A stretch of 64,000 nucleotides of DNA from Alphaproteobacteria bacterium (GTDB taxonomy: Bacteria > Pseudomonadota > Alphaproteobacteria > GCA-2731375). The position numbers and the translations under genes are program-made. Of the stretch, positions 1-64,000 are shown piece by piece; position 1 is the stretch's first letter, and each line of letters starts with the position of its first letter. Where the stretch lies: contig CBDDBZ010000033.1 in assembly GCA_965225945.1 (NCBI GenBank), positions 128,001 to 192,000 of the forward strand, read 5' to 3'. The notes under the pieces were generated by a model. The model worked only from the letters and a program-made list of their open reading frames with translations. It ran no database searches and had not been told where the DNA came from.

Positions 1-147
1 AACCCGCGACACGCCACGAGAACCCACCGAATGCAAGAGGCGCTGCGTGCCGCCGGCCGCGCCGTGGCGATCGAGCTTCGCTAGCTCTTCCTCGGCCGGA
101 TATCATGCCTATAGGCATGACGGCGCTGGCCGGGACCAGGTTCCGCC

Positions 148-1392
148 TCAACGGATTTCCAGGCCGGTCATGTCGATTGCCGGGGCGCGGCCGGCGATCA
201 GGTCGGCGACGATTCGGGCGGAGCCGTTCGACATGGTCCAGCCGATGTGGCCGTGGCCGGTGTTGTAGTAGAGATTGTCCTGTCGCCCGCGCCCGATATA
301 GGGACAGTTGTCCGGCGTCATCGGCCTGAGGCCCGCCCAATAGTCGGGCTTGTCATAGTCGGCGGCCTCGGGCAGCAGATCGCGCACCGCGCCCAGCATG
401 TGGGTATAGTCGGACGGCTGGTGGCTCTTGTCATGGCCGGCGAACTCGGCCGTGGCGGTGACCCGCAGACGATCACCCATCCGCGTGAAGGCGCAGAGGT
501 TATTTTCGTCGATGCCGTTGATCGCGGGCGGATTGTTGCGCCCGGCGATCGGCAGGGTGACCGAATAGCCCTTGACCGGATAGATCGGCAACCGCAGACC
601 CAAGGGCTTGGAGAAACGCGGGCTGGCGCAGCCCATGGCCACGACATAGGCGTCGGCCACCTCCTCGCCCCGGTCGGTCACCACTTTCTCCACCCGGTCG
701 CGCTCGACCGCGATGTCGGTGACGGTGGTATCGAATTTCACCGTGGCGCCCCGGTCGCGACAGAGCCCGGCCAAGCTTTGCGTGAACTTGTGGCAATCAC
801 CGGTCTCGTCCCCGAGCGCGTGGACGGCGCCGGCGATTTTGTCCTTGGCGGCCGCCAGGGCGGGCTCGACCTCGGCCACCTCGTCAGGCGTGAGGGCGCG
901 CAGATCCTCGCCCAGGTCCGTCAGGATCGCCATCTCCCGGATGCAATTCTCGAACGAGGCGGGATCGCGGTAGAGATAAAGGAAGCCGCCGCCCCGGCGG
1001 TCGTACTCGATGCCGGTCTCGGCCACGACCTCATGCAGCACCGCCTTCGAATAGACGCAGAGCCGGTGCTTGTTCCGAGTATTGCGGCGATAGCGCGCCG
1101 TCGTGCATTGGCCCAGGAATTGCCACGACCAATGCCAGAGCCCCGGGTCCAGGCTGAAGCGGAAACGAAGCGACTGATCGTTCCGCCAGAGCGAACGCAG
1201 CAGCGTCATCGGCGCCTTGGGCGACGACCAGGCATAGGCATGGCCCGGCGCGATGGCGCCCGCGTTGGCGAAACTGGTTTCCTCGCCCGCCGCGCCGAGC
1301 CGCTCCACCAGCGTGACCTCGTGACCGTCGCGAAGCAATTGCCACGCGCTCGTCACGCCGATGACGCCGCCGCCCATCACCAACACTTTCAT
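148..1392 (-). CDS. dadA: D-amino acid dehydrogenase (DAO family FAD oxidoreductase)
   Basis: N-terminal GGGVIG FAD motif, ETSFANAG, PVKGYS, WAGLRPMTPD, NTGHGHIGWT. Confidence 0.85.
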   Translation of the reverse strand: MKVLVMGGGVIGVTSAWQLLRDGHEVTLVERLGAAGEETSFANAGAIAPGHAYAWSSPKAPMTLLRSLWRNDQSLRFRFSLDPGLWHWSWQFLGQCTTARYRRNTRNKHRLCVYSKAVLHEVVAETGIEYDRRGGGFLYLYRDPASFENCIREMAILTDLGEDLRALTPDEVAEVEPALAAAKDKIAGAVHALGDETGDCHKFTQSLAGLCRDRGATVKFDTTVTDIAVERDRVEKVVTDRGEEVADAYVVAMGCASPRFSKPLGLRLPIYPVKGYSVTLPIAGRNNPPAINGIDENNLCAFTRMGDRLRVTATAEFAGHDKSHQPSDYTHMLGAVRDLLPEAADYDKPDYWAGLRPMTPDNCPYIGRGRQDNLYYNTGHGHIGWTMSNGSARIVADLIAGRAPAIDMTGLEIR

Positions 1393-1526
1393 CCCGCTTT
1401 CCCATCGATCGGGCGTGGATTGGGCAGACGTGCGCTTCCCCTCGGCCGAGAATTTGGCCCGCTCGCGCAGCAGGACCCACGCCGACGATGTTTCGGCGTG
1501 GGTCCTCCCCGCGTCGTGTCCGCTCG

Positions 1527-3215
1527 CTACTTGTCGAGCCAGAAGGTATCCATGCGGACCACGTCATAGATGCCGAAATAGTTGTAGGGGTTGTGGCCCT
1601 TGACGTAGTCGTACCAGCCGTCGTTGATCTTCTCCCAAGAGATCGGGAGCAGCGGCGGGTCCTCCTCCATGATCATTTCCGCCTGCCGGATGTAGTCGAG
1701 CCGCTTCGCCGCATCGACCTCGCTGTCGATCTTGCCCAGCAGCGCATTGAACGGATCGTTTTGCCATTGCGAATAATTCTGCGGGCCGCCCTTTCCGTAC
1801 CAGGTGTTGAAGTAGTCCGACGGGTCGATCAGCGTCGAGACGATCGCGCCGATCGATAGATCGAAGTTGCCCGAGTTGGTGTCGTCGAACCACACCGACT
1901 CGACCACCGTGCGCAGGTTGCACTCGATATTGAGGGCCTGTTGCAACATCGCCTGGATCGCTTGCGACCAGAGCTTGAAGCTGGCCACGTCGCGCACGAT
2001 GAAGTCCAGGCCCTTGATGCCGTTGGGATGACCGGCGGCGGCCAGCAGCGCCTTGGCCTCCTTGATCGAGGCCGTGGTATCCGGCTGATAGCCAAGCCGC
2101 TTCACCAGCTCCGGCTTCGGCGTGGCGACGTCCGAGAAGGGATAGACGAAGCCGCCGACCATCATCGGCGCCACGTCCTTGACCACGTCCACCAACACCG
2201 GCCGATCGAATACCAGATGCATGGCGCGGCGTACCCTGGGGTCGTTGAACGGCTCGCGCTTGGCGTTGACCCAAACCGCCTGGATGACGCTTTGGAAGTA
2301 GTCGGTCGCGGTCATGCCGGCGCGCTTGTCGACCTCCTTGCGGGTTACCGGGTCGATCAGCCGGGCGTAGTCGGTGCGACCGGCGAGGAGCGCCGAGCCG
2401 AGCTCGGGCGAGAACGGCAGGCCGTGCAGGAACTCGATGCCGTCGAGGTACGGCAGGCCTTCCATCCAATAGTCCTTGTTCTTCTCCATCACCCAGATTT
2501 CCTGCTCGATCCGCTTGACGCTGCGGAACGGGCCGGTGCCGGGGACGTCCAAGGTCTTGCGCAGGTTGTAGTTGTTGTCCTCCAGCGTCTTCTTGCGCAC
2601 GATGCCGTTCCAGCCGCTGGCGATCGCGCCCATGATGAAGTCGGGTGGGCGTGGCACCGAGAGCTTGAATTCGACCGTGTATTTGTCGCGCACGTTGATC
2701 TCGGCGACCGAGGGGAAGAGCGCGCTGCGCGGAATGGAGATGCCGGCCGGCGGCTTGGTGATACGGTCGAAGGTCGCCTTCACGTCCGCCGCCGTCAGCT
2801 CCGCGCCGTCGGAAAACAGCACGCCCTTGCGCAGGAAGAAGGTCAGGGTCTTGCCGTCCTTGGCGATCTCCCAGCTATGCGCGAGGTCGGGGATGATGGT
2901 CTGGCCACTGTCCACCGGGTTGCGGCGAATCAAATTGTCATACAAACACCCCTGGCTGCCCAGGTTGTTGACCGTGCCGGATTGGTGGAAGTCCAGGTGC
3001 GGCGGGCGCATGGTGATGCCGTAGCGCATGACCCCGCCGGACTTGGGGTTCGGCTCGGGCGCGACGAGCTTGAACTTCGAGCCGTCCATTTCCATCGGTA
3101 CCGCGGCATGGCCCAAGCCCCACGACATCGCGTAGGCGCTTGCCGCGGTCGCGGCGCTGGCCTTCAAAAAGTCGCGTCGGGTCCACCATGGCGTCGAGTG
3201 TCGTCGGCTTGTCAT
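1527..3215 (-). CDS. ABC peptide/nickel-type substrate-binding protein (family 5), Tat-exported
   Basis: TRRDFLK twin-arginine signal; PDLAHSW, GTGPF and PFNDPRVRRA motifs; start taken at MTSRR after a purine-rich RBS. Confidence 0.9.
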   Translation of the reverse strand: MTSRRHSTPWWTRRDFLKASAATAASAYAMSWGLGHAAVPMEMDGSKFKLVAPEPNPKSGGVMRYGITMRPPHLDFHQSGTVNNLGSQGCLYDNLIRRNPVDSGQTIIPDLAHSWEIAKDGKTLTFFLRKGVLFSDGAELTAADVKATFDRITKPPAGISIPRSALFPSVAEINVRDKYTVEFKLSVPRPPDFIMGAIASGWNGIVRKKTLEDNNYNLRKTLDVPGTGPFRSVKRIEQEIWVMEKNKDYWMEGLPYLDGIEFLHGLPFSPELGSALLAGRTDYARLIDPVTRKEVDKRAGMTATDYFQSVIQAVWVNAKREPFNDPRVRRAMHLVFDRPVLVDVVKDVAPMMVGGFVYPFSDVATPKPELVKRLGYQPDTTASIKEAKALLAAAGHPNGIKGLDFIVRDVASFKLWSQAIQAMLQQALNIECNLRTVVESVWFDDTNSGNFDLSIGAIVSTLIDPSDYFNTWYGKGGPQNYSQWQNDPFNALLGKIDSEVDAAKRLDYIRQAEMIMEEDPPLLPISWEKINDGWYDYVKGHNPYNYFGIYDVVRMDTFWLDK

Positions 3216-3348
3216 CTCTCTCTCCTCCCTAACTTTCCAGGCCCCCCGAATTCCAGGCCTTTCCGTGACCGCGGGCTGTATGCTCTGATAGCTCGCCCTC
3301 GAACCCAGGGCCTGGAGAGCACCGTGGCGCGATCTCGGGAGTCGCATC

Positions 3349-4413
3349 TTGAACCAAACAGAGTCTGTTGAACAGGGGGGCGGGAGGCCGGACCCGGGCA
3401 CGGGCACGGGCGAGACGATTCTGGAGATCGATAACCTTCATACTCAATTCTTCACCGAGGACGGCGTCGTGCGGGCGGTGGACGGCGTGTCCTACCAGGT
3501 CAGGAGCGGCGAGACGCTCGGCGTGGTCGGTGAATCGGGCTGCGGCAAGAGCGTGACCGCGCTCTCCATCCTGCGTCTCGTCGCCGATCCGCCCGGCCGC
3601 ATCGTCGAGGGGACCATCCGCTTCGAGGGCACCAACCTGTTGGCTCTGAGCGAGACCGAGATGGAGGCGATCCGCGGCAACGAAATCTCGATGATCTTCC
3701 AAGAGCCGATGACTTCGCTCAATCCGCTGTTCACGGTGGGGCGCCAGATCAGCGAGGCGATCGCGCTCCACCAGGGGCTGTCGCGGAGCGCCGCCATGGA
3801 TCTTGCCGTGGAGATGCTTCGCCGCGTGCATATGCCCGAGCCGGAACGCCGCGTGCTGGCCTATCCCCACCAGCTTTCGGGCGGCATGCGCCAACGGGTG
3901 ATGATCGCCATGGCGATGTCGTGCAACCCGAAGGTTCTGATCGCCGACGAGCCGACGACGGCACTGGACGTCACGATCCAGGCGCAGATACTCGACCTCA
4001 TGCGTGAAATTCAGGACGGTCTCGGCCAGGCGATCATCTTGATCACCCACGACATGGGCGTGGTTGCCGAGCACGCCGACCGGGTGGTGGTGATGTACGC
4101 GGGGCGGAAAGTCGAGGAGGCCGAGGTCGACGAGCTGTTCGATCACCCTGGCCACCCCTACACCATGGGCCTTCTGGGTGCCATTCCGAACCTCGACGAC
4201 GCGGCCCGCGCCGAGACCGGGCGGGTGCGGCTGAACGAGATCAAGGGCATGGTGCCCTCGCTGCTCGACCTGCCGCAGGGCTGCATCTTCGCGCCGCGTT
4301 GCGGCTTCGCCAGTGACCAGTGCCACGCCGCCTATCCGCCGTTGGTCGAGCACCGCCCCGGCCACTGGGTCGCCTGCTGGCACGCCGAGCGCTTGCTGGG
4401 AGACGGCACGTGA
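3349..4413 (+). CDS. Oligopeptide ABC transporter ATPase (OppD/DppD-like)
   Basis: GESGCGKS Walker [17 protein letters not shown]-terminal Cys cluster. Confidence 0.93.
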
Positions 4414-5456
4414 GCGCGCCGACGGCCACCGACGTCGCCGACGGCGGCGAGGCGCCCCTGCTCGAGGTCCAGGGCCTGAAGAAGCACTTCCCGATCCACA
4501 AGGGTGTCTTCGGCCGCATGGTCGGGCGGGTCTATGCGGTCGACGGCGTCTCCTTCCACATCAAGCGGGGCGAGACGCTGGGGCTGGTCGGCGAAAGCGG
4601 CTGCGGCAAGTCGACCGTCGGCCGCACCGTGCTGAAACTGCTGGATCCGACCGAGGGCAGGATCAAGGTCAAGGGCGAGGACATCACCGACCTGAACACG
4701 GTGGCGATGATGCCGTTTCGCCAGCAGATGCAGATGATCTTCCAGGATCCTTACGCCTCGCTCAATCCGCGCATGTCGGCCGGCGACATCGTGGGCGAGC
4801 CCCTGCTCATCCACCAGACGGCGACGCGCCAGGAGCGCCGCGAGCAGGTGGCGGCGCTGTTCGAACGGGTGGGGCTGGGGCCACGGCACATGCATTCCTA
4901 TCCGCACGAGTTCTCCGGCGGTCAGCGCCAGCGCATCGGCATCGCCCGGGCACTGGCCCTGAATCCGGAGTTGATCATCGGCGACGAGCCGGTGTCGGCG
5001 CTGGATGTTTCGATCCAGGCGCAGATCATCAACCTGCTGATGGATCTGCAGGAAGAGCTCGAGCTGTCGTATCTCTTCGTCGCCCACGACCTGGCCGTGG
5101 TCGAGCACATAAGCCACCGGATCGCGGTGATGTATCTCGGCAGAATTGTCGAGACCACCGACAAGACCAGCCTCTTCGAGGCGCCGCTACACCCCTATAC
5201 CGAGGCCCTGCTCTCGGCGGTGCCGATCCCGAAGGCACGGGCCCGCGGGCGCAATCGGGTGATTTTGAGCGGCGACGTGCCGAGCCCGATCAACCCGCCG
5301 TCGGGCTGTCACTTCCACTCGCGTTGCCCCTATGCGATGGCGCGCTGTCGGGCCGAAGAGCCGAAATTGCGCGAGATTCTGCCGGGGCACTGGGCCTCCT
5401 GCCACCTGCACGACGGTGGTGCCACCCTCCCCTTGGCCAAACCGACGGCGGCGTAG
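4410..5456 (+). CDS. Oligopeptide ABC transporter ATPase (OppF/DppF-like)
   Basis: [24 protein letters not shown]; GTG start overlaps the upstream TGA. Confidence 0.93.
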
Positions 5457-5483
5457 CGGCGGCCGGGACTTTCGATTCCGGTC

Positions 5484-6401
5484 TCAAACGGAGCCACGCA
5501 GCCGCGGGTCGAGCATGTCGCGGATGCCGTCGCCCAGCAGATTGAAGGCCAGCACCGTGATGGTGATGGCGAGACCCGGGAACAGCACCAGCCACCACGG
5601 CGGTATGATGCCCGCGTTCAGCGCGTCGGCCAGCATGTTGCCCCACGTCGGGGTCGGTGGCGGGATGCCGACGCCGAGAAAGCCGAGCGAGGCTTCGATG
5701 ATGATCGCGACGCCGAGATGGGTCGTGGCCAGGATCAGGTAAGGCGCCACGCACTGCGGCAGAATGTGGCGCAGCATGATGCGCCAGTGGGAGGCGCCCA
5801 CGCTGCGCGCGGCCTCGACGAAAGCCATCTCCTTCAGGGACAGCACTACGGAGCGGATGACCCGCCCGCCGAAGGGTATTCGCGTGATGGCGATGGCGAT
5901 AATCACCGTCGTGGTGCTGGCGCCGAGCGCCATGGCGATGGCCATCGCCAATATCAAGTCGGGAAAGGCCTGCAGGAACTCGATGATGCGCTGAGAGACG
6001 ATATCGAATCGGCCGCCGAAATAGCCGCTGGCCAGGCCCCAAAAGCAACCCAATGTGGTCCCCAGCAAGACCGCCGCGATGGCTATCGTCAGCGACACGC
6101 GGCTGCCGTGGATGGTGCGGCTGAGCGTATCGCGACCGATCTGGTCGGTGCCGAAATAGTTGATTTCGTCGGGTGCCAACTGCATGCGCCGGAAGTCGGA
6201 TTTCAGCGGATCGAAGGGTGCGATGAGCGGCGCGGTGATGGCCATGACGACGATGGCAATCGCCACCACGCCCCAGAAGGCGGAGAGCGGCGAGCGCCGG
6301 GCGAAGCTCTCGAGCCCGTTCCGCGCTCGCGCCGCCAGCGATCGGGCCGGCCGCGTGGCCCCCGGCGGCAACGCGGTCGTCGTCTCGGGCCGCGTGCTCA
6401 T
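5484..6401 (-). CDS. Peptide ABC permease (OppC/DppC-like)
   Basis: GTDQIGRD, EAARSVGA (EAA loop), LLGDGIRDMLDPR. Confidence 0.92.
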   Translation of the reverse strand: MSTRPETTTALPPGATRPARSLAARARNGLESFARRSPLSAFWGVVAIAIVVMAITAPLIAPFDPLKSDFRRMQLAPDEINYFGTDQIGRDTLSRTIHGSRVSLTIAIAAVLLGTTLGCFWGLASGYFGGRFDIVSQRIIEFLQAFPDLILAMAIAMALGASTTTVIIAIAITRIPFGGRVIRSVVLSLKEMAFVEAARSVGASHWRIMLRHILPQCVAPYLILATTHLGVAIIIEASLGFLGVGIPPPTPTWGNMLADALNAGIIPPWWLVLFPGLAITITVLAFNLLGDGIRDMLDPRLRGSV

Positions 6402-7360
6402 TGAATCCGAATCCTCGGGTCGAGCCAGGCGATGATCAGGTCGACCATGATGTTGAGCAATACGAAAACGATGGAGTACACGAAGACCAAGTTTTGCATC
6501 ACGAAGATGTCGCGCTCCTTCACCGCGTTGAACATCGCATTGCCGAGCCCGGGCGTGCCGAAGGCTCGCTCGATCGGGATCGAGCCCGCCAGCACGAAGC
6601 CGAGCAGGATGCCGGAAAGCGTGATCACCGGCAGCAGCGCGTTCGGCAAGGCATGCAGGCTCACCACCAGCCGCCCGTTCAGGCCCTTGGCGCGTGCCGT
6701 CCTGATGTAGTCCTCGCGGATCACCTCCAGCAAACAGGACCGCGCCATGCGGGCGATGTAGGCCGCCTGCCCCAATGCCAGGACCACCGCCGGGCCGATA
6801 ATCATTTGGAACAGCAACCAGGGCTCTTCGAATATCGAGGCACCGGCGGCGGTCAGCGGCGCGCGATAGCCGAAGCCGAACAAGAGTCCGAGCACGATCA
6901 GCATGCCCAGCCAGAAGCCGGGCACCGCCAGGCAGGTGATGGAAAGGAACCTTCCGACGTTGTCACCGATGCTGTTGGGGCGCAGCGCGCTGACCAGGGC
7001 CACGGGAATGCCGATGATCCAGGACAACACCACCGAGAGCGCGGCGATCTGGGCGGTCAGCGGGCCACGCCGCAGGATCATGTCGCCGACGCTTTCGGCG
7101 CGGAAGAAGGAACGGCCGAAGTCGCCGCGCGCGATGTCGGCCATCCACTTGAAATACTGCACGAGGAGAGGATCCGTCAGGCCCAGCTCCTTCATGTAGC
7201 TTTCGCGCTGCGCTTCGGTCAGCTTGATCATGCCCTCGGGACCGAAAATCGCCGTCAGCGGATCCCCCGGCATGACCCGCATGACCAGGAACACGATAAT
7301 GGACACACCGAAGATGGTGAGGGCACCAAAGGCGAAACGCCGCACGATATAGCTATACAT
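6398..7360 (-). CDS. Peptide ABC permease (OppB/DppB-like)
   Basis: MYSYIVRR start, GDFGRS, DYIRTARAKGL, LDPRIR. Confidence 0.92.
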   Translation of the reverse strand: MYSYIVRRFAFGALTIFGVSIIVFLVMRVMPGDPLTAIFGPEGMIKLTEAQRESYMKELGLTDPLLVQYFKWMADIARGDFGRSFFRAESVGDMILRRGPLTAQIAALSVVLSWIIGIPVALVSALRPNSIGDNVGRFLSITCLAVPGFWLGMLIVLGLLFGFGYRAPLTAAGASIFEEPWLLFQMIIGPAVVLALGQAAYIARMARSCLLEVIREDYIRTARAKGLNGRLVVSLHALPNALLPVITLSGILLGFVLAGSIPIERAFGTPGLGNAMFNAVKERDIFVMQNLVFVYSIVFVLLNIMVDLIIAWLDPRIRIQ

Positions 7361-7623
7361 CGGACACGGGACTGAAAGGCATGAGACTCGAAACCGAGAT
7401 GATCGCCCGGGAGGGGATGAACGGCGGGGAAAGACTGCGACCAGCTCGACGCGGGAGTCAAGCAATCCCGCCAGCTCCGGGGGGCGGCGCGGATCGAGCC
7501 GGGCCGTGGCGCTCGGCCGCGTCGGCGAACTGAGGCGCCGATGGCGAGAGGGAAGCGTCGCGTTCGGGTTTGCGGGCCTCGCTCTGGATCACTACGCTCG
7601 ATCGCCTTGGAAGGAGTCGAACC

Positions 7624-8090
7624 ATGCCGATCACCAAGGGAATCAAACAGCTCGTCGCCGAGGCGGAGGCCGAAATCGAGGTCTGGAGCGTCGAGCAGGC
7701 GATGGCCGCGCACGGCGGCGAGGAGACCGTCTTCGTCGACATTCGCGATGTCCGCGAGCTCTGGCGCGACGGCACGATTCCGGGCGCCCTCCACGCGCCG
7801 CGCGGCATGCTGGAATTTTGGGTCGATCCGGAAAGCCCCTATGCCCGCGAGATTTTTCAGAGCGGCAAACGCTTCGTCTTCTTCTGCGCCGCCAGCCGGC
7901 TTCTTCGGGCGACCCGCCGACCCGGGCGACCCGGGCGACCCGGGCGACCCGGGCGACCCGGGCGACCCGGGCGACCCGGGCGGTGCAGGACATGGGGCTG
8001 GCCCCGGTCTGTCACTTCGAGGGCGGTTTCGGTGCCTGGAAGCAGGCCGGCGGCCAGGTCGAGCCGCGCGAGCCGAAGCCGCGCAATTGA
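7624..8090 (+). pseudogene. Single-domain rhodanese/sulfurtransferase, frameshifted inside a 9-bp tandem repeat
   Basis: N-part FVDIRDVREL...APRGMLEFWVDP...FFCA is in one frame; C-part VQDMGLAPVCHFEGGFGAW is in another. Confidence 0.85.
7911..7981 (+). repeat. VNTR: one 8-bp unit GACCCGCC followed by 7 x GACCCGGGC
   Basis: Read directly from the sequence. Confidence 0.95.
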
Positions 8091-8101
8091 AGCCCGCTCC
8101 C

Positions 8102-8596
8102 ATGACGGCGCGGGAGCGGCGATACGCGTGGATCGAGACGGCGGGCGCGGCCGAGATCGCGGCCGAACTCTCGGGCCTCGAATTCCTCCAGGCCTACCGG
8201 GACGGGCGGGTGCCCGCCTGCTCGATGCAAGCCACGCTCGACTACGAACTGGTGGAGGTCGCGGACGGGCTGGTGATTTTCCGCGGTCGGGCCCGGGATT
8301 TCATGCTCAATCCCTCGGGCACCGTGCACGGTGGCTTCGCCGCCTCGATGCTGGATTCGGCGATGGGCTGCGCCGTGCATTCGACCCTGCCGGCGGGCCG
8401 CAGTTACACCACGCTCGAATTCAAGATCAACCTGGTCCGCCCGCTCAGCGCCGAAGGGGCGGAACTCAGGGCCGAGGGCCGCGTCCTCTACCGGGGACGG
8501 CGCATCGCCACCGCCGAGGGGCGCCTTCTCGACGACGAGGATCGCCTTTACGCCCACGGCACCACGACCTGCCTGGTGTTCGATCTCGAGGGGTGA
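8102..8596 (+). CDS. PaaI family thioesterase
   Basis: NPSGTVHGG...LDSAMGCA, TTLEFKINLVRP. Confidence 0.9.
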   Translation: MTARERRYAWIETAGAAEIAAELSGLEFLQAYRDGRVPACSMQATLDYELVEVADGLVIFRGRARDFMLNPSGTVHGGFAASMLDSAMGCAVHSTLPAGRSYTTLEFKINLVRPLSAEGAELRAEGRVLYRGRRIATAEGRLLDDEDRLYAHGTTTCLVFDLEG

Positions 8597-8880
8597 AACC
8601 GACGCCAAGAGGCGTTCACTTGACGAGCGCGCGCGGTCCGAACGAGGCGTCGATGTTTTCCTCCAGGATCGGGGAGCTCCGGAAGCGGGCGCCATCGCCG
8701 GGTGGACCAGCATCCTCTCCGGGACTGGTGCGACGGTATTTGGCGAGCGCGCCCTCGGCCATCTAAAATCACCTCGCGGTTGGTCGAATTCCGCTCCGGT
8801 CCGTTGAGGCACTCGACCATATCTGTTCCAATCAACGCGCTCGACCGGCACGGTCCGGGATCACAACGGGAAAACGCGAG

Positions 8881-9360
8881 ATGGGACGGAAGCTCGGCAT
8901 CGGCGACGCTTTTCCCGAAATGGCCCTGAACTTGGTCGACGGTAGCACCCTGTCGCTGCCCACTGGCTTGCGGGGCACCTACAACATCGTCCTGTTCTAT
9001 CGCGGCCATTGGTGACCGTACTGCCGCCGGCAGTTGGTCGGTTTTTCCCGTCTGCTCGACGATCTGGTGGCCCTCGACACCACCATCGTCGCCGCCAGCG
9101 TCGACGATACCGACCATGCCCGCGAGGTCGCGGAAAACCTGGGCTTTCCCATCGGCCATGGCGTCTCCCGGGCCGACGCCGAGATCCTCGACGCCTGGTG
9201 GGAGGATCGGCGCGCTATCATCCAGCCTTCGGAGTTCCTGCTGGGCGACGATCACCGCGTGCTCTGTTCCAGCTACAGCGACGGGCCGCTCGGCCGGATG
9301 GAGGCGGCCGACACGGTGCGCACGATCGAATTATTGGAGGCCCGCAAGAAGAACGCCTGA
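8881..9360 (+). CDS. Peroxiredoxin-like (AhpC/TSA) selenoprotein with in-frame UGA in a UxxC motif
   Basis: MGRKLGIGDAFP...VLFYRGHW-TGA(9013-9015)-PYCRRQL...; the frame stays open to 9360. Confidence 0.85.
9014..9039 (+). promoter_or_regulatory. Candidate bacterial SECIS hairpin
   Basis: GACC-gt-ACTGCC-gcc-GGCAGT-t-GGTC stem-loop directly 3' of the UGA. Confidence 0.55.
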
Positions 9361-10248
9361 TCAGCGGCCCTGGCGCGCCAGCCGGGCCTCGCGGTGGGTG
9401 ATGTAGGCGGTCGAGGCGAAGATCACCCCACCGCCGAACCAGGTCCACAGCGTCGGCACCTCGGCGAACACGACGAAGGCGAAGATCGCGACCAGGGGAA
9501 GGCGGACGAATTCCAACGGCTGGATCTGGGTCACTTCCGCGCGCGCGAAGGCCCGGGTGAAGCAGAGATGCCCGAGCGTGCCGGCCGCCGCCAGCAGGAC
9601 CAGCCAAAGCCAGGCCTCGCCGCTCGGCCATTGCCAGACGAAGAGCGCCGGTATCAAGGCCAACGGCGAATGCAGCAGCGCCATGTAGGTGACGATCGCC
9701 GCCGGCTGCTCGGTGCGGGTCAGCGGCTTGAGGATCAACGTCGTCAGCGCGATCGAAAACGCGCCGACGACCGCCAGCATCGCGCCCGGCGAGATCGAAT
9801 CGGCCCCGGGATGCAACACCACCAAGACGCCCACGAAGCCGACGACCAGCGCCGTGATCCGCCGCGCCCGCACGACTTCCCCCAGCACCAGCACCGCGCC
9901 GAGGGTCGCGAACAACGGCGCGGTGAAGCTCAGTGCCGTCACCTCGGCCAGGGGAATGAGGGTGATCGCGGTGAAGCTTGCAGCCATGCCGAGGATGTTG
10001 ATGGCCGCGCGCAAGCCGTAGAGGCCGATGCGTTTCGTCTTCAGGGCCCCGAGGCCGCTTCGCGCCAGCCACGGCAACATCATCAACAGCGCCAGAAAAT
10101 TGCGAAAAAAGACGACCACGAGGGGATCCAGCTCGGCCGTCGAAAGTCGGATGAAGCCGCTCATCGCGGCGAAGCAGGCCATCGCCGCCAGCATGTAGAA
10201 CGTCGCCGCGAGCGGCGCGCGGCGACTTTCGGGTCGGATCACGGGCAC
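9361..10248 (-). CDS. DMT/EamA family transporter
   Basis: About 10 hydrophobic segments in two EamA repeats (FFRN, LGEVV, FAEVPT). Confidence 0.88.
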   Translation of the reverse strand: MPVIRPESRRAPLAATFYMLAAMACFAAMSGFIRLSTAELDPLVVVFFRNFLALLMMLPWLARSGLGALKTKRIGLYGLRAAINILGMAASFTAITLIPLAEVTALSFTAPLFATLGAVLVLGEVVRARRITALVVGFVGVLVVLHPGADSISPGAMLAVVGAFSIALTTLILKPLTRTEQPAAIVTYMALLHSPLALIPALFVWQWPSGEAWLWLVLLAAAGTLGHLCFTRAFARAEVTQIQPLEFVRLPLVAIFAFVVFAEVPTLWTWFGGGVIFASTAYITHREARLARQGR

Positions 10249-10257
10249 GCCCGGAGC

Positions 10258-10544
10258 CTAGTGGATGAAATCCAACATATGGTACCCCTACGACGGTTTC
10301 CCGAGTTCGTCCGGAAAGGCGCCCGGTGCGCCGTGATGCGGGCGCATCACAAGCGCCGGGCAACGCGTCCGGCGGGCTCGGGAAGCCGCCCTTCGGGTCC
10401 CATATCCTGGCTTCTCCCAAATCCTGGCTTCTCGCTGCGTCGGGCACCCTTGACGATGTGCCGGCATCGCCGGCGGGCGCCCTCCTGGCGAGAAACCAGG
10501 ATATGGGATCGTAGGGGTACCGTATGTTGGATTTCATCCACTAG
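10258..10544. mobile_element. MITE with 36-bp terminal inverted repeats (1 mismatch) bounded by CTAG
   Basis: CTAGTGGATGAAATCCAACATATGGTACCCCTACGA ... TCGTAGGGGTACCGTATGTTGGATTTCATCCACTAG; no convincing ORF inside. Confidence 0.85.
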
Positions 10545-10558
10545 CCCGGGCGCCCCTC

Positions 10559-11332
10559 TCAGGGCCGTCCCGCCGAAACGCCGCCGTCCACCATATAGAC
10601 GCCACCGGTGCAGAAGGAGCTATCGTCGCTGGCGAGGAAGAGCATCAGGCGGGCCACCTCCTCCGGCTCGCCGTAACGCTTCAGCGGCGTTCCCGCCGCC
10701 ATCGGCCGGTTCGAGGGATCGCCGACGGCGAAACCCATCTTCTCCTCGATCGAGGTGATCATCCGGGTATCGATGGGCGAGGGATTGACCGTGTTGACGC
10801 GGATATCGGATGGCGCGCCTTCCATCGCCGCCGCCCGCATCATGCCGATCACCGCGTGCTTCGAGGTGGTGTAGGCCGAAAGCCCGCGCACCGCGCGAAT
10901 CCCGGCCGTGGACGAGGTGATGACGATGCTGCCGCCGCCCTGTGCCTCCATCAGCGGGAAGACCCGCTTCAAGCCCAGCCAGACGCCCTTGACGTTGACC
11001 GCCATGACCTTGTCGTAGAGCGCGTCCGGATAGTCCACCAGCGCCACCACGTCGCCCTCGATGCCGGCGTTCAGGAGGGCTATGTCGAGGCCCCCGAAGC
11101 GATCCACGGTAGCCTGCACGTAGCCGTCCGACTGGGCCGGATCGGTGACGTCTGCGGCGTGATAGGCGACGTCCTCGCCCCCAATCCCCGTCGCGGCCTC
11201 GGCCAGCGCGTCGGCGTTCAGGTCGACCAGCATGACCCGGGCGCCCTCGCCCGCGAAGATCCGCCCCGCCGCCCGGCCGATGCCGCCCGCGCCCCCGGTG
11301 ATGATCGCGACCTTGCCGTCGAGCTTGCCCAT
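10559..11332 (-). CDS. Classical SDR oxidoreductase
   Basis: TGGAGGIG, LNAGIEG, YTTSK catalytic motif. Confidence 0.93.
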   Translation of the reverse strand: MGKLDGKVAIITGGAGGIGRAAGRIFAGEGARVMLVDLNADALAEAATGIGGEDVAYHAADVTDPAQSDGYVQATVDRFGGLDIALLNAGIEGDVVALVDYPDALYDKVMAVNVKGVWLGLKRVFPLMEAQGGGSIVITSSTAGIRAVRGLSAYTTSKHAVIGMMRAAAMEGAPSDIRVNTVNPSPIDTRMITSIEEKMGFAVGDPSNRPMAAGTPLKRYGEPEEVARLMLFLASDDSSFCTGGVYMVDGGVSAGRP

Positions 11333-11378
11333 GGACTCCCCCGCCCTCCCCTCGTCTGGTGAAAATTCGTGCCCGCGT

Positions 11379-12578
11379 TCAGAGCACGGCGGTATCGGCC
11401 GGATGGCCCAGCATGTAGGCGCCGACGGTCTGAAAGTGGGTCTGGCGGCCCTGAAGCTGCTGCGTCACCGTGTGGAGATCGCGGAAGCGCCGCTCGAACG
11501 GGCTGGAGGCGAAGATCGCGGTGGCGCCGGCGAGATCGTAAACCTTGTCGGCGACGTCCTTGGCCTCGTGGATCGCATGGGTCGTGGCGAGCCGAATACG
11601 GACACGGTTTTCGATACTCAGTTCGCCGCGGCCGACCACGTCCTCCCAAATCTCGCCGAGCTCGGCCAAAACAAACGTCCGAGCCGCCTTCAGGCGCACT
11701 TCGCCGCGCGCCACCTCGCCCTGCACCACCGCGTTGTCGCGCAGCACGTCGCGCGCCATGCGGGGCGTCTTCTCCATCGCCAGCGCCTTGAAGGCGTCGA
11801 ACATGGCGCGCGAGAGCCCGAGCGCGGTGGCGGAAAAGCCCGAAGCGTAGAGCGACATCTGCCGATACTGATAGAGCGGGGCCTGATAGCGCCGTTCCGC
11901 CGCATCGTCGCGCGAGATGGTGTATTCGCAGCGAACGTAAAGATCCTCTGCCTCGAAGGCATCGCTGCCGGTGCCGCGCAGGCCGATGGTGTCCCAGATC
12001 CGCTCGAGCGGCAGCTCGGCTGCCGGCACCAGCGCGGTACGCATGATCACCTTGCCGCTCTCGTGGTGGCGCGGCTCGTCGTTCTCGTCGACCAGGACGC
12101 AGGCGGAGCCCAACCAGGTCGCGTGATGGGCGCCGCTGGCGAAGGACCAGCGGCCGGTGATGCGGAAGCCCTCGCCGTCGAGGCGGGCGGTGGCGGGCCC
12201 CGGTCCCCAGGCCACCACGCCGCGAGGATCGTCGCCCCAAATCTCGTTCGCCACCTCGGGCTCCAGATAGGCCGCCGCCATGGCGCAGCCGTTCGCCTGG
12301 CAGAGGCACCACGCGGTGCTGCCGTCGAGCTTGGCCACTGCCTCGATCACGCCGAAAAATTCGGGCGGGCTCAGCTCGGCCCCGCCGTAGGCGCGCGGCA
12401 GCAGCAGGCGGAACAGCCGCGCCTCGTGCAGCCCGTCGAGGAGCGCCTCGGGAAGTTCGCAGCGGCGATCCCCTTCCGCCGCCGAGTCCAGAATCAGCGG
12501 CGCCAACCCCTCGACGCGGGCGAGAAAGTCCTCGCCGGTCTCGCTGCCGGCCGAAACCTCGCTGTGCGCGATGACCAT
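11379..12578 (-). CDS. Acyl-CoA dehydrogenase-fold flavin-dependent hydroxylase (HsaA/HpaH-like)
   Basis: GRWSFASG, WDTIGLRGTGS, FERRFRDLH. Confidence 0.85.
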   Translation of the reverse strand: MVIAHSEVSAGSETGEDFLARVEGLAPLILDSAAEGDRRCELPEALLDGLHEARLFRLLLPRAYGGAELSPPEFFGVIEAVAKLDGSTAWCLCQANGCAMAAAYLEPEVANEIWGDDPRGVVAWGPGPATARLDGEGFRITGRWSFASGAHHATWLGSACVLVDENDEPRHHESGKVIMRTALVPAAELPLERIWDTIGLRGTGSDAFEAEDLYVRCEYTISRDDAAERRYQAPLYQYRQMSLYASGFSATALGLSRAMFDAFKALAMEKTPRMARDVLRDNAVVQGEVARGEVRLKAARTFVLAELGEIWEDVVGRGELSIENRVRIRLATTHAIHEAKDVADKVYDLAGATAIFASSPFERRFRDLHTVTQQLQGRQTHFQTVGAYMLGHPADTAVL

Positions 12579-12835
12579 GGCCCCTCCCTCGGTTCGATTG
12601 GTGGGGGCTAGATTAGCGATTGGCGCGGTCCGGGGAAAGGCACGCCATGGGGGGGATCTTCGAATGGCATCCGGCCCTTGGCGGGCGGCGTTTCGCTCCA
12701 TGGCTTCGCTGCCCCGCTCGCCTGTTCGCTCGGGCCGGTGTTTGCTGCTATCGTCGCGGGCGAAGCCAGCATATCTCGGGATCGTCGGGCCAGGTGCGAG
12801 CCGCCGGCCCCCCGAGGCACCCGGGAGATCGTCGC

Positions 12836-13915
12836 ATGCAACTCGGCCTCTTTACCATGCCGCTCCACCCGCCGGGCGCCAATTTGACGGAGACCCTCAA
12901 ATCGGACATGGCGCAGATCGTCGCGCTCGACGAGCTCGGCTACGACGAAGCCTGGATCGGCGAGCACTTCACCGCGGAGTGGGAGAACATCCCCTCGCCG
13001 GAGCTGTTCATCGCCCAGGCGATCGCGCTGACCAAGCGGATCAGGCTGGGCACCGGCGTCAGCTGCATGCCCAATCACAACCCCTTCACGCTGGCCCACC
13101 GGATCGCGCAGCTCGACCACATGGCCGAAGGCCGGTTCAACTGGGGCATCGGCACCGGCAGCTTTCCCGGCGACATGCGGGTCTTCGGCTATTGGGGCGA
13201 GGATGCGGCGGTGGACAACGTCGCCTACACCTGGGCTTCGCTGGACACGATCCTCGCGCTCTGGACCGACCCGAGGCCGGGCGTCTACGAGAGCAAATGG
13301 TGGCGCTTCACCATACCCGAGATCGAGGACGACATTGGGCTCCGCGCGCACATCCGACCCTACCAACGGCCGCACCCGCCGATCGGCCTAGCCGGCGTGA
13401 CGCCGTACTCCTCGACGCTCAAAATGGCCGGGGCCCGGGGGTGGATCCCGATGTCGATCAACCTGGTCCCGCCGGGGCTGCTGAAAACCCACTGGGAGGC
13501 GATCGAGGCGGGCGCCCGCGAGGCCGACCGGACGCCCGAGCGCGGCGCGTGGCGGGTGGCGCGCGAGATCTTCGTGGCCGAGACCAGCGCTGAGGCACGA
13601 AAACAGGCGACGAGCGGCGTCATGGCCCGCGATTTCGAGCAGTATTTTCTCCGCCTGCTGCCCAAGGTGGGCATGCTCGGGCTGATGAAGAACGATCCCG
13701 ACATGGCCGACTCGGACGTGACCATCGATTATCTGGTCGACAACGTGTTCATCGTCGGCTCCGTCGACGAGGTCGCCCAGAAGCTGAACGACCTGGTGGG
13801 CGAGATCGGCGCCTTCGGCACCCTGCTGGCGATGGGCCACGAATGGGAGCCCTATGAGGCCTGGCACCAGTCGATGTCACTGCTGCAGAACGAGGTGCTG
13901 CCCAAGCTCGGCTGA
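12836..13915 (+). CDS. LLM-class flavin-dependent monooxygenase
   Basis: MQLGLFTMPLHPP, GYDEAWIGEHF, IAQLDHM, PYQRPHPP. Confidence 0.9.
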   Translation: MQLGLFTMPLHPPGANLTETLKSDMAQIVALDELGYDEAWIGEHFTAEWENIPSPELFIAQAIALTKRIRLGTGVSCMPNHNPFTLAHRIAQLDHMAEGRFNWGIGTGSFPGDMRVFGYWGEDAAVDNVAYTWASLDTILALWTDPRPGVYESKWWRFTIPEIEDDIGLRAHIRPYQRPHPPIGLAGVTPYSSTLKMAGARGWIPMSINLVPPGLLKTHWEAIEAGAREADRTPERGAWRVAREIFVAETSAEARKQATSGVMARDFEQYFLRLLPKVGMLGLMKNDPDMADSDVTIDYLVDNVFIVGSVDEVAQKLNDLVGEIGAFGTLLAMGHEWEPYEAWHQSMSLLQNEVLPKLG

Positions 13916-14014
13916 GGCAGCGCTCGGCCCGATCCCCCCTCGAAGGCGCGCGAGCCGCCGCCGCGCCAGAACCCACGCCGAGGTCGACGACACCAAAGCG
14001 AGCCCCGAGTCTCG

Positions 14015-14066
14015 GCTTGCGGCGCCTGCGTGCGTGGGGGGCTTGCGGCGCCTGCGTGCGTGGGGG
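14015..14066 (+). repeat. Perfect 26-bp tandem duplication
   Basis: GCTTGCGGCGCCTGCGTGCGTGGGGG x2. Confidence 0.9.
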
Positions 14067-14085
14067 CGGAAACATTACGTTTTGT

Positions 14086-14127
14086 ATTGACATATACCAA
14101 TTGACATATACCAAATGTATCGATACA
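14086..14127 (+). promoter_or_regulatory. AT-rich promoter region: 2 x ATTGACATATACCA plus palindrome TGTATCGATACA
   Basis: Duplicated TTGACA hexamer and a perfect 12-bp palindrome at 14116-14127. Confidence 0.6.
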
Positions 14128-14390
14128 GTCCGTACCACGCCCCGCGCGAGGCCGAGGTCGGCCCGCCCGCTCCCCCTCCTTCCCGGCGGGCGGGCCCGGC
14201 CAAGGGAGAGGGAGAGCATGGCGGGAGAGGCGAAGCGTCGGCACCGCGACATGATCCTGGCGGCGGCGAAGCGATCGGCGGTCCCGATTCCTTGCCGTTT
14301 GGCCACGAGGACGACACGATTCGTGACGCCGGCCGGGCGAGGTTCGAGGCCCGTCCGCGCCGGCCCCTCGACGGCCGGGACCCGGGCGCC

Positions 14391-14732
14391 ATGACCGGCC
14401 TCGTCGAGACCCTCGCGGCCCTCCGCTATGATCCGCTGACCATCGCCCTCGTCGCCCATAACCGCGCCGCCGAGGCGGTCTTCGACCACTGGGGCTACCG
14501 AACCACGCGCGCGCTCGACGCGGTTTGCGCGCGGGGCTATTTCGACGGGCTCCACGGCCTCAAGGTCGGTGACGGCATCCGCGTCACCCGCATTTCGCCC
14601 GACGGCAGGCGGCTCTTGGATGCAGCCGACCTGGTCGTCGCCGAGGTCGAGCCGAACGTCAAGGTCATGGCCCTCAGTGGGGCGAGGCTGGACGATTTCG
14701 ACCCGCGCTTCCGCCTCGGCGGCACGGACTGA
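14391..14732 (+). CDS. Small hypothetical protein
   Basis: Host-like codon usage; W-x-Y-x-T...GYF...L-x-VGD-x-I pattern resembles a small alphaproteobacterial/phage family. Confidence 0.6.
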   Translation: MTGLVETLAALRYDPLTIALVAHNRAAEAVFDHWGYRTTRALDAVCARGYFDGLHGLKVGDGIRVTRISPDGRRLLDAADLVVAEVEPNVKVMALSGARLDDFDPRFRLGGTD

Positions 14733-14968
14733 GGCGGCGAAAGGGGCGCACGCGATCGCCGGGATGCGACGGCCGGCCCGTCGCGCGCTCGGTTGGACGC
14801 GGCGCGGGCCAGGCGATAGGATGCCTCGAATAATCGAGGCTCCCCTCCGATTCGGGCCGACGCCGTGGCGATCTTGCTAGGTCCATCTGCTTCCTGCGTC
14901 GCGAGCCGGCACCGCTCGGGCATCGCTCGCGGCGCCTATGAGCGGGTCCGGAACAAGGCGTCTGGCGG

Positions 14969-15958
14969 GTGACCACGCTGGTCACCGGGGCGACCGGCTT
15001 CGTCGGCTCGGCCGTCGTCAGGGCCTTGCTGGGGCGCGAGCGGTCGGTCCGCGTCCTGGTCCGCCCGTCGAGCGAGCGCGCCAACATCGCCGGCTTGCCG
15101 GTCGAGGTCGTCGAAGGCGACCTACGCGAGCCGGCCTCGCTGGCTCGAGCCCTCGCCGGGGCCCGGGCGCTCTATCATGTCGCCGCCGACTATCGCCTCT
15201 GGGCGCGCCATCCCGAGGAGATCTATCGCTCCAACGTCGAGGGCACGCGCGATCTGATCCGTGCCGCGCTCGACGCAGGCGTCGAGCGGATCGTCTACAC
15301 CTCGAGCGTCGCCACCCTCGGCCTCCGTCCCGACGGCGAGCCGGCCGACGAGGCGACGCCGGTCACGCTCGAGGAGATCACCGGCCACTACAAGCGTTCC
15401 AAGTTCCTCGCCGAGGCCGAGGTCCGACGGCTCGTCGCCGAGGAGGGGGCGCCGGTCGTGATCGTCAACCCCTCGGCCCCCGTCGGCCCCCGCGACATCA
15501 AGCCGACGCCGACCGGCCGGCTGGTGCTGGAGGCCGCCGGCGGCAAGATGCCGGCCTATGTCGAGACCGGCCTCAACCTGGTGCACGTCGACGACGTCGC
15601 CGAGGGTCATCTCCTCGCCTTCGAGAGCGGCACCATCGGCGAGCGCTACATCCTCGGCGGCGAGAATCTGGCGCTGATCGAGATCCTGCGCCGCATTGCC
15701 TCGTTGGTCGGCCGCCGGCCGCCCAGGCTCCGCTTGCCCCACGCTCTGGTCATTCCCATCGCCCATGTCGCCGAGGCGATCGCGCGGCTCGGCGGGGGAG
15801 AGCCGTTCGTCGCCGTCGACGGGGTCAGGCTGGCCAGGAAGCGCATGTATTTCACCGCCGCCAAGGCGGAGCGCACGCTCGGCTACCGCTCCCGGCCGGT
15901 CGACGAGGCGCTGGCCGACGCCGTCGCCTGGTACCGCGAAACCGGCGCGCTGTCCTGA
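14969..15958 (+). CDS. hpnA: Hopanoid-associated sugar epimerase (NAD-dependent epimerase/dehydratase)
   Basis: TGATGFVG, HVAADYRLW, YKRSK, DIKPTPTG. Confidence 0.85.
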   Translation: MTTLVTGATGFVGSAVVRALLGRERSVRVLVRPSSERANIAGLPVEVVEGDLREPASLARALAGARALYHVAADYRLWARHPEEIYRSNVEGTRDLIRAALDAGVERIVYTSSVATLGLRPDGEPADEATPVTLEEITGHYKRSKFLAEAEVRRLVAEEGAPVVIVNPSAPVGPRDIKPTPTGRLVLEAAGGKMPAYVETGLNLVHVDDVAEGHLLAFESGTIGERYILGGENLALIEILRRIASLVGRRPPRLRLPHALVIPIAHVAEAIARLGGGEPFVAVDGVRLARKRMYFTAAKAERTLGYRSRPVDEALADAVAWYRETGALS

Positions 15959-16061
15959 GAGGCTGACCGCGACACCACCGGGGCAGCACCCCGACCGCCA
16001 CCGCGCCGGACCCGCCGCGAGGGTTCCCTTCCTAGCTGGCCCGTAGCGCCCAAAACGTCAT

Positions 16062-16231
16062 CGTGAAGGAAGCGAGGGGCCGAACGTTTTTGCCGCTTAG
16101 GTTCAGAACGCGTGGCCCGTCGCCTCGACCGAGCGCAGCAGGCGGCGTGAAGGAAGCGAGGGGCCGAACGTTTTTGCCGCTTAGGTTCAGAACGCGTGGC
16201 CCGTCGCCTCGACCGAGCGCAGCAGGCGGCG
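16062..16231. repeat. 84-bp tandem duplication covering the 3' end of the 500-aa ORF
   Basis: Units start at 16062 and 16146 (CGTGAAGGAAGCGAGGGG...). Confidence 0.9.
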
Positions 16232-17689
16232 CAGCGCGATCAGGCGGTCGCGGCCGTCGGCGTCGGCAGCGGCGCGGGTCGAGAGCGCCTCCATGAAGCC
16301 GGGCGCGCGCACCACGCCCAACGCCTTCGCCCGAACTTGCCCCAAGGCCCGGCCCTGGGTGACGCCGGCCTCGGCACAGAAGCTCAACAGCCGCACCGCG
16401 CGTTCGGTCGGATCGTCCGCGCCCTTCGCCAAACGCTCCAGCAGGCGCGAGCCGGTCAGCACCTCGTACCAAAAATCATCGAGCGCCGCCCTCAGCGTTT
16501 CGCGCCGTACCTCGGCCAAGCCGGAGGCGGCGACGCGGCGCTCCAGTTCGGCGAGCCGGCGCATTCGCTGGCGCGCGTCGTTCGCCGGCACCTCGGTGAA
16601 ATCCGCCCGATTGGCGCGCGAAGCGACGATAGCCTGGATGTAATCGCCAAGGAGCTCCTTGCTCGGCCCCTCGATGATGCCGTCCTCGATCTCGAGCAGG
16701 CGCTCGAACTGGGCGAGCGCCCCCTGGGCATCCTTCAACAGGCCGCCGATCGCCTCGGGATGGAGCTGGCGGCGGGCGCGGGCGCGAAACGCCTCGGTCA
16801 TGGCGAGGCCGCCCCGGAGCCTGCCCTCCGCGTCGCGAAGCCCCTCGATCAGGCTCGCCTGGGCCCGCGCCTCGTTCATCAGGTCGCCCTCGGCGAGCGG
16901 TCGATGGCCCCAGAGCGTCTGGGCGATCCGGCGCAGCACCGTATCCCGACACCGCGGCATCCAGCCGGCGCCGATCCAGCGACAGAGGCGGTCACGGCCC
17001 CTAGGCACGTCGGGCCGTCCCCCGGTCTCTCCCTCGACGAGCGCAACCAGACAGCGCAGCGCGGCCATCAGATCCGGCTGCTCCCCCAGCAGGTCGGTGA
17101 GCGCGCCGGCATCGTCCAGGAAATCGGCGATCAATTGGTCCAGCAGGGGGACCGCCCCGTCCGGGGCATTATCGAGCAATCCCAATAGCACGCGCAGTCT
17201 GTCGGAGAGCGAGTCCTCGCCGGCGACGTGCTGCGACAGCGCCGCGTTGAAGCAATATGTGGGGTCCGGATCCTCTCCCACCCGGCGGGCGAGCGCGGCC
17301 AGGTCGTCGTTCTGCAACACCGGCATGCGGCCCGAGCGGGCGTCGCTCCGGACCTGTTTCAGGATTTCGTCGAACAGCGCATAGAGCACCCGCATGCGCT
17401 GCTGCACGTCACCCTTGGTTCCCTTGACCTGAGCCCGGGCCGCCCACTGCACCGCGCCCTGCAGCAGACTTCCTGCGTTCTCCAGACGGGCGAGATGCTC
17501 CGGCAGGTGCAGCAGCTCGGTCGGCGTGATCTTGTATTGCGCCAGCCAGTCGGCGAGGAGACGGCGGATGGTCTGTCGCGACCTCAGGCCATAGATCGCC
17601 TTCGGTCCCTCGCAGACCGGCACCGGGTCGTCGCCGGGCGTGTCGCGAACTTGCGCGCCAGCCAGATCGAAACCTCTCGGGCTCGCCAA
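16187..17689 (-). CDS. Conserved hypothetical helical protein
   Basis: 500-aa ORF with host codon bias; ITPTELLH motif; no function recognised and start uncertain. Confidence 0.7.
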   Translation of the reverse strand: MASPRGFDLAGAQVRDTPGDDPVPVCEGPKAIYGLRSRQTIRRLLADWLAQYKITPTELLHLPEHLARLENAGSLLQGAVQWAARAQVKGTKGDVQQRMRVLYALFDEILKQVRSDARSGRMPVLQNDDLAALARRVGEDPDPTYCFNAALSQHVAGEDSLSDRLRVLLGLLDNAPDGAVPLLDQLIADFLDDAGALTDLLGEQPDLMAALRCLVALVEGETGGRPDVPRGRDRLCRWIGAGWMPRCRDTVLRRIAQTLWGHRPLAEGDLMNEARAQASLIEGLRDAEGRLRGGLAMTEAFRARARRQLHPEAIGGLLKDAQGALAQFERLLEIEDGIIEGPSKELLGDYIQAIVASRANRADFTEVPANDARQRMRRLAELERRVAASGLAEVRRETLRAALDDFWYEVLTGSRLLERLAKGADDPTERAVRLLSFCAEAGVTQGRALGQVRAKALGVVRAPGFMEALSTRAAADADGRDRLIALRRLLRSVEATGHAF

Positions 17690-17816
17690 CCCTGGCTCCC
17701 TTCATCTCCAGGGGCCACTCGCCTCGCGCGCGACCCTCGAGACAATATTTTCAAACAGTCGCCTTAATAATTTGAAAACATGGGGCAAATCGAGGCCATC
17801 GGCGCGGGCGGATGCT

Positions 17817-18488
17817 CTAACCCTCGGCGTCGGGGAGATGACGGCGCTTGACGAGGCGTAGGGTCAGCTCCTCCGCGCGGGCCGGCGTCATCCGCGCCAA
17901 GATCGCCGCCATCTTGACCTCGCGCATGCGCCCCGTCACCTCCAACAGCACCTCGATGTCGAGGCGGTTGAGGATCCGCGCCGCGTCCTTCGGCTTCATG
18001 GACTCGTAGACCTTGACCAGGCTCTTGAGCTGCTCCTCGCGGTGTTCTTCCTGGCCCTCCACGAACTCGGCGATGCGCACCTCGATCTTCTTCAGTTGGG
18101 CGATCTTCTCGTCGATCCGGTTTTCGGTCGCCTTCAGCACGCCCTCGCGGACGTCCATGTCGCGGCGCAGCGCGTCGAGCCGCTGGCGCCGCTCGGCCAA
18201 GGCCTGGAGCACGACGACCTCGCTCGCGGTGAGCGTGGCCGGGTCGATGGCCGCCGCCTTGGCCGTTTCGCCGTCACCGCGGCTCGAAGCCGTGCGGTCT
18301 TCCTTCTCGGTCTCGGTCTTGCTCTCCGTCTTTGCCTTGGCGGGCGCCTTCTTGGCCAGCGCCTCCTGGGCGACGGCGCCCGTCGGTCCCAGCGCCTGGA
18401 ATCCCTCCCAGACGTCCTCCAGCTTGAAGACGCAGACCAGGCCGGCGGTCAGGATCAGCACCGGCAGCAGGCGTAATCGGCTCGACAT
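17817..18488 (-). CDS. motE: MotE family flagellar protein
   Basis: N-terminal TM, coiled coil, LVKVYESMKPKDAARI; lies downstream of fliM. Confidence 0.8.
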   Translation of the reverse strand: MSSRLRLLPVLILTAGLVCVFKLEDVWEGFQALGPTGAVAQEALAKKAPAKAKTESKTETEKEDRTASSRGDGETAKAAAIDPATLTASEVVVLQALAERRQRLDALRRDMDVREGVLKATENRIDEKIAQLKKIEVRIAEFVEGQEEHREEQLKSLVKVYESMKPKDAARILNRLDIEVLLEVTGRMREVKMAAILARMTPARAEELTLRLVKRRHLPDAEG

Positions 18489-18510
18489 CGGCAGCCCTCA
18501 TTCCGCTACT

Positions 18511-18957
18511 TCAGCGCACGGCACGCAAGGCGCGACGCAGTTCGCGCTCCGATTCCGACGGTGTGCGGGCGATGGGCTCGTCGGTCACGCCCGCCGACAA
18601 CGGCCGGGCGGCGGCGGCGCCCGGCTCCGGGCGAGCGACGGTGGCGAGCCGTGTCGCCACGGAATCCGCCGACTCGATCATGCGACGAAGTTCGTCCACC
18701 AGCTCTCGTCCCCGGGCCAAGCGCCCTTCCAACTCCACGCCCAGCACGTCGCCGGCTCGGGCCAGCTCGCCTAGGCTGGCTTGCGCGTGTCCGGCCGAGC
18801 GCTCCAACTCCCTCGCCGATTCCGCCATTTCGCCGCGCGTGGCGCGAAGCGCGCCCAAGCGTTGATTGAGCACCAGGCAATAGCCGATCGTCACCATCAA
18901 CAAGACGACCAGGACCAGGTCGATCCAGAGCTGGGCGTTGCCCGAAAGCACGCTCAT
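18511..18957 (-). CDS. Membrane-anchored coiled-coil flagellar-cluster protein (DUF6468-like)
   Basis: TIGYCLVLNQRLGALR after a TM helix; SESERELRRAL tail; sits between fliM and motE. Confidence 0.7.
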   Translation of the reverse strand: MSVLSGNAQLWIDLVLVVLLMVTIGYCLVLNQRLGALRATRGEMAESARELERSAGHAQASLGELARAGDVLGVELEGRLARGRELVDELRRMIESADSVATRLATVARPEPGAAAARPLSAGVTDEPIARTPSESERELRRALRAVR

Positions 18958-20090
18958 CTGAGGCGTTCCTCGACCCTGACGGCGATGTTCTGGCCCCTGC
19001 GACCCATCCGCCCTATCAGCAGGGAAATGCCGCCGCAGCGCAGTTCCACCGGCGAATCCGGCTTGTTGTTGAGCATCAGCGTGCGGCCGACCTCCAGGTT
19101 CATCACCTGGCGGAGCGACATCGTCTGATCCTCCAATACCGCCTCCAGGTCGATCGAGGTCTGCCACAGCTCCGTGGCGAGATGGCTTTCCCAGATGGAA
19201 TCCCGGCCGAACTTCTCACCCATGAACATCTGCAGAAGGAGCTTGCGAATGGGCTCCAGGGTCGCGTAGGGCAGCAGCAGCTCCAGGCGGCCGCCGCGAT
19301 CCTCCATGTCGATGCGGAGCTTGACCAGGACGGCGGCGTTGGCGTGCTGCGCGATCGAGGCGAAACGGGGGTTGGTCTCCAACCGGTCGAAGACGAAGTT
19401 GATCGGGCTCAGCGGCTCGAAGGCGGCGGAGAGGTCCTCCAGCACGACCTCGACCATCCTCGCGACCAGGTTGATCTCGATCGTGGTGTAAGGCCGACCC
19501 TCGATGCGCATGGCGGCGGTGCCGCGCCGCCCGCCGAGCAAGACGTCGACGATCGAATAGATCAGCGAGCTGTCGACCGTCAGCAGGCCGTAGTTGTCCC
19601 ATTGCTCGGCCCGGAAGACCGAAAGCATCGCCGGAAGCGGGATCGAGTTCAGATAGTCGCCGAAGCGGATCGAGGTGATGTTGTCGAGCGAGACCTCGAC
19701 GTTGTCCGAGGTGAAGTTGCGAAGCGAGGTCGACATCATGCGGATCAGGCGGTCGAACACCACCTCCAGCATCGGCAGCCGCTCATAGGAAACCAGCACG
19801 CTGTTGATGATCGCCTGAATGCCGGTGCGATTGGCGTCGTCGTCGTCGTCGCCATCGAAGCCCAGCAGGCTGTCGATCTCGGCCTGGTCCAGCACCCGGC
19901 TGTTGCCGGCACCGTCGCCCTCGTCCTCGTCCTCGTCCTCGTCGACCATCGCCGCCCAATCGGCGGCCACGTCGTCATCGCCGCCGGCGCCGCTCTCGCC
20001 CTCGCCCTCGGCGGATTCGGCGGCCATCATGGCCTCCCACTCCGCCGCGGTCTGGGCGTCGTCGGGCGCTGTATCGTCGTCCGCCATCAC
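18954..20090 (-). CDS. fliM: Flagellar motor switch protein FliM
   Basis: VLDQAEIDSLLG, YERLPMLEVVFDR, ETNPRFA, SpoA-type C-terminus. Confidence 0.96.
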   Translation of the reverse strand: MMADDDTAPDDAQTAAEWEAMMAAESAEGEGESGAGGDDDVAADWAAMVDEDEDEDEGDGAGNSRVLDQAEIDSLLGFDGDDDDDANRTGIQAIINSVLVSYERLPMLEVVFDRLIRMMSTSLRNFTSDNVEVSLDNITSIRFGDYLNSIPLPAMLSVFRAEQWDNYGLLTVDSSLIYSIVDVLLGGRRGTAAMRIEGRPYTTIEINLVARMVEVVLEDLSAAFEPLSPINFVFDRLETNPRFASIAQHANAAVLVKLRIDMEDRGGRLELLLPYATLEPIRKLLLQMFMGEKFGRDSIWESHLATELWQTSIDLEAVLEDQTMSLRQVMNLEVGRTLMLNNKPDSPVELRCGGISLLIGRMGRRGQNIAVRVEERLR

Positions 20091-20102
20091 CGCCCCCCGG
20101 AC

Positions 20103-20493
20103 TTACTGAACCAAAAATTCCTTGAACAGGATGTCATTCACCTTCGGCGCCCCGGTCGAGGCGTGAATGCGGGCGAGCAATTCCTCCTTGAGCAGCATCG
20201 GCCCGGCCGAGCCGCTCAAATCCTCGATCCGAAGCTCGCGCAGATAGATCTGGAAGGTGTCGATGATGCGCGGCAGCACGGCCTCGACCTTGCGCAGATC
20301 GTCGTCGTCTTCGAGCTCCAACGCGATGGCGATCTTGAGGTAGCTGTTCTGTCGCCCGCCACTGTTGAGGTTCACCAGAATGTGGGGCAGGTTGTAGAAT
20401 ACCAGCCCCCTCGCCGTCGCCGGCCCCGCGCCACCCTCGTCGGCCACCGTGGCCGGCGCCTCGCCATCGGCCGGCGGCGCAAGAAGAAAGAAG
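20103..20493 (-). pseudogene. fliL: fliL, 5' part disrupted by the cassette insertion and a deletion
   Basis: LVNL...YLKIAIALE...PRIIDTFQIYLRELR...FKEFLVQ; most of the N-terminal anchor is missing; possible orphan start MSDVDVNA at 21052. Confidence 0.85.
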
Positions 20494-21031
20494 CTTGCCT
20501 ATCCGGTTATCACCCACACCCACTATATGTAGTGTGCACCCATTTTCCTGAGTAAAGCTCGGTGCAGGTCGAAGCGGAGATATCTCCGGCGATGCCGAGC
20601 AGGGACTCGGACGGCATTGTAGCGCCTTTTAGGCGACACTTTAGCGTGGTGGAAATCCTAATCATTGAGTCGGATTTGGCAAAACGCCACGTTGCATAAA
20701 GGACCGTCACTTCATTGAAATTTATCTGAAATCGGAGGTGAACGACACCGATGGAATATTCCAGGAAATCAGAGCTTCATTGAATTGTAGGATTCGAGTG
20801 CCGGATTATTCACAAATAGCTCTGTGAACTGGTTTTCAAGTTCGCTCAATACGTCATATGAAGTAAACGGATTGAGGATCACGTTCTTGCGTGTCGCTTC
20901 GTCTTCGCTGCGACTCAAAACGCGCAGGAGACTAACAGGCGCGGACGGGTTCTTCGCAACGATTCGTGCCAGCGCGTCGCTTTCTTCGACTAGTGCCGTC
21001 AATCGCTCATCTCAGCAGCTTCCCGTCTGGC
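20494..21031 (-). mobile_element. Truncated copy of the 755-bp TIR cassette
   Basis: One 43-bp TIR at 20494; reverse-complement identity to 31590-32344 apart from a small internal deletion near 21010; other end lost. Confidence 0.92.
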
Positions 21032-21125
21032 GTTTACGTCGACATCACTCATCTGCTTGTCCGATCGAATCGTCGTTCGCCCGAGACCTTAGGTGACCTT
21101 GGTTAAGAACTTGTTGCCGAGGCGG

Positions 21126-21138
21126 CGGCAAAGCGCCG
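21126..21138 (+). promoter_or_regulatory. ftr-like (FlbD enhancer) element
   Basis: CGGC-AAAGC-GCCG dyad about 100 bp upstream of the sigma-54 promoter. Confidence 0.5.
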
Positions 21139-21229
21139 GGCGGCAACAACGACCGGGCAAGGACGATCCCCCCGGGCCTCGGGCGGCGGCCGACGGCACC
21201 GCTCGGCGCCATATTCCGCCTCTTGGCGC

Positions 21230-21246
21230 TTGGCACGTTCGATGCA
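21230..21246 (+). promoter_or_regulatory. Sigma-54 promoter of flgF operon
   Basis: TTGGCACGTTCGATGCA, GG-N10-GC spacing. Confidence 0.75.
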
Positions 21247-21293
21247 CCGCCCCTTCCGCCCCCTCCCCGCAGCATGCGGAAGGATGCCGGTCC

Positions 21294-22019
21294 ATGATGG
21301 AAAATGTCGGATACATCAGCCTCTCGCGCCAGATGGCGCTACGCCAAGAGATGGACGTCATCGCCAACAACATCGCCAACACCGGGACCACGGCCTTCAA
21401 GTCGCAGACGATCCTGTTCGCGGAATATCTGGTCGAGCAAAAGGGCAACGCCCCCGACATCTCCTTCGTGCAGGACCTCTCGGTCTTTCGCAACACCGCC
21501 TCGGGCCCACTGGTGAGGACCGGCGGCAAGCTCGACTTCGCCGTCGAAGGCGACGGCTATTTCGTCGTCGAGACGCCGGAAGGCCGCCGCTACACCCGGA
21601 ACGGGCGCTTCTTCCCGAACGGCGATGGCGAGCTCGCCACCCGCGAGGGCCACGCCGTGCTGGACGTCTCGTTCAATCGGATCGTCTTCGATTCGGCCGC
21701 GCCCGGCCTCGAAATCACCGCCGAGGGCGCAATCTCCAACAGCGAGGGCCCGATCGCCACCCTAGCCCTGGTCCGCTTCGCCAACGAGCAGAGACTCGCC
21801 GCCGAGGGCAACGGTCTCTATCGAGGCGACCAGCCGGTCGAAGCGGTCGAGCAGCCGCGCATCCTCCTGGGCGCGCTCGAAGGCTCGAACGTCGAGCCGA
21901 TCGTCGAGATGACCCGGATGATCAACGTCGCCCGCAGCTATCAGACGGCGCAGCGGATGATCAACGACAGCCACGATCTGCAGCGCCGGATGATCCGCAA
22001 CCTGGGCAGCGTGCAATGA
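21294..22019 (+). CDS. flgF: Flagellar basal-body rod protein FlgF
   Basis: ANNIANTGTTAFK, YTRNGRF, LEGSNVEPIVEM. Confidence 0.93.
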   Translation: MMENVGYISLSRQMALRQEMDVIANNIANTGTTAFKSQTILFAEYLVEQKGNAPDISFVQDLSVFRNTASGPLVRTGGKLDFAVEGDGYFVVETPEGRRYTRNGRFFPNGDGELATREGHAVLDVSFNRIVFDSAAPGLEITAEGAISNSEGPIATLALVRFANEQRLAAEGNGLYRGDQPVEAVEQPRILLGALEGSNVEPIVEMTRMINVARSYQTAQRMINDSHDLQRRMIRNLGSVQ

Positions 22020-22028
22020 CCGACCGCC

Positions 22029-23251
22029 CATGGTACACGACGGCATTTACGTAGGACGTTGAAAAGGTTGTAGGATTCCCGATTCACTCCACGATGAGTC
22101 AAGAGGGAAATCATGCGAGACAACCCGATCAACGCCCTGCGTGAGACGCTACGATGCGGCTTCGCCTTTCGCAAGAGCCGTCTGGAGAGCCTTTGCGTCT
22201 TGGTCTTCGGCGTGTTCGTCGCCCGGACGGTGAACCTCTCTCACTTGGCCTGCCACTTTCCGGGGCGCGCGCGATCCAGCTCCAACTATCGGCGCCTGCA
22301 ACGGTTTTTCGAGCAAGTCGATTTCGATTACGATCGCCTCGCCGAGTTCCTGGTCGCGATGATGGGGCTCCAGGCGGGGCCGTGGCGGCTGACCATGGAC
22401 CGGACCAACTGGCGGCTGGGTCGCCGCGACGTCAACATCTTGATGATCGGCATCGTCAACCGCGCCATCGCCATTCCCGTGTGCTGGCGGGTGCTCGACA
22501 AGGCGGGCAATTCCAATACCAAGGAGCGGATCGCGATCCTCGAACACGTCCTCCGGCTCTTCGGGGTCGACAAGATCGCCAGCCTCCTGGCCGACCGGGA
22601 ATTCATCGGCGACGCCTGGCTGGCATGGTTGCAGGAAAAGGCCATCCCCTTTCACATCCGCATCCGATCCAACATCAAGATCGCCAACACGCGTGGTCGC
22701 ATGGTCAAGGCGAGGGAGCTGTTTCGCGACCTCAAACCCGGGGAAAGCCGCATCCTCTCCAACGCCAGGCGCCTCTCGGAGGCCAGAAAACCCAAGGCCA
22801 GGCCCGTCTTCGTCGCCGCGCTCCATCTCAAGACCGGCGAACTGTTGATCGTCGTGACCAACGACGCGCCCGAGGAGGCCTTGGCCATCTACGCCCAGCA
22901 CTGGCAAATCGAGACCCTCTTCGCCGCCTTGAAAACCCGTGGCTTCAACCTCGAAGACACCCACATGACCGACCCGGAGCGCATCTCCAAGCTCACCGCC
23001 GTCCTTTCCATCACCTTCTGCTGGGCGCACAAAGTCGGCGATTGGCTCCACGAGGCCGAGCCGATCCGCCTCAAAACCCACAAAAGGATGGCAAAATCCA
23101 TCTTCCGATACGGTTTCGAGTGGATAAGGCGACAGCTCGTCAATCCTATCGACAGGCGTCAAGCCATTGAGCTGATTCGTTTCCTCGTCCCCGGAAAACC
23201 ACCAGTCCAGGTGCCCAGGCCAAAGCCAGCATGAACGAGTCGTGTACTGTG
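22029..23251 (+). mobile_element. IS4-family insertion sequence between flgF and flgG
   Basis: Imperfect TIRs CATGGTACACGAC / GTCGTGTACTGTG; 9-bp TSD CCGACCGCC at 22020-22028 and 23252-23260. Confidence 0.9.
22113..23234 (+). CDS. IS4-family DDE transposase
   Basis: MDRTNW, LADREF, YAQHWQIETLFAALK (YREK-like region). Confidence 0.92.
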   Translation: MRDNPINALRETLRCGFAFRKSRLESLCVLVFGVFVARTVNLSHLACHFPGRARSSSNYRRLQRFFEQVDFDYDRLAEFLVAMMGLQAGPWRLTMDRTNWRLGRRDVNILMIGIVNRAIAIPVCWRVLDKAGNSNTKERIAILEHVLRLFGVDKIASLLADREFIGDAWLAWLQEKAIPFHIRIRSNIKIANTRGRMVKARELFRDLKPGESRILSNARRLSEARKPKARPVFVAALHLKTGELLIVVTNDAPEEALAIYAQHWQIETLFAALKTRGFNLEDTHMTDPERISKLTAVLSITFCWAHKVGDWLHEAEPIRLKTHKRMAKSIFRYGFEWIRRQLVNPIDRRQAIELIRFLVPGKPPVQVPRPKPA

Positions 23252-23426
23252 CCGACCGCCATAAATGGCGACTCCCCGCGCCGCCCCGCTCCCCCGGCCC
23301 AACCACCCATGAATGGTACCCTCGGGGTGGTTGGGCCGGGGGAGCGGGGCGGTCAGGACTGCCGTCGGTTGGTATGAGCCCGGCCGGGTGGCGGCCACCA
23401 AACAGCAACCGAGCGGAGCCGAAGAC

Positions 23427-24212
23427 ATGAGAAGCCTCTCCATCGCGGCCACGGGCATGCTCGCGCAGCAGCTCAACGTCGAGGTGATCTCCAACAACAT
23501 CGCCAACATGAACACGACCGGCTTCAAGCGTCAGCGGGCCGAGTTCCAGGATCTGCTGTACCAGAACTTGCGGCGGATCGGGGCGCAATCCTCCGATGCC
23601 GGCAACCTGATCCCGGCCGGCGTGCAGATCGGCGCCGGCGTGATGACGGCGGCGGTCTATCGCCTGAGCGATCAGGGCGCGCTGCAGAACACCGAGAACA
23701 ACTTCGACTTGGCGATCCAGGGCCGGGGCTATTTCCAGATCGAGCTGCCGAGCGGCCAGACCGGCTATACCCGCGCAGGCTCCTTCCAGGTCAGCGCCGA
23801 CGGCCAGATTGTCACCAATAACGGCTTTATCGTGCAGCCGGGGATCACCATTCCGCAGGACGCGATCGACATCACCATCAACGCCAGCGGCGAGGTGCAG
23901 GTCTCGATCGACGGCCAGGTGGCGCCTCAGTTGGTCGGCCAGATCGAGCTCGTCACCTTCTTCAACGACGCCGGCCTGGAGGCCCAGGGCGACAACCTGT
24001 TCCTGGAGACCGCGGCCTCCGGCGCCGCCAACGCCGGCGTTCCCGTCAGCCCCGGCATCGGAACCCTGCTGCAAGGCTTCCTCGAGACGGCCAACGTCAA
24101 CCCCGTCGCCGAGATCACCAACCTCATCAAGGCCCAGCGCGCCTACGAGATGAACTCCAAGGTGATCACCACCTCGGACGAGATGATGCGCACCATGAGC
24201 ACGCTCAGATAG
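23427..24212 (+). CDS. flgG: Flagellar basal-body rod protein FlgG
   Basis: ISNNIANMNTTGFKRQRAEFQDLLYQ, AQRAYEMNSKVI. Confidence 0.97.
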   Translation: MRSLSIAATGMLAQQLNVEVISNNIANMNTTGFKRQRAEFQDLLYQNLRRIGAQSSDAGNLIPAGVQIGAGVMTAAVYRLSDQGALQNTENNFDLAIQGRGYFQIELPSGQTGYTRAGSFQVSADGQIVTNNGFIVQPGITIPQDAIDITINASGEVQVSIDGQVAPQLVGQIELVTFFNDAGLEAQGDNLFLETAASGAANAGVPVSPGIGTLLQGFLETANVNPVAEITNLIKAQRAYEMNSKVITTSDEMMRTMSTLR

Positions 24213-24220
24213 GAGTGTCC

Positions 24221-24946
24221 ATGATGATCCCCCGCCTCGCCCTCGCCTTCGGTCTCGCCCTCGCTCTCATCGCCCCGGCGCCCTCGTCCGCGCTCTCCAG
24301 CGGCGAAGCCGCCATATTCGAGGCCATCGAGAACGCGCTTCGCGACGCCGGCGCCGGCGAGCGGCTTCGGGTCGAGACCAATCGGCGCGACTTGATGCGC
24401 CGGCTGGTCCGGGCCGGGAACGGCAATCTCGCGGTCGAGATCGTCGACTTCGACCCGGCGAGCCGGCGCTTCGCCGCCGTGCTGCGCCTGGGCGCGGGTG
24501 AATCGCTCACGACCACTCGGCTCGCCGGGCGGGCTTACGAGATCGTCGATTTGCCGGTGCCGCGCCGCGCCGTCCCCCGGGGGGCTGAGTTGACCCGGGC
24601 GGACCTCGATTGGCGCCCGTTCCGCCTCGACCGCCTGGGCGCGGACGTCATCGAGGACGAGGCGGCGATCGTCGGCATGACCAGCCGGCGGCGGCTCGGC
24701 GCCGGCCGGCCGCTCCGCGCCGGCGACCTGACGCCGCCCGTGGTCGTGGCCAAGGGCAAAGTGGTGGCGATCGTCCTGGAGGTGCCGGGCATCAGCCTCG
24801 GCACCCTCGGCCGCGCGCTCGCCGATGGTGCCGAGGGTGCCTTCATTCCGGTGATGAACTTGCGCTCCAAGCGCACGATCGAGGCCCGCGTGACCTCGCC
24901 GGCGACGGTCCGGGTGGCGACCCGCGCCGGCCACTTCAAACCTTGA
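24221..24946 (+). CDS. flgA: P-ring formation chaperone FlgA
   Basis: Signal peptide, SAF domain, GRALADGAEG...VMNLRSKR; gene context. Confidence 0.85.
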   Translation: MMIPRLALAFGLALALIAPAPSSALSSGEAAIFEAIENALRDAGAGERLRVETNRRDLMRRLVRAGNGNLAVEIVDFDPASRRFAAVLRLGAGESLTTTRLAGRAYEIVDLPVPRRAVPRGAELTRADLDWRPFRLDRLGADVIEDEAAIVGMTSRRRLGAGRPLRAGDLTPPVVVAKGKVVAIVLEVPGISLGTLGRALADGAEGAFIPVMNLRSKRTIEARVTSPATVRVATRAGHFKP

Positions 24947-24972
24947 ACCCGAGACCCGAGGAGCAATCTCCG

Positions 24973-25731
24973 ATGCCGAAGAACCCGCAGCCGCGGACCA
25001 TCGCGCCGCTCGCCCTCATGCTCGCTCTCGCGCTCCCCGGCTGCAACGCCCTCGATCGGGTGAGCGAGATCGGCTCGCCTCCCGCCCTCAGCCATATCGA
25101 GAACCCGGTGCAACAGGCGAGCTACCGGCCGGTCTCGCTGCCGATGCCGAGGCCCGAGCCGGTGGTGCGCCGCGCGAACTCGCTTTGGCGCCCGGGCGCC
25201 AGGGCCTTCTTCAAGGATCAGCGCGCGGCCCGGATCGGCGATATCCTGACCGTCGACATCACCATCGACGACGAGGCCCAGATCGACAACGAGACCACGC
25301 GGACGCGGGCCGGCGGCGAGGACGCGGACGTCACCGCGATCCTCGGTTTCGAAGGCGTGCTCGCCAAGGTCCTGCCGGACGACTTCACGCCTGCGAACGT
25401 GGTCAGCCTCGGCAGCACCTCCAGCCACACCGGCGCCGGCTCGGTCAATCGCAGGGAGACCATCAATCTGACGGTCGCGGCGATCGTCTCCCAGGTGCTG
25501 CCGAACGGGAACCTGGTGATCACCGGCAGCCAGGAGGTCCGGGTCAACTACGAGATGCGGATATTGACCATCACCGGTGTCGTCAGGCCGGAGGACATCA
25601 GCGCCGCCAACACCATCAGCCACAACCAGATCGCCGAGGCCCGCATCGCCTATGGCGGGCGCGGCCAGATCACCGACATGCAGCAACCCCGCTACGGCCA
25701 GCAGCTCTTCGACATCATCTTCCCGCTTTGA
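24973..25731 (+). CDS. flgH: Flagellar L-ring protein FlgH
   Basis: Lipobox LPGC, NSLW, FFKDQRA, IAEARIAYGGRG. Confidence 0.95.
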   Translation: MPKNPQPRTIAPLALMLALALPGCNALDRVSEIGSPPALSHIENPVQQASYRPVSLPMPRPEPVVRRANSLWRPGARAFFKDQRAARIGDILTVDITIDDEAQIDNETTRTRAGGEDADVTAILGFEGVLAKVLPDDFTPANVVSLGSTSSHTGAGSVNRRETINLTVAAIVSQVLPNGNLVITGSQEVRVNYEMRILTITGVVRPEDISAANTISHNQIAEARIAYGGRGQITDMQQPRYGQQLFDIIFPL

Positions 25732-25899
25732 GGCGAGTGACGTAACCGGGCCGCCCCGCTTCCCGCTCCGGGCCAACAGGAATGGTGGCCCCGAGGGGGC
25801 GGGGCCATCGAGGCTCATGTTCCAAGGTAGGACAGTGCTCGGCAAGCACAAATAGCCAAACGCAAGCGCGGAAAATTCATGCCCCGATACGAGCGAGAT

Positions 25900-25935
25900 G
25901 GTTAATCATTCGAACCATCGTTCGAATGATTAACC
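25900..25935. promoter_or_regulatory. Perfect 16-bp inverted repeat (operator or terminator)
   Basis: GGTTAATCATTCGAAC-catc-GTTCGAATGATTAACC. Confidence 0.6.
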
Positions 25936-27760
25936 GCTAATGGAAACTGTCTATACCGAAAAATTTCTCCTGGTATTGTTCTCGAAATTTCAAGCGTCCA
26001 TGAACCGGCTTGGTTCGAATCCTGTTGCTTGATTTCTTTCCCGCCAGCATCCAATCTACCTTGGTGGCTATTTAGGCAAACTGAATACATGCGACCGAAA
26101 TTGCTCCTGGTGCTCTTGCTCGCCGGTCTTTTGTTCGCGGACATGCTCGCGCCGGAGCATGCCGCGCGTGCCGCCCCCGGCGACGAGCTTCTGGTCGTCG
26201 ACTGCCTTCTTCCCGGAAAGGTCCGACGTCTCGGCAGGCGTGTCACCTTCGTGACCGCGCGTCGCGCCGTGCGCACCACGGCGTCGGATTGCGAGATCCG
26301 TGGCGGAGAATATACCGCCAACGATCGAGCCAACTACGCCACCGCGCTCAGGGTTTGGCTTCCTCTCGCCAAGGGAGGCGATGCGGCGGCCCAGAACCAT
26401 GTCGGAGAGATCCACGAAAAGGGCTTGGGCGTCGAGCCTCAACACGAGATCGCCGCGGCCTGGTATTTGAAGGCGGCGAAACAGGGCTTCGCCCGTGCCC
26501 AGATCAACCTGGGCTCGCTCTACGAGCGTGGGCTGGGCGTGCCTGAGGACATGGTCAAGGCGGTGGAGTGGTATCGCCGCGCCTCCGGCCTGTCCGAGGT
26601 CGGCCTCGCCTATGTGCCCGCCGACGTCAAGGCGGAGTTGGAGGAGCTGCGTTCGGATCGCGATAGCTTGGCGGCGCAACGGGACGCGCTGGATCGCGAG
26701 CTCGATGCCGTTCGCTCCCAGCTCGAGCGCGCCAAGGAAGAGCTGCGGCGCCAGCATCGGCGAACCAACGCGACCTTGCGCGAGTTGGAGACGACCCGGG
26801 TCGAACTCGAAGCCCGGCGCAAGGTTGCCGAGCGCCAGGGCGACACGGCTAAGGTCGCGCGACTGCAAAAGGCGCTCGAGGCGAAGGCGGGGGAAGCGAA
26901 ACGCAAGAAGCGCGAGCTGGACCGATTGCGCGATCGCGTTTCAACGCTCAACGGCCAAGCGACGCGGCTCGAGGGGGCATTGGTGAAGGCGCGCTCGGAT
27001 CGCGAGCGTGATCGAACCCAACAACAAGATGCCAGTGTTTCCGCGAAGCAGGATCTTTCGGAGACGGCGGCGAGGCTACGCGAGGCCGAGGCGAGACTCG
27101 CGCGGGCGCGACGGGTCGAGGCGGGCGGCCGCGCGGAAGTGGAGCGGATACGAATCGCGCTCGCGACGGAGCAGAGCGCGGCCAAGCAGGATCGCGCCCG
27201 AATCTCGGGGCTCGAGCGCGATCTCTCGGCGAAGGAAGACACGCTGGCCGAACGCGACCAGAGGCTGGCCGAACTCGACGGCGAAATCTCCTCGCTACAC
27301 GACGAGCTCAAAGCGCTGAGGACCGAGGCGACGACAAAGCGGGAAGTGGCGGCGACAAAGCGGAAAGTGGCGGCGGCGGGCACGAGGGGACCGATCATCG
27401 AGATCATCGAACCGCCCCTGGCGCGAACGCGGGCGGCGGACCCCGCCAGCGTGAATATCAAGGCGACGTGGGAGCGCCTGGTCATCGGCAGGGTTCAGGC
27501 ACCGGGCGGCCTCATCGCCTTCATGATCAACGACGAGGAACAAACCACCGGCAAGGACGGCATGTTCCGGGTAAAGGTGCCCGTCGACTATCCGGAAACC
27601 CCGGTCCATATCGTCGCCATCGACGCCGCCGGCCTTCGTTCGTCCCTCTCCTTCGTCATGAAGCCGAATGCCGATCCGAACCCCGAGCCGAAGCGAGAGG
27701 CGCCGAGCAAGAAATTAGCCGGAGTTGTATCGCACCCGGTTCCTTGGACACAAGTTTGTC

Positions 27761-28672
27761 TCATGCGGCGGGCCTGAGTGACATCGCGGTGTGCCACGCC
27801 TGACGAGCTTGAGCGGGGCTCAGGTAGCCGTTCTTCTCCACGATCCACTGGGCATTGTACTGTTCGACGAACCCGCGGACGGCGTTCCGCAGCTCCGCGA
27901 TGTTGCGGTAGATGCGGCCATGGATGATCTGTTCCTTGAGCGTGCGATTGAACCTCTCGGCGACGCCGTTGGTCTGGGGCTGTTCGACGAAGGCGTAGGA
28001 CGGCTGGATGCCCCAGAACTTGATCTGGTTGGTGAAGTGGTCCGACAGATACTGGGAGCCGTGATCCATCCGCAAGGCCAGCCCCCGCGCCGCACCGGCG
28101 GAGGTCGAGGCATACAGCCTCGCAAGCCCCATGGAGATCGGCTGAAGGGCGGCGAAGCGGTCGCCTCGCTTGCACACATGCCAGCCGACGCACTCGGCGT
28201 TCCAATGCTCGATGGCGGTGAATATCCAGCCCCAGCCGTCGTCCACCGTGAACACCCGAACGCCGTCCGTGCCCCACATGAGGTTGGGGGCATGGGTGAT
28301 GATCTCACCGACATGGGGATTTCCGCCACGGCGGCGGCAGCGATGGGGCGAGAGCAGGTTGTTCTCGCGCATCACCCGGAGCACCCGCTTGCGGGAAACA
28401 CGGATGCCACGACAGACCCGAAGCCGAGCCCAGACCTTGCGGTGTCCCTCGCCCTCCCAGGGGGATGCCTCCAGGTCGGCCTCGATGGCCACCAGCAGAG
28501 CCTCGTCCGAGATCGAGGGCTTCGGTCCCCGGCGCTTTGCTGGTGGGCGCTCAGCGGTGGCCTGCTGCCGGGATTTCATGGCGTAGAACGAGGAACGGGC
28601 AAAACCCCAGGCCGCACAGACCCGCTGGAGGCCGTAGGCCAAACCCGTGCCGGGAGAGGTGGCGGCACTCAT
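27761..28672 (-). CDS. IS3-family transposase OrfB (integrase core)
   Basis: WGTDG, MDHGSQY, TNGVAERFNRTLKE. Confidence 0.92.
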   Translation of the reverse strand: MSAATSPGTGLAYGLQRVCAAWGFARSSFYAMKSRQQATAERPPAKRRGPKPSISDEALLVAIEADLEASPWEGEGHRKVWARLRVCRGIRVSRKRVLRVMRENNLLSPHRCRRRGGNPHVGEIITHAPNLMWGTDGVRVFTVDDGWGWIFTAIEHWNAECVGWHVCKRGDRFAALQPISMGLARLYASTSAGAARGLALRMDHGSQYLSDHFTNQIKFWGIQPSYAFVEQPQTNGVAERFNRTLKEQIIHGRIYRNIAELRNAVRGFVEQYNAQWIVEKNGYLSPAQARQAWHTAMSLRPAA

Positions 28673-29079
28673 CGCCGCGACCTCCGCCGCCCCAAAGGGC
28701 CGGACGTCTCCGTCTTGGCCTCCAGCAGTTCCACCTGCATGATCAACTCCCCGATCCGCTTCATGGCGATGTCCAGTTCCGCCTTTACCGGATCGCCCTT
28801 GCGTTCCTTGAGCGAGGCATCGATCCCGGCGATCGCCTTCTCACGCCACTGCTCGAGCCGGAAAATCTCCACGCCCAACTGCCGCGACAAAAGTTCCACC
28901 GGCTCGCCACGCAAAAGCCGCAGGGCAACCTCACGCTTGCGCGTCACCGTCCACCGCTGGCCAAGTCCCAGCGGGCCTGCCGGCGAAACCTGGCCCGGGG
29001 AAAACGTGGACGAGCCAAGCTCGCCCTCGTTTACCACAGGCCCATCAACAGCAACTTTGTTCTCAAAATTGTCGGTCAT
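28669..29079 (-). CDS. IS3-family OrfA (HTH)
   Basis: RKREVALRLLRGE...LEQWRE; ATGA overlap with orfB. Confidence 0.85.
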   Translation of the reverse strand: MTDNFENKVAVDGPVVNEGELGSSTFSPGQVSPAGPLGLGQRWTVTRKREVALRLLRGEPVELLSRQLGVEIFRLEQWREKAIAGIDASLKERKGDPVKAELDIAMKRIGELIMQVELLEAKTETSGPLGRRRSRR

Positions 29080-31589
29080 GTTCCGGTCCTCCTTGGACAC
29101 TTCGATTAAGCCAATTCTGTGTCCAAGGAAATCGGGTCCGACTCAAAATTAGCCGGAGTCTCCTTCGGCACCTTCCATGCCCTGGTCATCGGCAACAACG
29201 AATATGCCCACCTGCCCGACCTGAAAACCGCGCGCGGCGACGCGCAAGCGGTGGCGAAATTGCTGGAGACGCGCTACGGCTTCAAGACAACGGTCCTCCT
29301 GAACGCGGATCGCTATGCGATATTGTCGACGTTGAACAAGCTTCGCGCCGAACTGAGCGAAGACGACAATCTGCTGATCTATTATGCCGGTCATGGTGAA
29401 CTCGACCGCGCCAACGATCGCGGTAATTGGCTGCCGGTCGACGCGGAACCCGACAGTACCGCCAATTGGATCTCGAACATTCAGATCACCGACGTGTTGA
29501 ATTCCATGCTGATCCGCCAAATCATGGTGGTGGCGGATTCCTGCTATTCCGGCACGCTCACCCGGGCGGCGCTGGCCCAGTTGGACGGGGGGGTCTCGGA
29601 CAAGGGTCGGGTGAAATGGATCAAGGTCATGGCGACGAAGCGGGCACGCGTCGTCCTCTCGTCGGGCGGGGTTCAGCCCGTGCTCGACAGTGGCGGAGGA
29701 AAACACTCGGTCTTCGCCAAGGCCTTCATCGAGGTTCTTCGGAGCAACGATTCGGTGTTGGAAGGCCAGCTCGTATACCGGCGTGTCGCGCAGCGGCTCG
29801 CGGATTCATCGGCGGCCCGCATCGGTCAGATTCCGAGCTATGCCCCCATCAAATACGCCGGGCACGAAGCCGGCGACTTCTTTTTCGTCCCCCGCGCCCA
29901 CGACTAGCGCGGCGCCCCCGGCCTTTGGCGGCCGCCGCCCCCGATTGAGCCGGCGGGTCGAAGCAGTGTGGTAAAAGTCCCCACGGTCTCCGAATATTTG
30001 CGCGAAGAGGCGTAGCGCGTTGAATTCCCCTAGTATTTCTGGGGCAACTTTGGTATCAAGCCTATCGTCGGAGTCGAAGCTATTGGCTTGATCGTCCGAC
30101 TTCTCGAATTCGTTTTGGAGGGGATTATGTCCGAAGGTATCGCGCGTGACGGGGTTTCGGGCGCTCTCGCCGCCGATTGCAAGCCTGTGAACCCGATCGC
30201 CTCCATGGCGCCACGCTTTGAATTGAAAACCGCCCGAATTTCGAGATCCGCCTTAATCGCATCGTTGGTATTGTCATTTGTCGCCATTACGGCCGACCCG
30301 GCGGTCGCGCAGAGTCTCGCCAATCTGCCGGGGCAGACAGAGTTGCAAATTCGCACCGGTACCGCCATCACCACGGTTTGCGTAGCCCTGATTGGCTTGC
30401 GGACCGACCGCACCGGCCCCTCCGATACCGAAGACCTCTTCGCGCGTTGTGGAGACATGGTTCAGACCGCCAACGATATCCTCGGTGCCGGCGCAACGAC
30501 TTTCAGTCTCGGCTTGACCGCGGCGCAAACAAACGAGGCCCTGGTGGAAATCGCGCACGACGAGGCCGCGGCCTTCGGCGCCAACAGCACGGAAATCCGA
30601 AGCTCCCAGGCCAAGTCGATCGCCGGGCGATTGTCGGCCATACGGCGCGGCGCCACGGGCTTCAGCCTCGCCGGTCTTCACTTCGACGTGCCGGGCGAGG
30701 CGAGGCGCCGCGTCTCGCTCGCGGATATGATGGGGAGCGTCGATTCCGCCGGCGAAGCGGCCGGAAGCTCCGGGGAAAGCTGGTTCGCGGGGAGGCTCGG
30801 CGCCTTTCTCAGTGGTTCCCTCGGCACCGGCGACGCGGATGGATCGAGCGAGGAGGCCGGCTATGACGTCACACTCTTCTCCATCAGCGCCGGTCTCGAC
30901 TATCGTATCACGGACAGTTTCGTCGCCGGGGCCGCCATATGGTTACGGCAATAGCGATTCGAGCTTCGACGGCGGCGGCAACATGGATACCGACGCTTTC
31001 AATATCACTCTCTACGGAACTTATGGCATTACCGATGCGCTCTACGTCGAAGGTGCCTTCGGCTATACGCGAAGTGAATACGATATATCCAGGCGCATCG
31101 TCTATGGGGCGGCCATCAGGCCGGTCAACAGGACGGCCAGGGGAGATCCGTCGGGAGATCAGTTCCTGATCAGTTTCGGCGCCGGTTACGACTTCGCCGT
31201 CGGCGGATGGACGATCACTCCCAGGGCACGTATCGACTATCTCAATTCGAGCATCGACGGCTTTACGGAAAGCGGTGCGCGTGGATTGAACCTCCGCTAC
31301 CGCGGCCAGGACTACGAGTCGCTCGCCTCCGACGTCGGCGCGGACATTGCTTACGCGATTTCGACGGACTTCGGCGTCGTCGTTCCACAGGCGAGCTTGG
31401 CATGGATTCATGAATACATGGATGATTCCCAATCCCTCACGGTACAGTACGCCGCGGATCCGAATAACTTCACGTTTTCGGTGTTGACGGACAATCCGGA
31501 CCGAGATTATTTCGGGCTCGGTCTATCTCTTCTCGCGGTATTCCCCGGCGGCATCAACGGGTTCGTCAACTATTCGACCATCCTCGGAC

Positions 31590-32344
31590 CTTGCCTATCC
31601 GGTTATCACCCACACCCACTATATGTAGTGTGTCTCCTTGGACTGCAGGCAAGGGCCGGCGCAGGCGCATTGAGGAGGCGATCCGGCTAATTCTTGATTG
31701 TTCTGAAAACCGAACCGGAGTTTAATTCACGTCACGTACTTAACATCGGGGGACGGAACGGTGGCGACCAAGGGAAAAACGAAGAAACCCACGGCCAGAC
31801 GGGAAGCTGCTGATGAAACGACATCGTCTGAGCGATTGACGGCACTAGTCGAAGAAAGCGACGCGCTGGCACGAATCGTTGCGAAGAACCCGTCCGCGCC
31901 TGTTAGTCTCCTGCGCGTTTTGAGTCGCAGCGAAGACGAAGCGACACCCAAGAACGTGATCCTCAATCCGTTTACTTCATATGACGTATTGAGCGAACTT
32001 GAAAACCAGTTCACAGAGCTATTTGTGAATAATCCGGCACTCGAATCCTACAATTCAATGAAGCTCTGATTTCCTGGAATATTCCATCGGTGTCGTTCAC
32101 CTCCGATTTCAGATAAATTTCAATGAAGTGACGGTCCTTTATGCAACGTGGCGTTTTGCCAAATCCGACTCAATGATTAGGATTTCCACCACGCTAAAGT
32201 GTCGCCTAAAAGGCGCTACAATGCCGTCCGAGTCCCTGCTCGGCATCGCCGGAGATATCTCCGCTTCGACCTGCACCGAGCTTTACTCAGGAAAATGGGT
32301 GCACACTACATATAGTGGGTGTGGGTGATAACCGGATAGGCAAG
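31590..32344 (+). mobile_element. 755-bp non-autonomous passenger cassette (IS1595/ISSod11-like ends)
   Basis: Perfect 43-bp TIRs CTTGCCTATCCGGTTATCACCCACACCCACTATATGTAGTGTG; 8-bp TSD CCTCGGAC. Confidence 0.95.
31761..32069 (+). CDS. Cassette passenger: 102-aa LRV (leucine-rich repeat variant)-like protein
   Basis: Repeated VAKNPSAP / VILNPFTS / FVNNPAL units; GGGGAC upstream of the GTG start. Confidence 0.7.
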   Translation: MATKGKTKKPTARREAADETTSSERLTALVEESDALARIVAKNPSAPVSLLRVLSRSEDEATPKNVILNPFTSYDVLSELENQFTELFVNNPALESYNSMKL

Positions 32345-32576
32345 CCTCGGACATCGCTCGGCGAGTATTCATGTGGGAACCGTGGGATTACGCTTCGAGT
32401 TCTAGCGCCTTTCAAGCTTGCGCGACCCCCCCCCTCCCCCGGCCCGGCGCCGTGGCGCGGCGAGCCGCCTCGCGCGATCGCGGTTCGGGCCACCCGGCGT
32501 GCCCGAGGGCGCGGCAGCCGTATTTACCTAACCGAAAGGGGGCATGTAGAGTCGAGACCGTTTGGGGGGAGCACGG

Positions 32577-35500
32577 ATGGCGCAGGGAGGTGGCGCTCGC
32601 CGGCCGACGAGGATCGTCGCGGCGGGCTTCAAGGTCACTTCGCGCCGGATGGCGGCGCTCGCGGTCCCGATCGTGCTCACCCTGGCGTGGGCCGCGCCGG
32701 CACAGGAAGTCACCAACGAGATGATCGTCACCAGTGGCGATGCGGTACCGGGGCGAACCGGGGAGACGTTCGGTGGCTTCTCGAGCCCGATCGTGCTGGA
32801 CGACGGCGCTGTCGTCTTCATCGCCAATTGGTCCAACGCGGAATTTTCGAACATCGGCGGCCTGTTCACCATCCCCTCGGGCGGCGCGCTGACGGAGCTG
32901 GCGATACTCGAGCAAAATTTTCCGCTGATAACGAATCTGGACGGCTCTCCGAGCACGTTCAGCTTTCCCATCCCGCGGGCGGTCTTCGCCGTTCGACCGG
33001 ATAATGGAAGCACAATCTTCGACGTGCTCGTCCGCACCGATCGCAGCGACGCCGATTCCCGGGATATACACATCCTCGAGCAGTCCCAAGACGGAACCCG
33101 GCGCATCCTCGACAGCGCTCTCGCGTTCACTGACTTGGTCATCAACGACACGGGCACCTCGCTCTATTTTCGGACCCTTCGCGATCTGGATACCCGAGTC
33201 CTGTTTGGCGAGTTAGTGCTGGGGGGTAGCGTGATCGACCTCGGTGGCGCGATGGGCCTCGGCGGCGCGACGTTCGCCGGCATACGCCCGCTCGCGGTGA
33301 GCACGTCGGGCGACGGCTTCTTCGCCGCCGACCTGTCCGGCGCCGGGGTCGACACGACGAACGACGAATCCTTTTGGCGCACGGTGGCTGGCGTGCCGAC
33401 GCTGATCGTGCGCGAGGGCGAGCCGGCGCCGGGCTTGACGGGCTTCACGCTGACGGCGGTCGACGACATCGACGGCTCGCCCTTCGCCACGCGGCACGAC
33501 GAGGTGCCGGGCATCCGGGCGGACGGCACTTTCGTGTTTTCGGGCACGGCGACGGCGGCCGACGGCAGCGTGGTGCAGGGCATCTGGCGCGGCACGGGCG
33601 CGGGCGATCGCGCGCTGGTCTTCGCGACCTCTTCGGATCCGAGCCGGATCCCGAACGGCGTGGCGACGGGGGCGGAGATCGACGACATCAAGGCGGTGGT
33701 GCTGTCGACCAGCGGGGAGATCTTCTTCACCGCCGGCGCGGCGAGCCTGATCGACGCGCCGGGCCTCTTCGGCCTCGCCGAAAACGGCACCTTGCGGACG
33801 CTCTCCGGCGACAACGTGGCGGCGCTCGCGGGCGCGGGCTTCGTCTTCTCGGACATCACCGACCTCTCGATCAGCGCCGAAGGACGGCTCGCCTTCCTCG
33901 CCGAGCTCACGAACAGCTCGGCGACCTTTGTTCCAGCGCCGAGGGTGACCAGCCTCTGGGCGGTCGACGCGAATGGAAATCTCAGGCTCGTGGTGACAAC
34001 CGGCGAGACGGTCGACGGCATCGAGTTGATCACCTTGATCCGCGATTGGGAAAGCCTGAACTTCTTGGGCGGCGGCGGTGCCACCGATTTCAACGCCGCC
34101 GGGCAGATCGTCTATGTGGCCGGGTTCCGGGGGGGCGGCTTCGACCTCAGCGGCGTGCTCATTCTGGCGGACCTCGGCGATCTTCAGCCGATCACCGACT
34201 TCGTCTGGACCGGCGACTGCGGGAGCAGGAACTGGCATGACCCCTGCGCCGCCGCCAATTGGGTCGATGCGACCGACGAAACCAACATCGCCACGACGCC
34301 GCCCGGCACCGACGCGGCGCAGACCGCCACCATAGTGAACGCGAGGGTCGTCATAGAGGATGAACCGGTCACGCTGCGCTCGATCACCGCGACCGGGTCT
34401 CTCACCGTCCTCACCGCGCTCGCGCTGGAGGCCGATTCGCGGATCGAATCACTCACCTTGGACGGCGATCTAAGGATGAACAGAAGGACCGAAATTTTCG
34501 GACAGAGCACGTGGACCAGTGGCACTATATCCGGAGATTTCGATCCGGATCTCGACCAACAAAGTCGTATACTCGTCAACACTGGCGTGCTCAGGATCGC
34601 CAGAGGTGGCGATCATATACTTCGCACTATGTTGCTCAACGCAGGAACGGTGATTCATGAGGAGAGCGCAACGATTCGCATACAATATGGCGGAAGAATC
34701 GCGAATTATGCAACCTATAGACTCTCCGGAAATTTACGGGACAACGCTCTCCTCATTGGAAACGCTTTTGATAATAGCGGCCACCTTATATTGGAAAGGA
34801 CGACCATAAATCAATCCGGTGCATTCAACACCTTCGGCATCAGATTATTTAACATCATATCTGACGTAACGGTATCTGACGTAACGGTAGCCGTAGGTGC
34901 AAATGGACGATTTTCGCTACGAATACAATCACGATCACCCTGGGTGGCGATCGTTTAAATTCCGAACATTTCATAGTTCTCGATGGCGCGAAGCTGCGCT
35001 TGGGTGCGGACTAATGTCATAATCAACGAAATCAGCGGCAGAGCAGCACTGTTTCTACATGGTAGTGGGAGGCTGATTAATCTTGTTGACGCCATGTCAG
35101 CGTCCAGGCAGAGAGATTTGACTGTAGACGGTGTCTTGCATATTTTATCCAATGCAAGCTTCTCAACGGCGGGAGATCTCAGAGTTATTGGTAGTGGTAA
35201 TTTGGAGGTAAGCGGTGGAAGCCATCTTCGAGTGAACGGAGATCTTCTCAGTTCAGCCCCACGAGGGATTGCTAGGGCTATCAGTATATTGACTGGATCT
35301 ACGATTACCGTGACTGGGGATTTAGTTATTGGGGCGGGAAACAGTGCGTCCCTCACTAACCTTGATCCCGATACGAACGCGCCGATTCCCGGTCCTGTTC
35401 CGACCTCCCGGGTATTGGGAAACGTCTTCAATTCGGGGGCCCTCACTCTCCAGAGGCACCGCCTGGACGTTTCGACGGGCCGAGTGGAGAATTCAGGGAG

Positions 35501-37196
35501 GCTCATCGTCGACGGCACCTTGGATGCGCGCACGGTCATCAATAATGCCATTCTGGGCCCGGGCACGTCTGCCGGCATCGCGACCCTGGGCGGCGACTAC
35601 GAGCAAACGTCCGAAGGCAACCTCGAGATCGAGCTCGGCGGCACCACCGCCGGCACCGAGCACGACCAGCTCATCGTCGGCGGCACGGCGAGTTTCGAGG
35701 CCGGCACCACGGTCACCGTGGTGCTGATCGATCCCGCCGACGACGCGGGCGCCAACGTCTTCAGTCCCGCCAACGGCGATACCTTCGACATCGTGCTCGC
35801 CGACGCGATCACCGTGCCCGACCCGGACGATCTCTCCGCCCTGCTGGATTTCTCCGGCTTGCCGATGGACGTCTCCTTCGATGCCGCGCTCTTTACCATC
35901 GACGGCCAGGACATCTTCCGCTTGCAGGCGCTCGTCGCCGCGCTGTTAACGGCGACCCCCGGCCTTTCCGCCGCCGAGACGGCGGTGGGCGCCTCGCTGG
36001 AGGCGGCCGCCGCGGCGGGCGGCTCGGCCGACGTGGTGGCGTTGGCCGACGAGCTGGCGGCGCTGGAGTCCGACGCGGCCAGGGCCGAGGCGCTGGCGGA
36101 GGCCGGCCCCAATGCCGTCACCGCGCTCTACGATGCCGGCCGGCTCGGCGCCGCGCGGGCGGCCGGCCATCTCGGGCGCCATCTCGATGCCGCGATCTGG
36201 AACCCGAGCGCCGCGCGGCCGACCGCCTCGGCGGCCGCTTCCACGCCGACGCCCGCCTTCCAGCCGACCCTGGTGCGCGAGCAACGCGATCTCCTGGCCC
36301 TCGCCCGGGGCCTGACCTCGGGCTCGGCGAGCGGCGAGGCGACGCTGTTCTCCGAGGGCGCGATCGAGGCCTTCATCACCGCGACGGGCGAATTCGGCGA
36401 CGTCGCCGCCTCGGCCAACCAGTCCGGCTACGACTTCAGCGGCGGCGCGCTGACCACCGGCGTCGAGGTCCGCATCAACGATGCGATCAGCCTGGGCCTG
36501 GCCGGGACCTACGGCGCCCTCGATGCCGACATCGACGGCGGGCGCGGCGCCACGGATAGCGACTTCTACGGCGTCTCGGGCTATGCGCAGGCGCGCATCG
36601 CGCGGGACTATTTCCTCGATGCCACGATCAGCCACACCTGGTCGGACCACGACACCACGCGGCGCTTCACCGCGGGCGGCGCCGCGGTGGTGGCCAGGGG
36701 CAATACCGACGGCACCGCGTGGTCGGCGGTGGTGCGGGGTGCCGCGCGCTTCCCCGTGGGCGCGGGCTTCGTCGGCCCGGTCGCGAGGCTCGAATACGCC
36801 GACGTCAGCATCGACGGCTACACCGAGACGGGCGCCGGCGGGCTCTCGCTCACCGTCGGCAACGAGAGCGCGCAATGGTTCGCCGGCAGCCTCGGGGTCC
36901 GGGGCGCGGTGCCGATCGAGACACGCCTTGGCCGGGTGACGCCGAGCGGCGGGATCGCCCTGGTGCACGCCTTCGAGAACGAGGCGCCCTCGCTCACCGC
37001 CAGCTTCACCGGCGCGCCCGGGACCCCCTTCACGGTCCCGACCGACGACACCGACGACACTTATCTCGAGCTCGACCTGGGCCTCAGCCTCGACTTCGGC
37101 GCGGACGCCCGCCTCTCGCTCGGCTACCGGGGCACGCTCGCCAACGACGACGTCGAACGCCACGCGCTCACCGCCAGCCTGCGCCTGCGCTTTTGA
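32577..37196 (+). pseudogene. Large autotransporter adhesin-like protein, frameshifted
   Basis: Signal peptide, repeats of the NxxGxxAF type, C-terminal barrel ending ASLRLRF; frame breaks near 34920 and 35010. Confidence 0.8.
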
Positions 37197-37205
37197 GAAC
37201 CATCG

Positions 37206-37721
37206 ATGCGCCGTGTCCTCGCGATAACAACGGTCTTTACGCTTGCGCTCGCCGGCTCGGCCGGCCTGGCGCAATCGCCCAAGGTCGGCGAACGCTTCGG
37301 CGACTGGGTCTTCACCTGCAAGGCGCTATCCTCGAAAGAAACCGTGTGCGCCCTGACGCAGACGGTGACCGTCAAGGCCCAGCAGGGACGCGGTCGGATA
37401 TTGACGCTGCTTTTGCGCCGGCTCGAAGACGAGAAGACGAAGCAGCGCAAGATCATCCTCGTCGCATTGCTGCCGCTCGGCATCTACCTGCCCCCCGGCG
37501 TGGCGGCCCGGATCGACCAGGGAGCGCAGTTCCCCCTACAGCTCAGGACCTGCACCCAGACCGGGTGCGAGGCGGCAACGGAGCTGGCCGACAAGACGCT
37601 GGAAGCGTTCAAGGCGGGAAACCAGCTTTTCATCGGCTTCAAAACCGCCGCGAAAGGCAAGGTCTTCACGATCCCCGCCTCGCTCAAGGGTGTCACCAAG
37701 GGTCTCGCCGCGCTGCCGTGA
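37206..37721 (+). CDS. Invasion associated locus B (IalB) family protein
   Basis: Signal peptide, FGDWVFTC, LPLGIYLPPG, CTQTGC, SLKGVTKGL. Confidence 0.85.
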   Translation: MRRVLAITTVFTLALAGSAGLAQSPKVGERFGDWVFTCKALSSKETVCALTQTVTVKAQQGRGRILTLLLRRLEDEKTKQRKIILVALLPLGIYLPPGVAARIDQGAQFPLQLRTCTQTGCEAATELADKTLEAFKAGNQLFIGFKTAAKGKVFTIPASLKGVTKGLAALP

Positions 37722-37899
37722 ACGCCTGCTCCGCGACATCCGCGACGATTATTCCCAGGGCAACCGCGTGAAGTGATGGACACGGCCTCGAACCTGCGCC
37801 AACCGCCGCGAATGGGCCATTGAGGCCCCGCGAGCCCATGCGAGCAGCGCCCGAGCGCCCGATTGGGCGCGCCCGGCGTCTGAGGGAACAAGAAGAATC

Positions 37900-37950
37900 C
37901 AGGGCAATCGCGTTCACGCGATTGCCCTGCGATTTTTCGCTTGATTTTTT
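37900..37950 (+). terminator. Probable intrinsic terminator
   Basis: CAGGGCAATCGCG-ttca-CGCGATTGCCCTG followed by T-rich tracts. Confidence 0.6.
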
Positions 37951-38006
37951 GTTGCAGCGCACCAAATAATGCCGGCGTCGAACATTGCCTTTGAAGAGTC
38001 GGTACC

Positions 38007-38198
38007 ATGGAAGAGAATCGGACCGGCCGGGGGTGCCGGTGGCCGATATGGCCGCACGCGTCCCGGCCCACACACGAATATTGCTGCGCCCGCAAGGCGC
38101 CGGGTTCGTCCTATTGCGCGCAACACCGGACCATGTCGATCCGCGACTTCGAGACCGAACCGCGCCAACCCTTCGTGCCGAACAAGCAGGCGGCCTGA
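38007..38198 (+). CDS. Mini GcrA-like protein (Cys/His C-terminal domain only)
   Basis: CRWPIW...EYCCAR...GSSYCAQH resembles GcrA CRWPIG..FCG..GxPYCxxH. Confidence 0.65.
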
Positions 38199-38382
38199 GC
38201 CGCCGACCAGCGACTTTTCGGGCCCGGCCCCGCGCGCACCGCGCCGGGGCCGGTTCCTCGTTCGCGCGCGCCGTTGTCGCGCGGGGTCTTCCCAACTTCG
38301 CATTCGCTGGCGCCCCGGGCGGCGCGCGGGCTATAAACGGGCCGTCGAACAGGGGGGCGCGGCCGGACCGCCCGAGCACCGA

Positions 38383-39633
38383 ATGGCCAAGTATTCGATT
38401 CTTTCGCTGGCGCGAAACGCGGCCCGCCAACACGCCGATTGGCGCGAGGCTTGGCGTAGCCCCGAGCCCAGGCCAAATTACGACGTGGTGATCATCGGCG
38501 GCGGCGGCCACGGCCTCGCCACCGCCTATTACCTCGCCAAGGAGCATGGCATTACCGACGTCGCGGTGCTGGAGAAGGGCTGGATCGGCGGCGGCAACAC
38601 CGGGCGCAACACCACGATCATCCGTTCCAACTATCTGGAGGACGCGAGCAGCCACTTCTACGACCACGCGGTGAAGCTCTGGGAGGGCTTGAGCCGGGAA
38701 CTCAACTTCAACGTCATGTTCAGCCAACGCGGCGTGCTGAACCTCGCCCACTCCGTGGCCGACGTGCGCGAGCTTCGCCGCCGGGTCCATGCCAACCAGT
38801 TGAACGGCGTCGATGCGGAGTGGCTGGGGCGGGACCAGGTTCGGGCCTTCTGCCCGGTCCTGAACAGCGACCCCGAGGCGCGCTATCCGGTGCTGGGGGC
38901 GAGCCTGCAGCGGCGCGGCGGCGTCGCCCGGCACGACGCCGTGGCCTGGGGCTACGCGCGGGGCGCCGATGCCCGAGGCGTCGACATCATCCAGAACTGC
39001 GAGGTCACCGGCTTGATCATTCGGGGTGGCGAGGTCAGGGGCGTCGAGACCACGCGGGGCGAGGTCCGCGCGCCCAAGATCGGCGTCGTCACCGCCGGGC
39101 ACTCGAGCGTGATGGCCGCCATGGCCAACTTCCGCCTGCCGATCGAGAGCCACCCGCTGCAAGCCCTGGTCTCGGAGCCGATCAAGCCGATCCTCGATTG
39201 CGTGGTGATGTCGAACGCGGTGCACGTCTACGTCAGCCAGTCCGACAAGGGCGAGCTGGTGATCGGCGCCGGCGCCGACCGCTACACCTCCTACGCCCAG
39301 CGCGGCAGCTTCGCGATCATCGAGGAGATGGTCCGCGCGCTGGTCGAACTGTTCCCCTTCACCAGCCGGCTGGCGATGCTCAGGAGCTGGGGCGGCATCG
39401 TCGACATCTGCCCCGACGCCAGCCCGATCATCGCCAAGACGCCGGTTCGGGGGCTCTACTTCAATGGCGGCTGGGGCACCGGCGGCTTCAAGGCGACGCC
39501 GAGCTCCGGCTGGGTCTTCGCCCACACCATCGCGCGCGACGAGCCGCATTCGCTGAACGCCGCCTTCACCATCGAGCGGTTCTCCAGCGGCGCGCTGGTG
39601 GCCGAGCACGGCGCCGCCGCCGTGGCGCATTGA
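38383..39633 (+). CDS. soxB: Sarcosine oxidase subunit beta
   Basis: [43 protein letters not shown]. Confidence 0.96.
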
Positions 39634-39644
39634 GGGCCGCGGCC

Positions 39645-39926
39645 ATGCTGCTGATCGCCTGTCCCTGGTGCGGCGCCCGCGAGGAGCACGAGTTCACCTG
39701 CGGCGGCGAGGCGCACCTCGCGCGGCCCTTGGAGCCGGAGAGGCTCGACGACGCGGCCTGGGCCGACTACGTCTTCATGCGCACCAACCCCAAGGGCGTG
39801 CACTACGAGCGCTGGTGCCACCTCGAGGGCTGCCGACGCTGGTTCAACCTCGCCCGCCACACGGTGAGCCACGACATCCTCGCCGTCTATCGGCTAGACG
39901 AGCCGAAGCCGGAGGTCGAGGGGTGA
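39645..39926 (+). CDS. soxD: Sarcosine oxidase subunit delta
   Basis: MLLIACPWCGAR, NPKGVHYERWCH, GCRRWFN. Confidence 0.95.
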   Translation: MLLIACPWCGAREEHEFTCGGEAHLARPLEPERLDDAAWADYVFMRTNPKGVHYERWCHLEGCRRWFNLARHTVSHDILAVYRLDEPKPEVEG

Positions 39927-42900
39927 GCGGCCGACTGGCGAAAGGCGGGCGAATCGATCGCGAGCAGAGCCTGCGCTTCCGCTTCGACGAGCGGGAATAC
40001 CTCGGCCATCCCGGCGACACCCTGGCCTCCGCGCTGCTGGCCAACGACGTCGGCCTCCTCGCCCGCAGTTTCAAGTATCACCGCCCGCGCGGCCTCCTCA
40101 GCGCGGGCGCCGAGGAGCCGAACGCGCTGGTCCGCTTGCGGACCGGCCGCGCGGGCGAGCCCAACGTCAGGGCCACGGTGGTCGAGCTCTATGACGGCCT
40201 GGTCGCGGAAAGCCAGAACCGCTGGCCGACGCTTCGTTTCGATGTCGGCGAGATCAACTCGGCTCTGGCGCCGCTCATTCCCGCCGGCTTCTATTACAAG
40301 ACCTTCATGTGGCCGGCGCGGTTCTGGAAGCTTTACGAATATGTCATCCGCCGCTTCGCCGGGCACGGCCGGGCGCCGGAGCCGGGCGACCCCGACCTCT
40401 ACGAGCACCGCCATGCCCATTGCGACGTTTTGGTGGTCGGCGGCGGGCCGGCGGGCCTGGCGGCGGCCCGGCGCGCGGCGCGGGCCGGCGCCCGGGTGAT
40501 CGTGGTGGACGAGCAGGCCGAATTTGGCGGCAGCCTGTTGGGCGACGGGCAGGAAATCGACGGCGCGTCCGGCCTCGAGTGGGTGGCGGGCGCGGTGCGC
40601 GATATCGAGAGCTCAGGCGACGGTGTGGCACTCCGCCGCACGACCGCGATCGGCTATCACGACCACAACTATCTGACCCTGATCGAGCGGCTGGGCGACC
40701 ACCGGCCCCGGCCCGATCCGGGCCAGCCCCGCCGGCGGCTCTGGAAGCTGCGGGCAGCCCAAGTGGTGCTGGCGAGCGGCGCGATCGAGCGCCCGCTGGT
40801 CTTCGCCGACAACGACCGGCCCGGCGTGATGCTGGCGAGCGCGGCCCAGCGCTACCTCAACCGTCATGGCGTGAAGGCGGGCGAGCGCGTGGTCGTCGCC
40901 ACCAACAGCGATTCCGCCTATTCGGTCGCGCTCCAGCTTCGAGACGCCGGCATCGAGGTGCCGGCGCTGGTCGAGCTGCGCGAGGAAGCGCCACCGGCGC
41001 TCGCCGAAGGGCTCGCCCGCGCCGGTATCGAGCTCAGGCTCGGCCAGGCCGTGGTCGGCATTCGCGGGCTGCGCCGGGTGAAGGCGGCGTACGTGATGCG
41101 GCTCGACGCCGAAGGCCGCCGCGCGACGGGCGAGGTGGGGCGGATCGAGTGCGACCTGGTCGCGATGTCGGGCGGCTGGAATCCGACGGTGCACCTGTTC
41201 TCGCAGTCGGGCGGGCGGCTGGTCTTCGACCCGATCCTGGGCGCCTTCCTGCCGGGCCAAGGCGCTTCTGCGGTGGCCGTGGTCGGCGCGGCGGCCGGCG
41301 AATATGAGCTCGGCGCCTGCCTGGCCCGAGGCGACGCGGCCGGGCTCGCCGCGCTCGAGGCCGCCGGGATCGCCCGCAAGGGACGCAAGCCCAAGGCGCC
41401 GAGGGTCGAAGCGCCGGGCGAGCCCATGGCGCCCCGGAACCTCTGGCTGATCCCGACCCGGCCGGGCAAGGAAGGAAGCGCGAAACGCTTCGTCGACCTG
41501 CAGAACGACGTCACCGCCGCGGATCTCGAGCTCAGCGTTCGGGAGGGCTATCGCTCAATCGAGCACGTCAAACGCTACACCACTACCGGCATGGGGACGG
41601 ACCAGGGCAAGACCTCCAACGTCAACGCGCTGGCGATCGTCGCCCAGACCTTGGGCGAGGCGGTCTCCGCCGTCGGCACCACCACCTTCCGCCCGCCCTA
41701 TACGCCGGCGACCTTCGGCGCCATCGCCGGGCGCCACACCGGGGGCATGCTCGATCCCGTCCGCCGCACGGCCATGCAGGACTGGCACGAGGCGCGCGGC
41801 GCCGTCTTCGAGCCGGTGGGGCAATGGCTCCGGCCGCGCTACTATCCGGCTGGCGACGAGGACATGGACGCCGCCGTCGAGCGCGAGGTGAAGGCGACGC
41901 GGACCAGCCTCGGCTTGCTCGACGCCTCCACCCTCGGCAAGATCGACATCCAGGGGCCGGACTCAGGCGAGTTGCTCGAGCGGATCTACACCAACGGCTG
42001 GAAAGGTCTCGGGCTCGGGCGCTGCCGTTACGGCCTGATGCTGCGCGAGGACGCCATGGTCTTCGACGACGGCGTCACAGCCCGGCTAGGCGAGAGCCAT
42101 TTCCACATGACTACCACCTCCGGCAACGCCGTGACGGTGCTGGCCTGGCTGGAGAGCTGGCTGCAGACCGAATGGCCGGAGCTCCGGGTCTATTGCACCT
42201 CGGTAACCGAGCAGTGGGCGGTGGCCAGCCTCTCCGGCCCCCGGGCGCGGGACTTGCTCGGGACGCTCGGCGGCGATATCGATTTCTCGGCCGAGGCCTT
42301 CCCGTTCATGACCTGGCGCGAGGGCAGGCTCGCGGGGCTCCCCGCCCGCGTCTTCCGGGTCTCCTTCACCGGCGAATTATCTTACGAGATCAACGTCGAG
42401 GCGAGCCTGGGCTCGGCGCTCTGGGAGCTGCTGATGCGGGCCGGCGCGCCTTGGGCCATCACGCCGTTCGGGACCGAGGCGATGCACGTGCTCCGGGCCG
42501 AGGTCGGCTTCCCCATCGTCGGCCAGGAGACCGATGGCACGGTGACGCCGATCGATTTGGGGCTGGAAGCGATGGTGAGCGGGGCCAAGGACTTCATCGG
42601 CAAGCGCTCGCTCGCGCGGCCCGACACAGGCCGCGCCGATCGCCGCCGGCTCGTCGGGATCCAGTCGGAGGATCCGAGGCTCGTCGTGCCGGAGGGCGCC
42701 CAGATCGTCGCGCGGCCGGGGCTGCGCCCGCCGGTGGCGATGATCGGCCACGTCACCTCCAGCTACTTCAGCCCCAACCTCGGCCACGCCTTCGCCCTGG
42801 CCCTGGTGGCGCGCGGGGCCGAGCGGCACGGCGAGATGGTGGAGCTCGCCTGGGACGGTCGCAGCGCGCCGGCCCACATCCGCGCGCCCAGGTTCTTCGA

Positions 42901-42928
42901 TCCCGATGGGGTTCGAGCCCGTGGTTGA
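39923..42928 (+). CDS. soxA: Sarcosine oxidase subunit alpha
   Basis: GDTLASALLAN, RSFKYHRPRG, HVKRYTTTGMGTDQGK, GcvT-like C-terminus. Confidence 0.96.
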   Translation: MSGRLAKGGRIDREQSLRFRFDEREYLGHPGDTLASALLANDVGLLARSFKYHRPRGLLSAGAEEPNALVRLRTGRAGEPNVRATVVELYDGLVAESQNRWPTLRFDVGEINSALAPLIPAGFYYKTFMWPARFWKLYEYVIRRFAGHGRAPEPGDPDLYEHRHAHCDVLVVGGGPAGLAAARRAARAGARVIVVDEQAEFGGSLLGDGQEIDGASGLEWVAGAVRDIESSGDGVALRRTTAIGYHDHNYLTLIERLGDHRPRPDPGQPRRRLWKLRAAQVVLASGAIERPLVFADNDRPGVMLASAAQRYLNRHGVKAGERVVVATNSDSAYSVALQLRDAGIEVPALVELREEAPPALAEGLARAGIELRLGQAVVGIRGLRRVKAAYVMRLDAEGRRATGEVGRIECDLVAMSGGWNPTVHLFSQSGGRLVFDPILGAFLPGQGASAVAVVGAAAGEYELGACLARGDAAGLAALEAAGIARKGRKPKAPRVEAPGEPMAPRNLWLIPTRPGKEGSAKRFVDLQNDVTAADLELSVREGYRSIEHVKRYTTTGMGTDQGKTSNVNALAIVAQTLGEAVSAVGTTTFRPPYTPATFGAIAGRHTGGMLDPVRRTAMQDWHEARGAVFEPVGQWLRPRYYPAGDEDMDAAVEREVKATRTSLGLLDASTLGKIDIQGPDSGELLERIYTNGWKGLGLGRCRYGLMLREDAMVFDDGVTARLGESHFHMTTTSGNAVTVLAWLESWLQTEWPELRVYCTSVTEQWAVASLSGPRARDLLGTLGGDIDFSAEAFPFMTWREGRLAGLPARVFRVSFTGELSYEINVEASLGSALWELLMRAGAPWAITPFGTEAMHVLRAEVGFPIVGQETDGTVTPIDLGLEAMVSGAKDFIGKRSLARPDTGRADRRRLVGIQSEDPRLVVPEGAQIVARPGLRPPVAMIGHVTSSYFSPNLGHAFALALVARGAERHGEMVELAWDGRSAPAHIRAPRFFDPDGVRARG

Positions 42929-43544
42929 GCGTCATTTCCACGTGAGCCCGCTGGCCCATCTCGGACTCGAGGCCCGTGCGGTGGCACGCCGGGGGACGGC
43001 CGGTATCGCCATGGCCGAGGAGCGCCGGCGGGTCCAACTGGCGTTGCGCGGCGAGGCCGGGGACACGGGGCTAATCGAGGCGGTGCGGCGCGTCGCCGGC
43101 GTGGCCCCGCCGCTCGCCGCCCATGGCGTGGCCCGCGCGGGCGACGCGACCATCCTCTGGCTCGGACCCGACGAATGGCTGGTCACGGCGCCGGGCGAGC
43201 GAAGCGATCTGGCGGCGCGCCTCGGCGAGGTGCTCGGCGCGCGGCACCATGCGGTCACCGACGTCACCGACAGCCGGACCCTCTTGCGCCTCGAAGGCAC
43301 GAGCGCGCGCGATCTGTTGGCCCAGGGCTGTTCGCTCGATTTCCACCCGAGCGTCTTCAAGCCCGGGCAGTGCGCCGCCAGCCGATTGGCGCTGGCCCAG
43401 GTCTTGATCCACCAGCTCTCCGAGGACGCGGCCGAGGGACCGGCTTACGAGATCTACGTGCACCGAAGCTACGCCGATTATCTCTGGCGCTGGCTGGAGA
43501 GCGCGAGCGAGGCCTATGGCTTCGCCGTGCTCGCCCCGGTCTGA
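42921..43544 (+). CDS. soxG: Sarcosine oxidase subunit gamma
   Basis: WLGPDEWL, GCSLDFHP, RSYADYLWRWL. Confidence 0.93.
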   Translation: MVERHFHVSPLAHLGLEARAVARRGTAGIAMAEERRRVQLALRGEAGDTGLIEAVRRVAGVAPPLAAHGVARAGDATILWLGPDEWLVTAPGERSDLAARLGEVLGARHHAVTDVTDSRTLLRLEGTSARDLLAQGCSLDFHPSVFKPGQCAASRLALAQVLIHQLSEDAAEGPAYEIYVHRSYADYLWRWLESASEAYGFAVLAPV

Positions 43545-43688
43545 CCGCCGGGCTCGAGGTCCGCCGCCGAGCCGCGTCCCAAAAACGGCCATGATCATTG
43601 TACTACGGCGCGGAAATCACGCAGCCGCCGGCGGCGCGGCGCAGGGCGCCCCACCGAAAATTGGGGACAGGACAATTGGGGACACCGA

Positions 43689-45100
43689 TGGAGTGCACCC
43701 CCTGGATGACACAAAGAATCAGGGACAGTTGGTTGTCATTTCCAGCGCCCGCCGGGCGGCGGTCTCTGGGGTGATGATGGTGTTTTCGAACTCCTCTGGT
43801 GATAGGTATCGAAGCGCCGAGTGGAGGCGCGTCTTGTTGTAGACCTCTTTGATGAAGCTGGCGATGTCGCTCTCGGCGTGGGCGATGTCCCGGTAGGGCC
43901 TGCCCTCAACCTCCTCTGTCTTCAAGGTCTTCATGAAGCTCTCCGCCATGGCGTTGTCGTAAGGGCAGGCGATCCGGCTCATCGAGGGCAGGATGCCATG
44001 GGCCTCCAGGCGGGCGATGTAGTCGCCGGAGGCATATTGAACGCCGCGATCGGAGTGATGCACCAGGCCATCGGGGATCACCTCGCGCTCCAGAAGCGCC
44101 ATATCCAAGGCCGCCAGCGTCAGGCTCGCCTTCAGATGATCGGCCAAGGCCCAGCCGATGACGCGCCGGCTGTGCGCATCGAGCACGACCGCCAGATAGG
44201 CGAAGCCCTCCAGCAAGCGAACATAGGTGATGTCGGCGACCCAGAGCTGGTTGGGGGCCGTCGTCTCCAACCGGCGCGCCAGGTTGGGATAGATCCGATA
44301 GCTATGCTTCGAGTCCGTGGTCGCCGGCGCGAAGCTCCGTCGACGCAGGCATAGCAGATTGTCCTCGCGCATCAAACGCAGCACCCGCTTGTGGTTGACG
44401 CTCCAGCCCTCGCGCCGCAACAGCGCCCCGATCCGCCGATAGCCGTAATGTTTGTTGTCGATCGCCAGGCGCTGGAGCTTATCGCGTAACGCCGTTTCCT
44501 CAGCCCTCGGCCTCGATGCCCGCCAATGGCGGTGAAAGCTCGATCGGCTCAGCCCCATCAGATCGCACATCCGTCCCATGCTCAATCCGCCTTGCCGCCG
44601 CGACCCGGCCCGGACGAGGCCGAAGACGCGCTCCCGCCAGAGCGACCGTTCGCTCCGCGGCAGCTCTCCGAGAGCCGCAAGGCTTGCCTGAAAAAATCCG
44701 CTTCCAAGGCCTGCTGGCCGACCTTCCGCTCCAGCTCGGCGATCCGCCGGCGCGCCAGGCTCAGGGCATCCGGCCGGACCGCCGGAACAGCACTTTCGGA
44801 CCCGGCGCGGAGGCCTTGCGCCCGCCTCCCTCCGACGACCGTGCTTCCCTTTCTGGGCCGGCCGGGCGGGCGCAAGGCCTCCGCGCCGCCCGCTCGGTAG
44901 GCATCGCGCCACTCGTAGAGCAGCTTGCGCCGGACCTCGAGCTCGCGTGACAGCGCCGAGACGTTCTCGCCCGACTCCATCCGCGCCAGCGCCGACAGCT
45001 TGAAGTCTCGGCTGAAACGCCGTGCACCTTTTCGTTCCATCAGTTCCTCCTCGGAAGAACTGTCACTCATTTCTCTGTGTCAGGACAGGGGTGCGGTCCA
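43689..45100 (-). mobile_element. IS3-family element (orfA about 44582-45040, orfB 43719-44585)
   Basis: TIRs TGGAGTGCACCCC / GGGGTGCGGTCCA; WVADITY, HSDRGVQY, DNAMAESF; T6 slippery run at 44691-44696; no TSD seen. Confidence 0.92.
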
Positions 45101-45129
45101 ATACTGTCCCCGATTCCACCCGATTCCCC

Positions 45130-45258
45130 AAGAGCTCAAGGACCGCATCATGGCCTACATCGACGATATCAACCTCGATCCTGTCGTCCACAAGTGGACC
45201 TACAAGCTCAAGCTCCAACAAGCGGCATAGGAGTCGATTCTTGGAAACGATGAACTAG
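45130..45258 (+). mobile_element. IS630-family 3' remnant
   Basis: ELKDRIMAYIDDINLDPVVHKWTYK C-terminus followed by an end finishing in CTAG. Confidence 0.7.
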
Positions 45259-45294
45259 TGACGACCGCAACCCGATGTTAGGATGGCTCCGGCC

Positions 45295-46011
45295 ATGTCT
45301 AGAGCACGACTTGCAGAATTACTTCGTGACGCCGTCGCCGATCCCGAAAACAGTTTCAGCATCGGATCGCTCGGTGCCATCGCCGAGTTCCACCGTGATG
45401 CGGGCGAGCCGCTGACGCTCGACGCGCTCGAGAGGCTGTCGATCGCGACGCCACGCGGAGCGCTCGGCATCGATTTGAGAGCCGGTGTCGTCCCGATCAC
45501 TCATGAGGAAACGACTGACGAAGGCTCTTGCCGGCGGGCTGGCGAGACGCAAAGGGAAGTGCTCTTCTGCCTGCCGAGGGCCGCCGCCACCCGACACCGT
45601 AGAATCGTGCTGAGGGATCTCGGCCCGGATCATGACGCGATCCACGAGGCTGATCGAGCGGCGCTTCTTTTCGATCTGGGGCTTGGTGCTCTGAACGTCG
45701 ATTTTTGCATTCGAACCACGGATCGAACGCTGATCGAGTTGCTGAGGAAGGGCGTTGGAAGTTCCCTGTTCGGACCTGGGTCCCGGCTGTTTCCCGCCAT
45801 CGTCGATGCCAGCCCTGCTCGCATCGCGATTTCAGCCCTCGGGCGCATCGAGGTCTACCAGCCGATTGCCAAGACCAGCTCGCCGAGCGGTCCCCACACG
45901 CACGTGTTGCCGGAGCTGTTGAAAACCGGTCGGACGCATGCCCCCGGCACGCCCGTGCCGGACGGCTATCTCCCCTGTCTCTCGCTCTATTCCGCCAATC
46001 TTGCCGTCTGA
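45295..46011 (+). CDS. Conserved hypothetical protein (DUF6925-like)
   Basis: SIGSLGAIAEFHRD, LFDLGLG, GRIEVYQPI, SPSGPHTHVLP. Confidence 0.7.
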   Translation: MSRARLAELLRDAVADPENSFSIGSLGAIAEFHRDAGEPLTLDALERLSIATPRGALGIDLRAGVVPITHEETTDEGSCRRAGETQREVLFCLPRAAATRHRRIVLRDLGPDHDAIHEADRAALLFDLGLGALNVDFCIRTTDRTLIELLRKGVGSSLFGPGSRLFPAIVDASPARIAISALGRIEVYQPIAKTSSPSGPHTHVLPELLKTGRTHAPGTPVPDGYLPCLSLYSANLAV

Positions 46012-46235
46012 TTGCCTGGCGCAAGGTAGGGGGGATAGGGGTGCGGTCCCGTTTTCCAATTCCATCCTTGCCTTATCTGCTCGACGCGTCCTTTCGCGGG
46101 CGGTCCTGGGGGCCACGATGCCCCAGCCCCGGGACCACGACAGGTGCCATATGTTGGATTCTATCCACTAGGGGACAGGACGGGCGCGTCGCGAGCTTCG
46201 GGTAGCATGCTTCAGAGACCTGGGGCGAGGCGAGG

Positions 46236-47193
46236 ATGGCAGCGAAAGGCGACGGCGTGATACCCGAGAGGCCTGACCAGAAGAGCGAGCTGATCGGGGC
46301 GCTCCGCCGTCACGTCTGGACGCTCGGCGGCGAGATCGGCGAACGCTCGGGGTTGCGAGGTGACGGACTGCAGCGCGCCGAGCACTATCTTCTGCAGGCG
46401 TTGCGCGCGACGGGGCTCGACGTCGCGGAGCAAGCCTATGAGTTTCGCGGACGGCGGGTGGCCAACCTGATCGCCGAGCTCCCCGGCGCTTCACCAGCCT
46501 CCGCGCCCTACGTCATCGGTGCCCATTACGATACCGTGATCGGGACGCCGGGGGCCGACGACAATGCCAGCGCCGTCGCGGTCCTGCTCGAACTCGCCCG
46601 CCGTGCCGCCGCGAGGCCACCTGGCATCGCGCTCCGCTTCGTCGCCTTCACGCTCGAGGAGTCGCCGGCATTCGCCAGCGAGCTCCAGGGCAGCCGGGTT
46701 TTCCTCCGTCGGCTCTTGCACTCGGGCGAGAGCGTCGCGGGCGCCATCGTCCTGGAGATGGTTCGGGATGACCACGCCGAGGCAATCCTATCCGGCCGTC
46801 CTGCGTTGGGCCGGTTATCCCGAAGCCGGCGATTTCATCGCTGTCGTCGCCAACCGCGCCTCGCGCGACTTCGGCCGACGGGTCATCGGGGCCATGCGCG
46901 GCAATCCGGCGCTGCCGGTCGAATCGCTGTTCGTCTGGCTCGACGGTCACTTCTTGCCCGACACCCGGCTGAGCGACCATTCGTCCTTTTGGGATCGAGG
47001 CATTCCGGCCTTGATGGTCACCGACACGGCCTATTTCCGCAATCCCCACTACCACGGTCCGGGCGATCGGCCCGAGACCCTGGATTACGATTTCATGGCC
47101 GAGCTGGTGCGGAGCCTGGGTTTGGCGCTGGAGGCGCTCGGCGCTGGCCGCTCGAGGGAAAGCCGCACGCCGGGCCCAGGGGCCCGACCGTGA
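46236..47193 (+). pseudogene. M28 family peptidase, frameshifted near 46762
   Basis: GAHYD, PGADDNASA, TLEE, LEMV in one frame; SDHSSFW, TDTA, NPHYH in another. Confidence 0.85.
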
Positions 47194-47234
47194 CCCCTCG
47201 AGCGGCAGAGTATCTCACCGGCCTCCCGGCGCAC

Positions 47235-47371
47235 GGGTCATTCTACTTTTCGGCTGGTTCGCGGGGCCGGCCACGCGGTCTCGGGGTGGACTCGAGGCCG
47301 AGCCGACGGGCGGTGCGCGGCATGCGCCGATCCTAAAGCATCCGTTCCGCCAAATTAAAGTACAATGACCC
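47235..47371 (-). mobile_element. Miniature RAYT-derived element, copy A
   Basis: IR GGGTCATTCTACTTT / AAAGTACAATGACCC encloses the 26-aa [29 protein letters not shown] (47243-47323). Confidence 0.7.
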
Positions 47372-47384
47372 CTTTTCCTTTTAG

Positions 47385-47450
47385 AAGGAGGATGACCCAT
47401 GCGCGAAGTCTATGCCGGCTTGGATGTTTCCGACAAGCAGACCCAGATGA
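47385..47450 (+). pseudogene. IS110-family transposase 5' remnant
   Basis: AGGAGG RBS then MREVYAGLDVSDKQT (first Asp of the DEDD motif). Confidence 0.65.
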
Positions 47451-47699
47451 AAATTTCGGGGGCCAGTTCACCGTTTCCTCGGCGCCGGGCATCGAGGCCA
47501 CGCGAAATCGACAGAGAGCCACGTACCGCCCTTCATCCCGTGGGTTGTGGGGGCCACCACGGGAGGAAGGGCGGAACACGGTCGGAGCGGAGCCAATCGC
47601 CTTCCCGCCGCCGACGACCCACCTCAACTCTCTTGGTTTGCTCCAAGACATGGACGATCGACGTTTGCAAATCGGGGGCGTAGCCGTGCCCGATGAGCC

Positions 47700-47877
47700 A
47701 ATCAACAACGTCGTCGGCCGGCTCGAGCTGCTTGGCGGGTGGCGCGGTTTCGTACGGCACGCCCTGAGCGTCGAGGAACGCCCGCGCGGTGCCGGCACTG
47801 ATGGCGAAGTCCACGTTTTGCGGGATATAGCCGGGCGCCCGGGTGATCCGGATGGCGTTCAGCTTGCCCACGCCCAC
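47700..47877 (-). pseudogene. C-terminal remnant of a trypsin-like serine protease
   Basis: KLNAIRI...IPQNVDFAI...RAFLDAQGVPY. Confidence 0.6.
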
Positions 47878-48824
47878 GGCATTGCCCGACCTGTCGAGCG
47901 CCGGCCCATGACGCCGTCGATCGGCCCGGCGTCATAGTCGAGCTTGGCGAGACCGGCCTGGATCCGGCTGACCGCCGACTTGTTCGCCGCGCCGCCGTCC
48001 GAGGCCCAGATCGGATCGCCGAGGTTGACCACGTCCTCGCGGGCGAGGCCGTCGGCCACCGCGCCGATCAGCACGCCTTGCAGCACCGAAAGGCCGGTGA
48101 CGTTGCCGAATTCGGCCTCGGCCAGCTTGATCTCCTGCGCCGTCGGCGCGCAAGAAAGCGACGTTTTCAGGTCCGCGGCTCGGGTCGAGGAACGGTAGCC
48201 CCGAGCGGCGACGAAGGCGCGGATGTTGGGAAGAAAATAGAGCGAGACGTCACGCCGGGCCCCCGAGCCCCGGTCGGTCCAGACCACCTTGTCGGCCACC
48301 AGGGGTTCGACCAGGCAATCGTTGACGCAGCGATAGTTCGGCTCCGCGGGCGCCTGGTAGCCGCGCGTGCCGACGTCGCCGAGACAGCTGAAGCCCTGCG
48401 GCGCCGTCGCGCGCCAGAACGAGCCATCCCGTTTGGCGCCGGAGCCCTTGTCCCTCCAGATCCGGTTCCAACCCAGGGGCGGCGCCAGCAAGCGTCGCCC
48501 GCCCTCGATGTTGGCGCCATCCGGCCGGACGATCGTTATGCAGCGGACGCGTCTCTTCTTGTAGGTCGCGATGGCGTAGTCGCCGAGCGTGAAAAAGCCC
48601 TCGGGCGGCACGACCCGATAGATTGCGACGTCCTTTTCGGCGCCCGAGCCCTTGTCGGTCCAGACCCGATTGTATTGGCAGCTCTCCTGGATCTGGAGAC
48701 GTTGCGTCGCGCGTTGCTCGACGGCCACGCGGTCCGCGAGCGCCGCCGGCGCCAGCAGCGCGGCGCCGGCGAACGAAAGTGCAGCGGCCAGGTATCGCAA
48801 CCGGCGATGGTCATATCGCATCAT
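47859..48824 (-). CDS. Exported Vps62-like repeat protein with a peptidoglycan-binding domain, 3' end probably rearranged
   Basis: Signal peptide; three W-x-D-K/R-GSGA repeats with PPEGFFTLGD and APQGFSCLGD; IQAGLAKLDYDAGPIDGVMG. Confidence 0.75.
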   Translation of the reverse strand: MMRYDHRRLRYLAAALSFAGAALLAPAALADRVAVEQRATQRLQIQESCQYNRVWTDKGSGAEKDVAIYRVVPPEGFFTLGDYAIATYKKRRVRCITIVRPDGANIEGGRRLLAPPLGWNRIWRDKGSGAKRDGSFWRATAPQGFSCLGDVGTRGYQAPAEPNYRCVNDCLVEPLVADKVVWTDRGSGARRDVSLYFLPNIRAFVAARGYRSSTRAADLKTSLSCAPTAQEIKLAEAEFGNVTGLSVLQGVLIGAVADGLAREDVVNLGDPIWASDGGAANKSAVSRIQAGLAKLDYDAGPIDGVMGRRSTGRAMPWAWAS

Positions 48825-48985
48825 TCCCCCGATCCGTGGACGCAAGCTCCCCTCGCGCCGCGATGGCGCCGTCCCCAGTGTACCACGTAGCGAAATGGTC
48901 GGAGAAAGCCGTGGGCCGGGCATTTTCGAGAGTGAGGGGGATTCGGGGGCCATCTCCCCGTATCCCAGCGCGAGGCCGGCCGAAC

Positions 48986-50668
48986 CTACGATCGACGCCG
49001 TGCCGCCGTCGCCTCGGCGTCGATGCGGCCGCTCGCCCCGACGACGCAGCCATAGTCCCGCGTGGCGCCCTCGATCGAGACATGGCCCTGATCGAGGTCG
49101 CGTTGCACCTCGGCGACCGGCCGGGCGCGCGGATCGCCGAAGCCGCCGCCGCCCGCTTCCCGCATCACCGCCTGGTCTCCGGGCGCCAGCACCAGCCGGC
49201 CCTTGGGATCGGCGGCCGCGCCGTTCAACAGATAACGCCGAACGGCGCCGTCGCCACCGCCGCCGAAGCCCCGGGCCGGGAACTCGGTCCGCTGGCCCAT
49301 CAGGGCGAAGTCGACCAGGTGGCCGGTATCGTTGCGGAACACCGTCTCCTGCCCCGGGCCACCACGCCAGGTGCCGGGGCCGCCGGAATCCGCCAGGATC
49401 TCTCGGCGCTCGATGGTCATGGAGGTCAGGTTCTCCCAGATCTCCGTCGGCACCACCGTCATGTTGGACGGCGCCGGCGTCACCGCGCGGCCGTCGATGC
49501 CCTGGAGCGCGCCGAAGCCGCCGGCCAGGAAGAAGAGGCTGGAGATCTCCTCGCCATCCTGGTCATGGCCTTGCACGCTGAAGACGTTCATCATCGAAAC
49601 GTCGGCCTGCACGCGCTCCGGCAGCGCCGGCTCCAGCGCCCCCATCAACAGCGGCACGATGAAATGGCCGACCGAGTGGCGCCCGCCCGTGGGCCAGGGC
49701 GGTTGCACGTTCAGGATCGAGCCCTCCGGCGCGCGCACGTCGATAGGGCGCACCGCGCCCTCGTTGTTGGGCAGCGAGGGAATGGTCAGGCACTTGATCA
49801 CGTAATAGCTCTGCGCCCGGGTGTAGCAGAGCGGCACGTTGATCGAGGCGCGAACCGGACCATCGGTACCGCTGAAGTCGATGGCGATATGCGCGCCCTC
49901 GACCTCCACCCTGGCGGCGAGGCCGATGGGTGCTTCGCGCCCCTCGATCCGGATTTCGTTGGCGTAGACGCCATCCGGGATCGTCAGAATCTCGTCGCGC
50001 ATGGCCTTGGCGGCGTGGTCGTTGATGGCGTCCGACAGCGCGCTCAACTCGTCGAGGCCGTATTCGTCCATGAACTCCAGCAGCGCCCTGCCGCCGACCT
50101 CGTTGCAACTGACGTTGGCCATGATGTCGCCGATCACCTGCTCCGGCACCCGGACGTTCATCCTGACGACGTCGAGCAGCAGTTGGTTCATCACGCCCTT
50201 TTCGGCCAGCTTGCAGACCGGAAAGCGCAGGCCTTCCTGGTAGACCTCGGTGCAGGTCGACGACATGCCGGCGCCGCCGATGTCGGGCAGGTGGGTGACG
50301 CTCATGGTGTAGCCGACCAGCCGCTCGTCCCGGAATACCGGCCGCATCACGTTGATGTCGAAGAGGTGGCCGGTGCCCATCCAGGGGTCGTTGGTCATCA
50401 CGATGTCGCCGGGGGCGAGCGTCTCCGGGGGACAGTCGCGAAGCATGTGGGCGAGCGTCTGTGGTGCCGTGCCGGTGAAGGAGGGGACGGAGTAGTTGCC
50501 CTGGGCGATCATCCGGCCCCGGTGATCGAACAGGATGCAGGAAAGGTCGTAGCCCTCGCGCACGTTGATCGAGAAGGAGGTCCGTACCAGCGACAACACC
50601 ACCTCGTCGGCGATGGAGACCAGGCGGTCCCAGAGGATCTTCAGGCTGATCGGATCGAAGCGTTGCAT
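48986..50668 (-). CDS. Hydantoinase B / oxoprolinase subunit
   Basis: NDPWMGTGHLFD, HLPDIGG, DSGGPGTWRGG, GGGGFGDP. Confidence 0.92.
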   Translation of the reverse strand: MQRFDPISLKILWDRLVSIADEVVLSLVRTSFSINVREGYDLSCILFDHRGRMIAQGNYSVPSFTGTAPQTLAHMLRDCPPETLAPGDIVMTNDPWMGTGHLFDINVMRPVFRDERLVGYTMSVTHLPDIGGAGMSSTCTEVYQEGLRFPVCKLAEKGVMNQLLLDVVRMNVRVPEQVIGDIMANVSCNEVGGRALLEFMDEYGLDELSALSDAINDHAAKAMRDEILTIPDGVYANEIRIEGREAPIGLAARVEVEGAHIAIDFSGTDGPVRASINVPLCYTRAQSYYVIKCLTIPSLPNNEGAVRPIDVRAPEGSILNVQPPWPTGGRHSVGHFIVPLLMGALEPALPERVQADVSMMNVFSVQGHDQDGEEISSLFFLAGGFGALQGIDGRAVTPAPSNMTVVPTEIWENLTSMTIERREILADSGGPGTWRGGPGQETVFRNDTGHLVDFALMGQRTEFPARGFGGGGDGAVRRYLLNGAAADPKGRLVLAPGDQAVMREAGGGGFGDPRARPVAEVQRDLDQGHVSIEGATRDYGCVVGASGRIDAEATAARRRS

Positions 50669-50682
50669 ATTCCAATTCCTCG

Positions 50683-52773
50683 TTAATCGGCCGCGAGTTC
50701 GGCGATCAGGTTGCCGAAGGAATCGATCGTGGCGCGCTCGCCCGGGCCGAGGACGCTGGTCGACTCGTCCTCCTGGATCAGCGCCGGTCCCTCGACCACC
50801 GCGCCCGACGCCAGGGCATAGCGGTCCAGCACCGGACAATCGACATAGGCTTCGTCTCGAGGGAACCAGCACCGCGCTTGGGCGAGCACGCCATCCTCGG
50901 CCCTGGGCGGATGGGGTGGACGGTAGCCTTTCGCCAGGTCAGGCCGGGGGCCGCGCGCCTCGATCTTCCAGTTGACGATCTCGATTTCGTTGTCGAGGAA
51001 GCTGGTGGCGAAAACGGCCTCGTAGCTCGCCCGGAACAGTTCGCCGAGCTGCCCGTGGGCGGCCGCGTCGTCGAGCCCGTCCGGCAGATCGACCTCCACC
51101 TCGTAGCCCTGTCCGAGGTAGCGCATGTCGAGACGGCGGGTGATGCGGATCTCGTCCTCGGCGATGCCGGCGGCGCGGAGCAGGTCGCGCGCCTGGGCGA
51201 GGAGCGGGGCGAAGCCTTCGGCCAAATCCGCCGGGCCGGTTCGCGCCAGGCGCGCGCGGTGGGAGCGCAGGCTGGCGAAGGTGAGCGGGGTGGCCAATAG
51301 GCCGATCGCCGACATCACCCCGGCACCGGCGGGGAAGATCACCTTCGGGATCCTGAGCTTGCGGGCAATCCTGAGCGCGTGCATCGGCCCGGAGCCGCCG
51401 AAGGCGACCATCGCCGAGCGGCGATAGTCGAAGCCGATCTCGGAGGCGTGCTCGCGGAAGGCGCGGGCGACGTCCTCGTTGATGACCTCGTGGATGCCCC
51501 AGGCGGCCCGTGTTGTCGCCACCTCGAGCGGCCCGCCCACCTCGGCCGCCAGCACCCGCTCGGCGCTTGCGACATCCAGGCCCATGCGGCCGCCCAGGAA
51601 CCGTTCCGGCACCAGATAGCCGAGCGCCAGGTTGGCGTCGGTCAGCGTCGCGCGCATCCCCCCCCGGCCGTAGCACGCGGGTCCCGGATCGGCGCCCGCG
51701 CTCCTCGGCCCGACGGCGAGCAGGCGGCGCGCGTCGACGCTCGCGATGGAGCCACCGCCGGCGCCGATCTCGATCATGTCGATTACGGGTATGCGGAGCG
51801 GCAATCCGCTGCCCGGCTTGAAATTGTGCACGCGGGCCACTTCGAGCTGGTATTTACGCAGCGGTTCGCCCTCGCGGATCAGCGCGCCCTTGGCCGTGGT
51901 CCCGCCCATGTCGAAGGAGAGCAGCTCCCCCTCGCCCAGCATCTCGCCCAGCAGCGCCGCCATCAGGGCGCCCGCCGCCGGCCCGCTCTCGATCAGCCTG
52001 ACGGGAAAGCGCCGGGCCGTCTCCGCCGTCACGGTGCCGCCGCTCGAGGTCATGATCAGGAAGCTGCCTTGGAAGCCGAGCCCGGCGAGACCCCCTTCGA
52101 GATGGCCGATATAGCGGTTGGTCAGCGGCTGCACATAGGCGTTGATCGTGGTCGTCGACCAGCGCTCGTACTCCCGCATGAAGGGCAGCACCTCGGCCGA
52201 GGTGGTGACGAAGAGATCGGGAAAGGCCGCCTCCACCGCCGCCCGCGCGGCGCGCTCGTGGCTGTCGTCGGCATAGCTGTGGAGGAAGCAGATCGCCAGC
52301 GCCTCGATGCCGTGCCGCTCGACCAGTTCGCGGGCGCCGGCCACGGCCGCCGCCGGGTCGAGCGCCGTCATCACCCGGCCGTCGTGGCCGAGCCGTTCGT
52401 CGATCTCGAAGCGGAGCGCGCGGGGCACCACCGGTTCGGCGAAGACCAGGCGGAGATCGAACAGGTCGTAGCGCCGCTCCATGGCGATATCGAGGACGTC
52501 GCGGAAGCCGGCGCTGACCAGCATGCCGGTCTTGGCCCCCGTGCGCTCGATCACCGCGTTGGTGACCAGCGTGGTGCCGTGGATCACGCTGGCCAGCGCG
52601 GCGATGTCGACGCCGTCGCGCGCCAGCATCTCCTCTAGGCCCCAGAGCACGGCCTCGGAGGGATCGTCGGGCGTCGTCAACGTCTTGTGGACGCTAAGCT
52701 CGCCGCTGTCGTCGTCGACCAGGGCGAAATCTGTGAAGGTGCCGCCGATGTCGATCCCCAGCCGATGGGCCAT
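50683..52773 (-). CDS. Hydantoinase A / oxoprolinase subunit
   Basis: GIDIGGTFTD, HGTTLVTNA, ESGPAAG, DMGGTTAK, SAGADPGPACY. Confidence 0.93.
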   Translation of the reverse strand: MAHRLGIDIGGTFTDFALVDDDSGELSVHKTLTTPDDPSEAVLWGLEEMLARDGVDIAALASVIHGTTLVTNAVIERTGAKTGMLVSAGFRDVLDIAMERRYDLFDLRLVFAEPVVPRALRFEIDERLGHDGRVMTALDPAAAVAGARELVERHGIEALAICFLHSYADDSHERAARAAVEAAFPDLFVTTSAEVLPFMREYERWSTTTINAYVQPLTNRYIGHLEGGLAGLGFQGSFLIMTSSGGTVTAETARRFPVRLIESGPAAGALMAALLGEMLGEGELLSFDMGGTTAKGALIREGEPLRKYQLEVARVHNFKPGSGLPLRIPVIDMIEIGAGGGSIASVDARRLLAVGPRSAGADPGPACYGRGGMRATLTDANLALGYLVPERFLGGRMGLDVASAERVLAAEVGGPLEVATTRAAWGIHEVINEDVARAFREHASEIGFDYRRSAMVAFGGSGPMHALRIARKLRIPKVIFPAGAGVMSAIGLLATPLTFASLRSHRARLARTGPADLAEGFAPLLAQARDLLRAAGIAEDEIRITRRLDMRYLGQGYEVEVDLPDGLDDAAAHGQLGELFRASYEAVFATSFLDNEIEIVNWKIEARGPRPDLAKGYRPPHPPRAEDGVLAQARCWFPRDEAYVDCPVLDRYALASGAVVEGPALIQEDESTSVLGPGERATIDSFGNLIAELAAD

Positions 52774-52784
52774 GGCCTCGCTCC

Positions 52785-53813
52785 CTATCTGTCGAGCGCC
52801 AGGGCGAAGGCGGCGACGGCGCGGTCCACGTCCCCCGGCGTGATCTCGTGGTGGGTGCAGCAACGAAGCCGCCGGGGGCCGTAGGGCAGCACCAGGACCT
52901 CGTCCTCGGCGACCGTCGCCGCCAGGGTTTCCGCGTCGAGGTCGTCGCGGTCGATGTCGACCAGCACGATGTTGCTCTCGACCGCCGCCGGATCGAGGCT
53001 GACGCCGTCGAGCGCCGCAAGCCCTTCCGCCAGCCTCCGGGCGTTGGCGTGGTCCTCGCCCAAGCGCTCTATCATGGTTTCGAGCGCGACGATGCCGGCG
53101 GCGGCGGGAATGCCGGCCGGCCGCCAGCCGCCGCCGAACATCTGGCGGACCCGGGTTGCCTCTTCGATCAGCTCGCCCGGCCCGGCGATCAGCGCGCCGA
53201 GCGGCGCGCCGAGCCCCTTGTTGAGGTTGAAGGCCACGGTGGTTGCCGTCGCCGCCAGTTCGCCCGCCGGGCGGGCGAGCGCGATCGCGGCGTTGAAGAG
53301 GCGGGCGCCGTCCAGGTGCACGGGGATGGCGTGGCGCGTCGCGACCTCGGCGATCGCCGTCATCTCTCGATACGCCATGACCCGGCCACCGGAACTCACA
53401 TGGGTGTTTTCCACCAGCACCATGGCGCTGCGTGAGCGGAGCGCATCGCCCGAGTGGATCGCCGCTTCGACCGTCGCCGCCTCCAACCGGCCGTCGACGA
53501 GGCGCGCCATGGCGCCGGTCAGGCTCGCGGCGGCGGCGGCCTCGGAGGTAAGCACGTGGGAACTCGACTCGGTGACGAAGTTCTCGCCCGGCCGGCAGTG
53601 CAGGTGGATGGCGATCTGGTTCGCCATCATGCAGGTCGGGCAAAACAGCGCGTCCTCCTTGCCCACCGTCTCCGCCGCCAGCCGCTCGAGCGCCGAGACG
53701 ATCGGGTCCTCGCGCACATCGAAGCCGGGCGGGGCCTTGGCGGCCGCCACCATCGCCTCGACCATCACCGGCGTCGGGCGGGCGACGATGTCGCTTCGAA
53801 GGTCGATCGTCAT
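52785..53813 (-). CDS. ltaE: Low-specificity L-threonine aldolase family PLP enzyme
   Basis: IDLRSD, VENTH, HLDGARLFNA, NKGLGAP. Confidence 0.85.
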   Translation of the reverse strand: MTIDLRSDIVARPTPVMVEAMVAAAKAPPGFDVREDPIVSALERLAAETVGKEDALFCPTCMMANQIAIHLHCRPGENFVTESSSHVLTSEAAAAASLTGAMARLVDGRLEAATVEAAIHSGDALRSRSAMVLVENTHVSSGGRVMAYREMTAIAEVATRHAIPVHLDGARLFNAAIALARPAGELAATATTVAFNLNKGLGAPLGALIAGPGELIEEATRVRQMFGGGWRPAGIPAAAGIVALETMIERLGEDHANARRLAEGLAALDGVSLDPAAVESNIVLVDIDRDDLDAETLAATVAEDEVLVLPYGPRRLRCCTHHEITPGDVDRAVAAFALALDR

Positions 53814-53829
53814 TGCCGGCCCACCGGGG

Positions 53830-55506
53830 TCAGGAGCGCAACACCTTGCCGGCCCGGGCCTCTTGCACGGTGCCGTCGGCCCAGGTCACCTCGCCGTTGA
53901 CGAGGGTGTATTCGACGCCCTTGGAGGGCATCACCATCCGCTTGCCGCCGCCCGGCAGGTCGTGGCGCCGCTCGCCCCGATTGCCGGAGCCGATGGTGGT
54001 GGCATCGAACACGGTGACGTCGGCGGCGAGACCCGGCGCCAGGCGGCCGCGATCGGCAATGCCGAAGAAGTCGGCCGGGTCCGAGGTCATCCGCCGGACC
54101 CCTTCCTCCAGCGTCATGATCTCGCGCTCGCGCACCCAAGTGCCCAGCGTGTAGGTCGGATAGCCCGCGTCGCACATCATGTCGACATGCGCGCCGGCAT
54201 CGCCCAGGCCGATCAGCACGTCCGGATTGGCCAGGATCTCCTTCACCCGATCGACCCTGGTGTTGAAGGAGGACATGGTGAACTCGCACTCGAGATCGCC
54301 GGCCAGCGTCACGTCGAGGAAGGCATCGACCCTGTCCTTGCCTTCGGCCCGGGCGATCTCCGTCACGCTCTGGCCCTCGTACTTCTCGAGCTCCGGATTG
54401 CGCGCTTCGTGCAGCACGATCCGGTCCCAGTCGCCGAAGCCCATCGGGCTCTTCAGGTCCTCGCGGAAGGCGTCGCGGAAGTTGGTGTCCGCATAGACGG
54501 CCCGTTGCGCCTCCTTCGAGGTGTCGGCGAAGACCCGCTTCCAGGCCGGGAAGGCGGCGAAGGAGAATGGGCTCCGCATGCTGATCTCGCGGGTCAGGGG
54601 AAGCGGCGAGGTCTGCGGCCTCGCGCCCTTGGCGATCTGGGGTGCCGCCAGACGAAGCGTGTTGCGCACCGCATCGGGAATATCGTCGCGATCGAATAGC
54701 GCGATGAAGGTGACGGGCCGGCCGCTTTCCTCCAGCAGGAGGTCCAGGGTCTCGCACTGTTCCGCCTCCAGTACCGCGACCTGGCGGGTCAGCGCGATCT
54801 CGATCGCCCCCTTGCCGCATTCCTTCAGCACGTTGGCGTAGGCCTTCAACTCGTCCGGGCTGGCGTTGCGGCAGGCCAGCGGGCGGCCCTCGAAACCGAG
54901 ATGCTGGTTGAGGATGGTGCTGGAGAAGCCGAAGGCGCCGGCCGCCATCGCCTCGCCCAGCAGCGCCTTGATCCGGGCGGTCTCTTCCGCGCTCGCCGCG
55001 CGCTCCATCGATTCCGCGCCCATGACATAGTGGCGGAACGGCGTCAGCGGCGCCAGGAAAGCGAGGTTGAGCGCCGAGCCCCGCCGCTCGGCGGCGTCGA
55101 GATACTCGGGAAAACTCTCCCAATCCCAGGTGATGCCTCGTTCCAGGACGTCGTAGGGGATGGCCTCGACGTTGACCAGGTCGCGCATCGCGATCTCGCG
55201 CGCCTCGGCCGCGCAGGGGGCGATGCCGACCCCGCAGTTGCCCATGACCACGCTGGTGACCCCGTGCCACGACGAGGGCGTGATCGCGCCGTCCCAGCAG
55301 ATCTGCGCGTCGTAATGCGTATGCGGGTCGATGAAGCCGGGCGAGACCACCAGGTCGCTGGCATCGATCACCCGCTCGGCGCCACCGTCGAATTTGCCGA
55401 GGGCCGCGATGCGGCCGTCCCGGATCGCCACGTCGCCTGGCCGAGCCGGGGCGCCGGTGCCGTCCACGAGAGTGCCGTTCTTGATTACCAGGTCGTAGTC
55501 CATCAT
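53830..55506 (-). CDS. N-acyl-D-amino-acid deacylase family amidohydrolase
   Basis: PGFIDPHTHYDAQ, GNCGVGIAP, DAGAHV. Confidence 0.9.
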   Translation of the reverse strand: MMDYDLVIKNGTLVDGTGAPARPGDVAIRDGRIAALGKFDGGAERVIDASDLVVSPGFIDPHTHYDAQICWDGAITPSSWHGVTSVVMGNCGVGIAPCAAEAREIAMRDLVNVEAIPYDVLERGITWDWESFPEYLDAAERRGSALNLAFLAPLTPFRHYVMGAESMERAASAEETARIKALLGEAMAAGAFGFSSTILNQHLGFEGRPLACRNASPDELKAYANVLKECGKGAIEIALTRQVAVLEAEQCETLDLLLEESGRPVTFIALFDRDDIPDAVRNTLRLAAPQIAKGARPQTSPLPLTREISMRSPFSFAAFPAWKRVFADTSKEAQRAVYADTNFRDAFREDLKSPMGFGDWDRIVLHEARNPELEKYEGQSVTEIARAEGKDRVDAFLDVTLAGDLECEFTMSSFNTRVDRVKEILANPDVLIGLGDAGAHVDMMCDAGYPTYTLGTWVREREIMTLEEGVRRMTSDPADFFGIADRGRLAPGLAADVTVFDATTIGSGNRGERRHDLPGGGKRMVMPSKGVEYTLVNGEVTWADGTVQEARAGKVLRS

Positions 55507-56040
55507 CCGTTCCTTGCCCAAGGTGCCGCGCGAAGTGGCGACGGCGACATGGTAATCGAAGTCTCCCGCTTCGCAAATCCGACGACGGGAACGCATGACC
55601 CTTCATCGCCATCCTCCGTGGGTCTAAAATAATCGACCAGGCAAAAGATCGGTTTTGGGAGACGGCCGGTGCCGCCATGAGGGCGACGCGTTTCCGCCGC
55701 GTCTCGTCTCCCGAAACTGTTGCCCGGAACCTGCTGCCGCGAAACCGGTGAACGGGACGTTTTCGCGAAGGCCCGCAAGCCGCACGGACCGGCGAGGCCT
55801 TCGTGACGCTTTCTCAGCGTTCGCTATCCAAGCTCCAGGGGCGCGACGGGACCGAGGGTCCAACATGCTCTCGACCGGCGCGCCGCCTCCGCCGTCGGAT
55901 TGGGAGGGCCGGCGGCGGGGCCACACCCGCCGCGCGCACGGCGCGACGCGGTGGTGGTGTCACGTCGCCACGTCCACCAGCTGCGGATCGGACTGCTTCG
56001 TCGCGTAAGCGTCACCGGCGAAGGCGTCGGGTGAAAAGGT

Positions 56041-56247
56041 GTCATTCTACTTTTCGGGTAATTTGCGGGGCCGGCCACGGGGTCTCGGGGTGGACTCGAG
56101 GCCGAGCCGACGGGCGGTGCGCAGCGATCGGTGCCGAACGGCGTCCCGCGGTTGATGACGTGATAGGCCATGTCGGCGACGGCCGCGCGCGCTGCAAAGC
56201 ATGCGCCGATCCCAACGCATCCGGTCGCCGAATAAAGTACAATGACC
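56041..56247 (-). mobile_element. Miniature RAYT-derived element, copy B
   Basis: Same IRs as copy A; encodes MAYHVINRG joined to GTPFG...[23 protein letters not shown]. Confidence 0.72.
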
Positions 56248-56261
56248 CCTTTTTCCTTTTT

Positions 56262-56371
56262 CGTACGGACGTGATGATGGAGAATTTCGCCCCCGGTGCG
56301 ATCGAGCGTTTGGGCCTGTCCTACGACGTGGTGAAGGCGATCAACCCAGGCATCATCTATGCCCAGGTCAA
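56262..56371 (+). pseudogene. CaiB/BaiF (formyl-)CoA-transferase internal fragment
   Basis: [35 protein letters not shown]. Confidence 0.8.
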
Positions 56372-56572
56372 GCTTGTGTAGCGTGAGGTCTGGAAATTTG
56401 GCTTCGCCCCGCGCCGGGGTATACCCCGGCGCGGGGCGATCCGTCATTTTGGTTATCCATGAAAGCGTCCAAACAAACATGGAGAACCAGTATGCGGAAA
56501 GACCAGGATAGCGCTGTCGAGGCTTTGGTGGAACAATTGATCGAAGGCGGTAGCGAGAACATGGCGACGGTC

Positions 56573-58023
56573 GGCGATGTCCCGCCCAATGTTGAAAAGT
56601 GCGAGATAGGCATCGTCTGATCGAGAGGCTACGCGGCCACCTCGATGTCTTCAATGACGGACTTTGCTCCGGCCTTTCTCACCGCCTCCCGCAGGGCGGC
56701 GTCAAGGACGGGGAGCTGGCGGTAGGCCTTGAGGCGGCGGAAGGTCTTTTGCGCCTCCAAGAGGCCGGCGGCGGTCCAACGCAGCGCCATCTCGGCGTTG
56801 CGCCAGCGCTTGACGTTCCGCTGCACCGTCCGGACGGTGCCGATCGCGTTCTCGATGGCGTTGGTGCAAGCCAGCGAGTGTCGAAGTTGCGGCGGGAGGC
56901 CGAGCCGGATCACGGTCAGGATCTCGTCCAGGCCCTCCAGGATCGAGCCCGAGACGCCGGGTGCGTCATGCTCCAGACGGCGGGCGAGGTTGCGCAAGAG
57001 CCGTTCGGCCTTGGCCGCGTCGTCCTGCTGCCAGGCCTGCCGCAAGACCTTCCTGACGCCGGCATGGAGGCTCTCGTCCAGCCGGTCCGTGATGTTGCGC
57101 CCCTTGTGCACCTGGCAGCGCTGGAGGGCCGCCGCCCGCCCGAAGGTCCGCCGGATCGCCTTCGAGAGCGCCTTGGCGCCGTCGACGATGTAGAGCCGAG
57201 GCCGTTCGGGATCGAGACCGCGCTCGATCAGGTTGTCGAGCATGGCTTGCACCGTGGCCGCGTTCTCCGTCGCGCCCTCGGCCAGGCCCAGCACGTGCTT
57301 CGCGCCGCCGGTGTCGATGCCGATCGCCGCCACCATCAGGTGATCGCCGACATGGAGCCCGTCGATCTGGAGCACCACGAGATCGAGATCGTCGAGCGGG
57401 CTCGCCAGCCAGGCCTTCAGCTTGCTTCGCGTCAACGCCACGAAACGGCGCGAGACCGCCGACTTCGAGGTTGCGTCACCCGATGCCGCCGGCAGATCGC
57501 CGCCCGCATCGTCCGGCAGGCGCACCGCGCGGGCATACTTGCGGGTCGAGACGTTGATCACCATCAGATTCATCGCCCAGGCTTGCAAGAGTTCGGGTTC
57601 CGACAGCAGCTCCCAACTCGGCAGGCTCATCTCCCGACCCGCGAAGTCCCGCACCCGAGGGCGCTCGACCTTCACTTTGCCGCCGTGGTAGGCGATCTCG
57701 CTCCGGGTCGTGCCCCATCGATGGCCCTTGCGCTCGCCCGAGCGGGCGTGGCGCGAACCGCACAAGGCTTCCGCGTCCGCCGACATCATCTCGTTCAAAG
57801 ACTCGAGGCCCGCCAAAAGGCAGAAGCGATCGACGCTCATGCGCAGATCGTCGAAGGCCTCCGGCATCGATGGCAAGAGCCGACAGGATGGTTCCGAGGA
57901 ACGGTCGTTGCGTGTAGTCTTGGTCATGGCGTCGTTCTCCTTGATGGAATCAGCACCCAGAGCCTAGCGGCTCCAGGCGGACGACGCCTACTTCAGCTTT
58001 TCAACAGAGCCCGGGACATCCCC
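56573..58023 (-). mobile_element. Nested IS256-family element
   Basis: TIRs GGCGATGTCCCG..TGTTGAAAAG; 8-bp TSD CGACGGTC at 56565-56572 and 58024-58031. Confidence 0.92.
56629..57927 (-). CDS. IS256-family transposase, intact
   Basis: LQIDG, IVDGAKAL, QRCQVHK, CTNAIEN. Confidence 0.93.
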   Translation of the reverse strand: MTKTTRNDRSSEPSCRLLPSMPEAFDDLRMSVDRFCLLAGLESLNEMMSADAEALCGSRHARSGERKGHRWGTTRSEIAYHGGKVKVERPRVRDFAGREMSLPSWELLSEPELLQAWAMNLMVINVSTRKYARAVRLPDDAGGDLPAASGDATSKSAVSRRFVALTRSKLKAWLASPLDDLDLVVLQIDGLHVGDHLMVAAIGIDTGGAKHVLGLAEGATENAATVQAMLDNLIERGLDPERPRLYIVDGAKALSKAIRRTFGRAAALQRCQVHKGRNITDRLDESLHAGVRKVLRQAWQQDDAAKAERLLRNLARRLEHDAPGVSGSILEGLDEILTVIRLGLPPQLRHSLACTNAIENAIGTVRTVQRNVKRWRNAEMALRWTAAGLLEAQKTFRRLKAYRQLPVLDAALREAVRKAGAKSVIEDIEVAA

Positions 58024-59171
58024 CGACGGTCTTCGCCGGCCTTTTCAATCTCGCCATGCGGATCGAGCGGGAGAGGTTCTTGGGCGCCGGCCACTATGAG
58101 CGCACGCCCGAGCGGCGGGGATACGCCAACGGCACCAGACCCAAGAAGATCGACACCCCGGCCGGTACGGTGAGGCTCGAGGTTCCCAAGACCGCCGGTC
58201 ATGAGGCGCCTTTTTACCCCCAAGCCCTGGAGCGCGGACGGCGCTCCTGCCGCGCTGTCATGCTGGCCGTGGCGGAGATGTATATCAAAGGCGTCTCCAC
58301 CCGTGACGCCGAGGCGGTGATGCGCGAGTTCGGCCTGGAGAGCCTGTCGTCGAGCCAGGTCAGCCGCGCCGCCAAGCTCTTGGATGGGGAGCTGGATGCC
58401 TGGCGCAACCGGCCGCTGGGCGAGATCCGCTACCTGCTCCTCGACGCGCGCTATGAGAAAGTCCGAGAGGGTGGCGTGGTGCGCGACGCCGCCGTGCTCT
58501 CGGTGATCGGCATCGGCCCCGACCAGCGCCGCCGGGTGCTCGGTGTTTCCTGTGCGCTCTCCGAGGCCGAAGTGCACTGGCGCGCCTTCCTGGAGACCCT
58601 GGTTGCCGGTGGCATGCGCGGTGTCGCCTATATCGTTTCCGATGATCATCCAGGCCTCGGCGCCGCGCGCAAGGCCGTCCTCGGCGGCCGCCGTCTGGCA
58701 GCGCTGTCAGTACCATCTGGCTCAAAACGCCATCCATCACGCCCCCAACCTCGCCATCCGAAAGGCCATCGGCAAGGAGCTGCGCCGGGTCTGGAACGCC
58801 GCCGACAGCAAGGCCGCCGGGGCCGAGCTGGGCCACCTGGTGGCGGCCTACCGCGATAGCGCCCCCAAGCTCGCCGATTGGCTGGAGGCGGCGATCCCCG
58901 AGGGCCTCGCCGTCTTCGCCCTGCCCGAGCGCCACCAAAAGCGCATGCGAACCTCGAACCCCATGGAGCGATCCATCCAGCAGGAGATCAAGCGCCGCAC
59001 CGTAAAGGTCAGGGTCTTTCCCAACGAGGCCTCGCTCGAACGCCTGGTCACCGCCATCCTCGTCGAAATCGACGATAAATGGGAAACCACCGAAAAACCC
59101 TACATCACTTGGAAAGCAGAGGATGACTGATCAACGGCGTTCCGAATTTCCACACATCAGGTTGCTCAATC

Positions 59172-61062
59172 CCGTGATCGCCAACTCGCGGACCAGCGGC
59201 TCGTTGACCGGGGTGTCGGTGAAGTCGAAGTCGGCCAGCTCCTTGGCCAGCGGCAGCTTGGCGCCACTCATCTGGTACTTGATGGATCGCGCCTGCTTGT
59301 CGGCGATCTCGGCCTTCAACAGCTCGCCGATGATTCGCTGCATCGGATGCTGGCGCTTGAGGCCGTCGGCGAGCACCTCGTCGAACGCGTCGCGCATGCC
59401 GGCGAGCTTGAGTGCGGCCATCATCTCCAGGACCTCATGGCGCTCCATGGCCGACCCCCCTCAAGCGGTCGTAGCGGGTGCAATCGGCCACCGGCTCAAA
59501 GCGAAGACGCAGGTTCGCGGGCGTCGGGATCGGCGCCGTCTCGGACGGCTGGCGCCGACGATTGAGGATGTTGAGCACGACGTCGGCGCTGCACACGCCG
59601 CCAGCGAGCGCCTCGGCACAGGCGGCCTCCACCGCCGCCAGCCCATCCGCCAGCACGGCGGTGAGGATCTCGACCATCTGCCTGTCGCCGTCGTCGTGGC
59701 CGGCGAGCCGGACGCGCACGCGACCCAGGGCGCCGGGCAGCGCCCAGTCCTTGAACGGCGCGCCGTTACGAAGCGCACCGGGCTTCCTCGCCAGCACGGG
59801 CACGTAGTGCCACGGGTCATAGACGGTCTGGTCGCGGCCGAAGCGCCGGGCATGCTCGGCGACGATCTCGCCGTCCTGGCGGATGACGATGCGATCGGCG
59901 TAGGCATGGACCTCGACCGGACGGCCGACGGCGCGCGCCGCCACGCTGTACTTGTTGCTGTCGAAGCGCACCAGGCAGGTCTTCGACACCGACGCCGGGA
60001 CCGCGTGGAAGCCGTCGAACGGCCCGCGATAGCCGACCAGGGACGGACGCTCGTCCTCGAACACCTGCCAGACAGTCCTGTCCTTGAACACCGGGTGGGG
60101 ATGACGCCGGGCGTAGGCGACGCACTGGTCCAAGAGCCAGGCGTTGAGCTCGTCGTAGGTCTTGAAGCGCAGCCGCGGGGTGAAGAACCGACCGCGGATG
60201 ATCCCGACCTGGTTCTCGACCTGCCCCTTCTCCCATCCCGCTCCCGGCGTGCATGCTGTCGGTTCGACCAGGTAGTGGCCACACATCTGCACGAAGCGCC
60301 GGTTGAACGCGCGCTCCTTGCCGATGAGGACGGTCTGCACCGCCGTTCTTCATGTTGTCGTGGATGCCTCGCCGGCAGGCACCCTGGAACAGCCGGAATG
60401 CCCGGTCGTGGGCGTCGAACACCATCTCCTGGCTCTCGCGCGGATAAGCGCGGACGAAGAACATTCGGCTGTGGCACAGCCGGACGTGCGCGACCTTGAC
60501 CTTGGTCGTCACCCCCGCCAGCACCACGTACTCGTGGCTCCAGTCGAACTGATAGGCCTCGCCCGGCGAGAACACCAACGGCACATAGGTCTGCGCCGTC
60601 GATGCCGAACGGCGCCACCGCCACGCCTTGGCGTAGCGCCGCACCGCGTCGTAGCCGCCGCCATAGCCCAGACCCTCGAGGGCTTCGGAGATCCGTAGCA
60701 GCGTCAGCCGCTCCCGCTTCGACTTGGTCTCGTTGGCCTCCAGCATCCGCTCCAGCTCGGCCGTCCACGGCCCCAGCTTCGGCATCGGCTGGACCCGCCG
60801 GTCGTAGGTGAACGCCGTCGCCTGCGAACGGATCACCTTGCGCACCGTGTTGCCCGAGACCTTCACGTCCCGCACGATCTCCTTGATCGGCTTCCCCTTG
60901 ACGAAATACTCCCGCCGGATCCGCGCTATCGTCTCCACGACCAACATCCCCCACCACCTCGTCCGCCCAAAAACGAGGTGACTTGGACTAGCCAGGCTCA
61001 GGGGGTCAAATTTGGACGCCGATCACCCCTCAACAGGGGTCAACTTTGCACGCCGTTCCACA
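59172..61062 (-). mobile_element. IS21-family element: istA (59435-60947) frameshifted near 60343, istB (59172-59448) truncated
   Basis: PGEAYQFDWS, GWEKGQVENQV; IstB start LKLAGMR; TG-ended left end with repeated GGGGTCAA motifs. Confidence 0.92.
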
Positions 61063-61645
61063 TCACGGCCGGAGGATTACCCTCAGATACGGCCGCCACA
61101 AGAATGGCGAGCCGGGGGCCGAAATTATCGTCGAGCCGAACGAGGCCGGCGCAATGTTCCCCGAACGCCTGGAGCAGGCGCGCGAAGCCGAAGGTTGGCG
61201 CGAAATCTACGGCAAGCTCGACGAGCAAGAGGCGGAAGCCGGTCGTATGCGGGCCGAAGCCGAGCGCCTGATGGCGGCCGCCGATACGCTGGACCGCGAG
61301 ATGGCCATCGAACGGAGGGCGGTTGACCGGGCGCTGGCGGAAGAGATCCACCGTGAGCACGGCCGCGCTTACAGATCGGAAGTGAGCATGGTGCTGTGGC
61401 TTCATCACGAGGCCGATCTCAAGGCATTGGACGGCATGGGTATGGCGGACAGGATCGAATACCTGACGCGGGGTGATCTGGACGCGGGTGTAGCCTTTGG
61501 CATCAACGGCTCCGCCGGCCTCGGAGAGATGATCGACGGCAACGTCCGCCCCGATCGCGCCTGGTTCCGATCCCTGGCGGGAGTGGTGAGGCAACGCGCC
61601 GTCACGTCCGGGGGTGAGGGAGCCGCCGTTCAAGCCGAGGGATGA
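61063..61645 (+). pseudogene. Hypothetical protein, 5' end cut by IS21
   Basis: Open frame with host codon bias starting at the IS21 boundary. Confidence 0.45.
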
Positions 61646-61815
61646 CGAGCCCGGGCGCCCTCGACGCGCTGGTGGTGCGCGAGGCGGCGTGAGGTTGGCA
61701 AATTTTCGGTCTATCGAGAGGGAGTAGCCCTCTGCTTAAAGGGATTCGCCTGCAAGCGAGCGCACGTATTCGAGCGCCTTCCGCGCCGGAAGATAGTCCG
61801 GCTCATGGGACAGTG

Positions 61816-62570
61816 CTTGCCTATCCGGTTATCACCCACACCCACTATATGTAGTGTGTCTCCTTGGACTGCAGGCAAGGGCCGGCGCAGGCGCATTGAG
61901 GAGGCGATCCGGCTAATTCTTGATTGTTCTGAAAACCGAACCGGAGTTTAATTCACGTCACGTACTTAACATCGGGGGACGGAACGGTGGCGACCAAGGG
62001 AAAAACGAAGAAACCCACGGCCAGACGGGAAGCTGCTGATGAAACGACATCGTCTGAGCGATTGACGGCACTAGTCGAAGAAAGCGACGCGCTGGCACGA
62101 ATCGTTGCGAAGAACCCGTCCGCGCCTGTTAGTCTCCTGCGCGTTTTGAGTCGCAGCGAAGACGAAGCGACACGCAAGAACGTGATCCTCAATCCGTTTA
62201 CTTCATATGACGTATTGAGCGAACTTGAAAACCAGTTCACAGAGCTATTTGTGAATAATCCGGCACTCGAATCCTACAATTCAATGAAGCTCTGATTTCC
62301 TGGAATATTCCATCGGTGTCGTTCACCTCCGATTTCAGATAAATTTCAATGAAGTGACGGTCCTTTATGCAACGTGGCGTTTTGCCAAATCCGACTCAAT
62401 GATTAGGATTTCCACCACGCTAAAGTGTCGCCTAAAAGGCGCTACAATGCCGTCCGAGTCCCTGCTCGGCATCGCCGGAGATATCTCCGCTTCGACCTGC
62501 ACCGAGCTTTACTCAGGAAAATGGGTGCACACTACATATAGTGGGTGTGGGTGATAACCGGATAGGCAAG
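61816..62570 (+). mobile_element. 755-bp non-autonomous passenger cassette, second full copy
   Basis: 43-bp perfect TIRs; 8-bp TSD GGACAGTG at 61808-61815 and 62571-62578. Confidence 0.95.
61987..62295 (+). CDS. Cassette passenger LRV-like protein
   Basis: Identical to 31761-32069 except one P/R change. Confidence 0.7.
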   Translation: MATKGKTKKPTARREAADETTSSERLTALVEESDALARIVAKNPSAPVSLLRVLSRSEDEATRKNVILNPFTSYDVLSELENQFTELFVNNPALESYNSMKL

Positions 62571-63229
62571 GGACAGTGCACGCTCGAAGGCGCGTTCGAC
62601 TTTCTCGATCAGCCCTTGTCTCAACAAGACCCAACCCATGTTGAAGTGCGGGAACTGGTAGCAGCAATAGCGCTTGGCCCGGATCGCCTTCTCGAACCAA
62701 GGGATGGCCTCCTCCGCCCGCCCCAGAGTGATCAGATAGGCGCCGATATCGTTATAGGGATTGCCGTAATCGGGATCGATCGCTATGGCTTTCCTGCATT
62801 CCTCTATGGCTTCTTCGGTCTGACCCTGATGGCTCAGCGACCAGCCGAGGTAGGTATGTCCTTCCGCGGTCGGGCTGGCGTCGATCGACAGGCGGAAATG
62901 GCGCGCCGCAGCCTCGTACTGCCCCTGCAAGTGGAGAACGTATCCCTTTTGCCAGTAAAGGAAGGCGGCGCCCATTTTCGTGCTCTCGTCGGGACTGTCC
63001 CGGGGCGCGGCGTGGCCCATCGTGACCCCCATGAGGATCGCGATGGCAAGTAGGATGCTTGTCCGATACGGTCGACGCACGAGTCTCTGTTCCAGTCTCG
63101 CTAACGACACTCGGCAGTTTACCGCACACTGCCACCCGAGGTCACCGCCATTGCCCTCCGGCCCCTGGTCATGTGGCGGCGGTGGATGTTGGTCGAGAGG
63201 ATGTAGGCCACGGGATCGGGGCCGCGGCG

Positions 63230-63421
63230 GGGGTCAAGGCCGGCTGGCTCGTCAGGGTGATCGACCGACAGTATAAAATCATCGACGTCGCGGTCGAGGG
63301 TGTTAGCATGGCCGCAACGCAGAGGGCGGAGTTCACGACGGTCATCCGGAACCATGGCATGGACGGCTTGGTACAGGCGCTTCGCATGCGCACCCAAACC
63401 CATACCGCCAAGGCGTCCTGA
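63230..63421 (+). pseudogene. MlaC/Ttg2D C-terminal remnant
   Basis: YKIIDVAVEGVSMAATQRAEF...GMDGLVQAL. Confidence 0.7.
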
Positions 63422-63448
63422 AGCCGCCGTGCCGTCGAAGAGAAACTT

Positions 63449-64000
63449 CTAGTGTTCCGATCCTAACAAAAGTTTCCCAAAGGGCTTGCGTTCTGCGATT
63501 CTGGGGGAATGACGAAGACATTGGCATGCATCTGGCTGTCTCCCGCGGAGCGGGCGACGCTGGAAGGGTTGGTTTCTGGGCGGAACACGCCGCAGAAGCT
63601 GGTTTGGCGGGCACGGATCGTGTTGCTGTCGGCTGACGGGATCGGCACGATGACGATCGTCCGGTTGGTCGGCAAAAGTAAGGTGACGGTGTGGCGCTGG
63701 CAGGAGCGCTACCTTGCCAAAGGCATCGCCGGACTGCGCCGCGATGCGACGCGACCGGGACGCAAGCCGCCGCTGAGCGCCGAGGTGATCGAGCGGGTTG
63801 TGCATAAGACCTTGCACGAGACGCCGGAGGCGGCGACGCATTGGAGCATCCGCAAGATGGCCCGTGCCGTCGGCCTCAGCTACACCAGCGTGCAGCGGAT
63901 CTGGAAGGCGCACGGCCTCAAGCCGCACCTGGTGAAGACCTTCAAGCTGTCGAATGACGAACACTTCGTCGAGAAGGTGCGCGATATCGTCGGTCTCTAT
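63449..64000 (+). mobile_element. IS630-family element; transposase starts at 63509 and runs off the window
   Basis: Begins at CTAG; WRARIVLL, VWRWQERY, RPGRKP, THWSIR, LKPHLVKTFKLS. Confidence 0.93.

Follow-up and report, generated by a model that had tools for sequence, protein, structure and literature searches.

A transposase-less IS1595-type cassette carrying an LRV-module reading frame in an alphaproteobacterial genome

Cassette copies, their ends and the genes they split

The stretch of DNA analysed here (the window, 64 kb in its full length) contains three copies of a 755-bp cassette. Two of them are complete and lie on the plus strand, copy A at 31590..32344 and copy B at 61816..62570, and the third, copy C, is an inverted and truncated copy on the minus strand at 20494..21031. 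A single substitution, at position 31948 (C in A, G in B), separates the two complete copies; it is non-synonymous and places Pro63 in the reading frame of copy A, as against the Arg of copies B and C and of the family consensus. The terminal inverted repeats of the cassette are perfect over exactly 43 bp and, in copy A, occupy 31590..31632 (left repeat, plus strand) and 32302-32344 (right repeat). Each complete copy is bordered by an 8-bp target-site duplication of its own, CCTCGGAC for copy A (left duplication at 31582..31589, right duplication at 32345-32352) and GGACAGTG for copy B (61808-61815 and 62571-62578). With up to three mismatches allowed, the outermost 21 bases occurred five times in the 64-kb window, versus no occurrence in 100 shuffles. 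The G+C content of the cassette was 51%, versus 66% for the window. The initial annotation had described two full copies with one substitution between them and a truncated, inverted third copy, perfect 43-bp inverted repeats with a separate 8-bp duplication for each full copy, and a cassette richer in A+T than its host; sequence comparison bore out these statements, including all the coordinates given for the copies. The high copy number that it also proposed corresponds, over the 64 kb, to three copies.

Copy C retains element positions 205-224 and 240-755 only. Positions 240-755 are identical to those of copy B and are followed by a 13-nt net deletion and then by positions 205-224, so that the left end and the start of the open reading frame (ORF) are missing and the reading frame is lost. 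Owing to the absence of the left end, copy C is no longer mobile, and the same absence, together with the 13-nt net deletion, means that its ORF is broken.

The genes around the copies were indeed informative as to how the cassette arrived. Copy A splits an autotransporter beta-domain gene on the plus strand (30812..31589; PF03797, 172.9 bits), the tail of which is found at 32353-32405: past the right duplication, 16 in-frame codons lead to ...GLRFEF and a stop. Endings of this type are typical of outer-membrane barrels. Copy B splits a minus-strand gene with matches to TPR-repeat families (62571..63110), the tail of which, also on the minus strand, lies at 61736-61807 and continues past the left duplication of copy B for 23 more codons up to a stop. 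When the element and one copy of the duplication are left out of account, the reading frames of both split genes are continuous. A minus-strand fliL-like gene (20103..20493; PF03748 FliL, 70.1 bits), which is part of a flagellar cluster, borders on copy C with its 5′ end. Copies A and B inactivate the autotransporter and TPR genes, and copy C probably inactivates fliL. No empty allele of either insertion site was seen among the loci retrieved, none of which extends over the flanks of the copies.

The near identity of the copies, considered by itself, would also be expected of segmental duplications or of an assembly artefact, without any transposition. The similarity nevertheless ends precisely at the inverted ends, the 8-bp direct duplications and the flanking genes differ from copy to copy, with genes that resume in frame, and the same type of ends is found at other sites in other assemblies. 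The ends, duplications and flanks thus already contradict duplication or artefact as the origin of the copies, and we give this explanation practically no credence. Recent transposition in this genome is indicated jointly by the near identity of the copies, by their different duplications and by host reading frames that continue in phase on either side, and the recent mobility proposed in the initial annotation is in this way supported by the autotransporter and TPR genes themselves.

Derivation of the arms and possible source of transposase

Three segments can be distinguished in the plus-strand sequence of copy A. The left arm (31590..31655) is IS-derived and corresponds to an IS end with the former 5′ leader of a transposase gene; it is followed by about 574 bp of captured cargo (31656..32229) with 50% G+C and no similarity to IS, and then by a remnant (32230..32328) comprising the last 32 codons and the stop of an ISAcr1-like IS1595 transposase gene, which runs into the right inverted repeat. 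When the ISAcr1 transposase was searched against the window (tblastn), only its residues 307-338 were matched, with 66% identity and an E-value of 1e-8, each of the three copies of the cassette containing one such match. The right arm is therefore regarded as the 3′-end remnant of a transposase gene. The same search returned no other credible match and no complete IS1595 transposase in the 64-kb window. The domains of IS1595-family transposases, namely the zinc ribbon (PF12760) and DDE_Tnp_IS1595 (PF12762), are absent from the cassette. Since only the last 32 transposase codons survive, the cassette is classed as an IS1595 derivative and not as an IS.

The ends of the cassette led to the same family. 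The outer 15 bases are those of both ends of ISAcr1, a recognised IS1595 member, and the last 68 bp (element positions 688-755) were 83.8% identical, by blastn against PLSDB, to ISAcr1 ends in seven plasmid records annotated as “IS1595-like element ISAcr1 family transposase”. In the same database, element positions 630-753 were about 72% identical to unannotated stretches on three sphingomonad plasmids, and the cassette itself was not found on PLSDB plasmids by blastn. The cassette end reads CTTGCCTATC, which fits the end motif nnnGcnTATC that ISfinder and Siguier and co-workers in 2009 reportedly give for the ISSod11 group of IS1595; the 2009 paper is said to be the founding one for the family. 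A sphingomonad with IS1595 elements of the ISSod11 group is referred to in a passage of PMC5737581, which is an indirect link to the related stretches on sphingomonad plasmids, so that placement of the cassette in this group is tentative. A passage of PMC8101967 characterizes the IS1595 family by an 8-bp target duplication and a transposase that combines zinc-ribbon and DDE domains. Membership of the cassette in the IS1595 family is indicated by two features, the 8-bp target duplication and the homology of its ends to those of ISAcr1. It had initially been proposed that the cassette lacks a transposase and combines IS1595-family ends with 8-bp duplications; this holds, and the ISAcr1-matching ends and the 3′ transposase remnant now give the proposal a firmer basis.

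Close relatives of both arms were found in a Rhodospirillales metagenome-assembled genome (MAG), in the form of a 357-bp MITE (L056) bordered by the 8-bp repeat GTTAGAAC. The left arm of the cassette is identical to that of this MITE at 54 of 64 aligned positions, with the block GCAGGCAAGGG, part of the former 5′ leader, lying at an equal distance from the end in both, and the right arms are 83.8% identical over 105 nt. More widely, a scan of species-representative genomes with a degenerate pattern of the conserved end core yielded at least 72 loci. The end core is common to all of the 72 loci listed, 71 of which are labelled Alphaproteobacteria in their records and one simply “Proteobacteria”, and a full-length ISAcr1-like transposase gene is present in 33 of them. 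Parts of the cassette itself were found at two of these loci, each at the end of a MAG contig and each at a site different from the insertion sites in the window: element positions 1-247 in L042 (99.2% identity over 248 nt) and element positions 616-755 in L012 (99.3% over 140 nt). The MAG that contains L042 also holds ends of the type of the L056 MITE, as well as a further locus (L065) in which an IS left end continues into the start of a transposase.

A search with the 58 N-terminal transposase codons retained by the MITE brought out two proteins, P0134 and P0135, that bear on the source of transposase. P0134, the closest full-length transposase found, has 340 residues and contains both PF12760 and PF12762; its score on the NCBIfam model “IS1595 family transposase” (cut-off 75) is 204 bits. 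Its C-terminus is identical to the cassette remnant at 22 of 31 residues (71%), in a BLASTP match that covers these last 31 residues only; on this comparison P0134 is closer to the cassette remnant than ISAcr1 is, but as a relative and not as the parent. P0135 reads through a left end, where its PVRLSPTPTIC agrees at 10 of 11 residues with PIRLSPTPTIC in the frame-2 translation of the cassette. P0134 and P0135 together indicate that a transposase family of the cognate type exists. The initial annotation had counted the lack of any cognate transposase family against its own reading; such a family does exist, outside the window, with P0134 as a full-length lineage.

Origin of the 102-aa reading frame, with its possible maintenance and role

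The cargo contains one 102-aa ORF with a GTG start, located on the plus strand at 31761-32069 in copy A (with Pro63) and at 61987-62295 in copy B (with the family-consensus Arg63), and corresponding to the N-terminal module of LRV-repeat proteins. The ORF of copy A scored 33.1 bits on the Pfam family LRV_2 (PF25591), above the cut-off of 27, and a 92-aa stretch of the copy B ORF, taken from an internal start (62017-62292), scored 34.4 bits on the same family. Scores on Pfam LRV (PF01816) were 15.8 and 19.7 bits, below its cut-off of 21.6. The GC3 of the ORF was 0.55, versus 0.75-0.93 in host ORFs, the latter having been selected by a GC3 of at least 0.75.

A profile built from 99 cassette ORFs and searched against 1.84 billion representative sequences gave 5176 matches (E ≤ 0.001); most of the best 150 are proteins with multiple repeats, 412-2244 aa long. 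Out of 139 long matches, 126 have a best domain that extends over 75 or more profile positions, and in at least 80 of these 126 it starts within the first 15 residues. Indeed, residues 1-91 of the ORF align without gaps to residues 1-91 of LRV proteins of 600-1400 aa. In P0155, a protein of 900 aa, this N-terminal stretch is 53% identical to the ORF, with no gaps, and the internal repeats are about 30-40% identical; N-terminal matches of 39-42% were also obtained with two cyanobacterial plasmid proteins (Synechocystis and Calothrix) of 239 and 666 aa. These long relatives consist purely of LRV/HEAT-like repeats, with an N-terminal WGR domain directly before the module in 6 of the 20 scanned. 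Since the match is N-terminal and free of gaps from Met1 onward, the ORF is interpreted as the 5′ portion, with its start codon, of a long LRV gene, and, on the evidence of these alignments, it is homologous to the N-terminal module of long LRV proteins from Met1 to about residue 97. The initial annotation had spoken of an LRV-repeat mini-protein: the LRV assignment is retained through the LRV_2 match, and the idea of a free-standing mini-protein gives way to that of a fragment of a long gene. Two further candidates were considered and set aside. A full-length parent gene was sought among 12 “longer” matches, all of which proved to be read-throughs, chimeras or error-ridden copies, and the 160 bp after the ORF stop were considered as a continuation of the LRV gene or of the transposase gene, for which the weak extensions ran through stop codons.

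Whether the ORF is maintained by selection was approached through its relatives, which form 232 clusters (search of 90%-identity clusters, E ≤ 0.001). Among the 120 listed of these 232, which are 73-98% identical to the ORF, 85 are exactly 102 aa long and 98 are 99-103 aa long. Most of the diverged relatives are on short contigs, between a few hundred and a few thousand bases in length, which is usual for repeats. A consensus drawn from the cassette ORFs agrees with that of the N-terminal modules of long proteins at 61 of 102 positions, and per-column variability is correlated between the two sets (Spearman 0.47, with none of 5000 permutations as high), a correlation with some circularity in it, since the profile used to retrieve and align the long proteins was built from the cassette ORFs. 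Read-through proteins added to this picture: P0124 reads into an end-like translation a few codons past the normal end of the ORF and P0125 has a differently spelled left end, which suggests that the ORF travels with different arm variants. The retention of about 102 aa in many diverged copies suggests that the ORF is under selection, an argument made from protein data only, in which decayed copies are under-represented among predicted proteins. Individual copies do decay, as is clear from the non-synonymous substitution between copies A and B and from the destroyed ORF of copy C.

These data have to be weighed against the alternative of the same cassette with a functionless, hitch-hiking ORF that looks conserved through recent spread and through the bias of databases toward intact ORFs. 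[quoted passage not shown] Such a passenger would, however, hardly be expected to retain 102 codons down to 73% protein identity (in 85 of the 120 listed relatives, with 99-103 in 98 of them), nor to have variable positions that tend to coincide, with the partial circularity indicated above, with those of full-length LRV proteins; and the occurrence of the ORF on the arm variants of P0124 and P0125 is unexpected for neutral filler. We hold the hitch-hiking ORF to be rather unlikely, and selection on the protein to be somewhat more probable than its absence. The initial annotation had set against itself an ORF that is only a fragment of a longer LRV gene and decays freely across copies: the first part was found, and the second was not, given the lengths of the listed relatives.

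As regards structure, an AlphaFold2 model computed from 99 sequences was all helical with moderate confidence (mean pLDDT 66.8) and with residues 1-19 disordered, this N-terminal tail being basic. Searches for more specific similarities gave negative results. The best Foldseek match of the model in the PDB had an E-value of 2.8, and PDB sequences searched with a profile yielded nothing beyond a match at chance level (E 0.6). No defence family was assigned to the ORF by PADLOC and no NCBIfam family matched it, nor was anything found by tblastn of the ORF against phage records. At the nucleotide level, the element and its flanks had no match in Rfam, RNA folding of the 3′ part of the cargo (32066-32235) was unremarkable (z -1.03), and no promoter or terminator was predicted above shuffle expectation. 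A feature-based atlas search brought up LRV and LRV_2 clusters, some of them commonest in phages, which are taken here as leads only. The 102-aa protein is most plausibly a protein-binding module.

One partner that comes to mind is the transposition machinery. The 102-aa protein might act as an accessory factor that binds an IS1595 transposase or the ends and favours the cassette over its autonomous parent, which would fit with the fact that this successful non-autonomous element conserves no other ORF, and with a helical repeat placed behind a basic, disordered tail. The WGR domain that directly precedes the module in some long relatives could be read in the same sense, WGR being linked to nucleic-acid binding in other proteins. 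Yet the module occurs widely in long LRV proteins, both chromosomal and plasmid-borne, that show no visible connection with transposases, nor is it homologous to any part of a transposase. We consider a role as accessory factor very improbable. Complex prediction for the ORF with a P0134-type transposase, run without controls, gave a score of 0.00 in both runs, a result that bears on binding in neither direction. A broader proposal is that the spread of the cassette is due to its passenger, a module preserved by purifying selection in hundreds of lineages and acting, for example, as a decoy or competitor for a partner of the long LRV proteins of the host, or as a helper that makes the parent transposase favour the cassette; this we regard as unlikely, and advance it only tentatively.

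Proposed origin of the cassette and comparison with known systems

Taken together, the cassette is very probably a mobile insertion cassette (MIC), that is to say a non-autonomous, ISAcr1-like IS1595 derivative, presumably mobilised in trans, with a captured 5′ fragment of an LRV gene. It has IS ends, the transposase gene is gone and a passenger ORF is present, as in other MICs; by contrast, a MITE is short and non-coding, and the cassette is 755 bp long with a conserved 102-aa ORF. According to the course of events that we propose, foreign DNA with a lower G+C content, about 574 bp of it, would have taken the place of most of the transposase gene of an IS, leaving both transposase-binding ends with about 66 bp of left arm and about 115 bp of right arm. 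The cargo would be the promoter-proximal piece of an LRV gene, with its leader, start codon and first 97 or so codons, which would now encode a 102-aa, all-helical protein. An IS1595-type DDE transposase, supplied by a related full-length copy elsewhere, would bind the shared ends and, acting in trans, insert the cassette and generate the 8-bp duplication. Mobilisation in trans is deduced from the lack of a transposase gene and from the way in which elements of this kind generally behave, as outlined in a part of PMC3129680. Very recent moves would have knocked out the autotransporter and TPR genes, and the copy next to fliL would later have been crippled by a deletion.

No description of an LRV-carrying cassette was found in the literature searched on IS1595, ISAcr1, MICs and LRV. 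The kind of element, a MIC, is known, and to it the cassette adds an example with an LRV-fragment passenger on ISAcr1-like IS1595 ends. On the interpretation as a MIC, an IS1595-type element would have acquired the 5′ part of a gene for a repeat protein and spread it over many alphaproteobacterial lineages. There are practical consequences for genome analysis: assemblies break at the cassette and at the related MITEs, the ends of which are found at contig ends in several MAGs, and the ORF will turn up among gene calls as a “hypothetical protein” in hundreds of instances. Provided that selection does act on the ORF, it offers a compact, 102-aa way into the function of the widespread LRV_2 N-terminal module; otherwise, the cassette is an ordinary non-autonomous IS derivative. 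Should the passenger drive the spread, the cassette would be a parasite of a parasite with an effector of its own, and a handle on what the LRV_2 module does.

Comparison with known systems helps to situate the cassette. ISAcr1, as read on the Acidiphilium plasmid pACRY02 (L001), makes an 8-bp duplication (ATATATTG), as the cassette does, in addition to sharing its outer 15 end bases. It is, however, about 1.08 kb long, and the gene for its 338-aa transposase, in which a zinc ribbon is combined with a DDE domain, runs into the right end, whereas the cassette has an unrelated ORF instead; moreover, the two ends of ISAcr1 differ, whereas those of the cassette are perfect copies over 43 bp. The MITE of L056, which also has an 8-bp duplication, is the nearest relative of both cassette arms among the loci listed and derives, by internal loss, from the same IS sub-lineage. 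It keeps the first 58 and the last 30 or so transposase codons with the stop and, unlike the cassette, contains no foreign DNA.

The first MIC to be described was MIC231, associated with IS231 in Bacillus cereus, according to passages of PMC3281130 and PMC3129680. Like the cassette, MICs, as portrayed in these passages, are bounded by IS ends, lack a transposase, carry a passenger ORF and are thought to be activated in trans by the cognate transposase. MIC231 belongs to the IS4 family and the cassette to the IS1595 family, and the passengers also differ, being a complete gene of recognisable function in MICs and a truncated N-terminal repeat-protein module in the cassette. As for the passenger, its counterparts are the long LRV/LRV_2 proteins (PF01816, PF25591; for example P0155 and P0224), the first 91-97 or so residues of which match the cassette ORF. 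These proteins are 239-2244 aa long and have as many as 21 repeat stretches, together, in some cases, with an N-terminal WGR domain, whereas the ORF carried by the cassette corresponds to one module.

Transposase-like genes and the flagellar cluster

Besides the cassette, the window was found to be dense in transposase-like ORFs, recognized by domain matches at 22098-23234 (+), 27761-28840 (-), 43719-45062 (-), 56629-57963 (-), 58507-59130 (+), 59435-60947 (-) and 63509-64000 (+). Because so many of them crowd this region, an ongoing IS expansion of the genome is suggested. They include one DDE_Tnp_1 gene, two rve-type (IS3-like) genes, and one Mutator-type gene together with a fragment. A transposase-like gene lying in two ORFs, apparently frameshifted, carries a Mu-transposase C-terminal domain, and an ORF rich in HTH is located at the end of the window.

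The flagellar cluster, identified by domain matches to fliM, fliL, two flgF/G-like rod genes and flgH (18954-25731), looks eroded. The 5' end of fliL is occupied by copy C, the inverted and truncated copy of the cassette (20494-21031, minus strand), and the two rod genes are split apart by the DDE_Tnp_1 transposase gene. A short minus-strand ORF, starting near 21044, joins seven codons of the flank in frame to codons 12-18 of the cassette.

Other protein domains and composition

Domain matches also revealed several proteins of kinds commoner in eukaryotes or in host-associated bacteria (25930-27777, 29110-29907, 47859-48953, 62571-63110 and 34977-37721). Among them are Sel1 repeats, TPR, a caspase-like Peptidase_C14 domain and a Vps62-like domain, along with an IalB-like protein and a second autotransporter. 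A patch of 48-52% G+C (34501-35500), versus 66% for the window, lies where the DUF7453 gene ends and the second autotransporter gene begins. Directly upstream of the full cassette copy B, a 199-aa ORF (61046-61645, plus strand) gave no Pfam match; it is flanked by IS-like genes and the TPR gene.

WGR domains in long LRV proteins

Among the long LRV-repeat proteins scanned, 6 of 20 carry an N-terminal WGR domain (P0141, P0143, P0145, P0164, P0189 and P0266); in these, the module found in the cassette ORF comes next, at about residue 100. One of these six gave a weak PADLOC match to a WGR model.

Smaller derivatives and end structure of the IS lineage

The IS lineage of the cassette also gave rise to smaller non-coding derivatives. 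The scan for element ends yielded a MITE of 357 bp (locus L056, 1999-2355), which retains 58 N-terminal and about 30 C-terminal transposase codons, and an element of about 105 bp (locus L019, 39-147), which is barely more than two ends. Within the inverted end of the cassette lies a short hairpin-like near-palindrome, CACTA-TATG-TAGTG (31617-31630, and at the same positions in the other ends), which may serve this IS lineage in regulation or in binding of the transposase. Analogous palindromes, of the CTAG/CTAG type, occupy the same place in the ends resembling those of ISAcr1, an IS1595-like insertion sequence of Acidiphilium plasmids, at other loci.
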